Part shown: piece after piece, positions 1 through 64,000 of the stretch
How the letters are laid out: every line of letters begins with the position of its first letter
Numbering within the stretch: the first letter of the stretch is position 1
Assembly (NCBI GenBank): GCA_016699995.1
Contig: CP064996.1
Span: forward strand, 138,357 to 202,356
DNA length: 64,000 bases
Direction of reading: 5' to 3'
Source of the DNA: a bacterium
GTDB lineage: Bacteria > Patescibacteriota > Doudnabacteria > UBA920
The notes under the pieces: model-generated
Seen by the model: the letters and a program-made list of their open reading frames with translations, nothing else
The model's database searches: none
What the model was told of the DNA's origin: nothing
Translations under genes and position numbers: made by a program

Positions 1-68
1 AGAATTACTGCTTGCATAAATTTTTGCTTTAAAATTTATGGTCAATCTAAGCAAGCTAAGATTGATCG

Positions 69-145
69 TGGTGCACCCGGCAGGATTCGAACCTGCTACC
101 TTCTGGTTCGAAGCCAGACACTCTATCCAAATGAGCTACGGGTGC
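69..145 (-). tRNA. tRNA-Arg (anticodon TCG)
   Basis: Reverse complement reads GCACCCG-TA-GCTC-ATTTGGATA-GAGT-G-TCTGG-CTTCGAA-CCAGA-...-GGTTCGAATCC-TGC-CGGGTGC-A-CCA. This is a canonical cloverleaf. The 7-nt anticodon loop CTTCGAA gives anticodon TCG. CCA is encoded. Confidence 0.8.
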
Positions 146-222
146 ATAATATCAAAATTTTACCCCAAATACAGCGCCCTGACAAGTACTCTCGGCTCGC
201 TGGGCCATGGTATAATCTACAT

Positions 223-1149
223 ATGTTAATTGTACTTTTGGGCGAAGATGTTTACGCCAAACAGGAATATTTACAGAATATAATAGAGAAGTCCGAGTTA
301 GAAATAGCCCGGTATGACGCAACCATGCCATTGCCCAAGCTTGGCTCTTTGGCGGGCCAGAGCTTGTTTGGTGCCGGCCAAATTCATATCTTCAGCCATT
401 GCCTAGGCCAGTACGATTTGCCGGAATTGGAATCTGCAGCTAAGGGCACTAGTCAGATTGTGTTTATAGAGGACACCTTAGATAAGCGCTTAACCAAAAC
501 AAAGCAGCTGATGAAGATAGCGGAAGTGAAAGAATTTTTGGCTCCTGCTCCGGAGGTTGCTGCCAAGTGGATTGTAAGCCATGCGGAAAGCATAGGCATA
601 ACTATTCAGCCGGCTGCGGCTGCGGAAATGTCGCTGCGCTTGATAGGGGAGACAAAAAAGAACTTATCTACCACTGCTGCGCATAATGAGCTGCTTAAGC
701 TTTGGGCCTTTGCCGGAGAGAAAACCATCACAAAGCAAATGGTTGAAGAACTGACTCCGAAAGATTTAGCCATAGATTTATTTGCACTGCTGGATAGCAT
801 TGGACAAAAGAACAAGCCTGCAGTTGTGAGACTGCTCCAGCAATATTACGATTCTAGTAGCGAAGACGACAAAACTCTCACTATCCGTTTGTCTGCGCTA
901 TTGGCCGACCAATTGCGGAGCATTATGATTGTAAAACAGGCAAGCGAGCAAAGATTATCCGATAACGACCTTCTAACAGCAACAGGCTGGAAGAGCGGGC
1001 GGTTATTCATCATGAAAAAACTGGCTAATAACTTTTCGGCGCAGCAATTATCTGGGGCATTAAACAAATTTTATAATCTTGATAAAGAATTAAAAAATTC
1101 CAACTTACCGCCCCGCATAGTAATCGACATGATAGTTGCAGTAATTTAA
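223..1149 (+). CDS. holA: DNA polymerase III delta subunit (HolA-like)
   Basis: A protein of about 308 aa. The N-terminal 'LLGEDVYAKQEYLQNI' resembles the HolA 'LYGEE.YLL.E' motif, and a C-terminal helical region resembles the HolA C-domain. The ATG at 223 is in frame with track ORF 142..1149. Upstream alternatives would overlap the tRNA. TGGTATAAT sits 7 nt upstream. Confidence 0.55.
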   Translation: MLIVLLGEDVYAKQEYLQNIIEKSELEIARYDATMPLPKLGSLAGQSLFGAGQIHIFSHCLGQYDLPELESAAKGTSQIVFIEDTLDKRLTKTKQLMKIAEVKEFLAPAPEVAAKWIVSHAESIGITIQPAAAAEMSLRLIGETKKNLSTTAAHNELLKLWAFAGEKTITKQMVEELTPKDLAIDLFALLDSIGQKNKPAVVRLLQQYYDSSSEDDKTLTIRLSALLADQLRSIMIVKQASEQRLSDNDLLTATGWKSGRLFIMKKLANNFSAQQLSGALNKFYNLDKELKNSNLPPRIVIDMIVAVI

Positions 1150-1172
1150 TATTTGTGCTATAATAGTTACAC

Positions 1173-1256
1173 ATGTCTAAAAAAACTCTATTCTTCTGCA
1201 CAGCCATCGCCATCGCCGCTGCATTAACTTTCCCAGCGATCGCATTGTTAGCTTAA
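1173..1256 (+). CDS. Candidate micro-ORF encoding a 27-aa hydrophobic peptide (MSKKTLFFCTAIAIAAALTFPAIALLA)
   Basis: An extended -10 (TGcTATAAT, about 1156-1164) lies 8 nt upstream of the ATG, which suggests leaderless expression. An imperfect hairpin followed by a T-run lies downstream (about 1262-1292). The ORF is below the 60-aa cutoff of the ORF track. Confidence 0.25.
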   Translation: MSKKTLFFCTAIAIAAALTFPAIALLA

Positions 1257-1323
1257 TTTTAAAATCCTTTTGCTTCGCATGAGGATTTTTTAAATAAAAT
1301 TAATCAATAAACATCATAAAATC

Positions 1324-1923
1324 ATGATGAAACAAATTACCAAAGCGAGAGTGGCAAAAATTGCCGCTAGTGCCGCTATTTCTGTGAGTTTATTAGCTCC
1401 TTCGGCAGCCTTTGCCATTACTGCAAACAGCGATACCAAAGACTCCGGACAGGCCAGAACTAACAAGCCTATCGAATTTCAGGGCGGGCCCATTAAGCAG
1501 AAGACCCGATCCATAAAAGATTGCCAAGTGGATGCTAAGGCTATAAAAGAGACTTATCGTAAAGCCGTGCAGGCCAACGATAAAACTTATGCTGCCGCAG
1601 TCAAATCTTCTAATCAGACTGCTAGTGCTGCCACTAAGGCAGCGGCACAGGCTCGAAAAACTGCCACCAGTGCAGCTAAGTCTATAAAAGATAAGGATGC
1701 CCGCCAAGCTGCTTTAAAAAAGGCAGAAACCGATTACAAAGCAGCTACCAAAGCCGCGAAAGATGCCCAGAAGGCTTCTAAAGAAGCCGCAAACCAAGCG
1801 CGCAAAACTGCCAACAAAACTGCTGAGCAGTCTCGCGATGCGGCACTCCGCAACTCCGGCTGCGTTAAAGGCGCCAGTACAAATGGAGTTTTCGGTAGGG
1901 TTGCAAATTTCTTCAGTTTCTAA
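1324..1923 (+). CDS. Secreted Ala/Lys-rich repetitive protein of unknown function
   Basis: N-terminal signal peptide (MMKQITKARVAKIAASAAISVSLLAPSAAFA). The mature part is low-complexity A/K/T/Q-rich with recurring KAA/TKAA/AKK motifs. A terminator follows. Confidence 0.6.
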   Translation: MMKQITKARVAKIAASAAISVSLLAPSAAFAITANSDTKDSGQARTNKPIEFQGGPIKQKTRSIKDCQVDAKAIKETYRKAVQANDKTYAAAVKSSNQTASAATKAAAQARKTATSAAKSIKDKDARQAALKKAETDYKAATKAAKDAQKASKEAANQARKTANKTAEQSRDAALRNSGCVKGASTNGVFGRVANFFSF

Positions 1924-1933
1924 TTTAGAAATC

Positions 1934-1964
1934 AAAAGACGCACGAAATGTGCGTCTTTTTTAT
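1934..1964. terminator. Rho-independent terminator between convergent genes, probably bidirectional
   Basis: Stem AAGACGCAC / GTGCGTCTT with a GAAAT loop, followed by TTTTTTATTT. It lies between the stop at 1923 (+) and the typA stop at 1984 (-). Confidence 0.7.
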
Positions 1965-1983
1965 TTGGTGATAACTATTTAGT

Positions 1984-3813
1984 TTATAGGCCGCGCTTTT
2001 CTTTCTTACGGTCGTTAGGGTCGAGCAAACGTTTGCGGATGCGGATGCTTTGCGGTGTGACTTCTACAAGCTCGTCTGCGCCGATGTATTCCAAAGCAAA
2101 GTCTAAGGTAACTTCGCGAGGCGGAACCAATATAATGCCTTCATCGCTGCCCGAGGCTCGCATGTTTGTCAGTTTCTTGCCTTTGCAGATATTTACTTCT
2201 ATATCTGCTTCCAATGCATTTTTCCCAACTACTTGTCCCAAGTAAACTTCGGTGGCTGGGCCAACAAACATGATGCCTCGATCTTGAGCATTGTTGAGGC
2301 CATAGGCCGTACTGGTGCCGGACTCCGAAGCGATTAAGGATCCGTGCTGGTTGGTGGAGGTATCGATTTCGTGTACCGGGCGGTAGCTGTCAAAGAGATT
2401 GTTGATAATAACCGTACCTTTGGTGCGGGTAAGCAGTAAGTTTTTTAAACCAATTAAACCGCGCGTTGGGATAATGTATTCGGCGTGAATTTCTCCGCTC
2501 GGAGTGGTCTCCAAAATTTGCATCTCCCCGCCGCGCTTGCCGATTTCTTCTATGACGGCGCCTTGGTGTTCGCTTGGTACATCCACAGACAGGAATTCGT
2601 AAGGCTCTTTACGGACACCGTCTTCTTCGTGGAAAATAACCTGAGGCTGAGAAACTTGCATTTCGAAGCCTTCGCGGCGCATGGTTTCTATTAATACTGC
2701 CAAGTGCAGTTCGCCGCGTCCGGACACTAAGAATGAGTCGCCGGTAGCTTCTTCTACGCGCAGCGCCACGTTGGTTTCTAGTTCTTTGAAGAGGCGGTCG
2801 CGGATTTGCCTGGATGTGAGCAAATTACCTTCGCGTCCGGCAAATGGGGAAGTGTTTACCCCAAATGTCATTTTAATGGTCGGCTGTTCGATCTCGACTG
2901 GAGGAATTTGGCGCGGATTAGCTGTATCGGTAATAGTGTCGCCGATTTGCACGCCGTCGAAACCGCCAATCGCTACAATGTCTCCTGCTACGGCCTGGTC
3001 GACTTCTACGGTGTTTAAGCCTTCGTACATTAATAAGGAGGAAGCTTTGCCGTTGGTTTTGGTTCCCTCTCGAGAAATTAAAGTGATGTTTTGGGCTCTC
3101 GCCACGCTGCCGGAAGAAATTTTACCGATACCGATTTTACCTTTGTAGTTATCGTAACGCAGCGCTAAAACGAGCATAGCGAATGGGTCATCGGAGATGG
3201 TTGGTGCGGCAATATTGGAAACGATGGCTTCGAATACCGGAGTGATGTCTGGCGCCGAATTGGATTGAATTTTTTGCAGAGTTTCGGACGCATCGAGGCC
3301 GGCAATACCTTTGATGCCGCTGGCATAAAGAATAGGAAAGTCGAGCTGTTCTTCTGTTGCACCCAAAGACACGAACAGGTCGAAAGTCTTGTTAACTACT
3401 TCGTCAATCTGCGCCTCTGGCTTGTCGATTTTATTGATTACAACAATGGCTTTGTGGCCCAGTTCCAGCGCCTTTTTTAAAACGAACTTAGTCTGGGGCA
3501 TCGGACCTTCCTTGGCGTCTACTAATAATAGTACGCCGTCGGCCATTTTAAGGGTACGCTCAACTTCGCCGCCGAAGTCTGCGTGACCCGGGGTGTCGAC
3601 AATATTGATTTTGACCTCGTTGTAAATAAGAGAAGCATTTTTGGCGGTAATGGTGATGCCTCGTTCACGCTCGATGTCGCCGGAATCCATAATCAAAACA
3701 TCGCCGGCATCTTTAACGGTTTGGGTTTGTTTGAGCATGGCGTCTACTAGGGTGGTTTTGCCATGGTCAACGTGAGCGATGATGGCAACGTTTCGGATAT
3801 TGTCGCGGGTCAT
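1984..3813 (-). CDS. typA: Translational GTPase TypA/BipA
   Basis: 609 aa. N-terminal 'IRNVAIIAHVDHGKTTLVDAML' G1 motif, plus DTPGHADF, NKIDK and the EF-G-like domains II-V typical of BipA. Confidence 0.9.
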   Translation of the reverse strand: MTRDNIRNVAIIAHVDHGKTTLVDAMLKQTQTVKDAGDVLIMDSGDIERERGITITAKNASLIYNEVKINIVDTPGHADFGGEVERTLKMADGVLLLVDAKEGPMPQTKFVLKKALELGHKAIVVINKIDKPEAQIDEVVNKTFDLFVSLGATEEQLDFPILYASGIKGIAGLDASETLQKIQSNSAPDITPVFEAIVSNIAAPTISDDPFAMLVLALRYDNYKGKIGIGKISSGSVARAQNITLISREGTKTNGKASSLLMYEGLNTVEVDQAVAGDIVAIGGFDGVQIGDTITDTANPRQIPPVEIEQPTIKMTFGVNTSPFAGREGNLLTSRQIRDRLFKELETNVALRVEEATGDSFLVSGRGELHLAVLIETMRREGFEMQVSQPQVIFHEEDGVRKEPYEFLSVDVPSEHQGAVIEEIGKRGGEMQILETTPSGEIHAEYIIPTRGLIGLKNLLLTRTKGTVIINNLFDSYRPVHEIDTSTNQHGSLIASESGTSTAYGLNNAQDRGIMFVGPATEVYLGQVVGKNALEADIEVNICKGKKLTNMRASGSDEGIILVPPREVTLDFALEYIGADELVEVTPQSIRIRKRLLDPNDRKKEKRGL

Positions 3814-3900
3814 AAAATTATTTCATTAAAAAATGCCGGCATTTCCGGCAGGAATTCGTAGCATTATTATAGTCAATTTGATGGTTATTGTCAATAAAGC

Positions 3901-3932
3901 AAAATAAAAAAGAGTTAGCTGCTACTAACTCT
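3901..3932 (-). terminator. Rho-independent terminator for the 4715..3964 minus-strand gene pair
   Basis: On the minus strand: AGAGTTAGTAGCAGCTAACTCT hairpin followed by TTTTTTATTTT. Confidence 0.6.
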
Positions 3933-3963
3933 TGCTGTCGCTTTTGCGTGTCCATTAAACTTT

Positions 3964-4182
3964 TTATCGGTCTTCGGGTGGGAAGAGAAACTCGATTACT
4001 CTTCCTAGCGCGCCGATAATGACGAGCATCAAGCCGACTTTGGCTGTGCTGGATCCAATGGCCGCTGCATTTCCGCTACAGATGAAGAATATCGGAATGC
4101 TGGCCATTAAAAGAACCGCTCCGATTATAAGCATCCAGGTTATGACTCTGGAGCCAGTCTCCAGTTTGGTTTGGCTTGTCAT
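3964..4182 (-). CDS. Small two-TM membrane protein (72 aa), hypothetical
   Basis: Hydrophobic throughout. Overlaps the upstream gene by 4 nt, which suggests translational coupling. Confidence 0.45.
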   Translation of the reverse strand: MTSQTKLETGSRVITWMLIIGAVLLMASIPIFFICSGNAAAIGSSTAKVGLMLVIIGALGRVIEFLFPPEDR

Positions 4183-4715
4183 ACTGCTTCGGCTTCCTCG
4201 GCCATTTCTTCTTTTACCATCATTTGAACGTAATTTTTACCCAAGGTAGTTTGTATATAAATTTCATCCCGTAGTTCGGCGGGGGTAAGAGATCTGCCGC
4301 CTGCCATAAACTGAGGAGTGTCTTGATTAGGAAGCTCCTTAATTTGTACCATCTGACGTTCTCTCATTTCTGTATAGCGATCCCAGGGGACGTCCACGAA
4401 TGCCGCATAAGGATTTGCTGGTTGGTCGGCTTTTTTCAGTTCGCGGTTTTTTGCCGGCACCGGTTCTGTTGCATTGCCGTTATCTTCGTCATCATCACCG
4501 CCCTCGAGTTCTTCATTTTCGCCTTCGTCCTCGTCGTCATCGCCGAACGGCGACGTGTAAGCAATTGGCGGAAGCAGTCTATGGATGATGTAACAGAATC
4601 CTGATAGCACCAAAAGAGCAAAGGAGACAAAGAACAATACAGTTTCATTTGTGATAAGACCAATGATCGCGATAATGAACGCCACGATCATTAGAAAATT
4701 GGATGCTCGCAACAT
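4179..4715 (-). CDS. Membrane protein with a long acidic tract, hypothetical
   Basis: Two N-terminal TM helices. An acidic low-complexity segment (DDDEDEGENEELEGGDDDEDNG) precedes a conserved-looking C-terminal part. Confidence 0.5.
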   Translation of the reverse strand: MLRASNFLMIVAFIIAIIGLITNETVLFFVSFALLVLSGFCYIIHRLLPPIAYTSPFGDDDEDEGENEELEGGDDDEDNGNATEPVPAKNRELKKADQPANPYAAFVDVPWDRYTEMRERQMVQIKELPNQDTPQFMAGGRSLTPAELRDEIYIQTTLGKNYVQMMVKEEMAEEAEAV

Positions 4716-4809
4716 ATATTTCCTCCTGTGTTGTACTAACTATGAAAAATACCATATCGCTAGGGTAAAGTCAATATATTTGCTATAATGGTGAAGCAAA
4801 TACACCTAT

Positions 4810-5841
4810 ATGGCTTCACACAAAAACGTTCAAAATATTAGTTTTCTGGTACTCCTCATCGGAGCATCATTGTTCGTATTATTCATCCTAACTCCATTTT
4901 TTAATATCATTGCCATGGCTTTTATCTTGGCAATTTTGTTTTATCCGGTGTATAAATGGATCCTTAATCGAATCGGTTACCCGAGCTGGGCTAGTTTTCT
5001 TACTTTACTCACAATGGTGTTGATTGTAGCGTTGCCATTATGGCTGTTTGGTCAGTTATTGTGGAATGAGATTCAGGAAGCCGTGGATCAGATCCGAAAT
5101 GGCCAGTTGGTAGTCTCGCGCGATCAAATAGTCCAGAGTGTGCCGCAGCAGCTTCAAGAGCCAATAGAAAGCTTCTCTCGGGACATCAATGGTCTTGCCG
5201 AGCGATTCACTTCGCAGGCCTTTAGTTCTGCGACCGCCGTGCTTTCTAATGTGGCTAACTTTGTGCTGGGGATGTTCATCTTAATCTTTATGGTGTTCTT
5301 TTTGCTACGCGATGGAAACAAAATGTCGCATGTATTTATGGATCTTTCTCCCATTGCTTCTTCCCAGGAGCGTAAACTATTGGAACGCATAAAATCGGCC
5401 GTTAATGGCGTGGTTAAGGGCTCTTTCCTAATTGCTTTAGCACAGGGTGCAATAGCAACGATCGGGTTTTTAGTGTTTGGGGTACCTCAGCCTCTGCTGT
5501 GGGGTATGTTTACTGTTTTAACTTCGCTTGTTCCGAACGTAGGCACATCAATTTCCTTGGTGCCTGCGGTTATTTACCTCCTCGTTACTGGCAATACACC
5601 GGCCGCAATTGGGCTGGCCATTTGGGGTGCTGTCGCTGTCGGTACTGTAGACAACTTCTTGGGGCCAAAACTTATTGGTAATTCTTTGAAGCTCCATCCC
5701 GTATTGGTATTGCTGGCAGTGCTCGGCGGTATTAAGTTTTTTGGGATCCTAGGATTTTTGATAGGGCCCATACTGATGGCAGTATTTGTAGAATTGCTGG
5801 ATATGTACCGTACTGATTTTAAGGAGTATATTCGAGGCTAA
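4810..5841 (+). CDS. AI-2E family transporter (PerM/UPF0118-like permease)
   Basis: 343 aa with about 8 TM segments. The C-terminal pattern 'VDNFLGPKLIGNSLKLHPVLVLLAVLGG..FGILGFLIGP' is characteristic of the AI-2E family. Confidence 0.65.
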   Translation: MASHKNVQNISFLVLLIGASLFVLFILTPFFNIIAMAFILAILFYPVYKWILNRIGYPSWASFLTLLTMVLIVALPLWLFGQLLWNEIQEAVDQIRNGQLVVSRDQIVQSVPQQLQEPIESFSRDINGLAERFTSQAFSSATAVLSNVANFVLGMFILIFMVFFLLRDGNKMSHVFMDLSPIASSQERKLLERIKSAVNGVVKGSFLIALAQGAIATIGFLVFGVPQPLLWGMFTVLTSLVPNVGTSISLVPAVIYLLVTGNTPAAIGLAIWGAVAVGTVDNFLGPKLIGNSLKLHPVLVLLAVLGGIKFFGILGFLIGPILMAVFVELLDMYRTDFKEYIRG

Positions 5842-7124
5842 TGTTTGCTCTATATATATTGTTATTTTTAGCGGCGCCGCTCTATGTGTGGCGCTTTTCC
5901 ATTGCTCCCGGCTCGTATGAACTGCCGGCTAATTTCTTGATGCTGGCAGGTTTTGCGGTCATTGCAGCTGGGTTGTTAGAAGTTTTAGCTAGAAAACAAT
6001 TCTTAGCATTTTTAGATCATATAAAATCATTACCCAAAGCGGTTTTGGTTGGCGCCGGTTTGATATTAGTGGCAAGTATCATTTCTTTAATGGCCTTTGG
6101 CGTAACTCCAGAAAAAATTGGGCAGTGGGTTGTGTTGTATGCTCAGCCCCTGACGATATTTTTATTATTGAGTTTTTACACCGCGCGCAATCCGGGAGTA
6201 CTAAGAAAGCTAAGCTTGGCTGCCTATGCTTTGGTGTTTGCCGCCGGATGCGTAGCTGTTTATCAGTATTTCACTTTAGATACTTTGCCGGCAGCCTGGC
6301 AGGGGAATAGTGTAGAGCCAAAACGGGCCATAGCTTTTTTTGCTCACCCGAATGCGTTTGCTTTGTTTATGACTCCGGTCTTGGCCTGGTTGATTCCTGA
6401 TGCGGTTAAGCATTTTGGAAGAGTGTGGGAAATTTTTCGGAGCAGCAATTCGTGGTGGCAGCAACGATCGGAAATTTTGCAAAATAAGCTGGTAGTGTTG
6501 GCGTGGCTCGTGGGAGCGTTTGGATTATTTCTCTCCCTGTCGCGCGGGGCTTGGCTCGGCCTGGCTGCAGCCGCCACGGCATACGCAGTGCTTTCTGCAA
6601 ATAAAAAAGTTCTAATCACATTCGCCGCTATCGCGCTTATAGCAGCAGGCATTGTCGCCAGTGTGCCGAACTTGCGTTATCGTGCGATTCTTCCTTTTCA
6701 TGGAGAGAAATCATCAGTAGCTAGATTAAGCCTATGGGACACTGGCACAAAGATGCTGGCCGATAGCCCCGTGCTGGGCAAGGGCATATCCGGATTTGAT
6801 ATCAATTGGGACAAGTATAATACTGACCCGAATCTGGATCATTATAATTTTCCTCATAATATTTTCTTAAACTTTTGGATCGATTTAGGCTTAGCCGGCT
6901 TGGTGGGATTTGCGATCATAATAGCTTGGTCATTTTGGCGGGGGATTAAGAAGAGAAAGAATGATATTGCTATGGGATTGCTCTTATTCATGCTGGCCAC
7001 TACAATACACGGACTAATAGACATCCCATATTTAAAAAACGATTTGGCGCTGGTGTTTTGGATGGTTATGGCGGTGAGTGTCGCTTATCTGTCGCCCGAC
7101 CGGCCAGCGAAAGCAGAGCTTTAG
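5841..7124 (+). CDS. O-antigen ligase (WaaL/Wzy_C) family membrane protein
   Basis: 427 aa polytopic membrane protein with the Wzy_C-like motif 'LSLSRGAWLGLAAAA'. Its start overlaps the stop of the upstream transporter (ATGT at 5841). Confidence 0.5.
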   Translation: MFALYILLFLAAPLYVWRFSIAPGSYELPANFLMLAGFAVIAAGLLEVLARKQFLAFLDHIKSLPKAVLVGAGLILVASIISLMAFGVTPEKIGQWVVLYAQPLTIFLLLSFYTARNPGVLRKLSLAAYALVFAAGCVAVYQYFTLDTLPAAWQGNSVEPKRAIAFFAHPNAFALFMTPVLAWLIPDAVKHFGRVWEIFRSSNSWWQQRSEILQNKLVVLAWLVGAFGLFLSLSRGAWLGLAAAATAYAVLSANKKVLITFAAIALIAAGIVASVPNLRYRAILPFHGEKSSVARLSLWDTGTKMLADSPVLGKGISGFDINWDKYNTDPNLDHYNFPHNIFLNFWIDLGLAGLVGFAIIIAWSFWRGIKKRKNDIAMGLLLFMLATTIHGLIDIPYLKNDLALVFWMVMAVSVAYLSPDRPAKAEL

Positions 7125-7176
7125 CCATATTCTATTTAGGTATATAATATAGAGCAAAATTAAATAGGAGGATAAT

Positions 7177-8853
7177 ATGGGCTTAACTGCAAAAATGCGC
7201 GATTTTATCGTGGATGTGTACGAATTAAATCCGGCTTTCTTTGAAGCACGTTTAGAAAAAGCTAAAGTGTGGATTCCCGAATCTCAGATCATGATGAAGC
7301 GTGTCATATGTGAGCAAAGTTTTGCCATTGTCGCTCCAACTGGCGGCGGTAAAACCGTTATGGGTCAATTGACGGCGGTGCAGCTATCGCAGCGCTGTTT
7401 GTTTTTGGTTCCCATGCGCAGGCTTGCTAAGCGCCATCAAAAACTGTTCGAAGCAATTGGTTCTAAGCTTCCCACTCGGGTGATTATCGGCGAAACTCCG
7501 GTTAAGAAAAGAATTTGGGATAATCATGATGAGCGGGTGATTTTTGCCACCGGACAGGTGGTGATGGAAGAATTAAAAAAGAATCCTGAGCTGTTAAAAA
7601 ATTTCGGGCATGTAATTTTTGATGAATTCCATAATGCGGCAACAGGCACCCATGCTTATTCACAAATCGCCGTAAGGGCGAAAATGGAGAATCTCTCGCG
7701 GATTGGCTTGTCTGCTTCGCCGGGTAATAGTAAAGAGAAGATTGGCCAAGCGATGAAGAATTGCTGCCTGGACCGAATCTATAATATTGCCATGCCGGTT
7801 ACTAGGCAAATTGCCAGCATTATTCATGTAGAGGAATTGCCAGGCAAGATTATCGGCCGGCACAGATATCTGGAAGAGCTGATCCAGAACGAAATGACTC
7901 GCTGCGCTTACATTTTTAATTACCAAGCCAGGGCGAAACTTGGGGTTTCGGTTTTCGTAGACCCGAAAAAGCATCTTGGCTACAAGGAGATTAAAAAGTT
8001 TCGCGAAGGACTTTTAGAATACATGCCAAATACGGCAATCGGCGAAAATTACAACTTGTTCGAAGATAAAGCGTCTGTTGGCCAGTTGCTAAGTACTTTG
8101 CGCGAATACGAAGTATGGGCGCATGTTTACGATCTGGTTCACAATGAAAGCTACGAAGCTTTCCGGAATTATTACCAAGAAACATTAGTTCCCAGCACTG
8201 CAGGTTACGCCATAAGGATGGTAAAGCGGGGAAGAATGGCAGACCTGATCGATCTGACTCAAAATGCCGTCCACCCGAAAATGCATCTACTTTTGAAGAT
8301 GATGGAATCGTTGCAAAGGCGAGGTATGCAGGCTATTAATTTTGTGGCTAACAAGGCGACAGCTATGGGCTGCCACGCATTTTTGCAGACGAACAACGTA
8401 ACCAGCAATACTATGCTTGGCGGCGGGACCATGAAAGGAATAGATCAGGAAGCAGCTCTAGAAGCCATCGAAGACAAAAGGGTGCAGATTCTAAACGCTA
8501 CCACTGTGGTGCGCGAAGGCTTTGATCTTTCTGTGGATTGCGTCATCAATTATAACCCGCCGAAGAGCAGCATCGACCTTATTCAGCGTTCTGGCCGCGC
8601 CGGACGACATGACAAGCCAGCTGAGATCATTTACCTTGCTACAGCAGAGGAGAGGGTTAAGATTTATGCAGCGGACAGAAATGTTCGCCGTATGAAGCTG
8701 GCCGAGCTTTCGCAATTTGCTGGATCTTTGTTCCCTCAGGAATTTAATCCCGAAGAAGTATTCTTGGGTGATGATTTGGAAATAGGTGAAATTGAGGAGG
8801 AAGTTTATCTTCCGCCGGTTATGGCAGCAGGTTCGCAGCCTAATTTGTTTTAG
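7177..8853 (+). CDS. Superfamily-2 helicase (DEAH-like, Hef/ERCC4-helicase-like core)
   Basis: Motif I 'VAPTGGGKT'. Motif II 'IFDEFHNA'. Motif III 'SASPG'. Motif VI 'QRSGRAGR'. The SD is AGGAGG. Confidence 0.6.
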   Translation: MGLTAKMRDFIVDVYELNPAFFEARLEKAKVWIPESQIMMKRVICEQSFAIVAPTGGGKTVMGQLTAVQLSQRCLFLVPMRRLAKRHQKLFEAIGSKLPTRVIIGETPVKKRIWDNHDERVIFATGQVVMEELKKNPELLKNFGHVIFDEFHNAATGTHAYSQIAVRAKMENLSRIGLSASPGNSKEKIGQAMKNCCLDRIYNIAMPVTRQIASIIHVEELPGKIIGRHRYLEELIQNEMTRCAYIFNYQARAKLGVSVFVDPKKHLGYKEIKKFREGLLEYMPNTAIGENYNLFEDKASVGQLLSTLREYEVWAHVYDLVHNESYEAFRNYYQETLVPSTAGYAIRMVKRGRMADLIDLTQNAVHPKMHLLLKMMESLQRRGMQAINFVANKATAMGCHAFLQTNNVTSNTMLGGGTMKGIDQEAALEAIEDKRVQILNATTVVREGFDLSVDCVINYNPPKSSIDLIQRSGRAGRHDKPAEIIYLATAEERVKIYAADRNVRRMKLAELSQFAGSLFPQEFNPEEVFLGDDLEIGEIEEEVYLPPVMAAGSQPNLF

Positions 8854-8867
8854 GTAAATGCTCATTA

Positions 8868-8897
8868 ATAAAAACCGCTCATTATTTTGAGCGGTTT
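8868..8897. terminator. Bidirectional hairpin between convergent genes
   Basis: AAACCGCTC-ATTATTTT-GAGCGGTTT followed by T/A-rich flanks. The stop codon of the minus-strand gene lies in the loop. Confidence 0.5.
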
Positions 8898-9367
8898 AAT
8901 TTTGTAATTTTATCGATCAGCGCGGTCGTAGATTCGGTACGTTCGAAGTCGGGGACAATGACTAGCTTGGCGTCCGTGTTTTCTATGCCGTACACTTCGA
9001 CGTTTTTATAATCTTGGTTCTTGAAGATGAAATCGGCATTCAGTATTTCTGCAGCGTAGCCAAAGTCTTCTGCGGTTTCCAGAGTAAATGCAGCTGATAC
9101 GCACCTTACGCCTTCTATAATTGCTAAACGATCGGCTTCTGGCACAATCGGCCGTCCTGCGCCTTTGCGGTCTCGTACTAACTGATCCGAATCTACACCG
9201 ACTACTAAAAACCCATCATGGCCGCATCGCCGGTCACACGATAACAGGTACTGTAGATGTGCGCTGTGGAATATATCGAAGCTGCCCGAAGTTAATCCTA
9301 CAGTTTTGTCTTTATACATTTCCCGGACCAGTTCGACATCGGACTGATCATACAAATTAAAAATCAT
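8882..9367 (-). CDS. Cytidylyltransferase-family nucleotidyltransferase (heptose-1-phosphate adenylyltransferase / RfaE domain II-like)
   Basis: 161 aa. 'TSGSFDIFHSAHLQYL' is an HxGH-type motif, with 'GRPIVPEADR' downstream. This matches the HldE C-terminal domain pattern. Confidence 0.55.
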   Translation of the reverse strand: MIFNLYDQSDVELVREMYKDKTVGLTSGSFDIFHSAHLQYLLSCDRRCGHDGFLVVGVDSDQLVRDRKGAGRPIVPEADRLAIIEGVRCVSAAFTLETAEDFGYAAEILNADFIFKNQDYKNVEVYGIENTDAKLVIVPDFERTESTTALIDKITKLNRSK

Positions 9368-9472
9368 AATTCCTCCTGTAGCCGGTTATTGTAGTAGTAA
9401 TTGGGTCAGGTGTCAATGTTGACACTTGAGTTTAAAATTGTTAAATTTAGAAGCCATTTCAGGAGGAATAAT

Positions 9473-9607
9473 ATGAGTAAATCACAGAGCAATACATGGA
9501 CCCCTGCCCCGATAGTGGGCGCTTTTGTGGAAGCAGCCGGTTCGCAAGGAAAGTTAGTTTGTATTCGGAGGAATTATGGAGGAAATAAAGTTTCGACCAG
9601 GATTTAA
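9473..9607 (+). CDS. Candidate small ORF (44 aa) with a strong SD
   Basis: AGGAGG lies 6 nt upstream of the ATG. It overlaps the next gene by 32 nt in another frame. A TTGACA-containing palindrome lies upstream. Not conserved-looking, so speculative. Confidence 0.2.
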   Translation: MSKSQSNTWTPAPIVGAFVEAAGSQGKLVCIRRNYGGNKVSTRI

Positions 9608-9929
9608 TTTCGACACCGCCAACGAGGAGTGGTTGGCCAAGCGGCTGGCCATGATCGTGCTAGGCACGGATCAAGTTACCAGAAAGGAAACCGGTTATCA
9701 GTGGGCTCTCGGTCCTACTAATGACTGGTGGATGGAATATGATCCGGTCGCGAAAGAAGTTACCTTGGCTTACCGTTATGGCGGGGGTCGCAACGACTCA
9801 CACATGAGAACTTTGCGCACGGCTATAATTTGGCTCTTAGGATTCGAGGATTCAAATCCTATTTTCGATGGGGGTCCGGACATGGCCTCGCCCGATAAAG
9901 GCTTGGCCAATAGGCTAAGTAGCATATAG
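9576..9929 (+). CDS. Hypothetical protein (117 aa)
   Basis: A GGAGG SD precedes the ATG. A terminator follows. Confidence 0.5.
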   Translation: MEEIKFRPGFNFDTANEEWLAKRLAMIVLGTDQVTRKETGYQWALGPTNDWWMEYDPVAKEVTLAYRYGGGRNDSHMRTLRTAIIWLLGFEDSNPIFDGGPDMASPDKGLANRLSSI

Positions 9930-9957
9930 AAATTTGCAATTCGATTGTAAATACACA

Positions 9958-9988
9958 ACAGCTAGTTTAAAAACTAGCTGTTTTTTTA
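9958..9988 (+). terminator. Rho-independent terminator
   Basis: CAGCTAGTTT-AAAA-AAACTAGCTG followed by TTTTTTTATTTT. Confidence 0.75.
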
Positions 9989-10074
9989 TTTTGTAACATT
10001 TATGGCGGTGGAACCGATATACCGCATAGAAAGGCATATTTTGCCAATATCTATCATTAATAAGAAAGGATATT

Positions 10075-10266
10075 ATGATGCTTTTACAAGACGCAGAGGG
10101 TGCTGATAAAGCAGCAGCTGACGCAGATGCTGCGATCGGCGAGGCAGATGCAGCGGTCCAAGAGGCAAAGCAAAAGGCTGCAGATGCCCGGCAAGAAGCT
10201 GCCGATGCTCATAGTGCCGCGGCAGAAGCTCATGAAGCAAATTCTAGTACCGAAGATGGGCTTTAA
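10075..10266 (+). CDS. Small Ala/Asp-rich protein (63 aa), hypothetical
   Basis: An AAAGGA SD precedes it. Low-complexity helical A/D/E/Q composition. Confidence 0.4.
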   Translation: MMLLQDAEGADKAAADADAAIGEADAAVQEAKQKAADARQEAADAHSAAAEAHEANSSTEDGL

Positions 10267-10329
10267 TTGATTGTTATAGGTTACTCGAAATTAAACATTA
10301 ATTATTAAATATTAAAAGGAAATAAAATT

Positions 10330-10587
10330 ATGGGAATTATTTTATGGTTAGTATTCGGCGCTATCGCCGGTTGGTTAGCTTCGTTGATCATGAAGACTGA
10401 TGGTCAGCAAGGCGCCTTAGGGAACATCATTGTTGGTATTATCGGAGCTGTCTTAGGTGGTTTCATCATGTCGATGGTTGGTGAATCCGGAGTGAATGGC
10501 TTCAACATTTATAGCTTATTGGTAGCCATTGGCGGCGCTATTGTGTTGCTATGGTTGGTTCGAATGTTCCGCGGCCGCGCTGCATAG
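10330..10587 (+). CDS. GlsB/YeaQ/YmgE family stress-response membrane protein (transglycosylase-associated protein)
   Basis: 85 aa. '[17 protein letters not shown]' and '[19 protein letters not shown]' are the hallmark Gly-zipper TM helices of this family. Confidence 0.8.
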
Positions 10588-10632
10588 ATTCGTTTAAGAC
10601 CAATCGTTAAAATTAATAACGAAAGGAAAGAT

Positions 10633-11091
10633 ATGGCTAATTCAGATACAAAGGTAACAAACCCTTTTACCTGGTTGAAGGAAGACCATAAAGCTGTAGA
10701 TGAATTGTTTGAAAAGCTATCAGATACTACCGAGAATGCTCTCAAAACGAGAGAAGAGTTGTTCACCAAGTTGAATGATTCATTGACACGTCATGCTGAA
10801 TTAGAAGAAGCTGTGTTATATCCAGCTTTAGAAGAGATACGTAAAACGCATGACATCACGATGGAGGCTTTCGAAGAACATCATGTCGCGAAACTTCTCT
10901 TAAGCGAATTAAGTAACCTTGATGTTGATACAGAGGAATGGACAGCAAAGCTAAAGGTGCTGCAGGAAAATATCGAACATCATGTCGACGAGGAAGAGAG
11001 TGATATGTTTAAAAAAGCCCAAAGCGCTCTAACAGAAGAGCAGCAAGAGGCGTTAGCAAAGGACATGGAAGCCTTTCTGGTCAACTACTAA
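10633..11091 (+). CDS. Hemerythrin-like (HHE cation-binding) domain protein
   Basis: 152 aa. 'H..ELEE..LYPALEE' and 'EEHHVAKLLLSEL' motifs, with an all-helical acidic composition. Confidence 0.55.
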   Translation: MANSDTKVTNPFTWLKEDHKAVDELFEKLSDTTENALKTREELFTKLNDSLTRHAELEEAVLYPALEEIRKTHDITMEAFEEHHVAKLLLSELSNLDVDTEEWTAKLKVLQENIEHHVDEEESDMFKKAQSALTEEQQEALAKDMEAFLVNY

Positions 11092-11213
11092 ATTTGTTTT
11101 TGCCCCAGCTGGTTTTATAACAACATCAGCGGCAGCAACACTCTCGACTAAAATAAGAACCGCTTATCTGAAAGCTATCAGATAAGCGGTTTTGTAGTGT
11201 TATGCCACGCGGG

Positions 11214-12668
11214 TTAGACCGCATAAGCAGCAATTTGTTCATCGGTCACGCCGAAGTCTTTTTTGAATTCATCAAGGAAAAAGGTGTACTTCCCCCCTAG
11301 GAATTCAACCGTTCTGAGAACGTCGCGCAGCGCGTTTCGCATGGAGACAGTTGCACCCGGAGACGGCGTGGTGTTTAAAATCACGCGATCGCCTATGATG
11401 TTTTTGTCTCCCATGACTAGCGGATTGTCGGCGTCTAGGTCGATTATCTGCGGGCGGCTGCCACCGTGCCCTGCGTACAGTTCCAGCTCGTCTATTTGCA
11501 AGTCGGGAATAATCTTCCGTGCTTCTCGCAGCACTAAGTATTTTCCCATCCTTGGAGTCTCGAACAAGACGTTCTTGATGCCGTACGTAGCCAGATTGTT
11601 CTTGCGTATGGAACGGACGAACGCCCGCCAGCCTTCGAGAGTGGTGAGCAGCGGGGTGTGAAAATAGTCGGTGACAGTGCTGTAGTCCCTTCGGATCATC
11701 ATTAGTATGATCTGCGTTGTTGGGCCAAGCTGGACAACATTTGTAACCAGGTTGCGGTCCATGTGGAAAGCGGCGAAGGGGATGCTGTCGTTTTGTACCG
11801 TATAGACTTTGCCCCGAATATCCCTTTCAACTTTATAGAAGTTACCGCCGACATTGAGCATTGCGTAACGCAGCCCAAGGCCGAGTTTGTGAGCATAGCT
11901 AAGGCTATAGGCTCCGGCCGCAAACTCTACTGTGCTGGCATCGATGACCATGCCGTTTTTTGTCATGATCCTGTACCCGGTAGTGATCTGGTTAACGTCC
12001 TTGATAGGGATAATTGTTTCCAGAGGGGACTCCCAGTGCACTTCCACCTTTTTACCCGGCACTGCCATTGCATCTTTAATGAGTTCCCGAGCATAGAGCT
12101 GATAGTTCATGCAGATGCGGTTGGGGGTATACAGGGCCATTATATCGTCCGGGCCGGTTTTTAACCTGCCAGACATGACTTGCGGTTCTATGACAGATAT
12201 TTCTTTGCCGTAGATTTCCCTAAGATCGGGATAATCTTCCTTAATAGCCTGAAAGCGATTTCGGAGAAGATCGCATTCCGATTTGCCGACGCCTATGACC
12301 ATGCCGGGAACTGTAGTGAATAGTCCGTCAACATCTTTTTTGGTGATATAGCTTCGGATGAGCTTTCCGGCAAAGTGAACCTTTCGGGCCTTTTCCGGGG
12401 AGTAGTTGGTTTCGGTGTCGCCCTCGTGGAGGGTTTGCGCGTTATTCTCGTGGCTCGAATTTACCAGTGCGGCGTCCTTATACCTTTCAATAATCACGAT
12501 GTGATTTATGTCGGTGTATTTTGCTGCCAAGTAAGCGGCAGCTGCGCCGGTTACGCCAGCACCCACTATTAGAAAATCGCAATTGATCTTTTTATCGGTG
12601 AACATTTTATCATTCCTCCAAATGAAAATTTTACCTAGAAATATACCATAAATAAGCTTAAAAGTCAA
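11214..12668 (-). CDS. mqo: Malate:quinone oxidoreductase (FAD-dependent)
   Basis: 484 aa. The N-terminal Rossmann fold 'DFLIVGAGVTGAAAAY' is followed by 'SSHENNAQTLHEGDTETNYSP', which aligns with the Mqo '[22 protein letters not shown]' block. A 'VEFAAGAYSLSYA' block aligns as well. Confidence 0.7.
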   Translation of the reverse strand: MTFKLIYGIFLGKIFIWRNDKMFTDKKINCDFLIVGAGVTGAAAAYLAAKYTDINHIVIIERYKDAALVNSSHENNAQTLHEGDTETNYSPEKARKVHFAGKLIRSYITKKDVDGLFTTVPGMVIGVGKSECDLLRNRFQAIKEDYPDLREIYGKEISVIEPQVMSGRLKTGPDDIMALYTPNRICMNYQLYARELIKDAMAVPGKKVEVHWESPLETIIPIKDVNQITTGYRIMTKNGMVIDASTVEFAAGAYSLSYAHKLGLGLRYAMLNVGGNFYKVERDIRGKVYTVQNDSIPFAAFHMDRNLVTNVVQLGPTTQIILMMIRRDYSTVTDYFHTPLLTTLEGWRAFVRSIRKNNLATYGIKNVLFETPRMGKYLVLREARKIIPDLQIDELELYAGHGGSRPQIIDLDADNPLVMGDKNIIGDRVILNTTPSPGATVSMRNALRDVLRTVEFLGGKYTFFLDEFKKDFGVTDEQIAAYAV

Positions 12669-12695
12669 CTAAATAAGCTAAAAAATGGCTTATTA

Positions 12696-12724
12696 TTGAC
12701 ATTTTTGGTATTTTCGGTTATAAT
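12696..12724 (+). promoter_or_regulatory. Sigma70-like promoter (TTGACA-N17-TATAAT) in the mqo/icd divergent intergenic region
   Basis: TTGACAtttttggtattttcggtTATAAT lies about 35 nt upstream of the isocitrate dehydrogenase SD (GGAGG). Confidence 0.5.
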
Positions 12725-12758
12725 AGACAGTTCGCAAAAGCAATAGTGGAGGACTAAT

Positions 12759-13850
12759 ATGGGACAAGAAATTGTTACAAATAATGCTAATTCCAGCGCA
12801 GGGGCCGAAAAGGTTTATGCGATTACAGTCATCCCCGGAGACGGGATAGGACCGGAGGTAGTTGCCGCAACTCAAAAAGTTTTAGAGGCAACCGGTCTAA
12901 ACTTCGACTGGCAGATTCAGTTGGCTGGCGCGCATGCTTATCATCATCTTGGTGATCCGCTGCCGCAGCAGACACTGGATTCGATCCGTCAAAATAAAGT
13001 CGCGCTCAAAGGCCCGACTCATGTGGCGAAAGGTGCTAATTACGGCAGCATTAATGTGGATCTTCGTAAACAGTTTGATCTGTACGCGAATGTTCGGCGA
13101 TCTTATGCTTATACCGGAGTGCCTGCCAGGTATCCTGGTGTGGACTTAGTGGTCTTTCGCGAGAATGTGGAAGACTTTTATTGCGGAACAGAACGTTTTG
13201 TTGACGAGGCTGAGACAATAGCTGAGGCTACTGGCGTGATTACCATGCCAGGTTCGGAAAGAATTTTCCGGGCTGCATTCGAGTACGCTCGCAAGAAGGG
13301 GCGAAAAACAGTGACAGCAGTTCATAAAGCCAACATCTTCCCCAAATTTTACGGGACATTCTTAAATGCTGGCCGCAGGGTCGCTGAACAGTATCCGGAA
13401 ATCGAGTTTAACGATCGCATTGTCGATAACATGGCTATGCAGCTCGTTGTTAATCCGCATCAATTCGATGTGATTGTGTGTACGAATTTATTCGGCGACA
13501 TCATTTCCGACTTATGCGCAGGATTGGTTGGTGGTCTGGGCGTTGCTCCGGGTGCTAACATCGGAGATGACTGCGCGATCTACGAAGCAGTACATGGTAC
13601 GGCTCCGGATATTGCCGGTAAAAACATCGCTAATCCCACCGCGCTAATTTTGAGCGGAGCAATGATGCTTTCACATCTGGGAGAAGAGCAAGCGGCAAGA
13701 GCAGTGCGCAAGGCCTTGATAGGCGTTCTTGCCGAAGGCACTCACGTCACGGCGGATATTGCAGTCAGCACTCCAGTCGGGACTGAGCAGATGGCTTCTC
13801 ACATAGCTAGCCGGGTCAGAAATTTGAGCATGGCAGCAGCACGTGCGTGA
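12759..13850 (+). CDS. icd: Isocitrate dehydrogenase (isocitrate/isopropylmalate dehydrogenase family)
   Basis: 363 aa. '[11 protein letters not shown]', 'DLYANVRR' and '[10 protein letters not shown]' motifs. The DLYANVR motif favours IDH over LeuB. Confidence 0.7.
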
Positions 13851-13882
13851 TCCGCTCGTGTGATCACAGCTCGGGAGGAGAT

Positions 13883-14428
13883 ATGCAAACAAGAGAACAG
13901 AAAACGTCCGAAGTAATTTTGGTTCTCGCCACTCCTGATGATGCTAAGGAATTAGCGGAAGCAATGAGAGGGGCGGAACTGAAAAACTTTGCGCAGCTTC
14001 AGAATGATGTTACCGATGAAGAAGAGCGAGCCTATCTGAAAAGAAAACAGGACGAAGGTTCGCTGATCTATTTGGTTATGGCTAACGGCCGGATTGTGGG
14101 CACAGTTGGCTTGCATGAGGTGGATATGTTTATGCGCATCGCGCGCATAGGCGTCACCATCTTTCACAGCAGAGACAGACATGCTCATTACGGCAGGATA
14201 GCGATGACCAAGCTCATCGAACTGGCGTTTACGGTTCATGGCATCGAGCGGCTCGAAGCAAAGGTTGTTGCGACAAACCAAAAGCAAATCGCTTGGGACG
14301 AAAGCTTCGGCTTTGTCCGTGAAGGTTTGGCTCGCGGCAAGTATTTGATCAACGAACAGCGGCTTGATATGGTAACGCTAGGTCTGCTTAAAACAGACTG
14401 GTTAGAAAAGAACGGAGGTAATGGATGA
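13883..14428 (+). CDS. GNAT family N-acetyltransferase (RimJ/RimL-like)
   Basis: The ATG at 13883 lies within track ORF 13847..14428. It has an acetyl-CoA binding-type core 'RIARIGVTIFHS...HYGRIAM'. Confidence 0.6.
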   Translation: MQTREQKTSEVILVLATPDDAKELAEAMRGAELKNFAQLQNDVTDEEERAYLKRKQDEGSLIYLVMANGRIVGTVGLHEVDMFMRIARIGVTIFHSRDRHAHYGRIAMTKLIELAFTVHGIERLEAKVVATNQKQIAWDESFGFVREGLARGKYLINEQRLDMVTLGLLKTDWLEKNGGNG

Positions 14429-14721
14429 AATTTTTCAGTAAATCAAGTTTGATAGCTTTTTTGCTAGGGGTACTGTTAACGGTTAGCGCCGTTATGGTAA
14501 GCTCGTGCAATGAGCAGCAGAGGGCTCGTCAGTTAGGCGGCAATAGCACTGTCGAATTGCCGCAAGGCCAGAAGCTGGTTATCATAACCTGGAAAGAAGG
14601 CAATCTATGGTATTTGACTAAGCCCATGACGGGTAGCGATACCGCTGACACTTACACATTTAAGGAGTCTAGCGGGTACGGAGTCATGGAAGGGACTGTA
14701 ATAATCAAAGAACGCAAGTAG
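14425..14721 (+). CDS. Small secreted/lipoprotein-like protein (98 aa)
   Basis: The signal peptide ends in 'VSSCNEQQ', which suggests a possible lipobox. It overlaps the GNAT stop by 4 nt. Confidence 0.5.
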   Translation: MKFFSKSSLIAFLLGVLLTVSAVMVSSCNEQQRARQLGGNSTVELPQGQKLVIITWKEGNLWYLTKPMTGSDTADTYTFKESSGYGVMEGTVIIKERK

Positions 14722-14728
14722 TTCTACA

Positions 14729-14760
14729 GCCGGCACGAAATATGTGCCGGCTTTTTTATT
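14729..14760 (+). terminator. Rho-independent terminator
   Basis: GCCGGCAC-GAAATAT-GTGCCGGC followed by TTTTTTATTTT. Confidence 0.8.
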
Positions 14761-14823
14761 TTCAACGCATCGCAGCTTTTGAGGTATTACTCATAAAAAT
14801 CTAAAATCTTTTTGTATTATTCG

Positions 14824-14852
14824 TTGACATTAAGCCAATTTTATGATATTAT
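14824..14852 (+). promoter_or_regulatory. Sigma70-like promoter TTGACA-N17-TATTAT upstream of the HTH/giant-protein operon
   Basis: TTGACAttaagccaattttatgaTATTAT. A perfect 7-bp inverted repeat GTATCGG-ATAG-CCGATAC follows at about 14865-14882. Confidence 0.5.
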
Positions 14853-14939
14853 AAAATCAGAAAAGTATCGGATAGCCGATACAGTATTGCTCAAACGAGC
14901 AATTACAGTTTCGAAACAAAAATAAAAACAAAATCGAAT

Positions 14940-15188
14940 ATGTCAGAGCATGAAAAGCAGAAGTTATTGGCATCTGGTAAGCTTGTATCCATTTCTCAGG
15001 TGGCAGAGCAGACTCCTTACAGCGCCGAATACATCTCCTTGCTTGTAAGAAAAGGGAAGATCCCAGCGATAAAGATTACGCGTGATTGGTTAACTACACA
15101 TCAGGCGGTTTCTTTGTATGTAAAAAAGCAAAAGGAAAAGCATAAACAACTTTTAAAGCGATTTGATCGGGTTGGGAGGGGAGTATGA
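14940..15188 (+). CDS. Small HTH-type DNA-binding protein (82 aa), putative regulator
   Basis: 'ISQVAEQTPYSAEYISLLVRKGKIPAIKI' resembles a MerR/excisionase-type HTH. Its stop TGA overlaps the ATG of the giant gene (ATGA). Confidence 0.5.
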   Translation: MSEHEKQKLLASGKLVSISQVAEQTPYSAEYISLLVRKGKIPAIKITRDWLTTHQAVSLYVKKQKEKHKQLLKRFDRVGRGV

Positions 15189-18100
15189 ACATCAAGCAAG
15201 CTTTAAGATATTTATTAGTCGTTGCTTCGATTGTGGCCGCAGGATTTTTCCTTACTTTGTCTCCCAATAAATCGCTTGCTTCTGACCAAGAAGTCTTAAA
15301 CACTTCTCAAACCGAGTCATCGACACTGGAAGAGAGTAATATCTCGGATGCTGCCTCTTTAGGAAGTAATTTAGATACAGATCAGGAACCCCAACAAGAT
15401 CCAGTAGTCGCAGAGGAAACAGCCGATCTCGAGCAAAATGTGAGTTCTGAACAAGTTCCTGATACTGCTTCGGAAACCACTCAGAACGAGCTAGATCAAG
15501 AGCCTCAACAGCCCACCACAGTCGAAGAAAACAATCCTGCTTCTGACCTCGGGCAGGGTCCTGCTGATGATAGTAGCGAAGAAAATATTGTTGAATCATC
15601 AGATCAGAATCAGGCGTCTGCACAAATTGATCTCACTCCTACTGTCATTGAACAAACAACTGCCAATGGAAAGATTGTTGTGATCTCTGCGACAGAGGAG
15701 CAGGAAGCAGTACATCAGTTCTTAGACGTGCCGGTGAAGACAGAAATCCCAGAAATATTCAGGGTAGGTCAGGAGACTTTAATTAAAATCAAATGGCAAA
15801 ATAATAATGGTCAGGATATGCAGTTCGTTGCATATGACGATGACGAGGACGGATATATTGATCACGTTGCTTGGGTGGTTCCTCATTTATCTGTTCAGAC
15901 GTTCGAAATAATTTTTATTTCTGATGCACTACTTTTGGATGCTGATAAAAACACAATCTTAGATATTTATAATCAAGTTAATGCTCGCGACTACGATTAC
16001 GCTACTGTTATCGATGGTCAGTTTGTAAGAGTAACATTCGAACAGCTGCTTAACAGCACAAAGGATATTACGCTGTTTGCAAAAGCTACAGACCCAAGCC
16101 AACCTGCCATTATCGAAGTTTACACTACTGGCGGCGAGCTGCTCGCAACATTTTCTGAAATCGCCGAAGACGGTAAATATAGAATCCTGCTTTCGAACTT
16201 ACAGAATCCAGCTTCGGTATTCGATTTAAGAATTATCGGAAGTGCGGATATAGATTTTATAGTTGACCCTCCGCTTACTGCGTATTGGGTGGGAGGCAGC
16301 GGTGACTGGTCTGATGCTGCTAATCACTGGGCGACTACATCTGGAGGAACCCCAAATGCAGCAAATGCACCAGATGCAACCAGTAATGTTGTCTTTGATG
16401 CTTTGTCTGGCTCATCTACAGATGTAATCAATATTGACGTGGCGGCAACAGTTGGTTCGTTAACCATTAATGGCTATGTAGGAACAATTAAGCAAAATGC
16501 AGACTTAATCATTACTAACTCCGGTGGTCAGTCTGGTGACTATTCTCAGGTAACGGCCGCGACTTGGACCACACCAAATCCGGCTTCTGATACTTTCTCT
16601 GCAACTGGAAGCTTCTCCATTAGTGCCGGTATATTTAGACGATTTACTGGAACCGGAATTAGTGTAGATCCATTTGTAATCTACGATGTGTACGGTTTGC
16701 AAGCTATGAAGACGAATCTGGCCAATTCTTATAAGCTTAGCGGTGATATTGATGCGTCAGTAACTTCTGGATGGAATGCAGGCCAAGGATTTATTCCGGT
16801 TGGAGATAACGTTAACAACTACACGGGCAATTTTGACGGAGCCGGTTTTACGATTAGCGATTTATATATTAACTCGACGACTTTAAGTTATGTCGGGCTT
16901 TTTGGCTATACACTTGGCAGTATTCAGAATCTTGTTTTGGCTGATGCGTCTATCACTGGTATTGGTACCATTGGTGCTAATGGTTCTGACGGAGCCGCAG
17001 GTACTAATGGGACTACCCCAACAGCAGGCGGAACAGGCACAGTAGGTTCTGCTGGCGGCGCTCTATATATAGGAGGTTTGGCTGGTTATAACGCTGGCAC
17101 GATTACTAATGTTAGCGTATCTGGAACAGTTACAGGAACAGGCGGAACAGGTGGTAACTCTGGTAATGGTGGTGCTGGTGGTAATACTACTAGCGGGGCT
17201 ACTGCTGGCGGAGCTGGCGGAACCACGTTGGCTGGTGGAGCTGGCGCAGTTGTATATAGTGGCGGCTTAATTGGATATTCTGCACAAGGAAGCATCGAGA
17301 GCTCTAGTTCTTCGGCTGCCGTAACAGGAACAGGCGGAACAGGTGGTAACTCTGGTAATGGTGGTAATGGTGGTAACAATGCCGGAACAGGAGCAGGTGG
17401 TGCGGGCGGAGGAGCTGGCGCAGGCGGAGCCGGTGGAATTAGCTATGCCGGCGGTTTGATTGGGTGGGTTAACTCTGGAATGGTTGTCACATCTTTTTCT
17501 ACAGGAAGCGTCACAGCAATCGGCGGCGCAGGCGGTTTAGCTGGAGCTGCTGGTTCTGGCGGTAATCCAGGGACGGCGGCAGTTGGTGGCGCAGGCGGCG
17601 CAGGCGGCGCTGGTGGCGCAGGCGGTGCTAGCTATGCCGGCGGATTAGTCGGTGTGAACTTGGGTAATGTTAGATACGCTTCGTATGCAACTGGAAATGT
17701 CATCGCCACAGGTGGTACTCCTGGCAACGGATCGGCTGGCGCAGCAGGGACCGCTAGTACAGTTGCAACTACTGGTACTGCTTCAACTGGCGGCGCAGGC
17801 GGTGCGGGCGGTGCAGGAGGTGTTGCCTATGCAGGTGGCTTGGTTGGTCAGAACAGCCCCGATGGAGTAATTAGCGGTGTAACCAGTCCCAATTATGCGA
17901 CAGGCAATGTTACTGCAACAGGATCTAATGGGCAGAACGGTAATGTTGGCGGTACAGGCGGAAGCGCAGCAGCAGGAACAGCTCATACCGGGGGTACAGG
18001 CGGAGCTGGGGCTGTAGGCGGGGCAGGAGGTGGCGCATACGCCGGTGGATTAGTCGGTATTAACTCTGGGGTGATTTTAATTTCAAATTCTAATACAGGA

Positions 18101-21100
18101 TTAGTAACTGCTACGGGTGGTAATGGTGGAATTGGCGGTACAGGCGGAACTGGCGGTGCAAAGGGTTCAAGTGGTGCTAACGGCGCTGGTGGTGCATCGG
18201 GAACAGGCGGTTCGGCTAATGTAACTTCAGCATACGCCGGCGGATTAGTCGGGAGCAATGTCGGTGCAATTCAAAATTCATTCTCCACTAATGCAGTGTC
18301 CGGTACGGGCGGTAATGGCGGTAATGGCAGTAATGGAGTTTCTGGTTTAGCTAACTTGGCTGGCATCGCTGGTGGTACCGGTGGGGCAGCAGGTGTTTTA
18401 TATATTGGAGGTGTCGCAGGGAATAACACCTTAACAATCACAGGAAGTTACCACACTACTGGAGCAGTAACGGGCACTGCTGGTGCTGGCGGATCAGCCG
18501 GGGTTGGCGGAGCAGGTGGTACGGGCGGACTAGCCGGGGCAGGTGGTACCGCTACAATAGGGGCAATTATTTATGCCGGTGGAGTAGTTGGCCATAACTC
18601 GGGTATTTCTTTAATAAACAATTATTCAACCGGTACTGTTACTGGTACAGGCGGTGCTGGAGGATCTGGTGTTACAGGCGGCAACGGAGGTACTAGTCTT
18701 GCAGGTATTGCTGGCACTGCCGGAGCTGCAGGAGGTATTGCTTATGTTGGGGGTGTTGTTGGTTTTACAACTAATGGTGAAATATTAAGTTCTTATTCAA
18801 CGGGTGATATCGTAGCTATTGGCGGCGCAGGCGGCGCAGGCGGTGCCGGTGGAATCGGCGGAACAGGTGCTGCTTCTACAACGGGTGGAGCAGGCGGCAC
18901 AGGTAGCGCAGGCGGCGCAGGCGGTGCTTCCTTTGGAGGCGGTGTAATAGGTCACTATGTTCTAGGACCTATCGAGGCAGTTTACAATACTGGGAGTGTA
19001 ACCGTGACTGGCGGCGCCGGTGGCGCAGGCGGCGCAGGCGGTAATGGCGGCAACGGTGGAACAAATGCCATTGGCGGTATCGGCGGCGCAGGTGCTGCTG
19101 GCGGTGCGGGAGGCGTTGCTAGTGCCGGGGGCTTAGCCGGACAAAGTACTGGTGTTATTCAGGGTGTGTCATATTCAACAGGAAATATTACTGCAACTGG
19201 TGGAACCCCAGGGGATGGTGGTAACGGCGGCGATGGTGGTGCTACGACTGCTACATTTAACTCAACTGCAGCAGCAGCAGGCGGCAATGGCGGAGCAGGC
19301 GGTGCCGGAGCGATTGCCTATGCCGGTGGGTTAGTCGGAAATAACGCTAATATTATTTTGAATTCTTATGCTTCAGGAGTAATAACCGCAACCGCCAGTA
19401 ATGGTAAAAATGGGGCTAACCCTGGTGCCGCTGGTAGCGGCGCAGCAGGTGGTTCTAGTCATGCGGGCGCAATTGGTGCAACAGGCGGCGCTGGTGGGGC
19501 AGGTGGGGCATCATACGCCGGCGGATTGGCAGGAATAAACACATCGACTATTTCAAATTCATATATCCAAACTGGCAGTGTAACTGTAACTGGTGGCAAC
19601 GGCGGTAATGGCGCAAACGGTGGCGCAGGTGGTATTGGGGGTACAAATGCAATTGGCGGGGTTGGAGGTATTGGTGGCGCAGCTGGTATTGGTGGCGCAG
19701 CTTTTGGCGGCGGCGCAGCTGGTCATAATAATACTGGCGGTGTTATTCAAAATGGCACTTATTCTGATGTAGACATATCCTCGATAGGTGGTAATTCTGG
19801 CACCGGCGGCACTGGCGGCGCCGGGGGAATTAGGGCCATCGGAGGTGCCGGCGGCGCGAGCGGTGGGGCAGGTGCAATTGCTTACGCAGGAGGTTTGGTA
19901 GGATTGAATACTGCAGGCATCTCCGGATCTTATGCTACAGGTGACGCGACTGCAACAGGCGGCATTGGTGGGTCGGCTGGTTCTGGCGGCAACGGCGGCA
20001 GTGGTACAACGGGAGCAGCTGGGGGAGCTAACGGTGGAACAGATGTGGCTGCTAGCGTATTGCTTCGTGCAGGCGGCGCTGCTTATTCTGGTGGATTGGT
20101 TGGGTATAACATAACTAATGGTATTATTCAGGGCACCTCGTATGCAACGGGCGATGCAGCTGCTACAGGTGGCGCAGGCGGTGCTGGGGCAACAGGAGCT
20201 AATGGTGGAAATTCATCAGGCGCGGCTGCAGGCGGCGCTGGGATTGCCGGCATCAGCGGTGGCACCGGCGGCGTCGGTGCCGCAGGCGGACTAATCGGTT
20301 GGAATATCGGCGTCGTGAGTGCAGATTCTTATGCGCAGGGTAATGTTTCTGCTACAGGTGGAGCTGGCGGAGCAGCAGGCGGATCTGGCAATCAGGGTTC
20401 TAGTGGTGCTGGTAATGCTGGCAGCGTAGGAGTTGCAGGTGGCGCCGGAGGTGTTGGCGGTGCTGCGTATTCAGGCGGCGTAGTCGCGTACAATGGAGTA
20501 TTGGGTTCTACTATTAGTACTTCTAATAATATTGGTACGGTAACCTCTATTGGCGGAGCAGGGGCAAATGGAGCAAGTGGCGGAACTGGCGGTACCGGCG
20601 GCAGTTCTGCCGGGGCGATTGGCGGCGCAGGCGGCAACGGTGGCGCAGGCGGCGCAGGCGGAGCTGCGTATGGAGGAGGGGTTGCTGGGTTAAATATTGG
20701 TTTAGTCACGGATATTGCTTACACCATTACTACTATAACTGTCACCGGCGGCGCGGCAGGCAATGGCGGCGCAGGCGGCCATGGTGGGGCAAGTGGAAAT
20801 ATTTCTGGTGGTACATCTGCAACTGCTGGCGCCGGTGGCGCCGGTGGCGCAGGCGGAGCTGCATATATTGGTGGTTTGGTTGGAGACAACTCCGGAGTAA
20901 TTCACAATTCAACAGTTATCGGCAGTTTAACAGGGATTAATAAAAGTGGAGGTGATGGCGGAACTGGTGGAACTGGTGGAAGCGGCGCGGCAGGCACGGG
21001 TGGACATAATGGCGGCATCGGCGGAGTAGGTGGCGCAGGTGGTGCGAGTGGGGCCTTGTTTATGGGGGGGATTGCCGGTCAAGGAAATGGTAATATATCA

Positions 21101-24100
21101 GATTCCAGCAGTACCGGTGGTACTATCACTGTGGCGTTGTCTGTTGGTGGAGGAACTGGAGGCAACGGCGGATCAGGCGGTGCTTCTGGTACAGGCGGTA
21201 GAAACGGGACCGGCGGCGCTGGCGGAGCAGGTGGAGCAACCGGTGCAATTTTTGTTGGTGGGGCAATTGGGCATAATTCTTTAGCTAATGTTTCTTTTGA
21301 TAATATATTTTCTACAAATCATGTTTTAGTTAATGCTGATTCCGGCGGTACTGGCGGAGCCGGTGCTAACGGGTCTAATGGTGCGCTTGGCGGAGTAGGT
21401 GGCGCAGGTGGTTCTGGTGGTATAACCCAGCCAACTTCGCTTAGTGCTGGCGGGTTAATTGGGGATATTGTCGGTGCGGGTTCATCTGTGCTGAATTCTT
21501 ATGCAACAGGGAATGTCACTATAACCGGTGATACCGGCGGTGTCGGCGGAGACGGAGGTTCGGGAGGAGCTGGTGTCGGCGGTATGACCGGAGGAGCTGG
21601 GGCTGTGGGAGGAGCTGGTGGTGCAGGCGGCTATGCTTATGGCGGCGGTTTGATTGGTTTTACTACGACAAACATATTTGTGGGCAATTCGTATGCGACT
21701 GGCAGTCTTACTGTTGTCGCGGGCAGCGGCGGCGCGGCTGGCAATGGCGGCGCAGGTGGCGCAGGCGGTTCGTCGTCTGTTGGCGGCGCAGGAGCAATTG
21801 GTGGCGCAGGCGGTGTCGGTGGGATTTCTTTTACGGGTGGACTAATCGGTGCTGCTGTCACTGGTGTAGTAACTAATTCCTATTCTACTGGGACTGTGTT
21901 AGGTACCTCCGGGAATGGTGGAAGTTCTGGCAACGGCGGCAACGGCGGAGCTGGAGGCAGCGGCGCGATCGGTGGTATTGGTGCTGTGGGAACAGTAGGT
22001 GCTGCTGGTGGCGCAAACTTTACAGGCGGTCTAATTGGTGATCATGCTCTTACTATTGAAACTTCAAATCATGTTACTGGAGCGGTGACTGGTATTTCTG
22101 GCAACGGCGGTAACGGCGGGGCAGGCGGGAGCGGGGGAGCTTCGGGTGCCATTACTAATGGAACAGCGGCAGCTGGCGGGGCAGGTGGCGCTGGCGGTGT
22201 TGGTGGAGCACTCAATGTAGGTGGTCTTGTAGGCAGAAGCAGTGCTGCAACAGGGATTATTAATAATTCATACGCAACTTCTGACGTTAACGCTACAAGC
22301 GGTAACGGCGGTAACGGCGGATCCGGTGGCGCTGGCGGTGATGGTTCGGCAGGAACTAACCATGCAGGCGGAGCCGGCGGTGTCGGTGGGGCAGGCGGCG
22401 CAGCAGCTGTAACGTTAGCTGCTTCATTGCAGATCGGTGGCCTGGTTGGTCAAAATGCCTTAGGTACAATTACTAATTCTTATACTCAAACCGGCACCGT
22501 TACTGCTAGTGGAGGATCAGGCGGAGCCAGTGCTCAGGGCGGTCTAGGCGGGACCGGAACAGGAACTGCATTATATGGTATCAGTGGAGCCGGCGGCGCA
22601 GGCGGCGCAGGCGGCGCAGTTTATGCTGGCGGATTAGTAGGTTACTCTTCTGGAGTAATTCAAGAAGGTTCTTATTCTAAAACAAGTATAGAGATCACCG
22701 GCGGAACCGGTTCGAATGGTTCGGCTGGCAGAAGCGGGGCATTAAATAGCGGTGTGGCTGGAAGTGCCGGCGGAGCCGGCGGAGCCTCAGGTTTGGCTTA
22801 TATCGGAGGTTTAGCCGGATACTCAACATCGGACATTATTTTATCGTACGCGAGTTTTCATGCTGGGTCAGGCAAAGGAAATATAATTTTCCATGGCGGT
22901 ATAGCCGGTAGTGGCGGCAACGGCGGGGATGGCGGCTCTGGCTTAACTGCTGGTAGTGTTGGAGGCGCAGGCGGCGCAGGGGGAGCCGGTGGCGTGGAGT
23001 CGGGAACGTTCGTAGGAGGTCTAGTCGGGTACAGTTCTGCTACAGGAGTAATAACTTCGTCCTATTCTGAAATTTTAACTATATCAGGTAATGAACAATC
23101 TGATGGCAACGGCGGCAGCGGCGGCAACGGTGGCGCAGGCGTTGGTTCCTTTATTGGTGGTGTAGGCGGAGCAGGCGGTGCCGGCGGCGCAGGCGGTGTT
23201 CGTGGGTTCGGTGGTTTAGTAGGTGATAACTTGGGTACCATTCAGTCCGATTCATATTCATCAGTGTCTATAAATATTAATGGACGAAACGGCGGCAACG
23301 GCGGCAGCGGCGGCAACGGCGGCGCTTCCGGTTCTTCGATTTCGACTGGAACTGCTGCTGCAGGTGGTGTTGGTGGCGTCGGGGGTGCAGGTGGTGCTAC
23401 GTATGGGGGCGGATTAGTAGGTCGCATGACGGGTACTACTCAACTTTTGCAAATTTTAAATTCATACGCTACAGGTTCTGTGACGGTGGTTGGCGGCAAC
23501 GGCGGCAACGGCGGCAACGGCGGAGCAGGTGGCGATGGTTCGGCTGGTACTTCGAGTCATATCGGCTCGGTCGGTGCTCTTGGCGGGGTTGCTGGTGTTG
23601 GTGGAGAGGCGGACGCCGGTGGGTTAGTTGGGATTAGCAACTTTACCAGCGGGACCAGTAACTTTTTATATACATATGCAACTGGAAATGTGTCTGCTAC
23701 AGGCGGTAATGCGGGGACCGCGGGCGTATCTGGCAATGGCGGAGCATCCAGAGCAACTATTACAGGCGGCGCAGGTGGTGGTGCGGTAGCGGCAGCAGCC
23801 GGGGGTGCTAGCTATGCTGGCGGTTTGATTGGTAATAATAGAATTACTACTGGTTTAAGTGACGCTATTGCGTCGTATGCAACAGGGAATGTCTCTGCTA
23901 CTGGCGGCAATGGGAGCAATGGTAGCGTTGGAGGCAATGGTGCAAATGGTGCGGCTGGTGGTGTTGGCGGTGCAGGCGGCGCTGGTGGTGCCGGGGGTGC
24001 CGGAGGCGAGTCTAATGCAGGTGGATTGTTAGGATACGGAAGTGTAACAACCGGTGGTAGTAAGTACTTCAACTCATATTCTACTGGGAACGTGGTTTCA

Positions 24101-27100
24101 TCTACAGGCGGCAATGGCGGCAATGGCGGTAGTGCAGGCACTGCTGGCAACGGCGGTTCTGGTGCGGCCGGTGGTGCGACAGGCGCAGGCGGCGCAGGCG
24201 GCGCAGGCGGCGCCAGTTATGCAGGCGGCCTCACGGGTCAGTTAGTGGGAGCTGTTTTGATCACTACCAGCTATTCTACTAGAGATGTACTTGCTACAGG
24301 CGGAACAAGCGGTAATGGAGCAGCTGGCGTGAACGGCAGTAGTGGAGGCTCTGGCGCAATTGGCGGTGCAGGCGGCGCTGGTGGTGCGACAGGCGCAGGG
24401 GGCGCTAGCTATGCTGGTGGTTTGATTGGTAGCAGTGCCGGTATTATTGGTGGAATTTCTTATGCTACAGGAAACGTGACTTCTAATGGAGGCCAGACTG
24501 GAACTCCAGGCGCAGGCGGCGCAGGCGGCGCTAGTGGGAATATTTCTGGATCAACAGCAGCAACTGGCGGCGCAGGGGGCGCAGGCGGCGCTGGTGGTGC
24601 TAGTTATGCGGGCGGTTTGGTAGCAAACAATGCTGCGACAGGTATAATTTCTTATTCATACGCTACAGGTTCTGTGACTTCTTTAGGAAGAAATGGTGCT
24701 AATGGAGCTAATGCCGGTAGCGGGGGAGATGGATCTCTAGGCACGGGCAATCATGCCGGTGGCGCAGGCGGAACTGGCGGCGCAGGCGGCGCAGGCGGCG
24801 CTAGTTATTCGGGCGGGCTAATTGGTAATAACATCAATACCACGAATACAACCACTGCTAGCTATTCGACCGGTAACGTAGTAGGAACGAGTGGAACCGG
24901 CGGTAGTGGAGGTGTTGGTGGCAACGGCGGACTTCCAGGAAACGTTGGAGTCGGCGGTGTTGGCGGCATAGGCGGTGTTGCCGGAGCAGGCGGTGTTTTA
25001 TACACTGGCGGTTTTGTAGGTTACAACAATGGAACAATTCAACAATTTTCATATTCAACAGGTAGCGTTTTGGGTACTGGCGGTGCCGGCGGAGCTGGAG
25101 GAACCGGCGGAATCGGAGCAAATGGCTTGAATGGAACAACAGCTAATGGCGGTAATGGTGGAGCAGGCGGCGCCGGCGGCGCCGGCGGCGCAGGTGCTGT
25201 GGTTTATGGCGGCGGTTTTACTGGATGGAACAATACTGCACGTACAATCAGGGACTCTTCTTCTAGTGGAAATGTCACATTAACCGGAGGAACCGGAGGT
25301 AATGGAGGAGCCGGAGGTAATGGAGGAACCGGAGGTAATGGTGTAGACGGCGGGACTGGTGGAACTGGCGGCGCAGCTGGGGCCAGAACTGCTGGTATAG
25401 TCGGTGGAATAGTATATGGCGGCGGTTTTGCTGGTTATAATGTCGGTACTTTGTTCGCAAATTATTCCGAAGGGGATGTGGTAGTTACCGGCGCTGCTGG
25501 TGGCGCAGGTGGTTCGGGCGGAACAGCAGGTAATGGCGGCGACGGCGGCGCGACAGGTGCCGGAGGGATAGGCGGTGCTCAAGGTGCTACCGCAGCAGGC
25601 GGCGCAGGCGGCGTTTTATATGCAGGCGGTTTTGCCGGATACAATTTTACGGCAGGTCTAATTCAGTATTCTTGGTCATCAGGTGACGTTACTACTACCG
25701 GAGGTAATGGCGGCGCAGCGGGTATTGCAGGAACTTCTGGTAATGGCGGCAACGGCGGCACGCTTGCAGGCGGCGCAGGCGGCGCAGCTGTTGCAGGCGG
25801 CGCAGGCGGCGCAGGTGGAGCCAGTTTTGCCGGGGGATTCATCGGTGCCTCTTTAACAACCGGCAGTTTTGATACAAGTTATTCTTACGGTAACGTGACT
25901 ATGACAGGTGGTAACGGTTCGATGGGTGGAACTGGCGGGGCAGGCGGCAATGGCGGTATCGGGGGATCGGGCGGTTCTGGCAATGGCGGTAACGGTACTG
26001 TGGGAGGTGTCGGTGGTGTTGGTGGTGTCGGTGGAGCAGTAACGGGTGGAGGTTTGGTCGGTCAAAACACTGGAGCGATTACTAACGCTTACTCTCTTGG
26101 AAATGTAACTGCGACCGCCGGAACTCCTGGGAATGGTGGCACTGGCGGTACTGGCGGCAATGGTGGCGCTGCTGGAGGCGGTTCCGTGGGTACCAATGGC
26201 AATGGCGGTGCAGGTGGAGCGGGTGGCGCAGGTGCTAACGCTCATGTTGGTGGTTTGCTTGGAAGCCATGCTACATCTGTAATAACAAATGTTTATTCGT
26301 CAGGTTTTCCTTCTGGGATTAAGTCAAATGGAGCAACTGGCGGTGCAGGTGGAATCGCTGGTACTGGCGGCAGTGGGGGCAGTAATGGCGCCACAGGTGC
26401 TACTGGTTCTTCTGCTTCGACTCAGTATTTAGGCGGTATGACAGGTTTGGCTTCTAGTGGTACTTATGTGTCTACCTATTGGGACACAGATACTTCTGGT
26501 TTTGGTGCAGGAAGTGGTGCAGGAAGTGGTGCAGATCCATTAGGAATGACTGGCAAGACTACTGCCGAGATGGAGCAAGAAGCAACTTTTGTTGGGTGGG
26601 ATTTTACGTCTCTTGTGTGGGATATTGAAGAGAATAATACTTACCCTCATTTTAGTTATCAGACCGTTCCAGGCAGTCCTATTAATGTTGTGGCTGTAGC
26701 CGGTAACGGGGAAGCAACTATTACCTTTAGTCCTCCAGCTGATAATGGAAGCTCCACTATCACTTCTTACACCGTGACATCTAACCTTGGTCACACCGCT
26801 ACTGGCGGTTCTTCGCCTATAACCGTAACCGGGCTTACTAACGGCGTGACTTATACTTTCACAGTCACGGCTACAAATTCTAGCGGCACTAGTATTTCTT
26901 CTGCAACCAGCAACGCCGTGACTCCAGCCACAGTGCCAGACGCTCCAACTGGAGTGAGCGCCGTGCATGGAAACGGCCAGGCTACAATTAGCTTTACTCC
27001 TCCAGTTGATAACGGCGGCAGCGCAATTACCGGTTACACCGTGACATCTAACCTGGGTCATACAGCTACTGGCGGCTCTTCGCCTATAACCGTAACCGGC

Positions 27101-30100
27101 CTCACTAACGGCGTCACCTATACTTTTACCGTAACGGCTACTAATGCGGTCGGGCCAGGAGCTGCATCGGGGACCAGCAACGCCGTTACTCCGGCGACTG
27201 TGCCGGGTGCCCCAACTGGAGTTAGCGCTGTTCACGGGAACGGAGAGGCTACAGTAACATTTACTCCGCCCGCATCAAATGGCGGCTCCACTATCACTTC
27301 TTACACCGTGACATCTAACCTGGGCCATACAGCTACTGGCGGTTCTTCGCCTATAACCGTAACCGGGCTTACTAACGGCGTGACTTATACTTTCACAGTC
27401 ACGTCTACAAATGCAGAGGGTACAGGCGTAGCTTCTGGCACCAGTAATTCGATTGTGCCATCTACGGTTCCAGATGCCCCAACAGATGTAAGTGCAGTAG
27501 CGGGCAATGGTCAGGCTACAATTAGCTTTACTCCTCCAGTTGATAACGGCGGCAGCGCAATTACCGGTTACACCGTGACATCTAACCTGGGCCATACAGC
27601 TACTGGCGGTTCTTCGCCTATAACCGTAACCGGCCTCACTAACGGCGTGACTTATACTTTCACAGTTACAGCCACGAACATCAATGGTACCGGATCGGCG
27701 TCTGGTGCATCCAATTCGGTTACTCCGTCTACTATTCCAGATGCCCCGACAATCGGTACTGCTACTAGAGGCGATGGGGAAGTGGTGATTACCTTTACTC
27801 CGAATGGCAATGGCGGTTCGGCTATCACAAGCTACACCGTAACATCTAACCTTGGGCACACGGCCACTGGCGGTTCGTCTCCGATCACAATTACCGGCTT
27901 AACCAATGGTGTAACTTATACTTTTACCGTAACAGCTACCAACGCTAATGGTACCAGTATAGCTTCTGCAGCTAGCAATGCCGTGACATTTGCTTCGGCT
28001 CCCGATGCTCCTACTAGCGTGACTGCTGTAATGGGTAACGGTGAAGCAACTATTAGCTTCACTCCTGGAGCCAATAACGGTGCCGTGATTACTTCCTATA
28101 CAGTAACTTCCAGCGGCGGACAGACGGCAACGGGCGGGGCATCACCAATTACAGTTACTGGATTAACAAATGGCACATCCTACACATTCACTGTAACTGC
28201 CACCAATGCAGTAGGGACTAGCGCTGCCTCTAATGCCAGTAATTCTGTTACCCCTTTGTCTGTACCAGGCGCTCCGACCGGAGTTTCTGCGGTTCGCGGA
28301 AATGGCGAGGCGACAATAACCTTTAGCGCTCCTGCGGATAACGGCGGCTCTGCAATTACTAACTACACCGTAACATCTAACCTTGGCCACACCGCTACTG
28401 GCGGGTCATCTCCTATTACTATCACAGGTTTAACCAATGGCGTTACCTACACATTTACCGTAACAGCTACTAACTCTTATGGAACAAGCGTGGCATCTGG
28501 CACAAGTAATTCCGTCACTCCAGCTACAGTTCCAGGCGCTCCGACCGGAGTTTCTGCGGTCATGGGCAATGGCGAGGCGACAATAACATTTAATGCCCCA
28601 GGCAGCAACGGAGGCAGTCCTATAACTTCGTATACCGTCACTTCTAACCTGGGTCACACGGCCACAGGCGGTTCTTCTCCAATTATCATTACAGGACTCA
28701 CTAATGGTACCGCCTATACTTTCACTGTGACCGCAACCAATGCAATCGGTACAGGATCGGCTTCTTCTGCGTCTAATTCGGTCACTCCCGCCACAGTTCC
28801 AGGCGCTCCGACCGGAGTTTCTGCTATAGCGGGAAACGGCGAAGCGACAATAACCTTTAGCGCTCCTGCGGATAATGGTGGCGCTGCAATAACTTCGTAC
28901 ACTGTCACTTCCAACCTTGGGCACACGGCCACTGGCGGTTCGTCTCCTATCACAATTACCGGCTTAACCAATGGCGTAACTTATACTTTTACCGTAACAG
29001 CTACTAACGCAGCGGGAACCGGCGCTGCATCTAGTACTACAAATTCCGTAGTTCCTACCAGCGTTCCGGGGGCACCCACTTCTGTTTCTGCGACTGGCGG
29101 CAATGGTCAGGCCACCATCAGCTTTACAGCACCGGTGAGCAATGGCGGTTCGCCGATAACTTCTTATACAGTAACATCTAACCTTGGGCACACGGCCACT
29201 GGCGGCAGTTCGCCAATCACTATTACCGGGCTTACTAACGGAACTACATACACCTTTACTGTGACTGCTACAAACGCCGCGGGCACAGGCAGTGCTTCTG
29301 GAACTAGCAATTCAGTGGTTCCAGCAACAGTTCCAGGAGCCCCTACTAGCGTTGTGGCTGTAGCAGGCGATGGAGAAGCAACTATCACTTTCACAGCACC
29401 GGCTTCGAATGGCGGTTCTGCTATCACAAGTTATACAGTAACCTCCAACTTGGGCCATACCGCCACTGGGGGTAATTCTCCAATAACTTTGACTGGCTTA
29501 ACTAATGGTGTATCTTACACCTTTACAGTCACGGCTACTAACGCAATAGGGACCGGTTCTGCTTCTACTGCTAGCAATTCCGTTACTCCTGCGACCGTGC
29601 CTGATGCTCCAACTAACTTAGCCGCTACTACGGGCGATACCCAGGTTAGTCTGACTTGGTCAGCCCCAGCATTCAATGGTGGATCCGCAATCACCAGTTA
29701 CACTGTGACTTCTAACATTGGTGGACATTCTGCGACAGTTGCGGGCACCTCGGCCACTATGACCGGCTTAACCAACGGCGTAACTTATACATTCACCGTA
29801 ACTGCCACCAACGCAATCGGCACGAGCACAGCTTCCGGAACAAGCAATTCTGTTACCCCGGCGACCGTTCCGGGTGGGCCTACAAACCTTGCGGCAGTTA
29901 TCGGCGACAGTAGTGTAGACTTGTCGTGGTCTGCCCCGGCAAGCAATGGCGGCTCGGCAATTACAGATTACGTAATCGAATACCAGTTGACTACCGGCGG
30001 CTCTTGGTCCGTATTTGCTGACGGCGTAAGTACCAGCACCTCGACCACAGTTACAGGGCTTTCCAACGACAATTCCTACGATTTTCGAGTTAGCGCCAAG

Positions 30101-31267
30101 AATATCATTGGTGCAGGCAGTGCTTCTACAGATGTGTCCGCGACTCCCGGTGCCCCTGCTCAAGTATTAATCCAAAGCTTTACCGATCTGACTGTTACTA
30201 CTATCGGTACGGCCGTTAGGATTACTAACGAAGGTTCGACTGCCTATGAATATCAGTACTCATGGTGCGTAACCGATTCAGATCTAAACACGTGCGGAGG
30301 TGGAGATGATATATTTGCTGCTAGCGCGGCCAAATTGATCAACCCGCTAGAAGATTTTGATACTACATTGAATTCAACGGTAGCAACTCCTGGTAGCTAT
30401 TGGTTCCATTTGAATGTATTCTTCGGTTCTGAATCCTCATCTTCCACTCAATCCTTTACGGCAATAGCGGATTCCACCCCGCCTCCTAGCGGCGGCGGTG
30501 GCGGAGGCGGCGGTGGTGGCAGTTTTGCCCCTCCAGCAACTACTCCGCAAGCAGAAATTGCTCCGCATGCTGACGGCACACTTGTCCAGGATGGAAATAC
30601 TTTCTACTTGGTCACAAACGGCCAGCGTATCGGATTTAGAGATGAACAGGAATACAAGTCTTATGGTTACACTTTTGAGCAAGCCGTTCCTGCGTCCGCT
30701 GCAGATAAATCGTTGCCGATGACGGGAATCGGACGAGCTATGGAGGGAACATTAGTGCTCGATGCGTCAGATGGAAAAACCGTGTACATGATAGGTTCCA
30801 ATAGCACTAAGCGCGGTTTTGTTTCCAGCAAAGTGTTCCAGTCTCTTGGCTATAGTTTTGCTAATTTGCCAAAGATTAATCTAAGCGACTATCCTACCGG
30901 CGATCCAATTGGCGACGCTACTAAGCCACACCCTGATGGTGCTTTAGTTATAGAAAACAAGACAATTTGGTGGATTCGCAATGGTCAAAAGACCGGTTTT
31001 GAAAGCATGACAGTGTTCAATACTTACGGGTTTAATCTGGCACGCGTGGTGAAAGCAAATAGCGCCGATCTCGCTCTGCCGGAGGGTCCATTGGTTAAAC
31101 TGAGAGATGGTACTCTGGTTCTGGATCAGGGAAATTACTTTGTCATTTCTCGCGGTAAGAAGTGGGCGTTCTCCGGTGAAAGCGCGCTAACTGCCGCCGG
31201 TTATAAATTGAGCAACGTGATATTTACTAGCTTGGCCAATTACGAGTACGGGGGATTGCTCAGGTAA
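15185..31267 (+). CDS. Giant secreted surface protein (5,360 aa): signal peptide, acidic linker, PATR-like and GLUG lead module, about 50 GLUG-like Gly-rich repeats, 13 FN3-like repeats, then 4 C-terminal repeats
   Basis: One uninterrupted ORF with a GGAGGGGAG SD. The N-terminal signal peptide is 'LLVVASIVAAGFFLTLSPNKSLA'. Recurrent 'YAGGLVG.N.G.I.NSY.TG.V.ATGG' units are separated by GGAGGAGG runs. A 'TTAEMEQEATFVGWDFTSLVWDIEENNTYPHF' junction follows. Thirteen 89-aa repeats have the form 'VPGAPTGVSAV.GNGEATITF..P..NGGS.ITSYTVTSNLGHTATGGSSPITVTGLTNGVTYTFTVTATNA.GTG'. Confidence 0.85.
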   Translation: MNIKQALRYLLVVASIVAAGFFLTLSPNKSLASDQEVLNTSQTESSTLEESNISDAASLGSNLDTDQEPQQDPVVAEETADLEQNVSSEQVPDTASETTQNELDQEPQQPTTVEENNPASDLGQGPADDSSEENIVESSDQNQASAQIDLTPTVIEQTTANGKIVVISATEEQEAVHQFLDVPVKTEIPEIFRVGQETLIKIKWQNNNGQDMQFVAYDDDEDGYIDHVAWVVPHLSVQTFEIIFISDALLLDADKNTILDIYNQVNARDYDYATVIDGQFVRVTFEQLLNSTKDITLFAKATDPSQPAIIEVYTTGGELLATFSEIAEDGKYRILLSNLQNPASVFDLRIIGSADIDFIVDPPLTAYWVGGSGDWSDAANHWATTSGGTPNAANAPDATSNVVFDALSGSSTDVINIDVAATVGSLTINGYVGTIKQNADLIITNSGGQSGDYSQVTAATWTTPNPASDTFSATGSFSISAGIFRRFTGTGISVDPFVIYDVYGLQAMKTNLANSYKLSGDIDASVTSGWNAGQGFIPVGDNVNNYTGNFDGAGFTISDLYINSTTLSYVGLFGYTLGSIQNLVLADASITGIGTIGANGSDGAAGTNGTTPTAGGTGTVGSAGGALYIGGLAGYNAGTITNVSVSGTVTGTGGTGGNSGNGGAGGNTTSGATAGGAGGTTLAGGAGAVVYSGGLIGYSAQGSIESSSSSAAVTGTGGTGGNSGNGGNGGNNAGTGAGGAGGGAGAGGAGGISYAGGLIGWVNSGMVVTSFSTGSVTAIGGAGGLAGAAGSGGNPGTAAVGGAGGAGGAGGAGGASYAGGLVGVNLGNVRYASYATGNVIATGGTPGNGSAGAAGTASTVATTGTASTGGAGGAGGAGGVAYAGGLVGQNSPDGVISGVTSPNYATGNVTATGSNGQNGNVGGTGGSAAAGTAHTGGTGGAGAVGGAGGGAYAGGLVGINSGVILISNSNTGLVTATGGNGGIGGTGGTGGAKGSSGANGAGGASGTGGSANVTSAYAGGLVGSNVGAIQNSFSTNAVSGTGGNGGNGSNGVSGLANLAGIAGGTGGAAGVLYIGGVAGNNTLTITGSYHTTGAVTGTAGAGGSAGVGGAGGTGGLAGAGGTATIGAIIYAGGVVGHNSGISLINNYSTGTVTGTGGAGGSGVTGGNGGTSLAGIAGTAGAAGGIAYVGGVVGFTTNGEILSSYSTGDIVAIGGAGGAGGAGGIGGTGAASTTGGAGGTGSAGGAGGASFGGGVIGHYVLGPIEAVYNTGSVTVTGGAGGAGGAGGNGGNGGTNAIGGIGGAGAAGGAGGVASAGGLAGQSTGVIQGVSYSTGNITATGGTPGDGGNGGDGGATTATFNSTAAAAGGNGGAGGAGAIAYAGGLVGNNANIILNSYASGVITATASNGKNGANPGAAGSGAAGGSSHAGAIGATGGAGGAGGASYAGGLAGINTSTISNSYIQTGSVTVTGGNGGNGANGGAGGIGGTNAIGGVGGIGGAAGIGGAAFGGGAAGHNNTGGVIQNGTYSDVDISSIGGNSGTGGTGGAGGIRAIGGAGGASGGAGAIAYAGGLVGLNTAGISGSYATGDATATGGIGGSAGSGGNGGSGTTGAAGGANGGTDVAASVLLRAGGAAYSGGLVGYNITNGIIQGTSYATGDAAATGGAGGAGATGANGGNSSGAAAGGAGIAGISGGTGGVGAAGGLIGWNIGVVSADSYAQGNVSATGGAGGAAGGSGNQGSSGAGNAGSVGVAGGAGGVGGAAYSGGVVAYNGVLGSTISTSNNIGTVTSIGGAGANGASGGTGGTGGSSAGAIGGAGGNGGAGGAGGAAYGGGVAGLNIGLVTDIAYTITTITVTGGAAGNGGAGGHGGASGNISGGTSATAGAGGAGGAGGAAYIGGLVGDNSGVIHNSTVIGSLTGINKSGGDGGTGGTGGSGAAGTGGHNGGIGGVGGAGGASGALFMGGIAGQGNGNISDSSSTGGTITVALSVGGGTGGNGGSGGASGTGGRNGTGGAGGAGGATGAIFVGGAIGHNSLANVSFDNIFSTNHVLVNADSGGTGGAGANGSNGALGGVGGAGGSGGITQPTSLSAGGLIGDIVGAGSSVLNSYATGNVTITGDTGGVGGDGGSGGAGVGGMTGGAGAVGGAGGAGGYAYGGGLIGFTTTNIFVGNSYATGSLTVVAGSGGAAGNGGAGGAGGSSSVGGAGAIGGAGGVGGISFTGGLIGAAVTGVVTNSYSTGTVLGTSGNGGSSGNGGNGGAGGSGAIGGIGAVGTVGAAGGANFTGGLIGDHALTIETSNHVTGAVTGISGNGGNGGAGGSGGASGAITNGTAAAGGAGGAGGVGGALNVGGLVGRSSAATGIINNSYATSDVNATSGNGGNGGSGGAGGDGSAGTNHAGGAGGVGGAGGAAAVTLAASLQIGGLVGQNALGTITNSYTQTGTVTASGGSGGASAQGGLGGTGTGTALYGISGAGGAGGAGGAVYAGGLVGYSSGVIQEGSYSKTSIEITGGTGSNGSAGRSGALNSGVAGSAGGAGGASGLAYIGGLAGYSTSDIILSYASFHAGSGKGNIIFHGGIAGSGGNGGDGGSGLTAGSVGGAGGAGGAGGVESGTFVGGLVGYSSATGVITSSYSEILTISGNEQSDGNGGSGGNGGAGVGSFIGGVGGAGGAGGAGGVRGFGGLVGDNLGTIQSDSYSSVSININGRNGGNGGSGGNGGASGSSISTGTAAAGGVGGVGGAGGATYGGGLVGRMTGTTQLLQILNSYATGSVTVVGGNGGNGGNGGAGGDGSAGTSSHIGSVGALGGVAGVGGEADAGGLVGISNFTSGTSNFLYTYATGNVSATGGNAGTAGVSGNGGASRATITGGAGGGAVAAAAGGASYAGGLIGNNRITTGLSDAIASYATGNVSATGGNGSNGSVGGNGANGAAGGVGGAGGAGGAGGAGGESNAGGLLGYGSVTTGGSKYFNSYSTGNVVSSTGGNGGNGGSAGTAGNGGSGAAGGATGAGGAGGAGGASYAGGLTGQLVGAVLITTSYSTRDVLATGGTSGNGAAGVNGSSGGSGAIGGAGGAGGATGAGGASYAGGLIGSSAGIIGGISYATGNVTSNGGQTGTPGAGGAGGASGNISGSTAATGGAGGAGGAGGASYAGGLVANNAATGIISYSYATGSVTSLGRNGANGANAGSGGDGSLGTGNHAGGAGGTGGAGGAGGASYSGGLIGNNINTTNTTTASYSTGNVVGTSGTGGSGGVGGNGGLPGNVGVGGVGGIGGVAGAGGVLYTGGFVGYNNGTIQQFSYSTGSVLGTGGAGGAGGTGGIGANGLNGTTANGGNGGAGGAGGAGGAGAVVYGGGFTGWNNTARTIRDSSSSGNVTLTGGTGGNGGAGGNGGTGGNGVDGGTGGTGGAAGARTAGIVGGIVYGGGFAGYNVGTLFANYSEGDVVVTGAAGGAGGSGGTAGNGGDGGATGAGGIGGAQGATAAGGAGGVLYAGGFAGYNFTAGLIQYSWSSGDVTTTGGNGGAAGIAGTSGNGGNGGTLAGGAGGAAVAGGAGGAGGASFAGGFIGASLTTGSFDTSYSYGNVTMTGGNGSMGGTGGAGGNGGIGGSGGSGNGGNGTVGGVGGVGGVGGAVTGGGLVGQNTGAITNAYSLGNVTATAGTPGNGGTGGTGGNGGAAGGGSVGTNGNGGAGGAGGAGANAHVGGLLGSHATSVITNVYSSGFPSGIKSNGATGGAGGIAGTGGSGGSNGATGATGSSASTQYLGGMTGLASSGTYVSTYWDTDTSGFGAGSGAGSGADPLGMTGKTTAEMEQEATFVGWDFTSLVWDIEENNTYPHFSYQTVPGSPINVVAVAGNGEATITFSPPADNGSSTITSYTVTSNLGHTATGGSSPITVTGLTNGVTYTFTVTATNSSGTSISSATSNAVTPATVPDAPTGVSAVHGNGQATISFTPPVDNGGSAITGYTVTSNLGHTATGGSSPITVTGLTNGVTYTFTVTATNAVGPGAASGTSNAVTPATVPGAPTGVSAVHGNGEATVTFTPPASNGGSTITSYTVTSNLGHTATGGSSPITVTGLTNGVTYTFTVTSTNAEGTGVASGTSNSIVPSTVPDAPTDVSAVAGNGQATISFTPPVDNGGSAITGYTVTSNLGHTATGGSSPITVTGLTNGVTYTFTVTATNINGTGSASGASNSVTPSTIPDAPTIGTATRGDGEVVITFTPNGNGGSAITSYTVTSNLGHTATGGSSPITITGLTNGVTYTFTVTATNANGTSIASAASNAVTFASAPDAPTSVTAVMGNGEATISFTPGANNGAVITSYTVTSSGGQTATGGASPITVTGLTNGTSYTFTVTATNAVGTSAASNASNSVTPLSVPGAPTGVSAVRGNGEATITFSAPADNGGSAITNYTVTSNLGHTATGGSSPITITGLTNGVTYTFTVTATNSYGTSVASGTSNSVTPATVPGAPTGVSAVMGNGEATITFNAPGSNGGSPITSYTVTSNLGHTATGGSSPIIITGLTNGTAYTFTVTATNAIGTGSASSASNSVTPATVPGAPTGVSAIAGNGEATITFSAPADNGGAAITSYTVTSNLGHTATGGSSPITITGLTNGVTYTFTVTATNAAGTGAASSTTNSVVPTSVPGAPTSVSATGGNGQATISFTAPVSNGGSPITSYTVTSNLGHTATGGSSPITITGLTNGTTYTFTVTATNAAGTGSASGTSNSVVPATVPGAPTSVVAVAGDGEATITFTAPASNGGSAITSYTVTSNLGHTATGGNSPITLTGLTNGVSYTFTVTATNAIGTGSASTASNSVTPATVPDAPTNLAATTGDTQVSLTWSAPAFNGGSAITSYTVTSNIGGHSATVAGTSATMTGLTNGVTYTFTVTATNAIGTSTASGTSNSVTPATVPGGPTNLAAVIGDSSVDLSWSAPASNGGSAITDYVIEYQLTTGGSWSVFADGVSTSTSTTVTGLSNDNSYDFRVSAKNIIGAGSASTDVSATPGAPAQVLIQSFTDLTVTTIGTAVRITNEGSTAYEYQYSWCVTDSDLNTCGGGDDIFAASAAKLINPLEDFDTTLNSTVATPGSYWFHLNVFFGSESSSSTQSFTAIADSTPPPSGGGGGGGGGGSFAPPATTPQAEIAPHADGTLVQDGNTFYLVTNGQRIGFRDEQEYKSYGYTFEQAVPASAADKSLPMTGIGRAMEGTLVLDASDGKTVYMIGSNSTKRGFVSSKVFQSLGYSFANLPKINLSDYPTGDPIGDATKPHPDGALVIENKTIWWIRNGQKTGFESMTVFNTYGFNLARVVKANSADLALPEGPLVKLRDGTLVLDQGNYFVISRGKKWAFSGESALTAAGYKLSNVIFTSLANYEYGGLLR
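17060..26450 (+). repeat. Coding tandem repeat array: about 50 GLUG-like units of about 65 aa (about 195 bp) with embedded (GGCGGCGCA)n-type GGN-codon microrepeats
   Basis: About 50 occurrences of [YF].GG[LVF].G were counted in the translation. Runs such as ggcggcgcaggcggcgcaggcggcgca occur near 17581-17625, 22590-22620, 24178-24212 and 25165-25195. Confidence 0.8.
26665..30160 (+). repeat. 13 tandem FN3-like coding repeats (267 bp / 89 aa) with near-identical DNA between copies
   Basis: For example, 26763-26870 and 27294-27401 share a 71-nt identical block. The 27002-27114 and 27536-27648 blocks differ at only 2-3 positions. Confidence 0.85.
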
Positions 31268-31272
31268 AAAGA

Positions 31273-31306
31273 CAACACCGCCATAAAGGCGGTGTTTGTT
31301 TTATTA
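31273..31306 (+). terminator. Rho-independent terminator after the giant gene
   Basis: AACACCGCC-ATAAA-GGCGGTGTT followed by TGTTTTATT. Confidence 0.7.
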
Positions 31307-31373
31307 TCTTTGACTTTTTTTCTTAAATGTAATAATATGCGAGGTAATCAAATCGAAAAGGAGGTTAACGCAA

Positions 31374-31925
31374 ATGGGTCGGAAACGAACCAAGGCTCAG
31401 CAAAAAAGATTTTTGGCAAAGCAGGCCGAGCATAAGAGAAAGATATGGAGAGTTCAGAGTATTCTGGGAAATCTAACCGGCTATAATACCGAGCAGCGAT
31501 TTTTGGCTGCGTTCGAGAATTTGGATGTAGACCGATCCGCTTTTCCGGAATGGTATGTCGGTATACAAAAGACATCCATTCACCTAGACAAGGCCGGTGT
31601 CGATTTCATTATCATGACCGATTGTGGAGGATTTAATCTGCAGGTTAAAAGCTCCGAGCTCAGGGCCATGGAATTTGCCAGCAAAGGCAGGAATAAGCAC
31701 ATTCCTGTATTGGCTATCTTGAAGAAAGATACTCCGGAATTTATTCGCTATCAGGTATTCAATATCATCAGCGAATTACGGGAGCAAAGGCTGCAAAAAC
31801 GCAGAGACCGTCGAAAACATCAGAAGGAAAATAAGAAGCTTCGAACACAGGCTAAGCAATTGGCAGCGGAGGCTGTGGTCTTAGAAGTTGCTAAGACCGC
31901 ATTTTTTGAACAAACACCGTTGTGA
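31374..31925 (+). CDS. Basic hypothetical protein (183 aa) with a possible PD-(D/E)xK-like core
   Basis: AAAGGAGG SD. Lys/Arg-rich N- and C-termini. The central 'LDKAGVDFIIMTD...FNLQVKSS' resembles a D...(E/Q)xK nuclease core. The stop codon lies inside the loop of its terminator hairpin. Confidence 0.5.
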   Translation: MGRKRTKAQQKRFLAKQAEHKRKIWRVQSILGNLTGYNTEQRFLAAFENLDVDRSAFPEWYVGIQKTSIHLDKAGVDFIIMTDCGGFNLQVKSSELRAMEFASKGRNKHIPVLAILKKDTPEFIRYQVFNIISELREQRLQKRRDRRKHQKENKKLRTQAKQLAAEAVVLEVAKTAFFEQTPL

Positions 31926-31940
31926 CAACGGTGTTTTTAT
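31912..31940 (+). terminator. Rho-independent terminator with the stop codon in its loop
   Basis: ACACCGTTG-TGA-CAACGGTGT followed by TTTTATTT. Confidence 0.7.
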
Positions 31941-31966
31941 TTGGTGAATTTCAGTAGCTTCGCAAC

Positions 31967-32560
31967 TTAATCATTTTCAAATTTTAGCTTATCGATAAAT
32001 ACGTCAAAAGTTACTGGGTCTAAGCTGGGATTTTTGGCAATTACGTAAAATTCGCTAGGGTTATCGGCTGAGTATCTTATGTCGATAAGCGTGTGCTGTC
32101 CGCTACGCCATAGCGGTTGATTGGGGAAATTGGGAACATTCGTTTTCTTTTTTATTTCATACATTACAGCAGCGTGGGAGCCTACAGTTAGTTGTTCCCG
32201 TTTGAGGATGTCGACTGTCGTCAGGGTTAAAAAGGAACTAGCTCTAAAATGGCGGATAAAAATCTGTGACTTTTCTAGATTATCCGGTGAGGCCATTTTT
32301 GGATCGTATATATTAATGCTTTCATTTGCCTGTATATATTCAATTTCCCAATCTGCTGGGATTAAGCCTGTAAATTTATATATGGAGTTATAAGAAGAGA
32401 AGTTGATTGTTTTATCTGCTTGCTGGTCTTGATCTCTATGGGCTTCATTGTTTGCTTGAACATCGGCATTAGCTGTTTGCTGGTCGCTGCTTGGAGTGGC
32501 GTTGCCGCATCCGGCAGCTGTGAGGGAAATTGCAAAGACGATTAGTATGAGTTTTTTCAT
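31967..32560 (-). CDS. Lipoprotein, hypothetical (197 aa)
   Basis: Signal peptide with lipobox 'LTAAGCG'. Followed by a low-complexity Q/D-rich segment. Confidence 0.55.
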   Translation of the reverse strand: MKKLILIVFAISLTAAGCGNATPSSDQQTANADVQANNEAHRDQDQQADKTINFSSYNSIYKFTGLIPADWEIEYIQANESINIYDPKMASPDNLEKSQIFIRHFRASSFLTLTTVDILKREQLTVGSHAAVMYEIKKKTNVPNFPNQPLWRSGQHTLIDIRYSADNPSEFYVIAKNPSLDPVTFDVFIDKLKFEND

Positions 32561-32720
32561 GGCTATTTTATCTTAATTAATTTACCGCGGCGCTTAACAA
32601 TATTTTTATAGTCCCATTGAATGGCTTTGGATTTTTATATAACTAAGCATAACAAAAAACAACTGCTATTAACAGATGCTTTTTGCTAGGGTCGCGTAAT
32701 GAAAGATGTGGTAGCTAGGT

Positions 32721-33068
32721 TTAGGGTTTATACCTAATGATAGTGGATTGGAAATACTGCTCTTGAAATTTAACTTGTTCAGTAATTTCCTCATCTGTGA
32801 ATGTATTACCAAGAGGGGTAACGATCAATTTATCATCATTGTCATCGGTTCTATGTATGATTGCTATGCACTTGCCAGTAAATTCTTCGAGTGGTTGGTC
32901 GACTCCTAGAACATACGCATCTAATTCTTCCCCATCAGCTGCTAGCGTGTTTGGTACATATCCATAATTTACGGGATAATAAAAATCATATTTAGGATGT
33001 TTGGACCCCAAAGGCCTGTCCATTAGCACTTTGATTTTTTTGCCTAAATAATTGATCGCCTCTGTCAT
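32721..33068 (-). CDS. Family I inorganic pyrophosphatase-like protein, N-terminally truncated (115 aa)
   Basis: 'DRPLGSKHPKYDFYYPVNYGYVPNTLAADGEELDAYVLG...AIIHRTDDNDDKLIVTP' aligns with the E. coli Ppa '[32 protein letters not shown]...GVLKMTDEAGEDAKLVAVP' block. About 45 N-terminal residues are absent. No in-frame upstream start is possible because the tRNA-His terminator abuts the ATG. Confidence 0.5.
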   Translation of the reverse strand: MTEAINYLGKKIKVLMDRPLGSKHPKYDFYYPVNYGYVPNTLAADGEELDAYVLGVDQPLEEFTGKCIAIIHRTDDNDDKLIVTPLGNTFTDEEITEQVKFQEQYFQSTIIRYKP

Positions 33069-33111
33069 ATGTGTAATATAACAAAAAACCGCCCATAAGG
33101 CGATCTATTGC

Positions 33112-33188
33112 TGGGGTGAGTGACGGGTTACGATCCCGCTGCCTCCGCTGCCACAGAGCGGCGCTCTACCGATTGAGCTACACCCACC
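33112..33188 (-). tRNA. tRNA-His (anticodon GTG)
   Basis: Reverse complement reads GGTGGGTG-TA-GCTC-AATCGGTAG-AGCG-C-CGCTC... with anticodon stem CCGCT/AGCGG and loop CTGTGGC, giving GTG. The extra 5' G (G-1) is typical of tRNA-His. CCA is encoded. A terminator hairpin (GCGCC-TTAT-GGGCG followed by TTTTTT) lies downstream on the minus strand. Confidence 0.8.
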
Positions 33189-33346
33189 ATAATTATTAAT
33201 TTTGCTCTTGCTAAAATAAAAACCCTGCACAGGTTTACCTTACGGCAATGTGAAGAGTCACTTATCTGCTGTGCCAGATAGGATTAATAAATCCGCTACA
33301 ATTGTAGCGGATTTTTGCTTTGTAGTCAATTGTTCAACGAGATGTT

Positions 33347-34447
33347 TTAAAATCCTAAAAGTCCGCCTATGCCGCCAATAATCCCACCGAAGCCGCCGCT
33401 GCCTGAACCGCTCCCGCCGCCGTTAGTAGAACCGCCGGTGCTGCCCGAGTTTCCTGCAGTACCTGTCCCACTAGAACCCCCGCTAGCAACACCAGACCCG
33501 CCTGTGTTTACAGGAGGGTTGGTTGCGGTTTGTGGTGTGGGAGGTGTTGTGGGCTGGCTAGGGTTTAAGTTGAGATTTAGAATTGGCTTTGGCCCTGGTT
33601 TAGACTTCGGCTGTGGAGTACTGCTACTGTTTTTTGGCTCGGTGCTCCTACTAGGCTCGGCTTTGGTTTCGGTTTTCGCTCCTTCGACTTTGCCTTGATC
33701 TTTGTTAGATGTGCCCTTGGACGAATCTTTTTGCTTGATGTATTTGTGCAGTAAAACGTCGATCTGCTTAGCCTTATCCTTTTGTCCTTTGTCTAAGTAA
33801 GTTTGCTTGATTTTAGTTAGCACTTCAACTGCGTTCTTTGCGTCGGATTTAAGCTTGGACTTAACTTTAGCTTCGTATTGTTGCTGCCTCGATTCTGCGG
33901 CAGTACTAGGGTTAGTACCAGTCGCCGGCTGTGGGTTTGTCGTGTCCGTGCTTAGCAGCGCGTCTAGGTTTATTTCTACTGTCGCTTTAGCAGAGGGATC
34001 CTTATGTTCGGACTGGTTTTCTTTCTCAATTCGAAGCTCTTCCGATAAACGCGCCTCTTCTAGACGGCGTTCGGCGAAATTCATTTCGAGTAGTATGCGA
34101 GCTTCTTCATCCGGAGCAGTTAATAGCTGCAACTCTTCTACTTGTCTCTTTACTCCGTAAAGCTTATCACCTGGCTGCGCGTCTGCGGAAGCCGCTGTGG
34201 AGCCGGCTATGAATATCAGCAGTACCAAGGGCACCATCACATAGGGCATCATAAAGAAGCGCTTGAGCTTTTCCAGAAAGGAATCGTTTTTCTTTGCAGG
34301 CTCGTCGGTGGTCTGCGCGCCCAAGTTAGAAAAGATCTTATCCTTTACTCTCAGCTTTGCAGATTCGGAAAGCATGTTCTGCTCGCTCCGGGTTATCTTC
34401 TTATAAAAGTTTTTTAAATCGTTGTTCATTGCTTTAATTATTCTCAC
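33347..34447 (-). CDS. Putative anti-sigma factor (single-pass membrane protein with Pro/Gly-rich extracytoplasmic tail)
   Basis: Immediately downstream of the ECF sigma gene, which it overlaps. A cytoplasmic N-domain is followed by a TM helix 'MMPYVMVPLVLLIFIAGSTAA', a coiled region, and a long P/T/S/G-rich C-terminus ending in GGIGGLLGF. Confidence 0.5.
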   Translation of the reverse strand: MRIIKAMNNDLKNFYKKITRSEQNMLSESAKLRVKDKIFSNLGAQTTDEPAKKNDSFLEKLKRFFMMPYVMVPLVLLIFIAGSTAASADAQPGDKLYGVKRQVEELQLLTAPDEEARILLEMNFAERRLEEARLSEELRIEKENQSEHKDPSAKATVEINLDALLSTDTTNPQPATGTNPSTAAESRQQQYEAKVKSKLKSDAKNAVEVLTKIKQTYLDKGQKDKAKQIDVLLHKYIKQKDSSKGTSNKDQGKVEGAKTETKAEPSRSTEPKNSSSTPQPKSKPGPKPILNLNLNPSQPTTPPTPQTATNPPVNTGGSGVASGGSSGTGTAGNSGSTGGSTNGGGSGSGSGGFGGIIGGIGGLLGF

Positions 34448-35028
34448 TATATATTGTTTGAGGGGACTGATACAAGCTGCTCCTTATAAAGTTTTTGGAG
34501 CTGTTTCACTGCGCGATGTTGCCACACTCTGACAGTAATACTCTCTCGTCCCAAAATTCGAGCTGTTTCGGCCACGGAAAAATCCTGGAAGAATCTTAAC
34601 TCTATTACTTCCTTAAAATGGGGAGGTAATTTATCCACCGTTTCGCGGACAATGTATTTTTCAAGTCCTCGGCTCGCATTAGCGGCAGGGTCATCTTCAC
34701 CTGCGATGTCGCGGGCTTCATCGATCGAGACGGCTTTCGGTTCGCGATAGATTTTGCGGTAATAATCATTGATCGTGTTCGTCGCGACTTTATAAAGCCA
34801 CGCCGAAAAATTAAGGTCCTTCAGATCCAAGCTCTTACAGCCTTTCCAGGCTTTCAAGAATACATCTTGCAAGATATCCTCGGCTTGTTCGACATTGCCG
34901 GAAACCTTGATGCGTATAAAAGCGTAGATGCGCTGAGCAAATTCGTCGTAGAGGGCCGAAAATGCGGCCTGATCGCCCGACTGAGTCTGCCTGACAAGTT
35001 CTATTATTCTCTCTTGGTCAGAGTTCAT
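34447..35028 (-). CDS. ECF-type RNA polymerase sigma factor (sigma-70 family, sigma-24 group)
   Basis: 193 aa. Region 2 'DVFLKAWKG...SAWLYKVATNTINDYYRK'. Region 4 HTH 'SVAETARILGRESITVRVWQHRAVKQL'. Confidence 0.8.
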   Translation of the reverse strand: MNSDQERIIELVRQTQSGDQAAFSALYDEFAQRIYAFIRIKVSGNVEQAEDILQDVFLKAWKGCKSLDLKDLNFSAWLYKVATNTINDYYRKIYREPKAVSIDEARDIAGEDDPAANASRGLEKYIVRETVDKLPPHFKEVIELRFFQDFSVAETARILGRESITVRVWQHRAVKQLQKLYKEQLVSVPSNNI

Positions 35029-35264
35029 ACTTCAGCAATATTTTAATCGTTATATAGATGAAAATGTTTCATACTTTATTTTAGCATTTTAAAAAATATA
35101 TAAAACATAGGAAAAGGTACTTATAAAAAACCCCTTTATATTAAAAGGATTTTTGCCAAAAAAATCAACATTTATGAAACATCGCTACCTATCTAAACGA
35201 TGTATCTGGCACGAGGGATGGAATAATAAAAAATATTAAGAAAATAAAGCAAGAAAGGAATTTT

Positions 35265-35996
35265 ATGTTTAAGAAAACATTTGCTTCTCTTATTGCCGTC
35301 GCAGCTATGGTTGTGCTGGTGACTCCTTCACTGGCCTTGGCCCACGGTGATAAAAACCGTGATCGCGGCGACAATGATCGCAATCGCAATCGTGCCGAAG
35401 TTCGTGCACAAAATACAAACCAGTTTGGAGTCCGTGTCTTTGACAATAATCAAAAGAACGGCAACCACGATAAAAAGCGAGGGGATCATAACAAGCGGGG
35501 TAACGGTCTAATGCTTGGCCTGCTCTATGCAGGCACAGTTACAGCAGAGTCTAGCACCGGGTTTACTATCAAAACTCGTGACGACTCATCCTTCACCGTA
35601 AATGCTACTGGAGCAACAGTAATCGAGATTCCGCGAACTACCCGCGCCTTAGCCGACATTGATGTAAACGACAGAGTCTTCATTACAGGTACAAAGTCTG
35701 GCAGTACCATTACGGCAAGCGTAATCTACTTTATGCCGGAGAATATTAAACCGGCAACAGCCAAGGGTACAGTAACTACAGTCAGCGCTGCTGCTAACGG
35801 CGGTGCAACCGTGACCGTGGAAAATAAAGATGGTCAGACTGCAACTGTAAACATTACCGAAGATACACAGATTAAAACTGCCGATAATGAGGCAGGAGCA
35901 GTATCCGACGTTCAAGTCGGAACCAAAGTAAAACTCTTTGGTCTTTGGGATAGCGTCTTAAATGTCTTCAATGCCATTAAAGTACGCATCATCTAA
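35265..35996 (+). CDS. Secreted protein of unknown function (243 aa), divergent from the ECF sigma operon
   Basis: Signal peptide 'MFKKTFASLIAVAAMVVLVTPSLALA'. A basic N-terminal low-complexity stretch (D/R/N-rich) precedes a beta-rich domain. Confidence 0.55.
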   Translation: MFKKTFASLIAVAAMVVLVTPSLALAHGDKNRDRGDNDRNRNRAEVRAQNTNQFGVRVFDNNQKNGNHDKKRGDHNKRGNGLMLGLLYAGTVTAESSTGFTIKTRDDSSFTVNATGATVIEIPRTTRALADIDVNDRVFITGTKSGSTITASVIYFMPENIKPATAKGTVTTVSAAANGGATVTVENKDGQTATVNITEDTQIKTADNEAGAVSDVQVGTKVKLFGLWDSVLNVFNAIKVRII

Positions 35997-36052
35997 AAGT
36001 CGATTCTAGAGGTACCGAAAAGCCCCATGTTGTATTGGGGCTTTCGGTGCGA

Positions 36053-37471
36053 TTATTCGTCGTCGCTGGTATATTTTTTAGAAATATAGAATGGGCTGCT
36101 GTTGGAGGAAATTTTCTTGAGCGAAGCTGGGGCCGGTTTACGGCCGCGTTCATACTCTGAATATTTCTTCCTCTTTCCAAAATCTCGCTTGTTTCGTTTG
36201 TCAGATGCTGACCGCGTTGGTCGGTTAGCTGATTGTCCACTTGGTTGGTATCCAGATGGACGACCAGCTGATCGGCCTGCGCGGTTATTATTTTGTCTGG
36301 TAAAAGTCGGTCTCGAATCGCTCTCGCCTTTTTGAAGATTTTCTAGTGCAGGGGTCTTGGATACGGGCAAGGTTTTGCGGATCAATCGTTCTATGGTGGT
36401 AACATCTCGGCGTTGATCATGGGTCGCAAAAGAAATGGCGTGTCCGGTGGACTTGGCTCGGCCAGTGCGTCCTATACGATGAACATAATCTTCGGCATGA
36501 TCAGGCAGGTCGTAATTTACTACTAACTGAATACCAGTAACGTCAATACCCCGGGCTGCGATGTCGGTTGCTACTAAAACTCTGTATTTGCCCAATTTGA
36601 ATCCATTTAGAGCATCGAGTCTCTGGTTAAGAGATCTGTCGGAATGAATTTCCGTTGCAGTCACATGGTAGTTGCGAATGTCTCTAGCAATTTTCTTTGC
36701 CCCGTGCTTTGTGCGGGAAAAGACTAGAACGCTGCCGTTATATTGGTCCAAAATTTTCTTTAGCATCGGGCCTTTGTCTTTGCGTTCTAAGAAAAAGATT
36801 TCTTGAGATACAGAATTAACAGCGCTGCCGGCTGGGGCTACTTCTACGCGCAGCGGCATCATCATATATGAGTTCGCAATCTTAACAATGCTGTCCGGCA
36901 TGGTTGCAGAGAAGAGCAGTGTTTGGCGCTTTTTAGGGATGGTCTCTAAAATCTTTTTGATTTGAGGAGCGAATCCCATGTCGAGCATGCGGTCTGCTTC
37001 GTCCAAAACTAGAATATCAGTAGAAGAAAGATTTACTGTTTTCTGTTCAATGTGGTCGATCAAGCGCCCTGGGGTAGCAATAATGATATGCGGACGGGCT
37101 TTTAACGCGCGCAGCTGACGGCCCATTGCCTCGCCGCCAATGAGAATGGCTGTTTTCAATCCTAATGGCCCGCCAATCTTTTTAAGTGAATCATTTACCT
37201 GAAGTGCTAGTTCTCGAGTAGGTAAAACAACTAAGCCGCGGCTTTTGCCGCCGCTTTGGGCCAGGCGCTGGATCATAGGAATGCCGAAGGCAAAAGTCTT
37301 CCCTGTTCCGGTCTGAGCGATTCCCATCAAGTCTTTGCCGGTTATAGCAGAGGGGATGGATTGCATTTGAATCGGGGTTGGGGTAACTATTTTATTGTTG
37401 CGCAGTATATCGAGCAGCTTGGGTGCTATGCCGAGATTATCGAATCCATTGCTATTTGTGGTTTGTAACAT
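36053..37471 (-). CDS. DEAD-box ATP-dependent RNA helicase (RhlE/DeaD-like) with basic C-terminal tail
   Basis: Motifs 'AQTGTGKT', 'PTRELA', 'DEADRMLDMGF', 'SAT' and 'HRIGRTGR'. The C-terminus is R/K/G-rich. Confidence 0.9.
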   Translation of the reverse strand: MLQTTNSNGFDNLGIAPKLLDILRNNKIVTPTPIQMQSIPSAITGKDLMGIAQTGTGKTFAFGIPMIQRLAQSGGKSRGLVVLPTRELALQVNDSLKKIGGPLGLKTAILIGGEAMGRQLRALKARPHIIIATPGRLIDHIEQKTVNLSSTDILVLDEADRMLDMGFAPQIKKILETIPKKRQTLLFSATMPDSIVKIANSYMMMPLRVEVAPAGSAVNSVSQEIFFLERKDKGPMLKKILDQYNGSVLVFSRTKHGAKKIARDIRNYHVTATEIHSDRSLNQRLDALNGFKLGKYRVLVATDIAARGIDVTGIQLVVNYDLPDHAEDYVHRIGRTGRAKSTGHAISFATHDQRRDVTTIERLIRKTLPVSKTPALENLQKGESDSRPTFTRQNNNRAGRSAGRPSGYQPSGQSANRPTRSASDKRNKRDFGKRKKYSEYERGRKPAPASLKKISSNSSPFYISKKYTSDDE

Positions 37472-37567
37472 ACAGCTATTATAGCAAGGATAAGGTATAA
37501 TGGCACTATACTACTTGCTTTGTGAAGTTGTTCATGGTAAGCTTGGTAGTCAATTTGAAGGAGGGTT

Positions 37568-38350
37568 ATGACTGAACAAAAGACTAAAATCGATTTGCTC
37601 ATAGAGCAATTGCAAAAGAATGATTTCGATCCGGATCCGGAAATCTCCCCCCAGCTGGCCGAGATTATCCAATATTTTATAGTGGTGGAATCTCTGGTGC
37701 CGGTAAGCTATGCACCACAGTTGAGGTTCATGCCTCCGTACATGTATCCGAAGCTGCGAAAGTTTATCGATATATGGGAAATGGAAGAAGCTAAGCATGG
37801 CGAAGTGCTGAGGTTGTATCTGCAAAAACACGACTATTACGTCCCGCCTGTTAGCAAAAAAAATCTCACTTGGAGTTACCTGTATGGTTTTATCGGCACA
37901 ATTTTGCTGGCATGGCCGTTATGGTTTATTTCTGTAGGGGTTTATCTGGTTATTGGCGGCGCTAATGAAGCTACTACCTCGGCCGGCTACTGGGCCCTGA
38001 TGAAGAGAGTGGAGAATTACCCTTTACTTCGACAAATTATCGCGGCTATTCAGGCAGAAGAAGTTCGGCATCTGGATTTTTACACCAAAACTGCGCCCAG
38101 CTTTTTGGGTACGGGTTTGCGTCGTCGCTTGGCAGAGTACGCGCTTAAAAAAAATTGGAAGCCGATTGGCTCCCGTCACGGTGACAGTGCCAAGCTCGTC
38201 AACTTGCTTCTTGGTCCAGACACTGAGCTTAGTTTTTATACTAGGCTGCGCTCATATCTGGCTCGGGTAGATGTCTCAATGCCGAATGTAAGCGACTTCG
38301 TTGTTGATGCAATTCAAAAGCTCAAATCTGATCCATCAGAAACTATATAA
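37568..38350 (+). CDS. Ferritin-like di-iron carboxylate protein (acyl-ACP desaturase-like), membrane-associated
   Basis: Two E..H motifs ('EEAKHGE', 'EEVRHLD') are spaced as in di-iron enzymes. A central hydrophobic segment follows the pattern of a predicted membrane segment. GAAGGAGGG SD. Confidence 0.35.
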   Translation: MTEQKTKIDLLIEQLQKNDFDPDPEISPQLAEIIQYFIVVESLVPVSYAPQLRFMPPYMYPKLRKFIDIWEMEEAKHGEVLRLYLQKHDYYVPPVSKKNLTWSYLYGFIGTILLAWPLWFISVGVYLVIGGANEATTSAGYWALMKRVENYPLLRQIIAAIQAEEVRHLDFYTKTAPSFLGTGLRRRLAEYALKKNWKPIGSRHGDSAKLVNLLLGPDTELSFYTRLRSYLARVDVSMPNVSDFVVDAIQKLKSDPSETI

Positions 38351-38376
38351 ACGGTTCTATTAGAACCGTTTTTTAT
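38350..38376 (+). terminator. Rho-independent terminator
   Basis: AACGGTTCT-ATT-AGAACCGTT followed by TTTTTATTTT, immediately after the stop. Confidence 0.75.
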
Positions 38377-38526
38377 TTTGAAAAGCTGTAACTTTTGCAC
38401 TTGTGCCCCGATATATATAGTGGCGCTAATTATGCGCTTTTTGGTAACGATTATTTATAGAATTTAGTTAAACAATTTCCAACCCGGGAAAAGTTTGGTA
38501 AATTTAAATCTAAAGGATCAATTTTT

Positions 38527-40095
38527 ATGAAATTCAAACAAATACTCAATATATGTTTATTGGTAGTGGTGGCTCTGGGATTTACTATCGGCGCCAGTGT
38601 CCAGACTGCCCGAGCGCAAGTTACTGTTTTTCGAACTATAGTGTTCCCGGTAATTGGGGCAGTTAGCTACTATGACGATTTCGGTGCACCGCGCAGCGGA
38701 GGCCGAAGCCATGAGGGTAATGACCTGATGGGTAAAAAGATGCTCCCTTTGGTGGCGGCTGTAGATGGAACTGTCACGAATGTCAATTATCCGGAAGCTG
38801 ACTGGGGATACGCGGTGACCATTCGTGATAGCGATGGTTATACTTATCATTACTTGCACATCAATAATGACAATCCAGGCACCGACGATGGTAAGGGTGA
38901 CGGGAAGAACGCTTATGCGCCCGACATTCAAGAAGGAAATAAAGTAGTAAAGGGGCAGCTCATTGGTTATATGGGTGACAGTGGTAATGCCGAAACCACT
39001 ACAGCTCACCTTCACTTTGAGATCCGCGCCCCTGGCCGCGAACCTTTTAGCCCTTATGAGAGCCTAAAGGCGGCAACCAAAATTACCACCCCTGTAACTA
39101 ATTATCCCGCCCAGCAAAACGAAATTTTACCCTACGAAAGCTTTAAAGGCGGAGCTAATATCGCTACCGGGAATATAGATAGCGATAGTGATTTGGAAAT
39201 AGCAACCGGCGCCGGTGCAACCGGTGGCCCTCTCGTTAAGCTTTTTGACAAAGACGGCACAGCTAAAGGCGCATGGTATGCCTACGGAGAAACTTTCCGC
39301 GGTGGCGTTGATGTTGCCATGGGCGATGTAGATAAAGATGGACAGGTTGAGGTTATTACTGCGGCGGGTCCTGGCGGCGGACCTCACATTAGAATATTTA
39401 AAGCCAATGGAACTGTGTTAAAAGAGTTTTTTGCTTACGATACTAAATTCCGCGGTGGCGTACATGTTGCCAGTGCAGATGTAAACAATGATGGCGCTGC
39501 AGATATTATTACTGGAGCAGGTCCTGGCGGCGGACCTCATGTAAAAGTTTTCTCGGGGGCAGACCTGACTTTAATTAAAGAATTTTTGGCCTATGACGGA
39601 AAGTTTCGCGGAGGGGTAGATGTAGCAGCTGCTAAAACTGCCAGCAATACCGGAGCGGTCATTACCAGCCCATTAGCCGGTGGCGGCCCACATATTAAGA
39701 TTTTCAATATTGATGGTACCGTGGCGCGGGAATTCTTTGCTTACGACGGCAACTTTAATCTTGGAGTTAGGGTTAGCGCTGGGACATTAGGTTCATCCGG
39801 TATCCGTTTAGCCGTTGTACCTGCCACTGGAGGCGGCCCACATATGAAAACATTTAACATTAGCGACGGAGTGGTTCAAAATAGCGGCTTATACGGTTTC
39901 GAATCCTGGTGGCGCGGCGGTTATGATGTAGCGTTCTTGGATAGCCGAATGCTAATGAGCGCAATGGATGGACGCAGGGCTAGCTTGAGGTCTATTAATT
40001 TATCTTCCTCATCCGGCGGTAGTGGATCCGGAGGTAGTGGCTCCGGTGGCTCTGGCAGCGGCGGTTCCGGCGGGGGATGGTGGTGGAACAACTAA
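38527..40095 (+). CDS. M23 family metallopeptidase fused to about 6 FG-GAP-like beta-propeller repeats and a Gly/Ser tail
   Basis: Signal peptide. 'HEGNDLMG' and 'TAHLHFEIR' are the LytM/M23 HxxxD and HxH motifs. Repeated 'FRGGVDVA.GDV..DG..E.ITGAGPGGGPH.K.F' blades follow. The C-terminus is 'SSSGGSGSGGSGSGGSGSGGSGGGWWWNN'. Confidence 0.65.
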   Translation: MKFKQILNICLLVVVALGFTIGASVQTARAQVTVFRTIVFPVIGAVSYYDDFGAPRSGGRSHEGNDLMGKKMLPLVAAVDGTVTNVNYPEADWGYAVTIRDSDGYTYHYLHINNDNPGTDDGKGDGKNAYAPDIQEGNKVVKGQLIGYMGDSGNAETTTAHLHFEIRAPGREPFSPYESLKAATKITTPVTNYPAQQNEILPYESFKGGANIATGNIDSDSDLEIATGAGATGGPLVKLFDKDGTAKGAWYAYGETFRGGVDVAMGDVDKDGQVEVITAAGPGGGPHIRIFKANGTVLKEFFAYDTKFRGGVHVASADVNNDGAADIITGAGPGGGPHVKVFSGADLTLIKEFLAYDGKFRGGVDVAAAKTASNTGAVITSPLAGGGPHIKIFNIDGTVAREFFAYDGNFNLGVRVSAGTLGSSGIRLAVVPATGGGPHMKTFNISDGVVQNSGLYGFESWWRGGYDVAFLDSRMLMSAMDGRRASLRSINLSSSSGGSGSGGSGSGGSGSGGSGGGWWWNN

Positions 40096-40143
40096 ATAAC
40101 TTAAAACCGGCTTGCGAGCCGGTTTTTTGAAATTGCAAAGCGT

Positions 40144-41793
40144 TTAATGCAGGCGGATATGGTCTGTGTAATATTTCATATCGGCATCAGTTTTTTTGTG
40201 AGGGTTAAAGATATTTAACGGATCGTAAATCTGCTTTACTTCTTTGAATACTTCATAAATTTTAGATCCAAACATGTGCTCTAAGAACGGACCGCGTACT
40301 AACCCGTCGTTGTGCTCTGCCGTCATAGATCCCTTATACTTGAGAACCAGGTCGAATACTTCGTTGCTAAACCAGACTAATTGTTTGCGATGCTCAGGTA
40401 TAGAAAGGTCTACCAGCGGGACGATATGGAAATTAGCATCGCCCGCATGGCCAGCTAAAGTCGAAATAAAGTCTGGATATTTGGCCATAATAGCGTCCAG
40501 TTGGGGAATGAAGGTTGGTAATTGCTCTGGATGCACGACAATATCTTCGATAAATGGCGCGCTTATTTTGCGGGCATTATGCTTGCGCAGCAAATTATAG
40601 CTCTCGCGCCGGATCCCCCAATACTTCTGGGATTCTTCAAAATTGGTGCTCAGGCGGGCATGAAGATTGAAATGTTGGTCTATGTTATGCGCTGCCTCTT
40701 GTGCTTTGCGATCGGCTTCTTCCTGAGTGCTGCCGGTGAACTCTGCCAACAAAACTAGTTTTGGCAAATCGCCTTTAATCCAAAGCCATAGGTCTGGCAA
40801 GAATTGCCTAATGAGTTTCCAGGTAGAACCTTTCATGCGACGGATAATTTCGGGCCAGTATTTAATTGCCAGCTTAAAGGTATGGTCGTCGAACATTTCA
40901 AAGCTCTCCGGACCCAGATCGTTTACATGGTTGATGATCTCGCCAAGCAGTTTAAGTTCGTGCAAATAAAACACTACTAATTGCCGGCCTCGCTCCAAAG
41001 GCACCAGTTTCCACTTGATGTTAGTAATAATGCCCAGCGTGCCCTGTGATCCGACAAACAATTTTGTGAGGTCGAAAGTTTTGCCGTCCCACACATCCCA
41101 AAGGAGGTATCCTGAGGAATTTTTGGAGGTAGTGGGCTTTGCATCCTCTATAGCGCGGTAGTTATCCTGAATGAGCTGATAGGTTTTGCGGTACAATTCG
41201 CCTTCAAAATTTTGCTGAGCCATTTTTGCTTGTAGCTCAGCTTCGCTTAAAGGCTTTATATGATATTCGTTGCCGTCTGCCAAGACCACATCTAGCTCCG
41301 CTACATAATTAGCGGCTTGGCCGTATTTAAAAGTTTTCTCACCGCCGCAGTTATTGCCGACCATGCCGCCAACAGCGCACCAGGCTTTAGAGACAGGGTA
41401 GGCTGGCATGATCACATTTTTTGCAATTAGCTTTGGTTCCAGATCGGCGAATTTTACACCCGGTTGCGTTTCGACCGATTGTTCGGACAAATTCGCGATT
41501 TTATTTAGGTGCTCGGCAACGTCAATGATAATGGAATCATTAATGCTGCCACCGGTCATGTCGGTGCCGCCGGCTCGCACAGTTAAGGAAATCTCGGGGG
41601 AGTGAGGCTTTGAGGAGGCCGCGAATCTTACCAAAGTTTTAATGTCTTCGCTGTCCAGCGGGGATACCACTACTTGCGGGTGAATTTCAAAAATACTCGC
41701 ATCGCGAGAATATTTTTCTAAATCTGCTTCTTCGGTTGTTATTTTGCCTTTAAACTTTTGTTTCAAGACGGCCAGATCATAAGATCGTTCCAT
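40144..41793 (-). CDS. FAD-linked oxidase (PCMH-type FAD-binding, GlcD/D-lactate dehydrogenase-like)
   Basis: 549 aa. N-terminal FAD-binding domain pattern 'VVSPLDSEDIKTLVRFA...VRAGGTDMTGGS'. C-terminal FAD-oxidase_C-like region. Confidence 0.55.
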   Translation of the reverse strand: MERSYDLAVLKQKFKGKITTEEADLEKYSRDASIFEIHPQVVVSPLDSEDIKTLVRFAASSKPHSPEISLTVRAGGTDMTGGSINDSIIIDVAEHLNKIANLSEQSVETQPGVKFADLEPKLIAKNVIMPAYPVSKAWCAVGGMVGNNCGGEKTFKYGQAANYVAELDVVLADGNEYHIKPLSEAELQAKMAQQNFEGELYRKTYQLIQDNYRAIEDAKPTTSKNSSGYLLWDVWDGKTFDLTKLFVGSQGTLGIITNIKWKLVPLERGRQLVVFYLHELKLLGEIINHVNDLGPESFEMFDDHTFKLAIKYWPEIIRRMKGSTWKLIRQFLPDLWLWIKGDLPKLVLLAEFTGSTQEEADRKAQEAAHNIDQHFNLHARLSTNFEESQKYWGIRRESYNLLRKHNARKISAPFIEDIVVHPEQLPTFIPQLDAIMAKYPDFISTLAGHAGDANFHIVPLVDLSIPEHRKQLVWFSNEVFDLVLKYKGSMTAEHNDGLVRGPFLEHMFGSKIYEVFKEVKQIYDPLNIFNPHKKTDADMKYYTDHIRLH

Positions 41794-41844
41794 ACTTCTA
41801 TTATATCAATAAAACGCAATAAAAAAAGAGCGAACCATTCGCTC

Positions 41845-42222
41845 TTAGCCTTCTTGTTCCTGATTCTGCTTGGCGGCCCATTCCATAAGTTGTCGGAGCA
41901 ATTCCTCCGGTGATACGCCCAAAGTATAGGCGAGCTTAAGCCCGTTGATTATCAGCTGTTTGGGAGCTTGTCTAATCCTGTTTCCTAAAAAATTTCCCGA
42001 ATGTTCCGTGTCTTCCACGACTGCAGCCAATTCGCTGTTGGCCTTTACGATGTCTCCTGCAATTTTGGAAACATGGAGGAGGACGTGCCGGGTTTCAAAA
42101 TTGACCCGGTCATCAATACTGTCGCCAATAACCTGGCTGTAATTTTCGGGTTTGAATTCCCAATTTTCATTAACCAAATCATAAACGGCCGAAAAACTCA
42201 CTGCATCGGATGTTGTATTCAT
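41845..42222 (-). CDS. Hypothetical protein (125 aa), possibly MazG-like nucleotide pyrophosphohydrolase fold
   Basis: All-helical with 'HVLLHVSKIAGDI' and 'EELLRQL'. The assignment is weak. Confidence 0.3.
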   Translation of the reverse strand: MNTTSDAVSFSAVYDLVNENWEFKPENYSQVIGDSIDDRVNFETRHVLLHVSKIAGDIVKANSELAAVVEDTEHSGNFLGNRIRQAPKQLIINGLKLAYTLGVSPEELLRQLMEWAAKQNQEQEG

Positions 42223-42398
42223 TATAGCCTCCTCAATCTTTGCCTCTAGTCTAGCCTGTTTATGCCTTGATGTCTAATGATTGTCATTTTGTCAGTATTG
42301 GTTGACAAAATCGGTAAATATGATATAATTGATAACAAGTTAATACTTGCGGTGGGAAAGTATTTTTTTATTTCCCGAATATTTATTTTAGAGTTGAT

Positions 42399-42920
42399 AT
42401 GGCGCCTAAGCATTTAAAAACCAAGAGCCCGTTAACTATTGGAGAAAAGTTTACCCAATGGGTCGGGTCACCAACTTCTATAGCTGTACACACTGTGTTG
42501 TTTGCGGCGGCTTTTGCGTTTGTGTTATTTGGTGTAGATTTAAACACTGTGTTGTTAATTTTAACAACCGCTGTTTCCTTAGAAGCAATCTATTTAGCTT
42601 TGTTCATTCAGATGTCTGTTAACAAGAATACTCAGAGCTTGGCGGATGTAGAAGAAGATATCGAAGAGATCGCGGAAGACGTAGAAGAGATCGAAAAGGA
42701 TATTGATGAAATCCAGGAAGACGTGGAAGAAATGCAAGAAGATGTAGAGGGGATCGAAAAGGATATTGATGAGATTCAGGAGGACGTAGAAGAGATCGAA
42801 AAAGATGATGAAGAAGATGATCTCCATGATGCGGCTACCATGAAGACGTTAACCGAACTGCAAGGCCATGTCCAAAAGATCATGGAAGAAATTCAGAATT
42901 TAAAAGAGCAAAAGAAATAA
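42399..42920 (+). CDS. Membrane protein with 2 TM helices and eight perfect 7-aa acidic heptad repeats
   Basis: The TM helices are followed by EDIEEIA-EDVEEIE-KDIDEIQ-EDVEEMQ-EDVEGIE-KDIDEIQ-EDVEEIE-KDDEEDD, encoded by 21-bp tandem repeats at about 42652-42820. Confidence 0.55.
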   Translation: MAPKHLKTKSPLTIGEKFTQWVGSPTSIAVHTVLFAAAFAFVLFGVDLNTVLLILTTAVSLEAIYLALFIQMSVNKNTQSLADVEEDIEEIAEDVEEIEKDIDEIQEDVEEMQEDVEGIEKDIDEIQEDVEEIEKDDEEDDLHDAATMKTLTELQGHVQKIMEEIQNLKEQKK

Positions 42921-42955
42921 AAAAGCCCGGAAACTATTTCCGGGTTTTGTTTAAT
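42921..42955. terminator. Bidirectional rho-independent terminator
   Basis: AAAAAGCCCGGAAA-CTAT-TTCCGGGTTTTGTTT between convergent genes. Confidence 0.7.
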
Positions 42956-42974
42956 TTTCCGCGCCGTCGGCAGC

Positions 42975-43643
42975 TTATTCAGAGATTTTGCTGACCAGCG
43001 ATATCTCGCCAATGGTTTTTTCTGGGTTGTTATCCTTTTTTGTCATTACTGCTACGGCATTGTTAGAGCCCAAAGGGTAGACGCAACCGCCAGATATGCC
43101 ACTTTCTATATAAATTGTAAAAGCTTTTTTAGCACCCATCTTGTAGTTGCCATCCTCATTCTTTACGTCGGTGTTGATGATTTTGCCGGGCTGGACCAGG
43201 GCTCTGGTGCTGCCTGGACTGCCAACTATTACAATATCATCGCCGATTTTGAATTCGTAAGGGTCTAAGACGTACTTCTTTGCATCGAACTTTTCCTTAG
43301 TCGTAAGGATCGCATAATCTTGTTCAGTTTTGCTGTGCCAGGCTAGTTTAGCAGGCGTCTCATTGACGTAAATCTGTTCTTCATCTAGCCATGGTCCCAT
43401 CACGCCATGAAAGGCTGTTAAAAATACTCCAGGCTCGATCTCGCATCCGGAACTTTGGTATTTGCCGGCTTTTACTTCGACGTGCTTTTTCTTGTATTGC
43501 TTTATATCCTGCTCGGGAATATCGGCAAGAGCTATTTTCGGAGGCTGAGTGAGATAAAAAACTTCGGGAAAAAAAGATTTAATCCAAAAAAATGTCAATG
43601 TGCAAAAGAGCACACCGCCGAGGAATGTTAACGCGTATTTCAT
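42975..43643 (-). CDS. Membrane-anchored extracytoplasmic protein, hypothetical (possible trypsin-fold)
   Basis: The N-terminal TM anchor is followed by a beta-rich domain with His, Asp and 'ISGGCVYPLGS' elements. No confident family assignment. Confidence 0.35.
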   Translation of the reverse strand: MKYALTFLGGVLFCTLTFFWIKSFFPEVFYLTQPPKIALADIPEQDIKQYKKKHVEVKAGKYQSSGCEIEPGVFLTAFHGVMGPWLDEEQIYVNETPAKLAWHSKTEQDYAILTTKEKFDAKKYVLDPYEFKIGDDIVIVGSPGSTRALVQPGKIINTDVKNEDGNYKMGAKKAFTIYIESGISGGCVYPLGSNNAVAVMTKKDNNPEKTIGEISLVSKISE

Positions 43644-43750
43644 ATTCAGCCTCCTTTTTTATTTCAGTGTATCATACGCAAAAAAGTTTGGCATAACTAG
43701 AGTAGGGGGTGATACAAAAAACGCGGCACGTTATGGCCGCGTTTTAACAA

Positions 43751-45493
43751 CTATTTACTGGCAATTTGCTGCCGCCATAAAGCGGAGTAAAGGCCATTCC
43801 TTTTAAGCAGCTCGTCATGAGTGCCTTGTTCAACTAATTGACCCTTTTCCAACACATAAATTGTGTCAGCATGAATAACTGTAGAAAGACGATGAGCGAT
43901 AAGTATGCGTATCAAATGAGGGTGGGTCTTTTCTATTTCTTTAATGGTCGTGGTGATTGATTCTTCGGTTATGGAATCGAGGCTCGAGGTTGCTTCGTCA
44001 AAGATCAAAATATCCGGGTTTCGCAGTAAAGCCCGGGCAATCGCTAAGCGTTGCTTTTCTCCGCCAGAAAGCTTTAGTCCGCCTTCGCCGATCTTAGTAT
44101 CTAAGCCTTTTTCACCACGCTCTATTAAACTAGTGGCGCTAGCTGCCTTAAGTGCGTCTATTGCTTCGATGTCTGTAGCGTCGGGGCGAACGAACAAGAG
44201 ATTTTCACGAATAGTGCCGGCAAACAACTGTGTTTCCTGGGCTACCAGGCCAATACGATTGCGTAGGGCGATAAGGTCGATTTCTTCGCCGGAGATATCG
44301 TTGAATTTAACTTTACCGGCGGTAGGGTGGTACAGTCCAACGATTAATTTAACCGTAGTGCTTTTGCCGCTGCCGCTTGGCCCTACAAATGCAACGGTTT
44401 TTCCGGCTTCGATATTAAGGTCAATGTTTTGCAGCGCGTCGTCAGTTCCCGACTGGTAACCGAAAGAAACTTTTTCGAAGGAAATAGATTTTATATCTGT
44501 GATCGGTTTTGGATTAGAAGCATGCTTCTCTCTGTTTTGTTTTAGAATTTCATCAAGCTTTTCTAGACTGGCTCTGGTTTCTTGGTAGCTGGTGGAAACA
44601 TCGCCAAGCATGGATAATGGATTGAAAATGAAGAAGGAGTAGAATAGCAAGCTAAAGAATTCACCTAAAGTAATTTGGCGGGTATATATCAGCCAAAGCA
44701 TTAGCAGCATGATGCCCATGCGCATCGCGTTGATTAATGTTCCCTGGATAAAGCTGTAGGCGCGGATCAGGCGCACCTTTTTGAGCTCTAAAGCAAGTAT
44801 CTTTTCGTTGGTTTTGTTGAGACGGTTAATTTCTTGCTGTTCCAGGCCAAGACTTTTTACTAATTCCACATTGCGTAGGGTTTCTGTCGTGCTTCCGGCT
44901 AAAGCCTGGGTCTCTGTTACTATCTCTGTCTGGGCCGTTTTGATTCTTCCGGTAATCCAGAAAGTAATAATCCCAAGTGCTGGCATGGTGAGGAGATAAA
45001 CCAACCCGATGCTCCAGTGGACGATGAAGGCATAAATCAATACAAACACCACACCGACGAGGGTAAAGAACAGAATATTGATAGACAAGCCAATGAGCTT
45101 TTGCGCGTCGTTGCGAGCAGCCTGCAGTTTGGATAAAAATTCGCCGCTGCGCTGGTCCTCGAATACCGCGAAAGGTAGCGAGAAGGAGTGGGTAACGCTG
45201 TCATTGTACATGCGCGCGCCCAGTCTTTGTGTAATTACGTTGGTGTAGTAGTCTTGAAAGCTTTTTGCAACTCGCGAGACGAAAGCCACTCCCATTGTGG
45301 CAAGCAGTAAAAGACCGACTCCCTCTAAATATTCTCGTGCAGTTAGTTCTGCAAACCGGTTGGCATAACGGTCGATTAAGATTCGGAAGATTTGCGGATC
45401 TAGTAGGGAAAAAATCTGATTGATGGCGGCCAGAAAAAGCGCGCCAGCAACCAAGCCTTTATAATTTTTCAAATAATTTATAAGTAGCTTCAT
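43751..45493 (-). CDS. ABC transporter, fused permease/ATP-binding protein (MsbA-like exporter)
   Basis: Six TM segments are followed by Walker A 'GPSGSGKST', signature 'LSGGEKQRLAIARAL', Walker B 'ILIFDEATSSLD' and an H-loop. Confidence 0.9.
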   Translation of the reverse strand: MKLLINYLKNYKGLVAGALFLAAINQIFSLLDPQIFRILIDRYANRFAELTAREYLEGVGLLLLATMGVAFVSRVAKSFQDYYTNVITQRLGARMYNDSVTHSFSLPFAVFEDQRSGEFLSKLQAARNDAQKLIGLSINILFFTLVGVVFVLIYAFIVHWSIGLVYLLTMPALGIITFWITGRIKTAQTEIVTETQALAGSTTETLRNVELVKSLGLEQQEINRLNKTNEKILALELKKVRLIRAYSFIQGTLINAMRMGIMLLMLWLIYTRQITLGEFFSLLFYSFFIFNPLSMLGDVSTSYQETRASLEKLDEILKQNREKHASNPKPITDIKSISFEKVSFGYQSGTDDALQNIDLNIEAGKTVAFVGPSGSGKSTTVKLIVGLYHPTAGKVKFNDISGEEIDLIALRNRIGLVAQETQLFAGTIRENLLFVRPDATDIEAIDALKAASATSLIERGEKGLDTKIGEGGLKLSGGEKQRLAIARALLRNPDILIFDEATSSLDSITEESITTTIKEIEKTHPHLIRILIAHRLSTVIHADTIYVLEKGQLVEQGTHDELLKRNGLYSALWRQQIASK

Positions 45494-45562
45494 AGTGTAA
45501 GTATTGACAGATTTAATTTAGACAGTTATTATAGCAAGTATTTTGATGGTAGAGGAGGCAAT

Positions 45563-45829
45563 ATGCTAGGGAAACTACTCTGTTTTTTCGGTTTGCATAA
45601 AATTGACCAAGAGCCGATGTCCAAGGAGTTGCTTCGTTCAGAAGGGAGTGATGTACTCTTTTGGACCAGGGCTATCCAGAAAGGCCTGTCGCGGTGTACC
45701 CGGAGAGATTGCAATTTCCATACCAAGGTATATCGTACCGGGTTATGCGGCGCTGGCGGTTCGGCAGGGAAATGGAAGCAGTTGTTTGCGGACAAAGAAA
45801 AGTATATCGATTCTTTGCCGGTATTATAG
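45563..45829 (+). CDS. Small Cys-containing protein (88 aa), hypothetical
   Basis: A strong SD (GAGGAGG) lies 7 nt upstream of the ATG. A terminator hairpin (AAGAGACTT-TTTCA-AGTCTCTT followed by TTTT) lies at about 45828-45860. Four Cys residues. Located between the ABC exporter and the C39-like peptidase. Confidence 0.45.
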   Translation: MLGKLLCFFGLHKIDQEPMSKELLRSEGSDVLFWTRAIQKGLSRCTRRDCNFHTKVYRTGLCGAGGSAGKWKQLFADKEKYIDSLPVL

Positions 45830-45903
45830 ATTAAGAGACTTTTTCAAGTCTCTTTTTAATTTCTATTAAAAATCTTATCGAAACGCCAAAGCGATAGACG
45901 AAA

Positions 45904-46668
45904 TCATTTACTTACAATAATAACCTGCTTATCGGTCAGGTCGACTTTATGCTCGGTATGCGACCAGTTGCCGTTGCTATTATAAAGCGTTTCGTATGTG
46001 TAGAAGTAGTCTTTACCGCGTCGAGTGCCAGGGTCATTGGTAATGAAGCCGTTGGTATTAAACCCTTTAATAACAAGCATGTGGTAAATTGGGCCTGGTG
46101 GGGTAAAGTTTGGGTTGCCAAGCATCTGGCCGTTGGCAGGCAAGATTACCAATTTGTCGTCAGTTAAAGCCCGTTTAATGGCTTCTTCGGACATATCGAC
46201 CAGCTCTGCTTTTAGGTCAAAAGCTTCCCTGAGCATTTTAACCATTTCGCTATTGTTGATGCTTAAGTAGTAACCGTAATTATCTGTCTGCCACTGGGTG
46301 AGTTCGCTGATTTTAGTTTCTACGTAACTTGCTGGCAGGGAAGCGATGTCGTTAAAATATGCATACGCCATTATGGCAGAGGCTTCTTCGCAAGCTTCGT
46401 TGTGCAGCTCGTCCCAGTTGGCCGTTGGTGCCTGAGGTGTAAACGGAACATCTAAAGCCAGAGTGGGAGGGATTGGCTTAATGGGCTCAGGTTGGGGTAC
46501 CGGCTTTTCTTCGACCATGGTACTGGTTGCTGGCTGCTGTACCTGCCAGCTTGCTTCCTCGCGGTTGTATAAATTTTTATTAATGAGATATCCAATACCG
46601 AACAATAGCATTATTGTTACAACAATGAGCAATGGTTTTCTATGCGATTGTTGCGGTCTGGTAATCAT
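45904..46668 (-). CDS. C39-like (Peptidase_C39_2/BtrH-like) cysteine peptidase domain protein with N-terminal membrane anchor
   Basis: A TM anchor and Pro-rich linker are followed by 'NWDELHNEACEEASAIMAYAYF' (candidate catalytic Cys) and 'IYHMLVIKGFN' (candidate His). Confidence 0.45.
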   Translation of the reverse strand: MITRPQQSHRKPLLIVVTIMLLFGIGYLINKNLYNREEASWQVQQPATSTMVEEKPVPQPEPIKPIPPTLALDVPFTPQAPTANWDELHNEACEEASAIMAYAYFNDIASLPASYVETKISELTQWQTDNYGYYLSINNSEMVKMLREAFDLKAELVDMSEEAIKRALTDDKLVILPANGQMLGNPNFTPPGPIYHMLVIKGFNTNGFITNDPGTRRGKDYFYTYETLYNSNGNWSHTEHKVDLTDKQVIIVSK

Positions 46669-46670
46669 GG

Positions 46671-47357
46671 CTATAAAATATCTGACTTTTGAATGGATAT
46701 GAATTCTCCCGGGGCCAAGTCTGGTGGCATAGTGTATTTGTTGATCCTTACACGCTTGAGGTTATGTACGCCCAGGCCAACGCTGTTAAACATTCTTCGC
46801 ACCTGGCGCTTTTTGCCTTCGTGGATAGTGATGTAAATTTTCCCGGAGCGCACCTTAACTTTTGCTTCGCGGGTTAAGCCGGTCGGAAGATCTACGCCAT
46901 TCTTCAGTCTTTCCAGTTGGACTGGTTTTGGTTCGGTGTCCGGAATGACTTCGTATTCTTTTTCGTGCTCGTAACGGGGGTGGGCGAGTTGTTCGGTAAG
47001 GTCGCCGTCGTTGGTAAGAATCAATAATCCTTCGGTTTCAAAATCGAGACGGCCAATGTTGTGAACCTTGGTTCGAATATCTTCCGGCAAGAAAGAAAAA
47101 ATTGTTTTTCGTCCCTGAGGATCACGCTTGCTGACTACTGTGTTCCTTGGTTTATTTATCGCTATATACAGCTTTTCTGTTACAGGTTGGACCAATTTTC
47201 CGTAAACTTTGACTTCGTCTTTACTGGGATCGACCTTATCTCCTAATTTGGCCTTGCGCCCGTTAATAGAAACCTGGCCAGATTTAATAAACTCCTCGGC
47301 CTTGCGGCGAGAAGCAACCCCAGCTTCGCTAATGAATTTTTGGACTCGTTCTAGCAT
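46671..47357 (-). CDS. rluB: Pseudouridine synthase, RsuA/RluB family
   Basis: The S4 domain 'ERVQKFISEAGVASRRKAEEFIKSGQVSINGRKA' is followed by the catalytic 'GRLDFETEGLLILTNDGDL' block. Confidence 0.85.
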   Translation of the reverse strand: MLERVQKFISEAGVASRRKAEEFIKSGQVSINGRKAKLGDKVDPSKDEVKVYGKLVQPVTEKLYIAINKPRNTVVSKRDPQGRKTIFSFLPEDIRTKVHNIGRLDFETEGLLILTNDGDLTEQLAHPRYEHEKEYEVIPDTEPKPVQLERLKNGVDLPTGLTREAKVKVRSGKIYITIHEGKKRQVRRMFNSVGLGVHNLKRVRINKYTMPPDLAPGEFISIQKSDIL

Positions 47358-47434
47358 TACTTCTATATTATGTGCTTCAATTATAGCTGTTATAGCTTGA
47401 AATTTCTAGTTAAATATGGTACGATTGTGTTCAT

Positions 47435-47511
47435 GCACCCGTAGCTCAGCTGGATAGAGCGTCCGCTTGCGGAGCGGGAGGTCATAGGTTCGAATCCTGT
47501 CGGGTGCACCA
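47435..47511 (+). tRNA. tRNA-Arg (anticodon read as GCG)
   Basis: GCACCCG-TA-GCTC-AGCTGGATA-GAGC-G-TCCGC-TTGCGGA-GCGGG-AGGTC-ATAGG-TTCGAAT-CCTGT-CGGGTGC-A-CCA. The acceptor stem is the same as the tRNA at 69..145. A terminator hairpin (AAACGCC-GTTA-GGCGTTT followed by TTTTTT) follows, and then a TTGACA-N17-TACTAT promoter. Confidence 0.7.
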
Positions 47512-47588
47512 CGAAAACGCCGTTAGGCGTTTTTTTATTGACATAAAGGTTTAATTAGTATACTATCGGTAGTTGAGAAGGAGGACTT

Positions 47589-47906
47589 ATGCTTAATTTT
47601 GTTAGAACTCTGATAGATAATTTTGCACTGACGGTTTGGGGTGTGATCGTCATATTTTTGTTTTTCTTTTTTTTGTTCGGCGGATATTTTTTTCAAAATA
47701 GTACAGCCGCGGCAAATGAGGTTAAGAAACTTAATTTTAGCAACGTCGAGGTGGTAAACACTCATTGGATGGCAGCATCGTTCTGGTGGTGCAATCGAGG
47801 CGATATCGTACGGTACGATTTAGTCGCTACGGACCAAGCTGGAAAACGAACCAATATGTACGTCTGTCAATCCATAGGCGGCAGTTACCAGATTACCGTG
47901 GAGTAA
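47589..47906 (+). CDS. Small membrane protein, hypothetical (105 aa)
   Basis: GAAGGAGG SD. N-terminal TM segment 'LTVWGVIVIFLFFFFLFGGYFF'. Confidence 0.5.
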   Translation: MLNFVRTLIDNFALTVWGVIVIFLFFFFLFGGYFFQNSTAAANEVKKLNFSNVEVVNTHWMAASFWWCNRGDIVRYDLVATDQAGKRTNMYVCQSIGGSYQITVE

Positions 47907-47997
47907 TCTAAAAATGCAGTTGCAGGAGCAACTGTTTTTTATTGATTTATTAAAGAAATAGTCTTTGTTATACTGAATTTATAGAGATATACATGCT

Positions 47998-48261
47998 ATG
48001 AAAATAATTGTGATAGCAAAAACAGCAGCAAGAGAAGACAAGATTGAATCCATCACCCAGCCTGCTTTACGGCTAAGCGATTATAAGCCTCAAACGCCAG
48101 TTTATAAGGTATGGGTAAAAGCCTTGCCTGTCCACGGAAAATCAAACGTGGCCATTTCTAAACTTTTAGCCAATCATTTTAAAGTTAATGCGTCTCGGGT
48201 CCGTTTGGTAGCCGGGCGCGCGAGTAAACAAAAATTATTTGATATCGACATTGATAGCTAG
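47998..48261 (+). CDS. DUF167/YggU (UPF0235) family protein
   Basis: 87 aa. 'VKALPVHGKSNVAISKLLANHFKVNASRVRLVAGRASKQKLFDI' matches the YggU family consensus (GKAN.ALI..LA..L.V.KS.V.IV.G..SR.K). Confidence 0.65.
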   Translation: MKIIVIAKTAAREDKIESITQPALRLSDYKPQTPVYKVWVKALPVHGKSNVAISKLLANHFKVNASRVRLVAGRASKQKLFDIDIDS

Positions 48262-48312
48262 AGTAAAAATCAGGTTCCAGATATAAAAATTCTTAAAACA
48301 AAAAATCAAGCA

Positions 48313-50901
48313 ATGGAAAAAAGTAAAAAAACATCGAGCTATTGGAGCCTTTCCGTACAGGACACGACAGAACTCTTGGTTACCGATATCACAGACGGAC
48401 TTTCGGAAGAGGAAGCTGCTGCGCGTTTGCAGAAGTATGGCCGCAACGCCATTGAGCATGGCAGGCATTTGAGTAAATTGAGAATAGTGCTCAATCAGTT
48501 TAAGAGCCCCTTGATTATAGTCTTATTGATTGCCGGGGTGGTGACTTTGCTCATAGGCCATTACAAGGATTCTATTTTTATATTCATCGCCGCCGTTGTT
48601 AATACTATTTTAGGATTCTATCAGGAAAACAAAGCGGAGAATGCTTTAGCAAAACTGAAAACTTATCTCAAGCAAGAGGCTCGGGTAATGCGCAATGGCG
48701 AAGAAAAGCAGATCGATGCCAAGGACGTAGTAGTAGGGGATATTATGTTGCTGTCGCAGGGCGACCGCGTCCAAGGAGATGGCCGCATTGTTTTTGTTAA
48801 TGATTTTCAGGTAGATGAAGCTGTGTTAACAGGCGAGTCGTTGCCTGTTACTAAATCGGCCGAACCCGTTGCGTTCTCCGCAAGCATTTCCGACCAAGAT
48901 TCGATGGTGTTTGCAGGAACGTTGGTTACTCAGGGGTATGCAACTGTTATTGTGACCGATACCGGTTTGCAGACAGAGCTGGGAAAGATCTCTTCATTGC
49001 TCGCAATTTCCAGTTCTGAGCAGACACCGTTGCAAAAAGCGGTATATAAATTTAGTATCTATTCGAGCATAATTTTGGGCCTCCTTACATTGGTAGTTTT
49101 TGTTGTCGGCATATTGGTCGGTTACTCGCCTTTGGATATGTTTTTAACGTCTGTGGCGATTGCTGTATCTGCAATACCAGAAGGCTTACCAGTTTCTATG
49201 ACTGTGATATTGGCGGTTGGGGTGGAGCGTATGGCTCGACGCAAAGGAGTGGTTCGTAAATTAGTGGCTGCCGAAGCGCTGGGCGGAACCACGGTAATAT
49301 TAACTGATAAAACCGGTACTTTGACGATGGCGAAGATGGTGATGTCGCAGCTGATCTCTGTTGCAGTACCGGCAAAAAAATTATTAAGTTATGCTCTGAG
49401 CAATGCAAATGCGATAGTGGAGAATCCGGAGGACGCGCCAGAAAAATGGCGTATAGATGGGAGGATTATGGAAGCAGCTCTAGTGCGCGCTGCAGCGTCG
49501 GAGGGTATGAGTTACAAGCAAATTCTATCTAAGCGCAAGGTGCTGCAGAGTTGGCCTTTCAATTCCTCTCAAAAATACTCAGCTACATTGATCAAAGATG
49601 GCGGCAGAATTCTGTTAATCGTATTAGGGGCCCCAGATGTCTTAATCCATTATTCACAAGCAACCGCCAAGCAGAAAAAGCAGTTAACAGAACAGATAAG
49701 CAGCCTGGCTTTTTCTGGAGAGAGGGTACTAGGCTTGGCAAGCAAAGAGATCAGCGATAAGGAGCAATTAGAATTGCTCAAGAAGCTGACTCTTAACAAT
49801 CTTAGCTTTGACGGCCTGATTACGTTTAAGGATCCTATTCGTCCGGGTATTAAGTCGGCTATTGCGAGGGTAGCGAGAGCCGGGGTTAAAACCGTCATTC
49901 TTACAGGGGATCATCAAGGTACTGCAGTTGCGGTTGCAGAGGAGATAGGTCTGGAAATGAAAGAAGGCTCTGTTTTGGATGCAAGTGAGTTAACTGGGCT
50001 TAAAAAGCAACAGCTGCAAAAAAGGCTGCCGTATCTAAAGGTAATTTCTCGGGTGACTCCATTCGATAAATTGCAGATAGCGAAGCTCTTACAGGAGTCC
50101 GGAGAAGTGGTAGCTATGACCGGGGATGGAATTAACGACGCGCCCAGCATCAAGCAGGCTAACGTGGGCATAGCAATGGGTTCTGGTACAGAGGTGGCGC
50201 AGAGCGTGGCGGATTTGGTGCTGTTGGATGATAATTTTGAGACGATAGTGGCGGCCATTGAAGAGGGTCGACAGATAATCGGCAATATTCGCAAAGTGCT
50301 CGTGTACTTGCTCTCGAATGTTACAGACGGGCTGATTCTTATAGGCAGCTCTTTACTGCTAGGCTTGCCCTTGCCTTTAAATGCCTTGCAAATTTTATGG
50401 GTCAATTTTTTTGCCGACAGTTTTCCGGCTGTGGCTTTTGCCTTTGAAAAAGATGGGGATCATTTATCGGTACCTCCGCGCAACCCCAACGCTGGCTTGT
50501 TCGATCCGCTTATGAAGTTTTTGATAATCGTTATAGGGTTCTCTACAAGCGCTCTATTATCTGTATTATATTTCGTGTTGACCCGAGCAGGATTAGAAGC
50601 GGAATTGGTAAGGACTTTCATTTTCGCCGCCTTCGGAACGTATACTTTGATTCTGGCTTTCTCGGTGCGCAGCTTGGAGCAAAGTATTTTTTCTTACCCG
50701 CTGCTGTCGAATAAATATCTCAATAGCGGGGTTTTGATAGGATTCGTGCTTATGGCAGCGGCTATCTATCTCCCTCCGCTGCAAAACCTGTTCGGTACAA
50801 AATCACTTTCGGCTGTATGGATAGGAGGAGTGCTAATGGTCGGAATACTGAATATATTGCTGATTGAATTGGCGAAGTATTTTTTCCGCCGAAGAAGGTA
50901 G
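48313..50901 (+). CDS. Cation-transporting P-type ATPase (type II, Ca2+/Mg2+-ATPase-like)
   Basis: 862 aa. 'DKTGTLT' phosphorylation site, 'PEGLP', 'TGDHQGTA' and 'GDGINDAPS' motifs, and 10 TM topology. Confidence 0.85.
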   Translation: MEKSKKTSSYWSLSVQDTTELLVTDITDGLSEEEAAARLQKYGRNAIEHGRHLSKLRIVLNQFKSPLIIVLLIAGVVTLLIGHYKDSIFIFIAAVVNTILGFYQENKAENALAKLKTYLKQEARVMRNGEEKQIDAKDVVVGDIMLLSQGDRVQGDGRIVFVNDFQVDEAVLTGESLPVTKSAEPVAFSASISDQDSMVFAGTLVTQGYATVIVTDTGLQTELGKISSLLAISSSEQTPLQKAVYKFSIYSSIILGLLTLVVFVVGILVGYSPLDMFLTSVAIAVSAIPEGLPVSMTVILAVGVERMARRKGVVRKLVAAEALGGTTVILTDKTGTLTMAKMVMSQLISVAVPAKKLLSYALSNANAIVENPEDAPEKWRIDGRIMEAALVRAAASEGMSYKQILSKRKVLQSWPFNSSQKYSATLIKDGGRILLIVLGAPDVLIHYSQATAKQKKQLTEQISSLAFSGERVLGLASKEISDKEQLELLKKLTLNNLSFDGLITFKDPIRPGIKSAIARVARAGVKTVILTGDHQGTAVAVAEEIGLEMKEGSVLDASELTGLKKQQLQKRLPYLKVISRVTPFDKLQIAKLLQESGEVVAMTGDGINDAPSIKQANVGIAMGSGTEVAQSVADLVLLDDNFETIVAAIEEGRQIIGNIRKVLVYLLSNVTDGLILIGSSLLLGLPLPLNALQILWVNFFADSFPAVAFAFEKDGDHLSVPPRNPNAGLFDPLMKFLIIVIGFSTSALLSVLYFVLTRAGLEAELVRTFIFAAFGTYTLILAFSVRSLEQSIFSYPLLSNKYLNSGVLIGFVLMAAAIYLPPLQNLFGTKSLSAVWIGGVLMVGILNILLIELAKYFFRRRR

Positions 50902-50942
50902 TGACGAATTCACAGTTTTTTTGTTAAAATACCTTGGTATAT

Positions 50943-51019
50943 GGCTCCGTAGCTCAGTTGGATAGAGCAGGGGACTTCTAAGCCCAAGGTCACTGGTTCG
51001 ATCCCAGTCGGAGCCACCA
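50943..51019 (+). tRNA. tRNA-Arg (probable anticodon TCT)
   Basis: GGCTCCG-TA-GCTC-AGTTGGATA-GAGC... with loop CTTCTAA, T-arm GGTTCGATCC and CCA encoded. The anticodon stem has only 3 clean pairs, so the fold is imperfect. A bidirectional terminator follows (AAACACGCC-ATGA-GGCGTGCTTTTTGTTT). Confidence 0.6.
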
Positions 51020-51060
51020 GAATAAAAAACACGCCATGAGGCGTGCTTTTTGTTTGATTA

Positions 51061-52110
51061 TTAGTTTTGCGTCTTAATGTGTTCGATTACTTCTTCTGCT
51101 GTTTTGTATTCGTACAACTCGGCACGGAGTTCTGCGGCGTTATCAAAGCCATGTATGTAGGCTTTAAAGTGGCGCTTCATGACGTCGAATGGTTTTAGTC
51201 CAGTAAAGATTTTCCCGTACAGTTCTACATGTTCCAGCAGGGCTTGCAGCTTTTGAGGCTTGGTTATTTGTAAAGATTCTGGTTTGCCGGCGCGTACAGA
51301 TTCCTTTTCTGTAAATAGCCAGGGGTTTCCAAAAATTGCCCGGCCGAGCATTACGCCATCGCAGCCGCTGTCTTGCGCTCGCGCCGCGGCTTGGGTTAAA
51401 TTCTCAACATCGCCATTACCGATAATGCGAGGCCGGTTTTGGTTAGTTGTATTGTCGTGGATGAATTTTACAATCTCCGGCATCAGTTCCCAGTGCGCCG
51501 GGACTTTAGACATCTCTTTGCGAGTGCGCAAATGTACGCCGATCGCAGCAGGTTCGGCCTCCAGTAATTTTTTTATCCAGCTTTCCCAATCTATTACGGT
51601 GTCACCAATGCGGATTTTTACCGAGATAGGAACATCGCGTAGCTCTTCGATGTTTTTCAAATTCTTCATGGCATCCTCGTAAGTTTGGCCTTCTTCTGCT
51701 GCCCAACCGAGTTTAGAAGCAATGACTATTTCTTTGGCTAAATCCGGCGTGCGGTACAAAGCTGCGCAAGAGCCGCCTTTTATAATATTCTTATCAGGGC
51801 AACCCATGTTAATATCCATGCCGTCAAAGCCAAGCTTGCGGCACAATTTCGCAGTTTCAAAGTACTTTTCTGGTTTCGTTCCAAACACTTGCGCGACAAT
51901 AGGATGCTCAGTCTCGGAAAACTGTAGATGATGCAGGAGCTTTTCGCGGCCGGCGCTCATCAGCCCGTCGGTAGAAGTGAATTCGGTATAAAAGACATCC
52001 GGTTTGCCATATTTGGCAATGATAATTCGAAAAGCCGCGTCCGTGACATCGTACATAGGCGCGAGCGCGAAAAACGGTTTAGGTAAATTTTTCCAAAAAT
52101 TATTCATCAA
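51061..52110 (-). CDS. tRNA-dihydrouridine synthase (Dus family, FMN-binding TIM barrel)
   Basis: 'FALAPMYDVTDAAFR', 'DINMGCP' and 'DGVMLGRAIFGNPWLF' motifs. Confidence 0.85.
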   Translation of the reverse strand: MMNNFWKNLPKPFFALAPMYDVTDAAFRIIIAKYGKPDVFYTEFTSTDGLMSAGREKLLHHLQFSETEHPIVAQVFGTKPEKYFETAKLCRKLGFDGMDINMGCPDKNIIKGGSCAALYRTPDLAKEIVIASKLGWAAEEGQTYEDAMKNLKNIEELRDVPISVKIRIGDTVIDWESWIKKLLEAEPAAIGVHLRTRKEMSKVPAHWELMPEIVKFIHDNTTNQNRPRIIGNGDVENLTQAAARAQDSGCDGVMLGRAIFGNPWLFTEKESVRAGKPESLQITKPQKLQALLEHVELYGKIFTGLKPFDVMKRHFKAYIHGFDNAAELRAELYEYKTAEEVIEHIKTQN

Positions 52111-52189
52111 TCGTTGATAGTGATTCTATACCAAGACAGTTTACCTTAAAATGGCAAATAAAAAAAGCAGCTGGAGAGCTGCTATGAGT

Positions 52190-53002
52190 TTAGTTGTACC
52201 TTATGAACATTCCTCCCACAAATGAATTTTTAGGGAAGTGTCCGGAATGGTAATTAAGCACTCGTGTGTATTCAAACATCGGCCCGATGCAGATTTTGTC
52301 AAATCTATAGCCGGCGGCAACCTCTGTATTAAAGAGACTGCGTCCTCCGGAGATTACGGCGCCAGTGTCGAAGATCAGCTGTGTCTTGTTTTCCCAAATA
52401 GTACTCTTGTAATTTACTTCGCTTGCTAAGCCGCTGGCCCAGGTAAATCCTGGGTGAAACCTTTCCGTTGCAGGAGAGTGTAGATCGTAGATATAGGGCC
52501 GGTTGCGAAAGCCATTGCCGAGCGGGAAATAATAGTCCACTCGCGAGTAAGGTTTAAGCTGGTATTGTTCCTTATGGAATTTTTTCGACACTTCGATGCC
52601 AGTTCGTCCGAGGCTACGGAAGCCGGTAAATGTAAATTCCAAATCGCCGGTGATGGCAGATTTGTCGGTTATCTTTTGCGAGGCTTCGGCACGGAAGTTG
52701 AAGTATTGGTCGTTATGCGAGCGTTTGGTTGTAAACCCGGCTGTGGTTTCTAGAGTGTATTCTCTGGTAGTAGAGAAGTTTTTGAAACGGGCTCTGTAAG
52801 CGTTAACGGGCGACTCAATGAGTTCTGCTTTGTTGCCGGTTTCCACTTTGGATCTAAACGAGGCTTCCCAGCCAAATTTCCACTCCCGCTTAAGAGACTC
52901 GGAATGGGGAGGTGGAGCAGCAGAGAATTCGCTTTGAGCAAAACAGGTGATGGTTGAAATCAAGATTAGCAAAAAACTACACAGAACGGCGGGTGCTTTC
53001 AT
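52190..53002 (-). CDS. Secreted beta-rich protein, hypothetical (270 aa)
   Basis: Signal peptide 'MKAPAVLCSFLLILISTITCFAQSE'. Alternating aromatic/polar patterning through the mature part. Confidence 0.45.
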   Translation of the reverse strand: MKAPAVLCSFLLILISTITCFAQSEFSAAPPPHSESLKREWKFGWEASFRSKVETGNKAELIESPVNAYRARFKNFSTTREYTLETTAGFTTKRSHNDQYFNFRAEASQKITDKSAITGDLEFTFTGFRSLGRTGIEVSKKFHKEQYQLKPYSRVDYYFPLGNGFRNRPYIYDLHSPATERFHPGFTWASGLASEVNYKSTIWENKTQLIFDTGAVISGGRSLFNTEVAAGYRFDKICIGPMFEYTRVLNYHSGHFPKNSFVGGMFIRYN

Positions 53003-53102
53003 TTTTTCCTCCTGGGGTTTGGGTAAAACTAGGCTTTATTATATCCCTCTTGTAAATTTGCGCAAGTAAAAAAGCGCCTAGCGGCGCCTAATTTATAGTA
53101 GA

Positions 53103-54137
53103 TTATTTTTTATTATGGAATTTTTTATGGACCTCTCTTAATTGCTGGTTAGTAACGTGGGTATAGATTTGAGTAGTAGTAATGGAGGCATGTCCTAGTA
53201 AAGTCTGAACACTGCGAATGTCTGCACCATTTTGGAGGAGATCGGTAGCAAAAGAATGGCGGAAGGTATGCGGAGTTACTTTGTGCATTATTCCGGCCAG
53301 TCCAGCATATTTTTTTACTAAACGCTGCACACTGCGCGCAGTTAAGCCTGGTACGGCATCGCGTCCGCCGCCGATGCTTTCCATTTGCTTTTCGACGGTA
53401 TTGCCGATCTTGGAATGACTTACGAACAAGGCAGGGTTATTGTCATGGCGCTTGATAAGGTACATTTGAATAGCTCGAATCGCCTCCGGTGACATGAATA
53501 CCAAGCGCAGCTTGTCGCCTTTGCCGCGGACGGTGAATTCGCCGCTATCAAAGTTTAACTGTTTTATTTTTAGCTGGACTAGTTCAGAAATACGCACCCC
53601 ACTAGAGAAGAGGAGTTCCAAGATGGCTTTGTCGCGCAAACGCGCTACTTCTAGCTCTTCGTGCTTGGTTGCGTCTTTGATGCGTTGCACTTCGTCATTG
53701 CTCATAACTGGCACTTCCCGTGAGGGTGTTTTGGCTAATTCGATTTTTTCGGCCGAAAGGGTGTCGATGTCTCGCTTGGCTAAATACTTTAAAAAAGCCC
53801 TAACAGCGATTACATGATAGTTTTGGGTGACCGATTTTAAGGCTCTGCCGGTGCGTTCATCTGTAAGCCGGTTCAAAAAGAGGCGATAGGAGCGCACGGT
53901 ATCTAAAGTTATCTGCTCAGGCTTAGCAATACCATTTTCGTGGCAGAAAGCTGAAAAGCGCACCAAGTAATGATGGTAGTTTTGAATAGTCAGACGAGAC
54001 TTATTTTTTTCAATTTCGCAGTATTCTAAGAACTCTTGAATATGCCTATCGATGTTGGATAGGGGATGGGGCTTCTTGTCCTGCTTTTTGGTCGTAGTTT
54101 CGTTACTGTTTCTCTGTTTTTTTATGCCATTGGCCAT
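53103..54137 (-). CDS. Tyrosine recombinase, XerC/XerD family (phage-integrase fold)
   Basis: 'HTFRHSFATDLLQNGADIRSVQTLLGHASITTTQIYTHV' gives the C-terminal catalytic R..H..R..Y pattern. A core-binding N-domain and a basic N-terminal extension are present. The minus-strand terminator hairpin GGCGCCGCTAGGCGC followed by TTTTTT lies downstream, at about 53070-53095. Confidence 0.8.
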   Translation of the reverse strand: MANGIKKQRNSNETTTKKQDKKPHPLSNIDRHIQEFLEYCEIEKNKSRLTIQNYHHYLVRFSAFCHENGIAKPEQITLDTVRSYRLFLNRLTDERTGRALKSVTQNYHVIAVRAFLKYLAKRDIDTLSAEKIELAKTPSREVPVMSNDEVQRIKDATKHEELEVARLRDKAILELLFSSGVRISELVQLKIKQLNFDSGEFTVRGKGDKLRLVFMSPEAIRAIQMYLIKRHDNNPALFVSHSKIGNTVEKQMESIGGGRDAVPGLTARSVQRLVKKYAGLAGIMHKVTPHTFRHSFATDLLQNGADIRSVQTLLGHASITTTQIYTHVTNQQLREVHKKFHNKK

Positions 54138-54283
54138 GGGTTTTTTGATTTTGGTTTCTTATCGGCAACCTTTATCTATATTATACCACCATTCCTATCC
54201 GCGTCGCAAAATATTCGATTGTACGACAGAACTAAAATGATTAGTAAATTTTAAAAAAATCATGAGTTTGTTATGATTAATTT

Positions 54284-55087
54284 ATGAACAGCGAGATAAA
54301 TAGAATTCCGGGAGATGTTGATGCAGCCATATCAAATGAGACCGCTCAGGAGTCCAAGGTAGAGCAGAACAGGGACGTAATAGAGTTTTTTAACCTGCCC
54401 TTTGCAGACGAGGAGGTTGCTGCGAGTTGGGATTCTTTTTCACGCCTCAGAGAATCTGCCATTCCTCCCGTTAAGAATTTGTACACTAAAGATTTTGAAA
54501 ATTGTTCTTTTAAGATAGATGTAAAGAATTTTGGCGACGTGGAGATGATATGTTTTTATTTGCAGGATAAATTTGGAGATAAGCCTGCTGAGTTTGTTTT
54601 TGATAAAGACCATGGTGCCAGCAGTTCTTGGAATATACAGCATCGGTGGATAGACAGTACTAATAGAATAGTTAGCGGTACAGACTTTTTAAAAAAGGTG
54701 GAAGATTATATGCAGAAGCTGGATAATCTTGGCTATCGCCGCGTCACTCAATATACAGAAGAAAGCGCTCAACCTAATGTTACAAAGTGGTTGTTAAAGA
54801 ATGGATATGAATTTACAGATAAAAGCAGTGCCGAACAGTATCAGAATATTATAGATCACCCAGATAATTATACGCTCATTAAAATTGATAATGGCGATGA
54901 TATCACCAAGGAAGAATTCATTTTCCAAAAATCCGCTTTAGAAGAAGAGCCTTTAAGATCAGCATTGGCCAATAAAAATCCAGACGGCTCAGTTAGTTTC
55001 CGCTATAAGGAAATGCTCAAACTGCCAGGTTTCATCAATTTAAAACTAGAAAAAAACCTAACCCAAGAACCAGAAATAGAGGCTTGA
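54284..55087 (+). CDS. Hypothetical acidic protein (267 aa)
   Basis: No recognisable motifs. Divergent from the recombinase. Confidence 0.4.
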   Translation: MNSEINRIPGDVDAAISNETAQESKVEQNRDVIEFFNLPFADEEVAASWDSFSRLRESAIPPVKNLYTKDFENCSFKIDVKNFGDVEMICFYLQDKFGDKPAEFVFDKDHGASSSWNIQHRWIDSTNRIVSGTDFLKKVEDYMQKLDNLGYRRVTQYTEESAQPNVTKWLLKNGYEFTDKSSAEQYQNIIDHPDNYTLIKIDNGDDITKEEFIFQKSALEEEPLRSALANKNPDGSVSFRYKEMLKLPGFINLKLEKNLTQEPEIEA

Positions 55088-55173
55088 TTTATTTACGAAA
55101 AGTGATATAATTAACAAGTAATTAACCTACGCGCTGGAATATACTGCCGGCGTCGTGCAAAGGATCAAAGTAT

Positions 55174-55449
55174 ATGTTAACAAAGAAAGAAAAGGACGCG
55201 CTCATTAAGAAGTTCCAGGTTCACAAAGATGATACTGGCTCTCCGGAAGTTCAGATCGCTATTCTGACCAAAGAAATCGATCAGGTTAGCGAACACTTAA
55301 AGTTGCACCGCAAAGACAATCACTCTCGCCGCGGCTTGCTTAAAATGGTAGGAAATCGCCGCCGTTTGCTTCGCTACTTAAAGGGTGAAGATGAAAAGCG
55401 CTACGATAAGATTACTGATAAGCTTAAATTGAAGAAAGCTGTAAATTAA
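55174..55449 (+). CDS. rpsO: 30S ribosomal protein S15
   Basis: 91 aa. '[48 protein letters not shown]' is the classic S15 signature. Confidence 0.9.
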
Positions 55450-55511
55450 TTTTAATATAGACCCCAGCTTTGGCGCTGCTTACTGGCGCTCGAGTTGGGG
55501 TTTAATAGCAT

Positions 55512-55916
55512 ATGGTGAATATAGAAGATATTGCGTGGGATCCCGAAGAGTTCGAAAAAACTTGGATTGCAACCGCAGAGAAAATTGTAAAAGAGCTAAT
55601 GGCTAACGCGGAGATTCAGGGTGTTAAGGATCAGGTCCGTACTAAAGGTCATGTCACTGCAGAGGATCGCGACGTGTTTATAACTAAGGTGAATGAGATT
55701 AAAAATCACATCATCGAGGAGGCTTACGGCGCTCCTGGCTCGGAAACTTATCTGCAATTCGTGCATTCTTGGCAGCATTGGCTTAAGCTCAAAGGCAAAG
55801 ATCGCCCGAAAGGCGAAAATATGTTCGAAGACAACATCAACCATTTACTGTATGGCAGCACTCCGGATCCGGATTTGTTTTTGCGCGACTTTAACATATA
55901 TACCGACATTAAGTAA
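55512..55916 (+). CDS. Hypothetical protein (134 aa) inserted between rpsO and pnp
   Basis: ORF with no obvious SD. Helical and acidic. Confidence 0.35.
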   Translation: MVNIEDIAWDPEEFEKTWIATAEKIVKELMANAEIQGVKDQVRTKGHVTAEDRDVFITKVNEIKNHIIEEAYGAPGSETYLQFVHSWQHWLKLKGKDRPKGENMFEDNINHLLYGSTPDPDLFLRDFNIYTDIK

Positions 55917-56080
55917 TTATTAACCGTCTTTTAAAATTGATTGGCCGAGAAGGTTCCCAAGGTTTTGTTTCGCTAAGTTTAGCCGCCTGCTACAGTCGGG
56001 CCGGCACAGGAATAGCGGTGCAGGGCTTTGGAAATCTATCACTCAGGACCACTCTATAATAAAAGACTAAAGGAGACCTT

Positions 56081-58417
56081 ATGGGTCTAAAAGAAATCAC
56101 TGCAAATATTGCAGGACAGGAGTGGAAATTTGAGACCGGCAAGTTGGCCGGCCAGGCCAACGGCGCTGTAGTGGCGCGCGTGGGTGATACGGTAGTTTTA
56201 GCGACTGCTGTAATGAGTAAGGGTACCAGAGATGGTATCGACTTTTTTCCTCTATTAGTTGATTATGAGGAACGTCTTTATGCTGCCGGAAAAATCAAAG
56301 GCAGCCGCTGGGTTAAGCGTGAAGGACGCGCTACTGACGAAGCCATTTTAACCGGCCGCGTTATCGACCGTACTTTGCGTCCGATGTTTCCGGACGGCAT
56401 GCGCAACGACGTTCAAGTGGTTGCCACTGTGCTTTCTGTAGACGGAGAGAATGATCCCGATATGATTGCGGTCAATGCAGCGGCGATGGCTCTGCATATT
56501 TCTGATATCCCTTTCGATGGCCCGATCGCTGCTGTTCGCGTAACCAAAATTGGCGATCAGTTTGTCGTTAATCCTACTATGAGCCAGCGCGAAGAAGCTG
56601 GTTTGGATTTGGTCGTTTGCGGAACAGCTGAACATATTATTATGGTTGAGGCCGGCGCGAATCTGGTTTCGGAAGAAGACATTGTTGCCGGCATCCAATT
56701 TGCTCAAAAGCATTTAGGCGAACTTTGCAAAGTGCAGAGCGACTTCCGCGCAGACAGCGGCAAAGAAAAGTCTCAGCCGATAATCAAAGATCTTAATCCC
56801 GATATTTTTGCAGCTGTAAAGGAACTTTTGACCGATGACAAAATCGAAGCCTCTGTTTACACGGTGATCAAAGCCGAACGCGAAGAAAAGATGCGCGCAT
56901 TAGGAGAGGAAATTTTAACTCAAGTTAAAGCCGGTTTAGGGGAAAGCGGTCTTGATCAGCTAACTAAGGCGGGTTACAAGGTAGAAAAGGAAGTCGCTGG
57001 TAGTATCGACAAAATCTTCAAGAAGTATATGCAAAAGCAGATCTTAGAAAAAGAACGTCGCGTAGACGGACGCCGTTTAGACGAGACTCGCAAAATTACT
57101 GCAGAAGTTGGGGTGTTGCCCCGCGCCCATGGAAGCGCGCTGTTTACTCGTGGCGAAACCCAGATTCTTACAGTTATGACTTTGGGCAGCAAAGGCGACG
57201 AACAGCTGCTGGACGGCATGGAAGATCCTACCGAAGGCCGCAGTAAGCGCTATATTCATCACTATAACTTCCCGGGTTATAGCGTAGGCGAAGTTTCTCC
57301 AAACCGCGGTCCGGGCCGACGCGAAGTTGGCCATGGTGCTCTCGCCGAACGAGCAGTAGAAGTTGTGCTTCCTCCGCAGGCAGACTTCCCATACACTATG
57401 CGTTTAGTGTCCGAAACTATGTCTAGCAATGGCTCTACTTCTATGGCCTCTACCTGCGGCTCGACTTTGGCATTAATGGATGGCGGCGTGAAGATCCGTG
57501 AAGTAATCGGCGGTGTGGCTATGGGTTTGGTTATGGATGAAAGCAATCCGAATAACTTTAAAGTGTTAACCGATATTGCCGGCATCGAAGACTTTAACGG
57601 CCACATGGACTTTAAGGTTACCGGCAGCGAGAACGGCGTAACTGCCCTTCAGCTTGATATTAAAGTTAAAGGTTTAACAGCACAGATTTTGGCTGATGCT
57701 TTGGCTGCAGCAAAACCTGCCCGCATGCATATTCTTTCCGTAATGAAGGAAGCTTTGCCAGAACCTCGCGCAGACCTTTCTCCGTATGCCCCTCGCATTA
57801 CCAGCTTCATGATCAAACCGGATCAGATTCGCGATGTTATCGGCAGCGGCGGCAAAACCATTAACGGTATTATCGAACAGTGCCCCGGCGTGAAGATCGA
57901 CATCGAAGACGACGGTTTGGTTATGGTTACTTCTACCGATGCAGAAATGGCTGCCAAGGCTGTAGAAATTATCAAGAACATTACTAAGGAAATTGTTGTG
58001 GGCGAAGTTTACGAAGGTAAAGTTGTCCGTCTCATGGACTTCGGCGCGTTTGTAGAATTGGCGCCTGGCAAAGACGGCATGGTTCATGTTTCTCAGCTAG
58101 CTAACTATCGCGTTGGCAAGCCGGAAGATGTGGTCAAGCTCGGAGATGTTCTAAAGGTCCAAGTTATGGAAATTGATGAACAAGGCCGGGTGAACTTAAC
58201 CCATAAGCCGTTTGCACCAGAACCAACTGCGGAGCAGTTGGCTCAGGCTAGCAATGGCGGCGGTGACCGTGGTGGACGCGGCGGCTTCGGCGGCGGCCGG
58301 GGCGGCTTCGGTGGACGCGGTGGTCATGGCGGAGGTCGCGGCGGCGATCGCCATAGCGGCGGGCCCCGCAGCGGGTTCTCGCAACGCGCTCCAAGACCAA
58401 ATGGAGCTAATAGATAA
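56081..58417 (+). CDS. pnp: Polyribonucleotide nucleotidyltransferase (PNPase) with C-terminal Gly/Arg-rich extension
   Basis: 778 aa. Two RNase PH domains, KH and S1 domains ('GEVYEGKVVRLMDFGAFVEL'), then the tail 'GGGDRGGRGGFGGGRGGFGGRGGHGGGRGGDRHSGGPRSG'. The SD is AAAGGAG. Confidence 0.9.
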   Translation: MGLKEITANIAGQEWKFETGKLAGQANGAVVARVGDTVVLATAVMSKGTRDGIDFFPLLVDYEERLYAAGKIKGSRWVKREGRATDEAILTGRVIDRTLRPMFPDGMRNDVQVVATVLSVDGENDPDMIAVNAAAMALHISDIPFDGPIAAVRVTKIGDQFVVNPTMSQREEAGLDLVVCGTAEHIIMVEAGANLVSEEDIVAGIQFAQKHLGELCKVQSDFRADSGKEKSQPIIKDLNPDIFAAVKELLTDDKIEASVYTVIKAEREEKMRALGEEILTQVKAGLGESGLDQLTKAGYKVEKEVAGSIDKIFKKYMQKQILEKERRVDGRRLDETRKITAEVGVLPRAHGSALFTRGETQILTVMTLGSKGDEQLLDGMEDPTEGRSKRYIHHYNFPGYSVGEVSPNRGPGRREVGHGALAERAVEVVLPPQADFPYTMRLVSETMSSNGSTSMASTCGSTLALMDGGVKIREVIGGVAMGLVMDESNPNNFKVLTDIAGIEDFNGHMDFKVTGSENGVTALQLDIKVKGLTAQILADALAAAKPARMHILSVMKEALPEPRADLSPYAPRITSFMIKPDQIRDVIGSGGKTINGIIEQCPGVKIDIEDDGLVMVTSTDAEMAAKAVEIIKNITKEIVVGEVYEGKVVRLMDFGAFVELAPGKDGMVHVSQLANYRVGKPEDVVKLGDVLKVQVMEIDEQGRVNLTHKPFAPEPTAEQLAQASNGGGDRGGRGGFGGGRGGFGGRGGHGGGRGGDRHSGGPRSGFSQRAPRPNGANR

Positions 58418-58427
58418 ATTATGATAA

Positions 58428-58460
58428 AAGCGCCTCATGCCTAGCAGGGCGCTTTTTTAT
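58428..58460 (+). terminator. Rho-independent terminator after pnp
   Basis: AAAGCGCCT...AGGGCGCTTTTTTATT hairpin followed by a T-run. Confidence 0.6.
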
Positions 58461-58516
58461 TACCTATTTGTTAGTTATAATTGATTTAATATCACCATCA
58501 AAATTCAAGTCGTGTT

Positions 58517-59512
58517 ATGGATCAAGTATTAAAAATTATTTCTGAGCTGTATTCAATTGAAAACTTAAAGCTTCTTCATCGTGTAGAGGAAGGTGTACTA
58601 AGTAATAATTATATCTTAGAAGCAGATGGACAAAAGTATTTTTTAAAGCATCACCGTTCTAATATTGTTCATAAGATTGGCCAGATTCATCAGGTAGAAA
58701 AATATTTTTCCCAACAAGGGTTTCCTGTGATATTGGCATTGCCGACTAAGGATAATAAGCTTTATTTTACCTCCGAAGATCAATACTACAGCTTGCTGCC
58801 CTTTACGCCAGGTAAGCTAGTTAAGAGGGAAAGCCTTTCCGGCAATCAGATCAAAGCAATGGGGGAGTTTTTAGCTAAATTACATCTTGCAGGAAAGAAT
58901 CACGACGAATTTAAGTTAGAAGCTTTAAAATCCGTGAACGGAGAAAATTTTTCTCAATTTGTTACAGACATACAGAGTAAACTAAAAGAAAAGCCAAATC
59001 TTACTCCAGTTGATATTATGGCAGCAGAGCACCTTGAGTTGCAGAAACAGTTAGCAGACAAAATAGGCTATAAAATATTTTCGCCACAATTGCCAAGCGA
59101 TCACCTGGTCCATGGTGATTATCATGATTATAATTTATTTTTTGATGAATTTGATCAAATCACAGCGCTGTTTGATTTCGAAAAGACAGAGATGTCTCTC
59201 CGTACTTTTGAGCTGATCCGCGCCTTGGAAATTGTCTGCTTCCATGGCAGTTTTAAGCAAAACAATTTCGCGAATGCCCAAGTCTTTTTACAAGCCTATC
59301 ATTCACTCTATCCTGTAGTGCCGGAAGAACTGGAAGAAGCGATTAATTTTTCGTATTTAGGGCGGGTGTTTTCTACCTGGATCACAGGCGATGTGTACTT
59401 GAAAGGCAACAGCAGGCCCGCCGTGTATTTACACGAGACGCATTTTAATCTAAAATACTTTTCTAGCCACCTGGATTATTTTAAATCCCAGCTACTATCA
59501 TATATTAAATAG
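58517..59512 (+). CDS. Phosphotransferase (APH/choline-kinase-like) family protein
   Basis: 'HLVHGDYHDYNLFFDEFDQITALFDFE' is the HGD....N...D catalytic/Mg loop of APH-type kinases. Confidence 0.6.
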   Translation: MDQVLKIISELYSIENLKLLHRVEEGVLSNNYILEADGQKYFLKHHRSNIVHKIGQIHQVEKYFSQQGFPVILALPTKDNKLYFTSEDQYYSLLPFTPGKLVKRESLSGNQIKAMGEFLAKLHLAGKNHDEFKLEALKSVNGENFSQFVTDIQSKLKEKPNLTPVDIMAAEHLELQKQLADKIGYKIFSPQLPSDHLVHGDYHDYNLFFDEFDQITALFDFEKTEMSLRTFELIRALEIVCFHGSFKQNNFANAQVFLQAYHSLYPVVPEELEEAINFSYLGRVFSTWITGDVYLKGNSRPAVYLHETHFNLKYFSSHLDYFKSQLLSYIK

Positions 59513-60703
59513 ATGAACGCAAAGCCCTATTTCGAAATTACCAAAAAAGATGAAAAGTCCCGCGCTCGCACGGGTGTTATTCATACCGGCCACGGCGATA
59601 TTATTACGCCTCAGTTTTTGCCTATCGGCACTAAAGGGACCATTAAAAGCGTAACCAGCGAAGAGATTAAATTTTGGGGGGCTACCATGGTGCTCGCCAA
59701 TACCTATCACTTATGGCAGCGGCCAGGCGATGCGTTAATTTATAAAGCTGGTGGGCTGCACAAATTCATGAACTGGAAAGGCCCGATCTTTACCGACTCT
59801 GGCGGTTTTCAGGTTTACTCTTTAGCCAAGATGCGCAAAGTTATGGAAGCCGGCGTACTGTTTCAGTTTGACCTCGATGGCAAGCAAGAAATTTTGTCTC
59901 CAGAAAAATCAATTGATATCCAGGCTAATTTAGGCAGCGACATAGCTTTAATTTTAGATGATTTTCCTGGTTACCCATTTGAGCATTCTCGCAGCAAAGA
60001 ATCGATCGAATTAACAGCGCGCTGGGCAGAGCGCGCCTTGCGCGAACATCAACGGATTGTTGTGGATGGCGATCCAGTAAACCCTGACCAAAAATTATGG
60101 GGGATAGTTCAGGGTGCGAGCTTCGAAGATTTACGAAAAGTTAGCGCACAGCAGATGACTGCATTGGGCTTCGAAGGTTTTGCTATTGGCGGTGTTGCAG
60201 TGGGGGAACCGCATGACGAAATGATGAAGGCAATTGAATATTCGATTCCGTATTTGCCGGAAACCGCGCCTAAGCACTTGCTCGGGGTGGGTACTCCATT
60301 TGATATTATTCAAGGAGTTGCAAGAGGTTGCGATACATTTGATTGCGTTATCCCGACCCGAGAGGCACGTCATGGCCGGCTATACATAGCCGCTAAGGAC
60401 GAGAATGGCAAAGAGGGTTACGAGACCATCGACATTCGCTTAGAAAAGTATAAAGAAGATTTTACCCCGATTGATAATACTTGTAATTGCTATTTATGTT
60501 TGCATCATACTCGCGCTTACTTGCGCCATCTAATTGCCAGCGGAGAAATTCTTGGAGTTCGCCTCGCAACTATGCACAACTTGCGTTTCTATTTGAACTT
60601 AATGGAAAAAATCCGCGGCGCTATTTCTCATGATTACTTTGATGAAATGCTAAAAGACTTCAAAGACTTAACACCGGCTAATAAGAACTCTACTAAAGAG
60701 TGA
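59513..60703 (+). CDS. tgt: Queuine tRNA-ribosyltransferase (tRNA-guanine transglycosylase)
   Basis: 'FLPIGTKGTIK', 'FTDSGGFQV', 'LGVGTPFDII' and 'DCVIPTREARHGRLY', with the Zn-binding 'CNCYLCLHH'. The gene starts 1 nt after the upstream stop. Confidence 0.9.
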   Translation: MNAKPYFEITKKDEKSRARTGVIHTGHGDIITPQFLPIGTKGTIKSVTSEEIKFWGATMVLANTYHLWQRPGDALIYKAGGLHKFMNWKGPIFTDSGGFQVYSLAKMRKVMEAGVLFQFDLDGKQEILSPEKSIDIQANLGSDIALILDDFPGYPFEHSRSKESIELTARWAERALREHQRIVVDGDPVNPDQKLWGIVQGASFEDLRKVSAQQMTALGFEGFAIGGVAVGEPHDEMMKAIEYSIPYLPETAPKHLLGVGTPFDIIQGVARGCDTFDCVIPTREARHGRLYIAAKDENGKEGYETIDIRLEKYKEDFTPIDNTCNCYLCLHHTRAYLRHLIASGEILGVRLATMHNLRFYLNLMEKIRGAISHDYFDEMLKDFKDLTPANKNSTKE

Positions 60704-60777
60704 GAGTTGACATACCGTTAATTTGGTGGTATGTTAATTTGTCATTTAGACACAAACCTTGAGGAGGGAGAATTAAA

Positions 60778-61431
60778 TTGAATAAACTAAAGAACCAATT
60801 GCTTATAACTGTACTGGCCGCATCTGTTTGTCTTTTTTTTGGTTGTACTCAGCCGGAGACTTCGAATGCCAACACAGCGCCGCCGACACAACCGGAACAA
60901 GCCAAGGAAGTTACGCCGCCGTTCCCCGAACTGCCAGCTAATATCGAACCAAAACCAGAGCCTAAAAAGTACGGTGTTCTCACTGCTGACCCCGAAAATC
61001 TTCGAGCTAGCTTTGAGATCAAAGGCGCGATGAAGGGGGATGTGTACGAGACAACCTACGCTTCTAAGCAAAACGGAAAAAAGGAAGTCATCATTACGAT
61101 CTTATCCCGAGAGGGCGAGATTACTGCAGTTTTCCTTCGTTTGTTGCCGATCGCAAAGGTCGCTTTTATGGTTCAGGCTGAGCCAAAGAATCCAGACAAG
61201 GCTGCTCTTGATTCTAAAGGTGTCGTAAAAGCAACCCGAGACGCCAACGTTGTTCGGTGCCTAAAAGGAGCACAAAAGATTGTAGGTGCTTATGAAAGAG
61301 ACCTTAAGGCCCCGCCAGAATCTGTTCTCATCAAATTCTGGCTGAATGATTGCGGCAGCTTGCCATTGGGACTCCTTGCGCCTGTGAGCGAGGGAGACAT
61401 TCAGTCCACAATAGACGACTTGGATATTTAG
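60778..61431 (+). CDS. Lipoprotein, hypothetical (217 aa; TTG start)
   Basis: A GAGGAGGGAG SD precedes the TTG. Signal peptide with lipobox 'LFFGCTQ'. A terminator follows (AAACCCGTT-TCTA-ACGGGTTT followed by TTATTTT). Confidence 0.55.
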   Translation: MNKLKNQLLITVLAASVCLFFGCTQPETSNANTAPPTQPEQAKEVTPPFPELPANIEPKPEPKKYGVLTADPENLRASFEIKGAMKGDVYETTYASKQNGKKEVIITILSREGEITAVFLRLLPIAKVAFMVQAEPKNPDKAALDSKGVVKATRDANVVRCLKGAQKIVGAYERDLKAPPESVLIKFWLNDCGSLPLGLLAPVSEGDIQSTIDDLDI

Positions 61432-61499
61432 TAAGACTAAACCCGTTTCTAACGGGTTTTTATTTTGCTCAAAAGCCTTCGAATTGGTATAATCTTCTT

Positions 61500-62858
61500 A
61501 TGTCTAAGGAAAATCCTGAAAAAAATTCTAAACAACATTCCGATTTGATGGATAAGATCGTGTCGCTGGCTAAGCGCCGCGGCTTTGTATATCCAGGTTC
61601 GGAAATCTATGGCGGGCTAGCTAACTCATGGGACTATGGTCCTTTGGGAACTGAATTAAAAAATAACATCAAGCAGCTATGGTGGAAGCGTTTTGTACAG
61701 CAGCGTCCGGATATGGTTGGTATCGATGCCGCTTTGGTAATGAACCCAAAAGTATGGGAAGCAAGCGGGCATGTGGCGACTTTTAATGATCCATTGGTTG
61801 AATGCAAGCACTGCAACTCTCGTTTTCGCGCCGATCAGATAGATTTAAATGCAAAGTGTGAAAGTTGTGGCAAGGCCGCAGGTTTTTCGGAACCTAAGCA
61901 ATTCAATTTAATGATGCAAACTTTTTTAGGTCCTAGCCAAGAACAGGCCAATGTTGCATATTTCCGACCGGAAACCGCGCAGGCCATGTTTGTTCAATTT
62001 AAGAATGTTCAGAATACCAGCCGCAAGCAGGTGCCTTTTGGTATCGCCCAAATTGGTAAGTCTTTCCGAAATGAAATTACTCCTGGTAATTTTATATTCC
62101 GCGTCCGGGAGTTTGAACAAATGGAAGTCGAATATTTTATTCCAGCGCCTAAAACAGACGATGAATGGAATGGGTACTTTGAAGAATGGCGTCAGGTCAT
62201 GATCTCTTGGTTACAGAACGATCTTCAGCTAAACATGGATCATGTTCACGAATTGGAGGTTCCCGATGAAGACCGCGCTCACTACAGCAAGCGCACCATC
62301 GATTTTGAGTTTGACTACCCATTTGGAACAAAAGAGCTTTACGGTCTTGCTTATAGAGGTGATTTTGATCTTCAAAATCACATTAAGGCTTCTGGCGAGG
62401 ACCTGTCTTATCTGGATCCGCAAACTAACGAAAAGTACGTGCCGCATGTTATAGAGCCGTCATTAGGTGTGGATAGAACTTTCCTGGCTGTTCTTCTGGA
62501 TCATTACAAAGAAGAGGGTGAAGGCGATAACAAGCGTGTATGGCTATCTTTACCTCCAAAATTGGCTCCTTACAAAGCAGCAATTTTCCCATTGCTTAAG
62601 AATAAGCCGGAATTGGTGACAAAAGCCAAGGCTATATATAGTGAGCTTAGCCAGCACTTTATGGTGGCTTGGGACGACCGTGGTAATGTGGGTAAGCGTT
62701 ATTACAGCCAGGATGAAATCGGCACGCCATACGGCATTACGGTGGACTTCGACACATTGGAAGATGATACAGTTACTATTCGCGATCGCGATACTGCCCA
62801 GCAGGAACGTATTAAAATTTCCGAATTAGTAAATTATATTAGCGATAAAGTAAAATAA
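61500..62858 (+). CDS. glyQS: Glycine--tRNA ligase (class II, dimeric GlyRS type)
   Basis: 452 aa from the ATG at 61500, in frame within track ORF 61350..62858. 'RGFVYPGSEIYGGLANSWDYGPLG', 'FRNEITP' and 'REFEQMEVEYF' motifs. TGGTATAAT lies 8 nt upstream. Confidence 0.85.
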   Translation: MSKENPEKNSKQHSDLMDKIVSLAKRRGFVYPGSEIYGGLANSWDYGPLGTELKNNIKQLWWKRFVQQRPDMVGIDAALVMNPKVWEASGHVATFNDPLVECKHCNSRFRADQIDLNAKCESCGKAAGFSEPKQFNLMMQTFLGPSQEQANVAYFRPETAQAMFVQFKNVQNTSRKQVPFGIAQIGKSFRNEITPGNFIFRVREFEQMEVEYFIPAPKTDDEWNGYFEEWRQVMISWLQNDLQLNMDHVHELEVPDEDRAHYSKRTIDFEFDYPFGTKELYGLAYRGDFDLQNHIKASGEDLSYLDPQTNEKYVPHVIEPSLGVDRTFLAVLLDHYKEEGEGDNKRVWLSLPPKLAPYKAAIFPLLKNKPELVTKAKAIYSELSQHFMVAWDDRGNVGKRYYSQDEIGTPYGITVDFDTLEDDTVTIRDRDTAQQERIKISELVNYISDKVK

Positions 62859-62899
62859 CAAACAGCGTGGATCACGCTGTTTCCATATAGAAATAAATT

Positions 62900-64000
62900 A
62901 TGAAATACCACAAGCGAGTTTTAAAAAATAAACTGACAATTATCGAAGTGCCTAGCAGCGACGCAGAAAGCGTGGTTGTAGATTTTTTTGTTAAGACTGG
63001 CTCCCGCAGCGAGAGCGCGAAAGAAAACGGTATCTCTCATTTCTTGGAACACTTTTTGTTTAAAGGGACAAAGAAATATCCAAGCGCAATGGCGATTACC
63101 GAAATCGTCGACGGCTTCGGCGGCGAAATGAACGCCAATACTGGCAAAGAACATACCCAGTATTTTATTAAGGCGCACCATAGCCGTTTGGAACAGATCT
63201 TTGAGATTCTTACCGACATGATTCAGCAGCCGCTGCTAGATAAGCCGGAGATGGAAAGAGAGAAGGGTGTCATTGTAGAAGAGATTAATATGTATAAAGA
63301 CAGTCCTCGGGCAATTGTCGGAAATTTATTAGAAGAAATTATGTGGCCAAAGCAGCCGTTAGGCCGCGACATTGCCGGAGAAGTTGCTACTGTCACGAAA
63401 TTTACCCAAGCAATGTTCCGGAGTTATTTGCAGCGCCATTATCAGACCGGGAATATTATTTTAGGCGTATCCGGCAAATATGACCGGGTTAAATTCAATA
63501 AACTGGTAAAGAAGTACTGGGATAAAATTCCATCTAAAGCCTTCGAAGGTTTTAGTTCGGCCCGCAGTCACCAGACAGCGCCACGCGTTGCTGTTCAAAA
63601 AAAAGATACGCAACAGGCTCATTTTAACTTGGCATTTAAGTCTTTCGGCTTTAATGACAAGCGCAATATAGCAGCGTCGGTGCTGTCTTCCATACTAGGA
63701 GGAGGGATGAGTTCTCGCTTATTTACAGAGATTCGCGAAAAGCGTGGCTTGGCTTACTATGTGCGCGCTGGTCAGAATCCCTACATTGATACTGGTGCTT
63801 TCGACGTGTCCGCTGGTGTCCGCGTGTCTCATTTAGAAGAGGCGATAAAAGTGACCTTAGAAGAGCTTGCTAAAATTGCTCATGGCAATATCGACAAGAA
63901 GGAATTGCAAAAAGCCAAAGAGTACTTAAAAGGCAAGACTACCTTGTACTTAGAAGATAATCAGTCGCGTTTGGATTGGTTCCTTCAGCAGGTGGCTTTT
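62900..64000 (+). CDS. M16 family zinc peptidase (pitrilysin/insulinase-like), partial, continuing beyond the window
   Basis: The N-terminal 'GSRSESAKENGISHFLEHFLFKGT' contains the inverted zinc motif HxxEH. There is no in-frame stop before the window end. Confidence 0.6.
   Translation, partial: MKYHKRVLKNKLTIIEVPSSDAESVVVDFFVKTGSRSESAKENGISHFLEHFLFKGTKKYPSAMAITEIVDGFGGEMNANTGKEHTQYFIKAHHSRLEQIFEILTDMIQQPLLDKPEMEREKGVIVEEINMYKDSPRAIVGNLLEEIMWPKQPLGRDIAGEVATVTKFTQAMFRSYLQRHYQTGNIILGVSGKYDRVKFNKLVKKYWDKIPSKAFEGFSSARSHQTAPRVAVQKKDTQQAHFNLAFKSFGFNDKRNIAASVLSSILGGGMSSRLFTEIREKRGLAYYVRAGQNPYIDTGAFDVSAGVRVSHLEEAIKVTLEELAKIAHGNIDKKELQKAKEYLKGKTTLYLEDNQSRLDWFLQQVAF

What the first reader, a model, noticed from the sequence alone, without database searches (positions are those of the whole stretch)
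14820..15190. Promoter, palindromic operator-like site and translationally coupled HTH gene directly upstream of the giant gene
A near-consensus TTGACA-N17-TATTAT promoter lies at 14824-14852. A perfect 7-bp inverted repeat (GTATCGG-ATAG-CCGATAC) follows at about 14865-14882. An 82-aa HTH-like protein follows, and its TGA stop overlaps the ATG of the 16-kb gene (ATGA). A dedicated small regulator or chaperone coupled to a giant adhesin gene suggests that surface-protein expression is controlled by an autoregulatory or switchable mechanism.
Basis: seen in the sequence. Interest (0 to 1): 0.55.

Follow-up and report, generated by a model that had tools for sequence, protein, structure and literature searches.

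The report
Self-regulating head of giant surface-protein operon

Summary
All sequence features are present exactly where reported. Comparison with 87 related loci shows they are functional, not chance. The promoter TTGACA-17-TGnTAnnnT is kept in 28 of 29 Saccharibacterial relatives. It always ends 12-14 nt before the box AAAGTATCGG-WTAG-ccgAta, and the window carries the only perfect palindromic copy of that box.

The 82-aa ORF is under strong purifying selection and models as a MerR/excisionase-type winged helix-turn-helix. Its stop overlaps or abuts a long signal-peptide ORF in its closest relatives. In more distant Patescibacteria the same domain is fused, through one transmembrane helix, to the N-terminus of proteins of up to thousands of residues. 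So the small gene is a detached cytoplasmic domain of the giant protein family.

The TATCGG box travels with this domain, in both orientations. It even occurs upstream of archaeal Fic proteins that carry the domain C-terminally. This argues for a DNA operator bound by the domain. I infer negative autoregulation of a two-gene, terminator-bounded operon. Binding itself is untested.

The leader also holds an undescribed co-varying stem-loop and an A-rich box. I found no evidence for a switch. I found no description of this cassette in the literature or Rfam.

The parts
14728..14762 (+). Intrinsic terminator of the upstream 98-aa gene. It marks the 5' boundary of the transcription unit.
   Evidence: 10-bp stem with 7 G-C pairs, followed by TTTTTATTTT.
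14824..14829 (+). -35 hexamer TTGACA.
   Evidence: TTGACA or TTGACT is present at the same relative place in 28 of 29 related loci.
14844..14852 (+). Extended -10, TG-A-TATTAT. The transcription start is inferred at about 14859-14861.
   Evidence: The TG and the 17-nt spacer are kept in all 29 loci examined. The start site is inferred from the usual spacing and was not measured.
14865..14882 (.). Operator-like box GTATCGG-ATAG-CCGATAC, with core 10-mer TATCGGATAG at 14866-14875. It lies at about +5 to +23 of the transcript. The half-site centres are 11 bp apart.
   Evidence: The consensus of 27 loci is aAAAGTATCGGaTAGccgAta, with an invariant left arm and a right arm matching 4.3 of 7 on average. 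The box is about 100 times enriched next to genes carrying the HTH domain, in both orientations and also in archaeal loci. It is the only exact match in the 64-kb window.
14886..14903 (+). Second stem-loop of the leader, ATTGCTC-AAAC-GAGCAAT. It is the local version of a conserved hairpin whose loop in relatives is CAAAAYTA.
   Evidence: The leader folds at -22.9 kcal/mol with z = -6.15. The hairpin was found in 24 loci. All 9 pairs show compensatory changes, and 85.5% of cells are paired against 58% in shuffles and 26-40% in slid controls. In a permutation of arms between loci, 0 of 10000 reached the observed value. No Rfam family matches.
14913..14933 (+). A-rich box GAAACAAAAATAAAAACAAAA just upstream of the small ORF, which has no Shine-Dalgarno sequence.
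   Evidence: The box is conserved before the ATG in nearly all related loci. It is unique in the window, with 0.2 matches expected by chance. About half of the window's genes also lack an SD, so its absence here is not unusual.
14940..15188 (+). 82-aa winged helix-turn-helix protein of MerR/excisionase type, with a long C-terminal helix (residues 54-79).
   Evidence: Translation. Weak profile hits to HTH_17, TIGR01764 and PHROG excisionase families. AF2 pLDDT is 87.6. The best Foldseek matches are P2 Cox, BldC, Xis, RdfS, TraN and RacA. dN/dS is 0.03-0.15. 14 columns are invariant, including TPYSAEY.
15174..15183 (+). Shine-Dalgarno sequence GGGAGGGGAG of the giant ORF, lying inside the 3' end of the small ORF.
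   Evidence: It is conserved, together with ATGA or TAA-n-ATG junctions, in the orthologous loci.
15185..31267 (+). Giant ORF of 5360 aa. It has a signal peptide with an SLA|SD cleavage-like site, a stretch of about 3000 aa that is about 35% Gly and repetitive, at least 13 Fn3 domains, and a C-terminal repeat region.
   Evidence: Orthologues are 59-80% identical over the N-terminal parts in L001-L013.
31274..31296 (+). Intrinsic terminator 7 nt after the giant ORF. It marks the 3' boundary of the two-gene operon.
   Evidence: 9-bp stem with 6 G-C pairs and a T-rich tail.

Best explanation
The interval 14820-15190 is the control head of a two-gene operon bounded by terminators (about 14.86-31.3 kb). 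The organism is a Saccharibacteria-like member of the Patescibacteria (CPR).

A strong extended -10 sigma-70 promoter starts transcription at about 14860. Directly at about +5 to +23 lies an operator, consensus AAAGTATCGG-WTAG-CCGATA. This window has the perfect palindromic version, with half-site centres one helical turn apart.

The first cistron encodes an 82-aa MerR/excisionase-type winged-HTH protein. I propose that it binds this operator, probably as a dimer through its long C-terminal helix, and blocks RNA polymerase. That would give negative autoregulation limiting transcription of a very costly 16-kb surface-protein gene.

The giant ORF is translated from its own strong SD inside the end of the small ORF, coupled through the ATGA overlap.

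In evolutionary terms the small protein is the detached cytoplasmic N-terminal domain of a large family of Patescibacterial surface proteins. Their architecture is HTH, then one TM helix, then a large ectodomain. The promoter-operator-leader-HTH unit is a portable cassette found ahead of unrelated large secreted proteins.

Shown here: the conservation, the fold class, the synteny, the fusion and the motif-domain co-occurrence. Inferred: DNA binding by this protein, repression as the sign of regulation, and the exact start site.
For: 1. Promoter and box are conserved and rigidly phased in 28 of 29 loci, while the promoter spacer sequences differ.

2. The box co-occurs with the domain.
- The 10-mer is at 1.25 per kb in the 400 nt upstream of the domain, against 0.012 per kb elsewhere.
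- The 7-mer is present in 67 of 87 loci, against 0-5 loci for scrambled controls.
- There is usually one site per locus, just upstream of the gene.

3. The box acts at the DNA level.
- In Parcubacteria it occurs in both orientations, upstream of the -10 as well as downstream.
- One arrangement there is the everted pair ATCCGATAC-N3-GTATCGGAT.
- In Nitrososphaeria it abuts the start of Fic genes. Those genes share only the C-terminal GTPYSAEYLSLxARxG domain with the bacterial proteins.

4. Fold. The AF2 model has pLDDT 87.6. It superposes on DNA-bound BldC, Pukovnik Xis, P2 Cox, RdfS, TraN and RacA at 1.6-2.5 A over about 48-58 residues, with probability 0.9-0.99.

5. The HTH turn and recognition-helix region, and three wing residues (K45, R48, W50), are invariant. 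dN/dS is 0.03-0.15.

6. Synteny and fusion.
- The stop overlaps the next long ORF by 4 nt or 1 nt in 20 of the 30 closest genome loci and in all of L001-L007.
- The domain is fused to ORFs of 700 to more than 2000 aa in distant relatives.
- A TM-like segment follows the domain in 25 of 27 fused proteins examined. In L022 it starts at residue 84, where the window's gene is split.
- 2569 representative proteins carry the domain. In all of the best 150 it lies within the first 200 residues, and lengths reach 6890 aa.

7. The downstream proteins are non-homologous among paralogous cassettes.

8. Terminators bound the operon.
Against: - There is no binding, expression or start-site data.
- Profile matches to HTH_17 and TIGR01764 are below their curated cut-offs (19 bits against 27 and 28.8). 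Foldseek E-values are weak (0.09-0.3), as expected for a 50-residue core.
- In all Saccharibacterial loci the box has one orientation and sits at the very 5' end of the transcript. That would also fit an RNA element.
- The palindrome is degenerate in the closest orthologues, where the right arm matches 3 of 7.
- A DNA-pattern scan of metagenomes returned mostly sites without the domain: 76 of 80. One of them carries the identical palindrome with no HTH within 1.4 kb (L166). A wider or different use of the box therefore cannot be excluded.
- A membrane-tethered, fused domain binding DNA is unusual, though ToxR and CadC do so.
Confidence: 0.6

Rival explanations
1. The conserved box, the hairpins and the A-rich tract act as an RNA leader. 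Possible roles are 5'-end stabilisation of a 16-kb mRNA, translational control, or recruitment of a processive antitermination factor. On this view the HTH-like domain does not bind the box. It would serve another role on the cytoplasmic side of the membrane protein, for example a protein-protein contact as in RodZ.
For: - The box has a fixed orientation and a fixed 12-14 nt distance from the -10 in 29 loci, so it forms the 5' end of the transcript.
- In the window it folds into a 7-bp hairpin, and the whole leader folds with z = -6.15.
- The next stem-loop shows clear covariation, so at least part of the leader is a structured RNA.
- A long gene plausibly needs mRNA protection or antitermination (inference).
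Against: - The first hairpin is not conserved. Right-arm complementarity is 3-5 of 7 in most loci.
- In Parcubacteria the box occurs in both orientations and upstream of the -10. It is also found in reverse orientation at short archaeal Fic genes, which share only the HTH domain.
- No Rfam family matches.
Confidence: 0.2
2. The small protein is a recombination directionality factor (excisionase) and the repeated boxes are its arm-type sites. The giant-gene cassette would then be, or would derive from, a mobile or invertible element.
For: - The fold class and weak profile hits point to excisionases: TIGR01764, PHROG excisionase families, Xis, RdfS and Cox.
- Half-sites occur in direct and inverted arrangements.
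- Orthologous cassettes have different upstream neighbours.
- An inverted repeat matching 17 of 21 flanks the region, at 14772-14792 and 15334-15354.
Against: - No integrase or recombinase lies next to the cassette in the window or in the loci inspected.
- The domain is fused to a TM helix and ectodomain in many lineages.
- The box is phased with a promoter.
- The flanking inverted repeat is at chance level, and its right arm lies inside the giant ORF.
Confidence: 0.05
3. The arrangement is ordinary and partly coincidental. There would be a good promoter, a chance palindrome and a generic small HTH gene, with no specific relation to the giant gene.
For: Each feature alone is not significant in the window. 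There is no excess of promoter-like sites. ATGA overlaps and genes without an SD are common here.
Against: - The whole arrangement is conserved across dozens of loci that have diverged to about 50% protein identity.
- The motif is about 100 times enriched.
- The fused architecture exists in distant relatives.
Confidence: 0.03

Closest known systems
BldC (Streptomyces) and phage/ICE excisionase-type wHTH proteins (P2 Cox, Pukovnik Xis, RdfS)
   Same: They are small MerR-like winged-HTH domains and are the best structural matches. From established knowledge, these proteins bind variable arrays of direct or inverted short repeats and can repress promoters; P2 Cox is both a repressor and an excisionase.
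   Different: - Sequence similarity is below family cut-offs.
- The protein here has an extra long C-terminal helix.
- No recombinase partner is present.
- The domain belongs to, or is coupled to, giant membrane or surface proteins.
Membrane-tethered one-component regulators (ToxR, TcpP, CadC)
   Same: In the fused relatives the architecture is a cytoplasmic DNA-binding domain, one TM helix and an extracytoplasmic domain. A site at the gene's own promoter would allow the ectodomain to influence transcription.
   Different: - The DNA-binding domain is MerR/excisionase-type, not OmpR/PhoB-type.
- The ectodomains are hundreds to thousands of residues of adhesin-like repeats.
- In this window the domain is a separate protein, and the giant protein has a cleavable-looking signal peptide.
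Fic proteins with a C-terminal winged HTH (e.g. Shewanella SoFic, PDB 3zec)
   Same: The same HTH domain, including the GTPYSAEYLSL motif, sits at the C-terminus of archaeal and bacterial Fic proteins. The same TATCGG/CCGATA boxes lie at their gene starts.
   Different: The partner domain differs (Fic against a giant ectodomain), the domain is at the other end of the protein, and the genes are short.
RacA (B. subtilis) and RodZ
   Same: RacA has a MerR-like wHTH and links specific DNA sites to the membrane or cell pole; it is a structural match. RodZ is a bitopic protein with a cytoplasmic HTH followed by a TM helix.
   Different: RacA binds many chromosomal sites and has no TM helix or ectodomain. 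The RodZ HTH is Xre-type and binds MreB, not DNA. Neither is encoded with its site at its own promoter.
Leader elements of long surface-structure operons (RfaH ops, LoaP leaders, lambda nut boxB)
   Same: It is a conserved leader element at the head of a very long surface-protein transcription unit, with a stem-loop carrying an A-rich loop.
   Different: There is no sequence or Rfam match. The TATCGG box is not strand-specific outside Saccharibacteria. No NusG paralogue was examined.

Membership tests
MerR/excisionase-type winged HTH (Pfam HTH_17 PF12728; NCBIfam TIGR01764) | Profile match at or above the curated cut-off | tested here: not met
   HTH_17 scores 19.0 bits against a cut-off of 27. 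TIGR01764 scores 19.1 bits against 28.8. The alignment covers the whole profile (positions 2-50 of 51 and 3-48 of 49).
MerR/excisionase-type winged HTH (Pfam HTH_17 PF12728; NCBIfam TIGR01764) | Fold: strand, helix, turn, helix, two-stranded wing | tested here: met
   The AF2 model has pLDDT 87.6, with helices at 18-22 and 29-38 and strands at 44-46 and 49-52. The top Foldseek matches are Cox, BldC, Xis, RdfS, TraN and RacA, at rmsd 1.6-2.5 A and probability 0.9-0.99, but with E-values of only 0.09-0.3.
MerR/excisionase-type winged HTH (Pfam HTH_17 PF12728; NCBIfam TIGR01764) | Sequence-specific DNA binding | not testable with these tools
   The evidence is only comparative: the domain co-occurs with the TATCGG box.
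Excisionase / recombination directionality factor | Encoded next to a cognate integrase or recombinase, with att sites | tested here: not met
   No recombinase domain is present in the neighbouring ORFs of the window or in the called genes of L001-L007.
Negatively autoregulated operon with an operator at the start site | Regulator gene in the operon, and its site overlapping the promoter or start site | tested here: met
   The box lies 12-14 nt after the -10 in 29 loci, and the HTH gene is the first cistron. This is geometry only.
Negatively autoregulated operon with an operator at the start site | The regulator binds the site and lowers transcription | not testable with these tools
   This needs EMSA or footprinting and reporter assays.
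Membrane-tethered transcription regulator (ToxR/CadC-like) | DNA-binding domain, single TM helix and extracytoplasmic domain in one polypeptide | tested here: not met
   In the window the domain is a separate 82-aa protein. The feature is met in relatives: 25 of 27 fused proteins have a TM-like segment after the domain.
Membrane-tethered transcription regulator (ToxR/CadC-like) | OmpR/PhoB-type winged-helix DNA-binding domain | tested here: not met
   The profile and structural matches are all MerR/excisionase-type.
Translationally coupled gene pair | Stop and start codons overlap or abut, with an SD inside the upstream ORF | tested here: met
   ATGA lies at 15185-15188 and GGGAGGGGAG at 15174-15183. 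The junction types are conserved as ATGA, TAATG or TAA-n-ATG. Coupling itself was not measured.
Any described RNA family (Rfam 15) | Covariance-model match to the leader | tested here: not met
   There is no relevant match at the gathering score or at E<=10 in the window. There is none in 12 related loci.
Phase-variable (invertible or slipped-strand) promoter switch | Flanking inverted repeats with a recombinase, or a simple repeat tract in the promoter or the 5' coding region | tested here: not met
   The only flanking repeat matches 17 of 21, has one arm inside the giant ORF and is at chance level. No recombinase is present. No repeat tract is seen.

The most novel reading that the evidence does not exclude
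Patescibacteria may have a phylum-wide class of bitopic large or giant surface proteins whose first 60-80 residues form a cytoplasmic winged HTH. That domain would bind an operator at about +5 of the protein's own gene.

The domain is the first part of the chain to leave the ribosome, while the polymerase is still within a few hundred bases of the promoter. It could therefore repress in cis, co-translationally, so that only one or a few polymerases at a time enter a 16-kb gene. The locus would also be tethered to the membrane.

Alternatively or additionally, the domain could relay host contact sensed by the ectodomain to the promoter, in the manner of ToxR. The window would show the version in which the domain has been split off as a diffusible first cistron.
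Probability: 0.25. Interest if true: 0.8.

Novelty: new variant of a known kind. Interest (0 to 1): 0.62.

Why it matters
Patescibacteria (CPR) are a large share of bacterial diversity. They live attached to other cells and have very few recognisable regulators. How they control the large surface proteins thought to mediate host contact is unknown.

This finding gives a concrete, testable regulatory unit:
- a defined promoter;
- an operator of about 19 bp;
- an 82-aa DNA-binding protein that should be easy to purify;
- a co-varying leader hairpin.

The unit recurs in front of many unrelated large surface-protein genes, and 2569 representative proteins carry the domain. It also links three things not previously connected, as far as I could find: an excisionase-like HTH, giant membrane-anchored proteins, and Fic proteins of ammonia-oxidising archaea that share the same domain and the same DNA box.

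In practical terms, the cassette could be used to annotate surface-protein genes in CPR genomes. It could also serve as a native expression and regulation module in the Saccharibacteria that are now genetically tractable.

Tried and rejected
1. **Reverse test.** I scanned metagenome contigs for AAAGTATCGGWTAGMCRA. Only 4 of the 80 returned loci encode the domain. Most hits lie inside unrelated coding DNA. The pattern carries too little information for a collection of that size and only 80 hits are returned, so the test says nothing about a regulon. Two hits are worth noting: L166 has the identical palindrome, and L140 has a 13-bp perfect palindrome of the same box.

2. **RNAalifold on hairpins of unequal loop length.** This gave no structure because of misalignment. 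I replaced it with a loop-anchored permutation test and pair counts on the 13 hairpins with 8-nt loops.

3. **PDB sequence search with the family profile.** It returned only spurious weak hits.

4. **Literature searches.** I searched for the domain in CPR, for giant proteins and for the motif strings. Nothing relevant turned up, and the motif hits were primers.

5. **Programmed frameshifting to fuse the two ORFs.** Rejected. The junction varies (ATGA, TAATG, TAA-n-ATG), a conserved SD precedes the second start, and there is no slippery heptamer.

6. **Invertible switch or mobile element.** Rejected.

7. **Second copy of the gene or the box in the window.** None found.

8. **Pfam on the Gly-rich part of the giant protein.** No family was detected, so I do not assign its repeats to any named family.

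9. **Absence of an SD before the small ORF.** I first took this to be special. About half of the window's genes lack one.
Full report
**1. The observation**

- TTGACA lies at 14824-14829, followed by a 17-nt spacer and TATTAT at 14847-14852. A TG at 14844-14845 makes this an extended -10.
- The perfect inverted repeat is GTATCGG / ATAG / CCGATAC at 14865-14882.
- The 82-aa ORF runs from 14940 to 15188.
- Its stop shares ATGA (15185-15188) with the start of a 5360-aa ORF (15185-31267).

None of this is significant taken alone. The 5-kb scan shows no excess of promoter-like sites. A 7-bp repeat with a fixed spacer is expected a few times in 64 kb. ATGA overlaps also join the three genes immediately upstream. 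About half of the genes in the window lack a Shine-Dalgarno sequence.

**2. The transcription unit**

A strong intrinsic terminator at 14728-14762 ends the upstream gene. Another at 31274-31296 follows the giant ORF by 7 nt. The promoter therefore drives a two-gene operon.

The giant protein has these parts:
- a signal peptide with an SLA|SD cleavage-like site;
- about 3000 residues of roughly 35% glycine in repeats;
- at least 13 fibronectin type III domains;
- a C-terminal repeat region.

No Pfam family was detected in the glycine-rich part. 'Adhesin' is an inference from this architecture.

**3. Origin**

The small protein is identical to a hypothetical protein of an unclassified bacterial MAG with a 943-kb contig. 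Its closest relatives (73-85% identity) are in MAGs labelled Candidatus Saccharibacteria. More distant relatives are spread over Patescibacteria.

**4. The small gene is real and is a winged HTH**
- Pairwise dN/dS against eight orthologues is 0.03-0.15, with synonymous sites saturated.
- Fourteen columns are invariant in 21 sequences, including TPYSAEY.
- Profile matches to HTH_17, TIGR01764 and PHROG excisionase or DNA-binding families cover the whole domain but fall below the curated cut-offs.
- The AlphaFold model (pLDDT 87.6) shows strand, helix, helix, a two-stranded wing, and a long C-terminal helix at residues 54-79.
- The best structural matches are P2 Cox, BldC bound to DNA, Pukovnik Xis, RdfS, TraN and RacA. 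They superpose at 1.6-2.5 A over about 48-58 residues with high probability but weak E-values.

**5. Synteny, and a fusion**

In L001, L006 and L007 the small gene overlaps by 4 nt a giant gene (5376 aa in L001), although the upstream neighbours differ.

Across the loci from the genome collection:
- 20 of the 30 closest have the small ORF overlapping the next long ORF by 4 nt or 1 nt.
- In more distant Patescibacteria the same domain is the N-terminus of a single ORF of 700 to more than 2000 residues.

In 25 of 27 such fused proteins a transmembrane-like segment follows the domain. In L022 it begins at residue 84, which is exactly where the window's genes are split.

An exhaustive profile search finds 2569 representative proteins with the domain. 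In all of the best 150 it lies within the first 200 residues, often in two or three tandem copies. At least 27 of those 150 exceed 1000 residues, and the longest is 6890.

The small protein is therefore the detached cytoplasmic domain of a family of membrane-anchored large surface proteins. The junction varies (ATGA, TAATG, TAA-n-ATG) and keeps a conserved SD. That speaks for termination-reinitiation, not frameshifting.

Only L001-L013 carry orthologues of this window's giant protein. The other cassettes head unrelated large proteins with signal peptides or anchors. The cassette is therefore portable.

**6. Promoter and box**

In 28 of 29 Saccharibacterial loci a promoter TTGACA-17-TGnTAnnnT scores at least 10 of 12. 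Its -10 ends 12-14 nt before TATCGG, while the spacer sequences differ between loci.

The consensus of 27 sites is aAAAGTATCGG-aTAG-ccgAta. This is the window's palindrome, but with an invariant left arm and a degenerate right arm that matches 4.3 of 7 on average against 1.75 by chance. The window has the only perfect copy.

**7. The box goes with the domain and acts on DNA**

In 874 kb of related loci the 10-mer TATCGGWTAG occurs 53 times. Forty-three of these lie in the 400 nt upstream of the domain, giving 1.25 per kb against 0.012 per kb elsewhere. The 7-mer is present there in 67 of 87 loci, against 0-5 loci for scrambled 7-mers.

In Parcubacteria the half-sites occur in both orientations. 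Two direct copies lie upstream of the -10, and an everted pair ATCCGATAC-N3-GTATCGGAT lies downstream.

In Nitrososphaeria and a few other lineages the hits are Fic-domain proteins that carry the same domain at their C-terminus, with the sequence GTPYSAEYLSLxARxG. The same boxes abut their gene starts in reverse orientation. The HTH domain is the only element these loci share with the bacterial ones.

The simplest reading is that the domain binds the box. In the window the two half-sites are 11 bp apart centre to centre, which suits a dimer. They cover about +5 to +23, where a bound protein would block the polymerase. From this I infer negative autoregulation. Neither binding nor the sign of regulation has been measured.

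**8. The rest of the leader**

After the box comes a stem-loop, at 14886-14903 in the window. In relatives its loop is CAAAAYTA and its stem varies in sequence and length.
- On 13 hairpins with 8-nt loops, all 9 pairs show compensatory changes. 85.5% of cells are paired, against 58% in shuffles and 26-40% when the partners are slid.
- Pairing the arms of different loci gives 3.3 contiguous pairs against 6.3 observed. None of 10000 permutations reached the observed mean.
- These sequences were chosen by their predicted hairpins, which favours the structure somewhat.

A conserved A-rich box (14913-14933) precedes the start codon and is unique in the window. The leader folds with z = -6.15. No Rfam family matches it. 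The function of this hairpin is unknown. It is most simply a feature of the 5' untranslated RNA.

**9. Rivals**
- **RNA-only reading of the box.** This fits the Saccharibacterial loci. It does not fit the two orientations, the positions upstream of the -10, or the archaeal Fic loci.
- **Excisionase or mobile-element reading.** This fits the fold class but finds no recombinase. It is also at odds with the fusion to membrane proteins.
- **A switch.** The only flanking inverted repeat matches 17 of 21, reaches into the giant ORF and is at chance level.
- **Reverse scan of metagenomes with the box.** This was uninformative.

**10. Comparison and novelty**

The parts are of known kinds: an extended -10 promoter, an operator at the start site, a MerR/excisionase-type HTH and translational coupling.

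The combination I could not find described. One highly conserved HTH domain forms the cytoplasmic head of thousands of large Patescibacterial surface proteins, fused or split. Its cognate box sits at the gene's own promoter, and the same domain-box pair is shared with archaeal Fic proteins.

I rate it a new variant of a known kind. Its interest is moderate to high because it gives a directly testable regulatory unit in a group with almost no characterised regulation.

Noticed in passing
L048 513-552, L053 5217-5226, L054 1423-1432, L056 5217-5226, L057 and L059 upstream regions: Nitrososphaeria (ammonia-oxidising archaea) encode Fic-domain proteins of about 315 aa. Their C-terminal HTH is nearly identical in its core (GTPYSAEYLSLxARKG) to the Patescibacterial domain. 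Their gene starts are flanked by two to four TATCGG/CCGATA boxes. This points to a shared domain-and-operator pair across the two domains of life.
   Followed up: partly
window 14886-14903; L016, L017, L019, L024, L032, L033 and other leaders: A co-varying stem-loop with the conserved loop CAAAAYTA lies in the 5' leader, followed by the box GAAACAAAAAYAAAA. It matches no Rfam family. The loop's WTAGC resembles the WTAGC inside the operator box.
   Followed up: partly
L166 245-262 and L140 437-468: Metagenome contigs carry the same box as a palindrome without an HTH gene nearby. L166 has exactly GTATCGGATAGCCGATAC, flanked by an A-run and a T-run next to the 3' end of a surface-like gene. L140 has a 13-bp perfect palindrome GTATCGGTTAGC-cgaa-GCTAACCGATAC in a divergent intergenic region.
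   Followed up: partly
L019, L022, L023, L024 (leaders of 135-215 nt): Some cassettes have an extended leader. A second A-rich box and extra hairpins lie between the first box and the HTH start, as if a leader module had been duplicated or a tiny ORF inserted.
   Followed up: no
L047, L085, L086; P0022 and many others: Many family members carry two or three tandem copies of the HTH domain at the N-terminus. Their upstream regions show correspondingly more half-sites.
   Followed up: no
window 33347-35028 (- strand): An ECF sigma factor gene (34447-35028) overlaps by 1 nt a DUF5667 protein gene (33347-34447). This looks like a sigma/anti-sigma pair, 2 kb downstream of the giant gene on the opposite strand.
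   Followed up: no
window 36053-37471 (-), 40144-41793 (-), 46671-47357 (-): Several genes have a TATAAT-like hexamer ending 6-8 nt before the ATG and no SD. This suggests leaderless mRNAs are common in this genome.
   Followed up: no
window 12696-12724: A perfect 12 of 12 sigma-70 consensus promoter (TTGACA-17-TATAAT) lies upstream of the isocitrate/isopropylmalate dehydrogenase-family gene (12759-13850). That gene is chained by 4-nt overlaps to a GNAT acetyltransferase gene and a 98-aa lipoprotein-like gene.
   Followed up: no
window about 16700-25700 (giant ORF residues about 500-3500): About 3000 residues are roughly 35% glycine, arranged in degenerate units of about 60-70 aa (GGLxGYNxGxIxxSYxTGxV followed by Gly-rich runs). 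No Pfam family was detected.
   Followed up: partly
L004 and L005 10333 onward: The gene calls stored for these ENA assemblies do not include the giant ORF downstream of the HTH gene, and they extend the HTH gene to 111 aa from a spurious upstream ATG inside the -10. The ORF is intact in the DNA. This is an annotation artefact that could hide such giant genes in databases.
   Followed up: yes
L074, L078, L079, L083, about 90-60 nt upstream of the -10: A conserved TTGTCCCCAGAAAAA element follows the upstream pair of half-sites in Parcubacterial cassettes. Its function is unknown.
   Followed up: no
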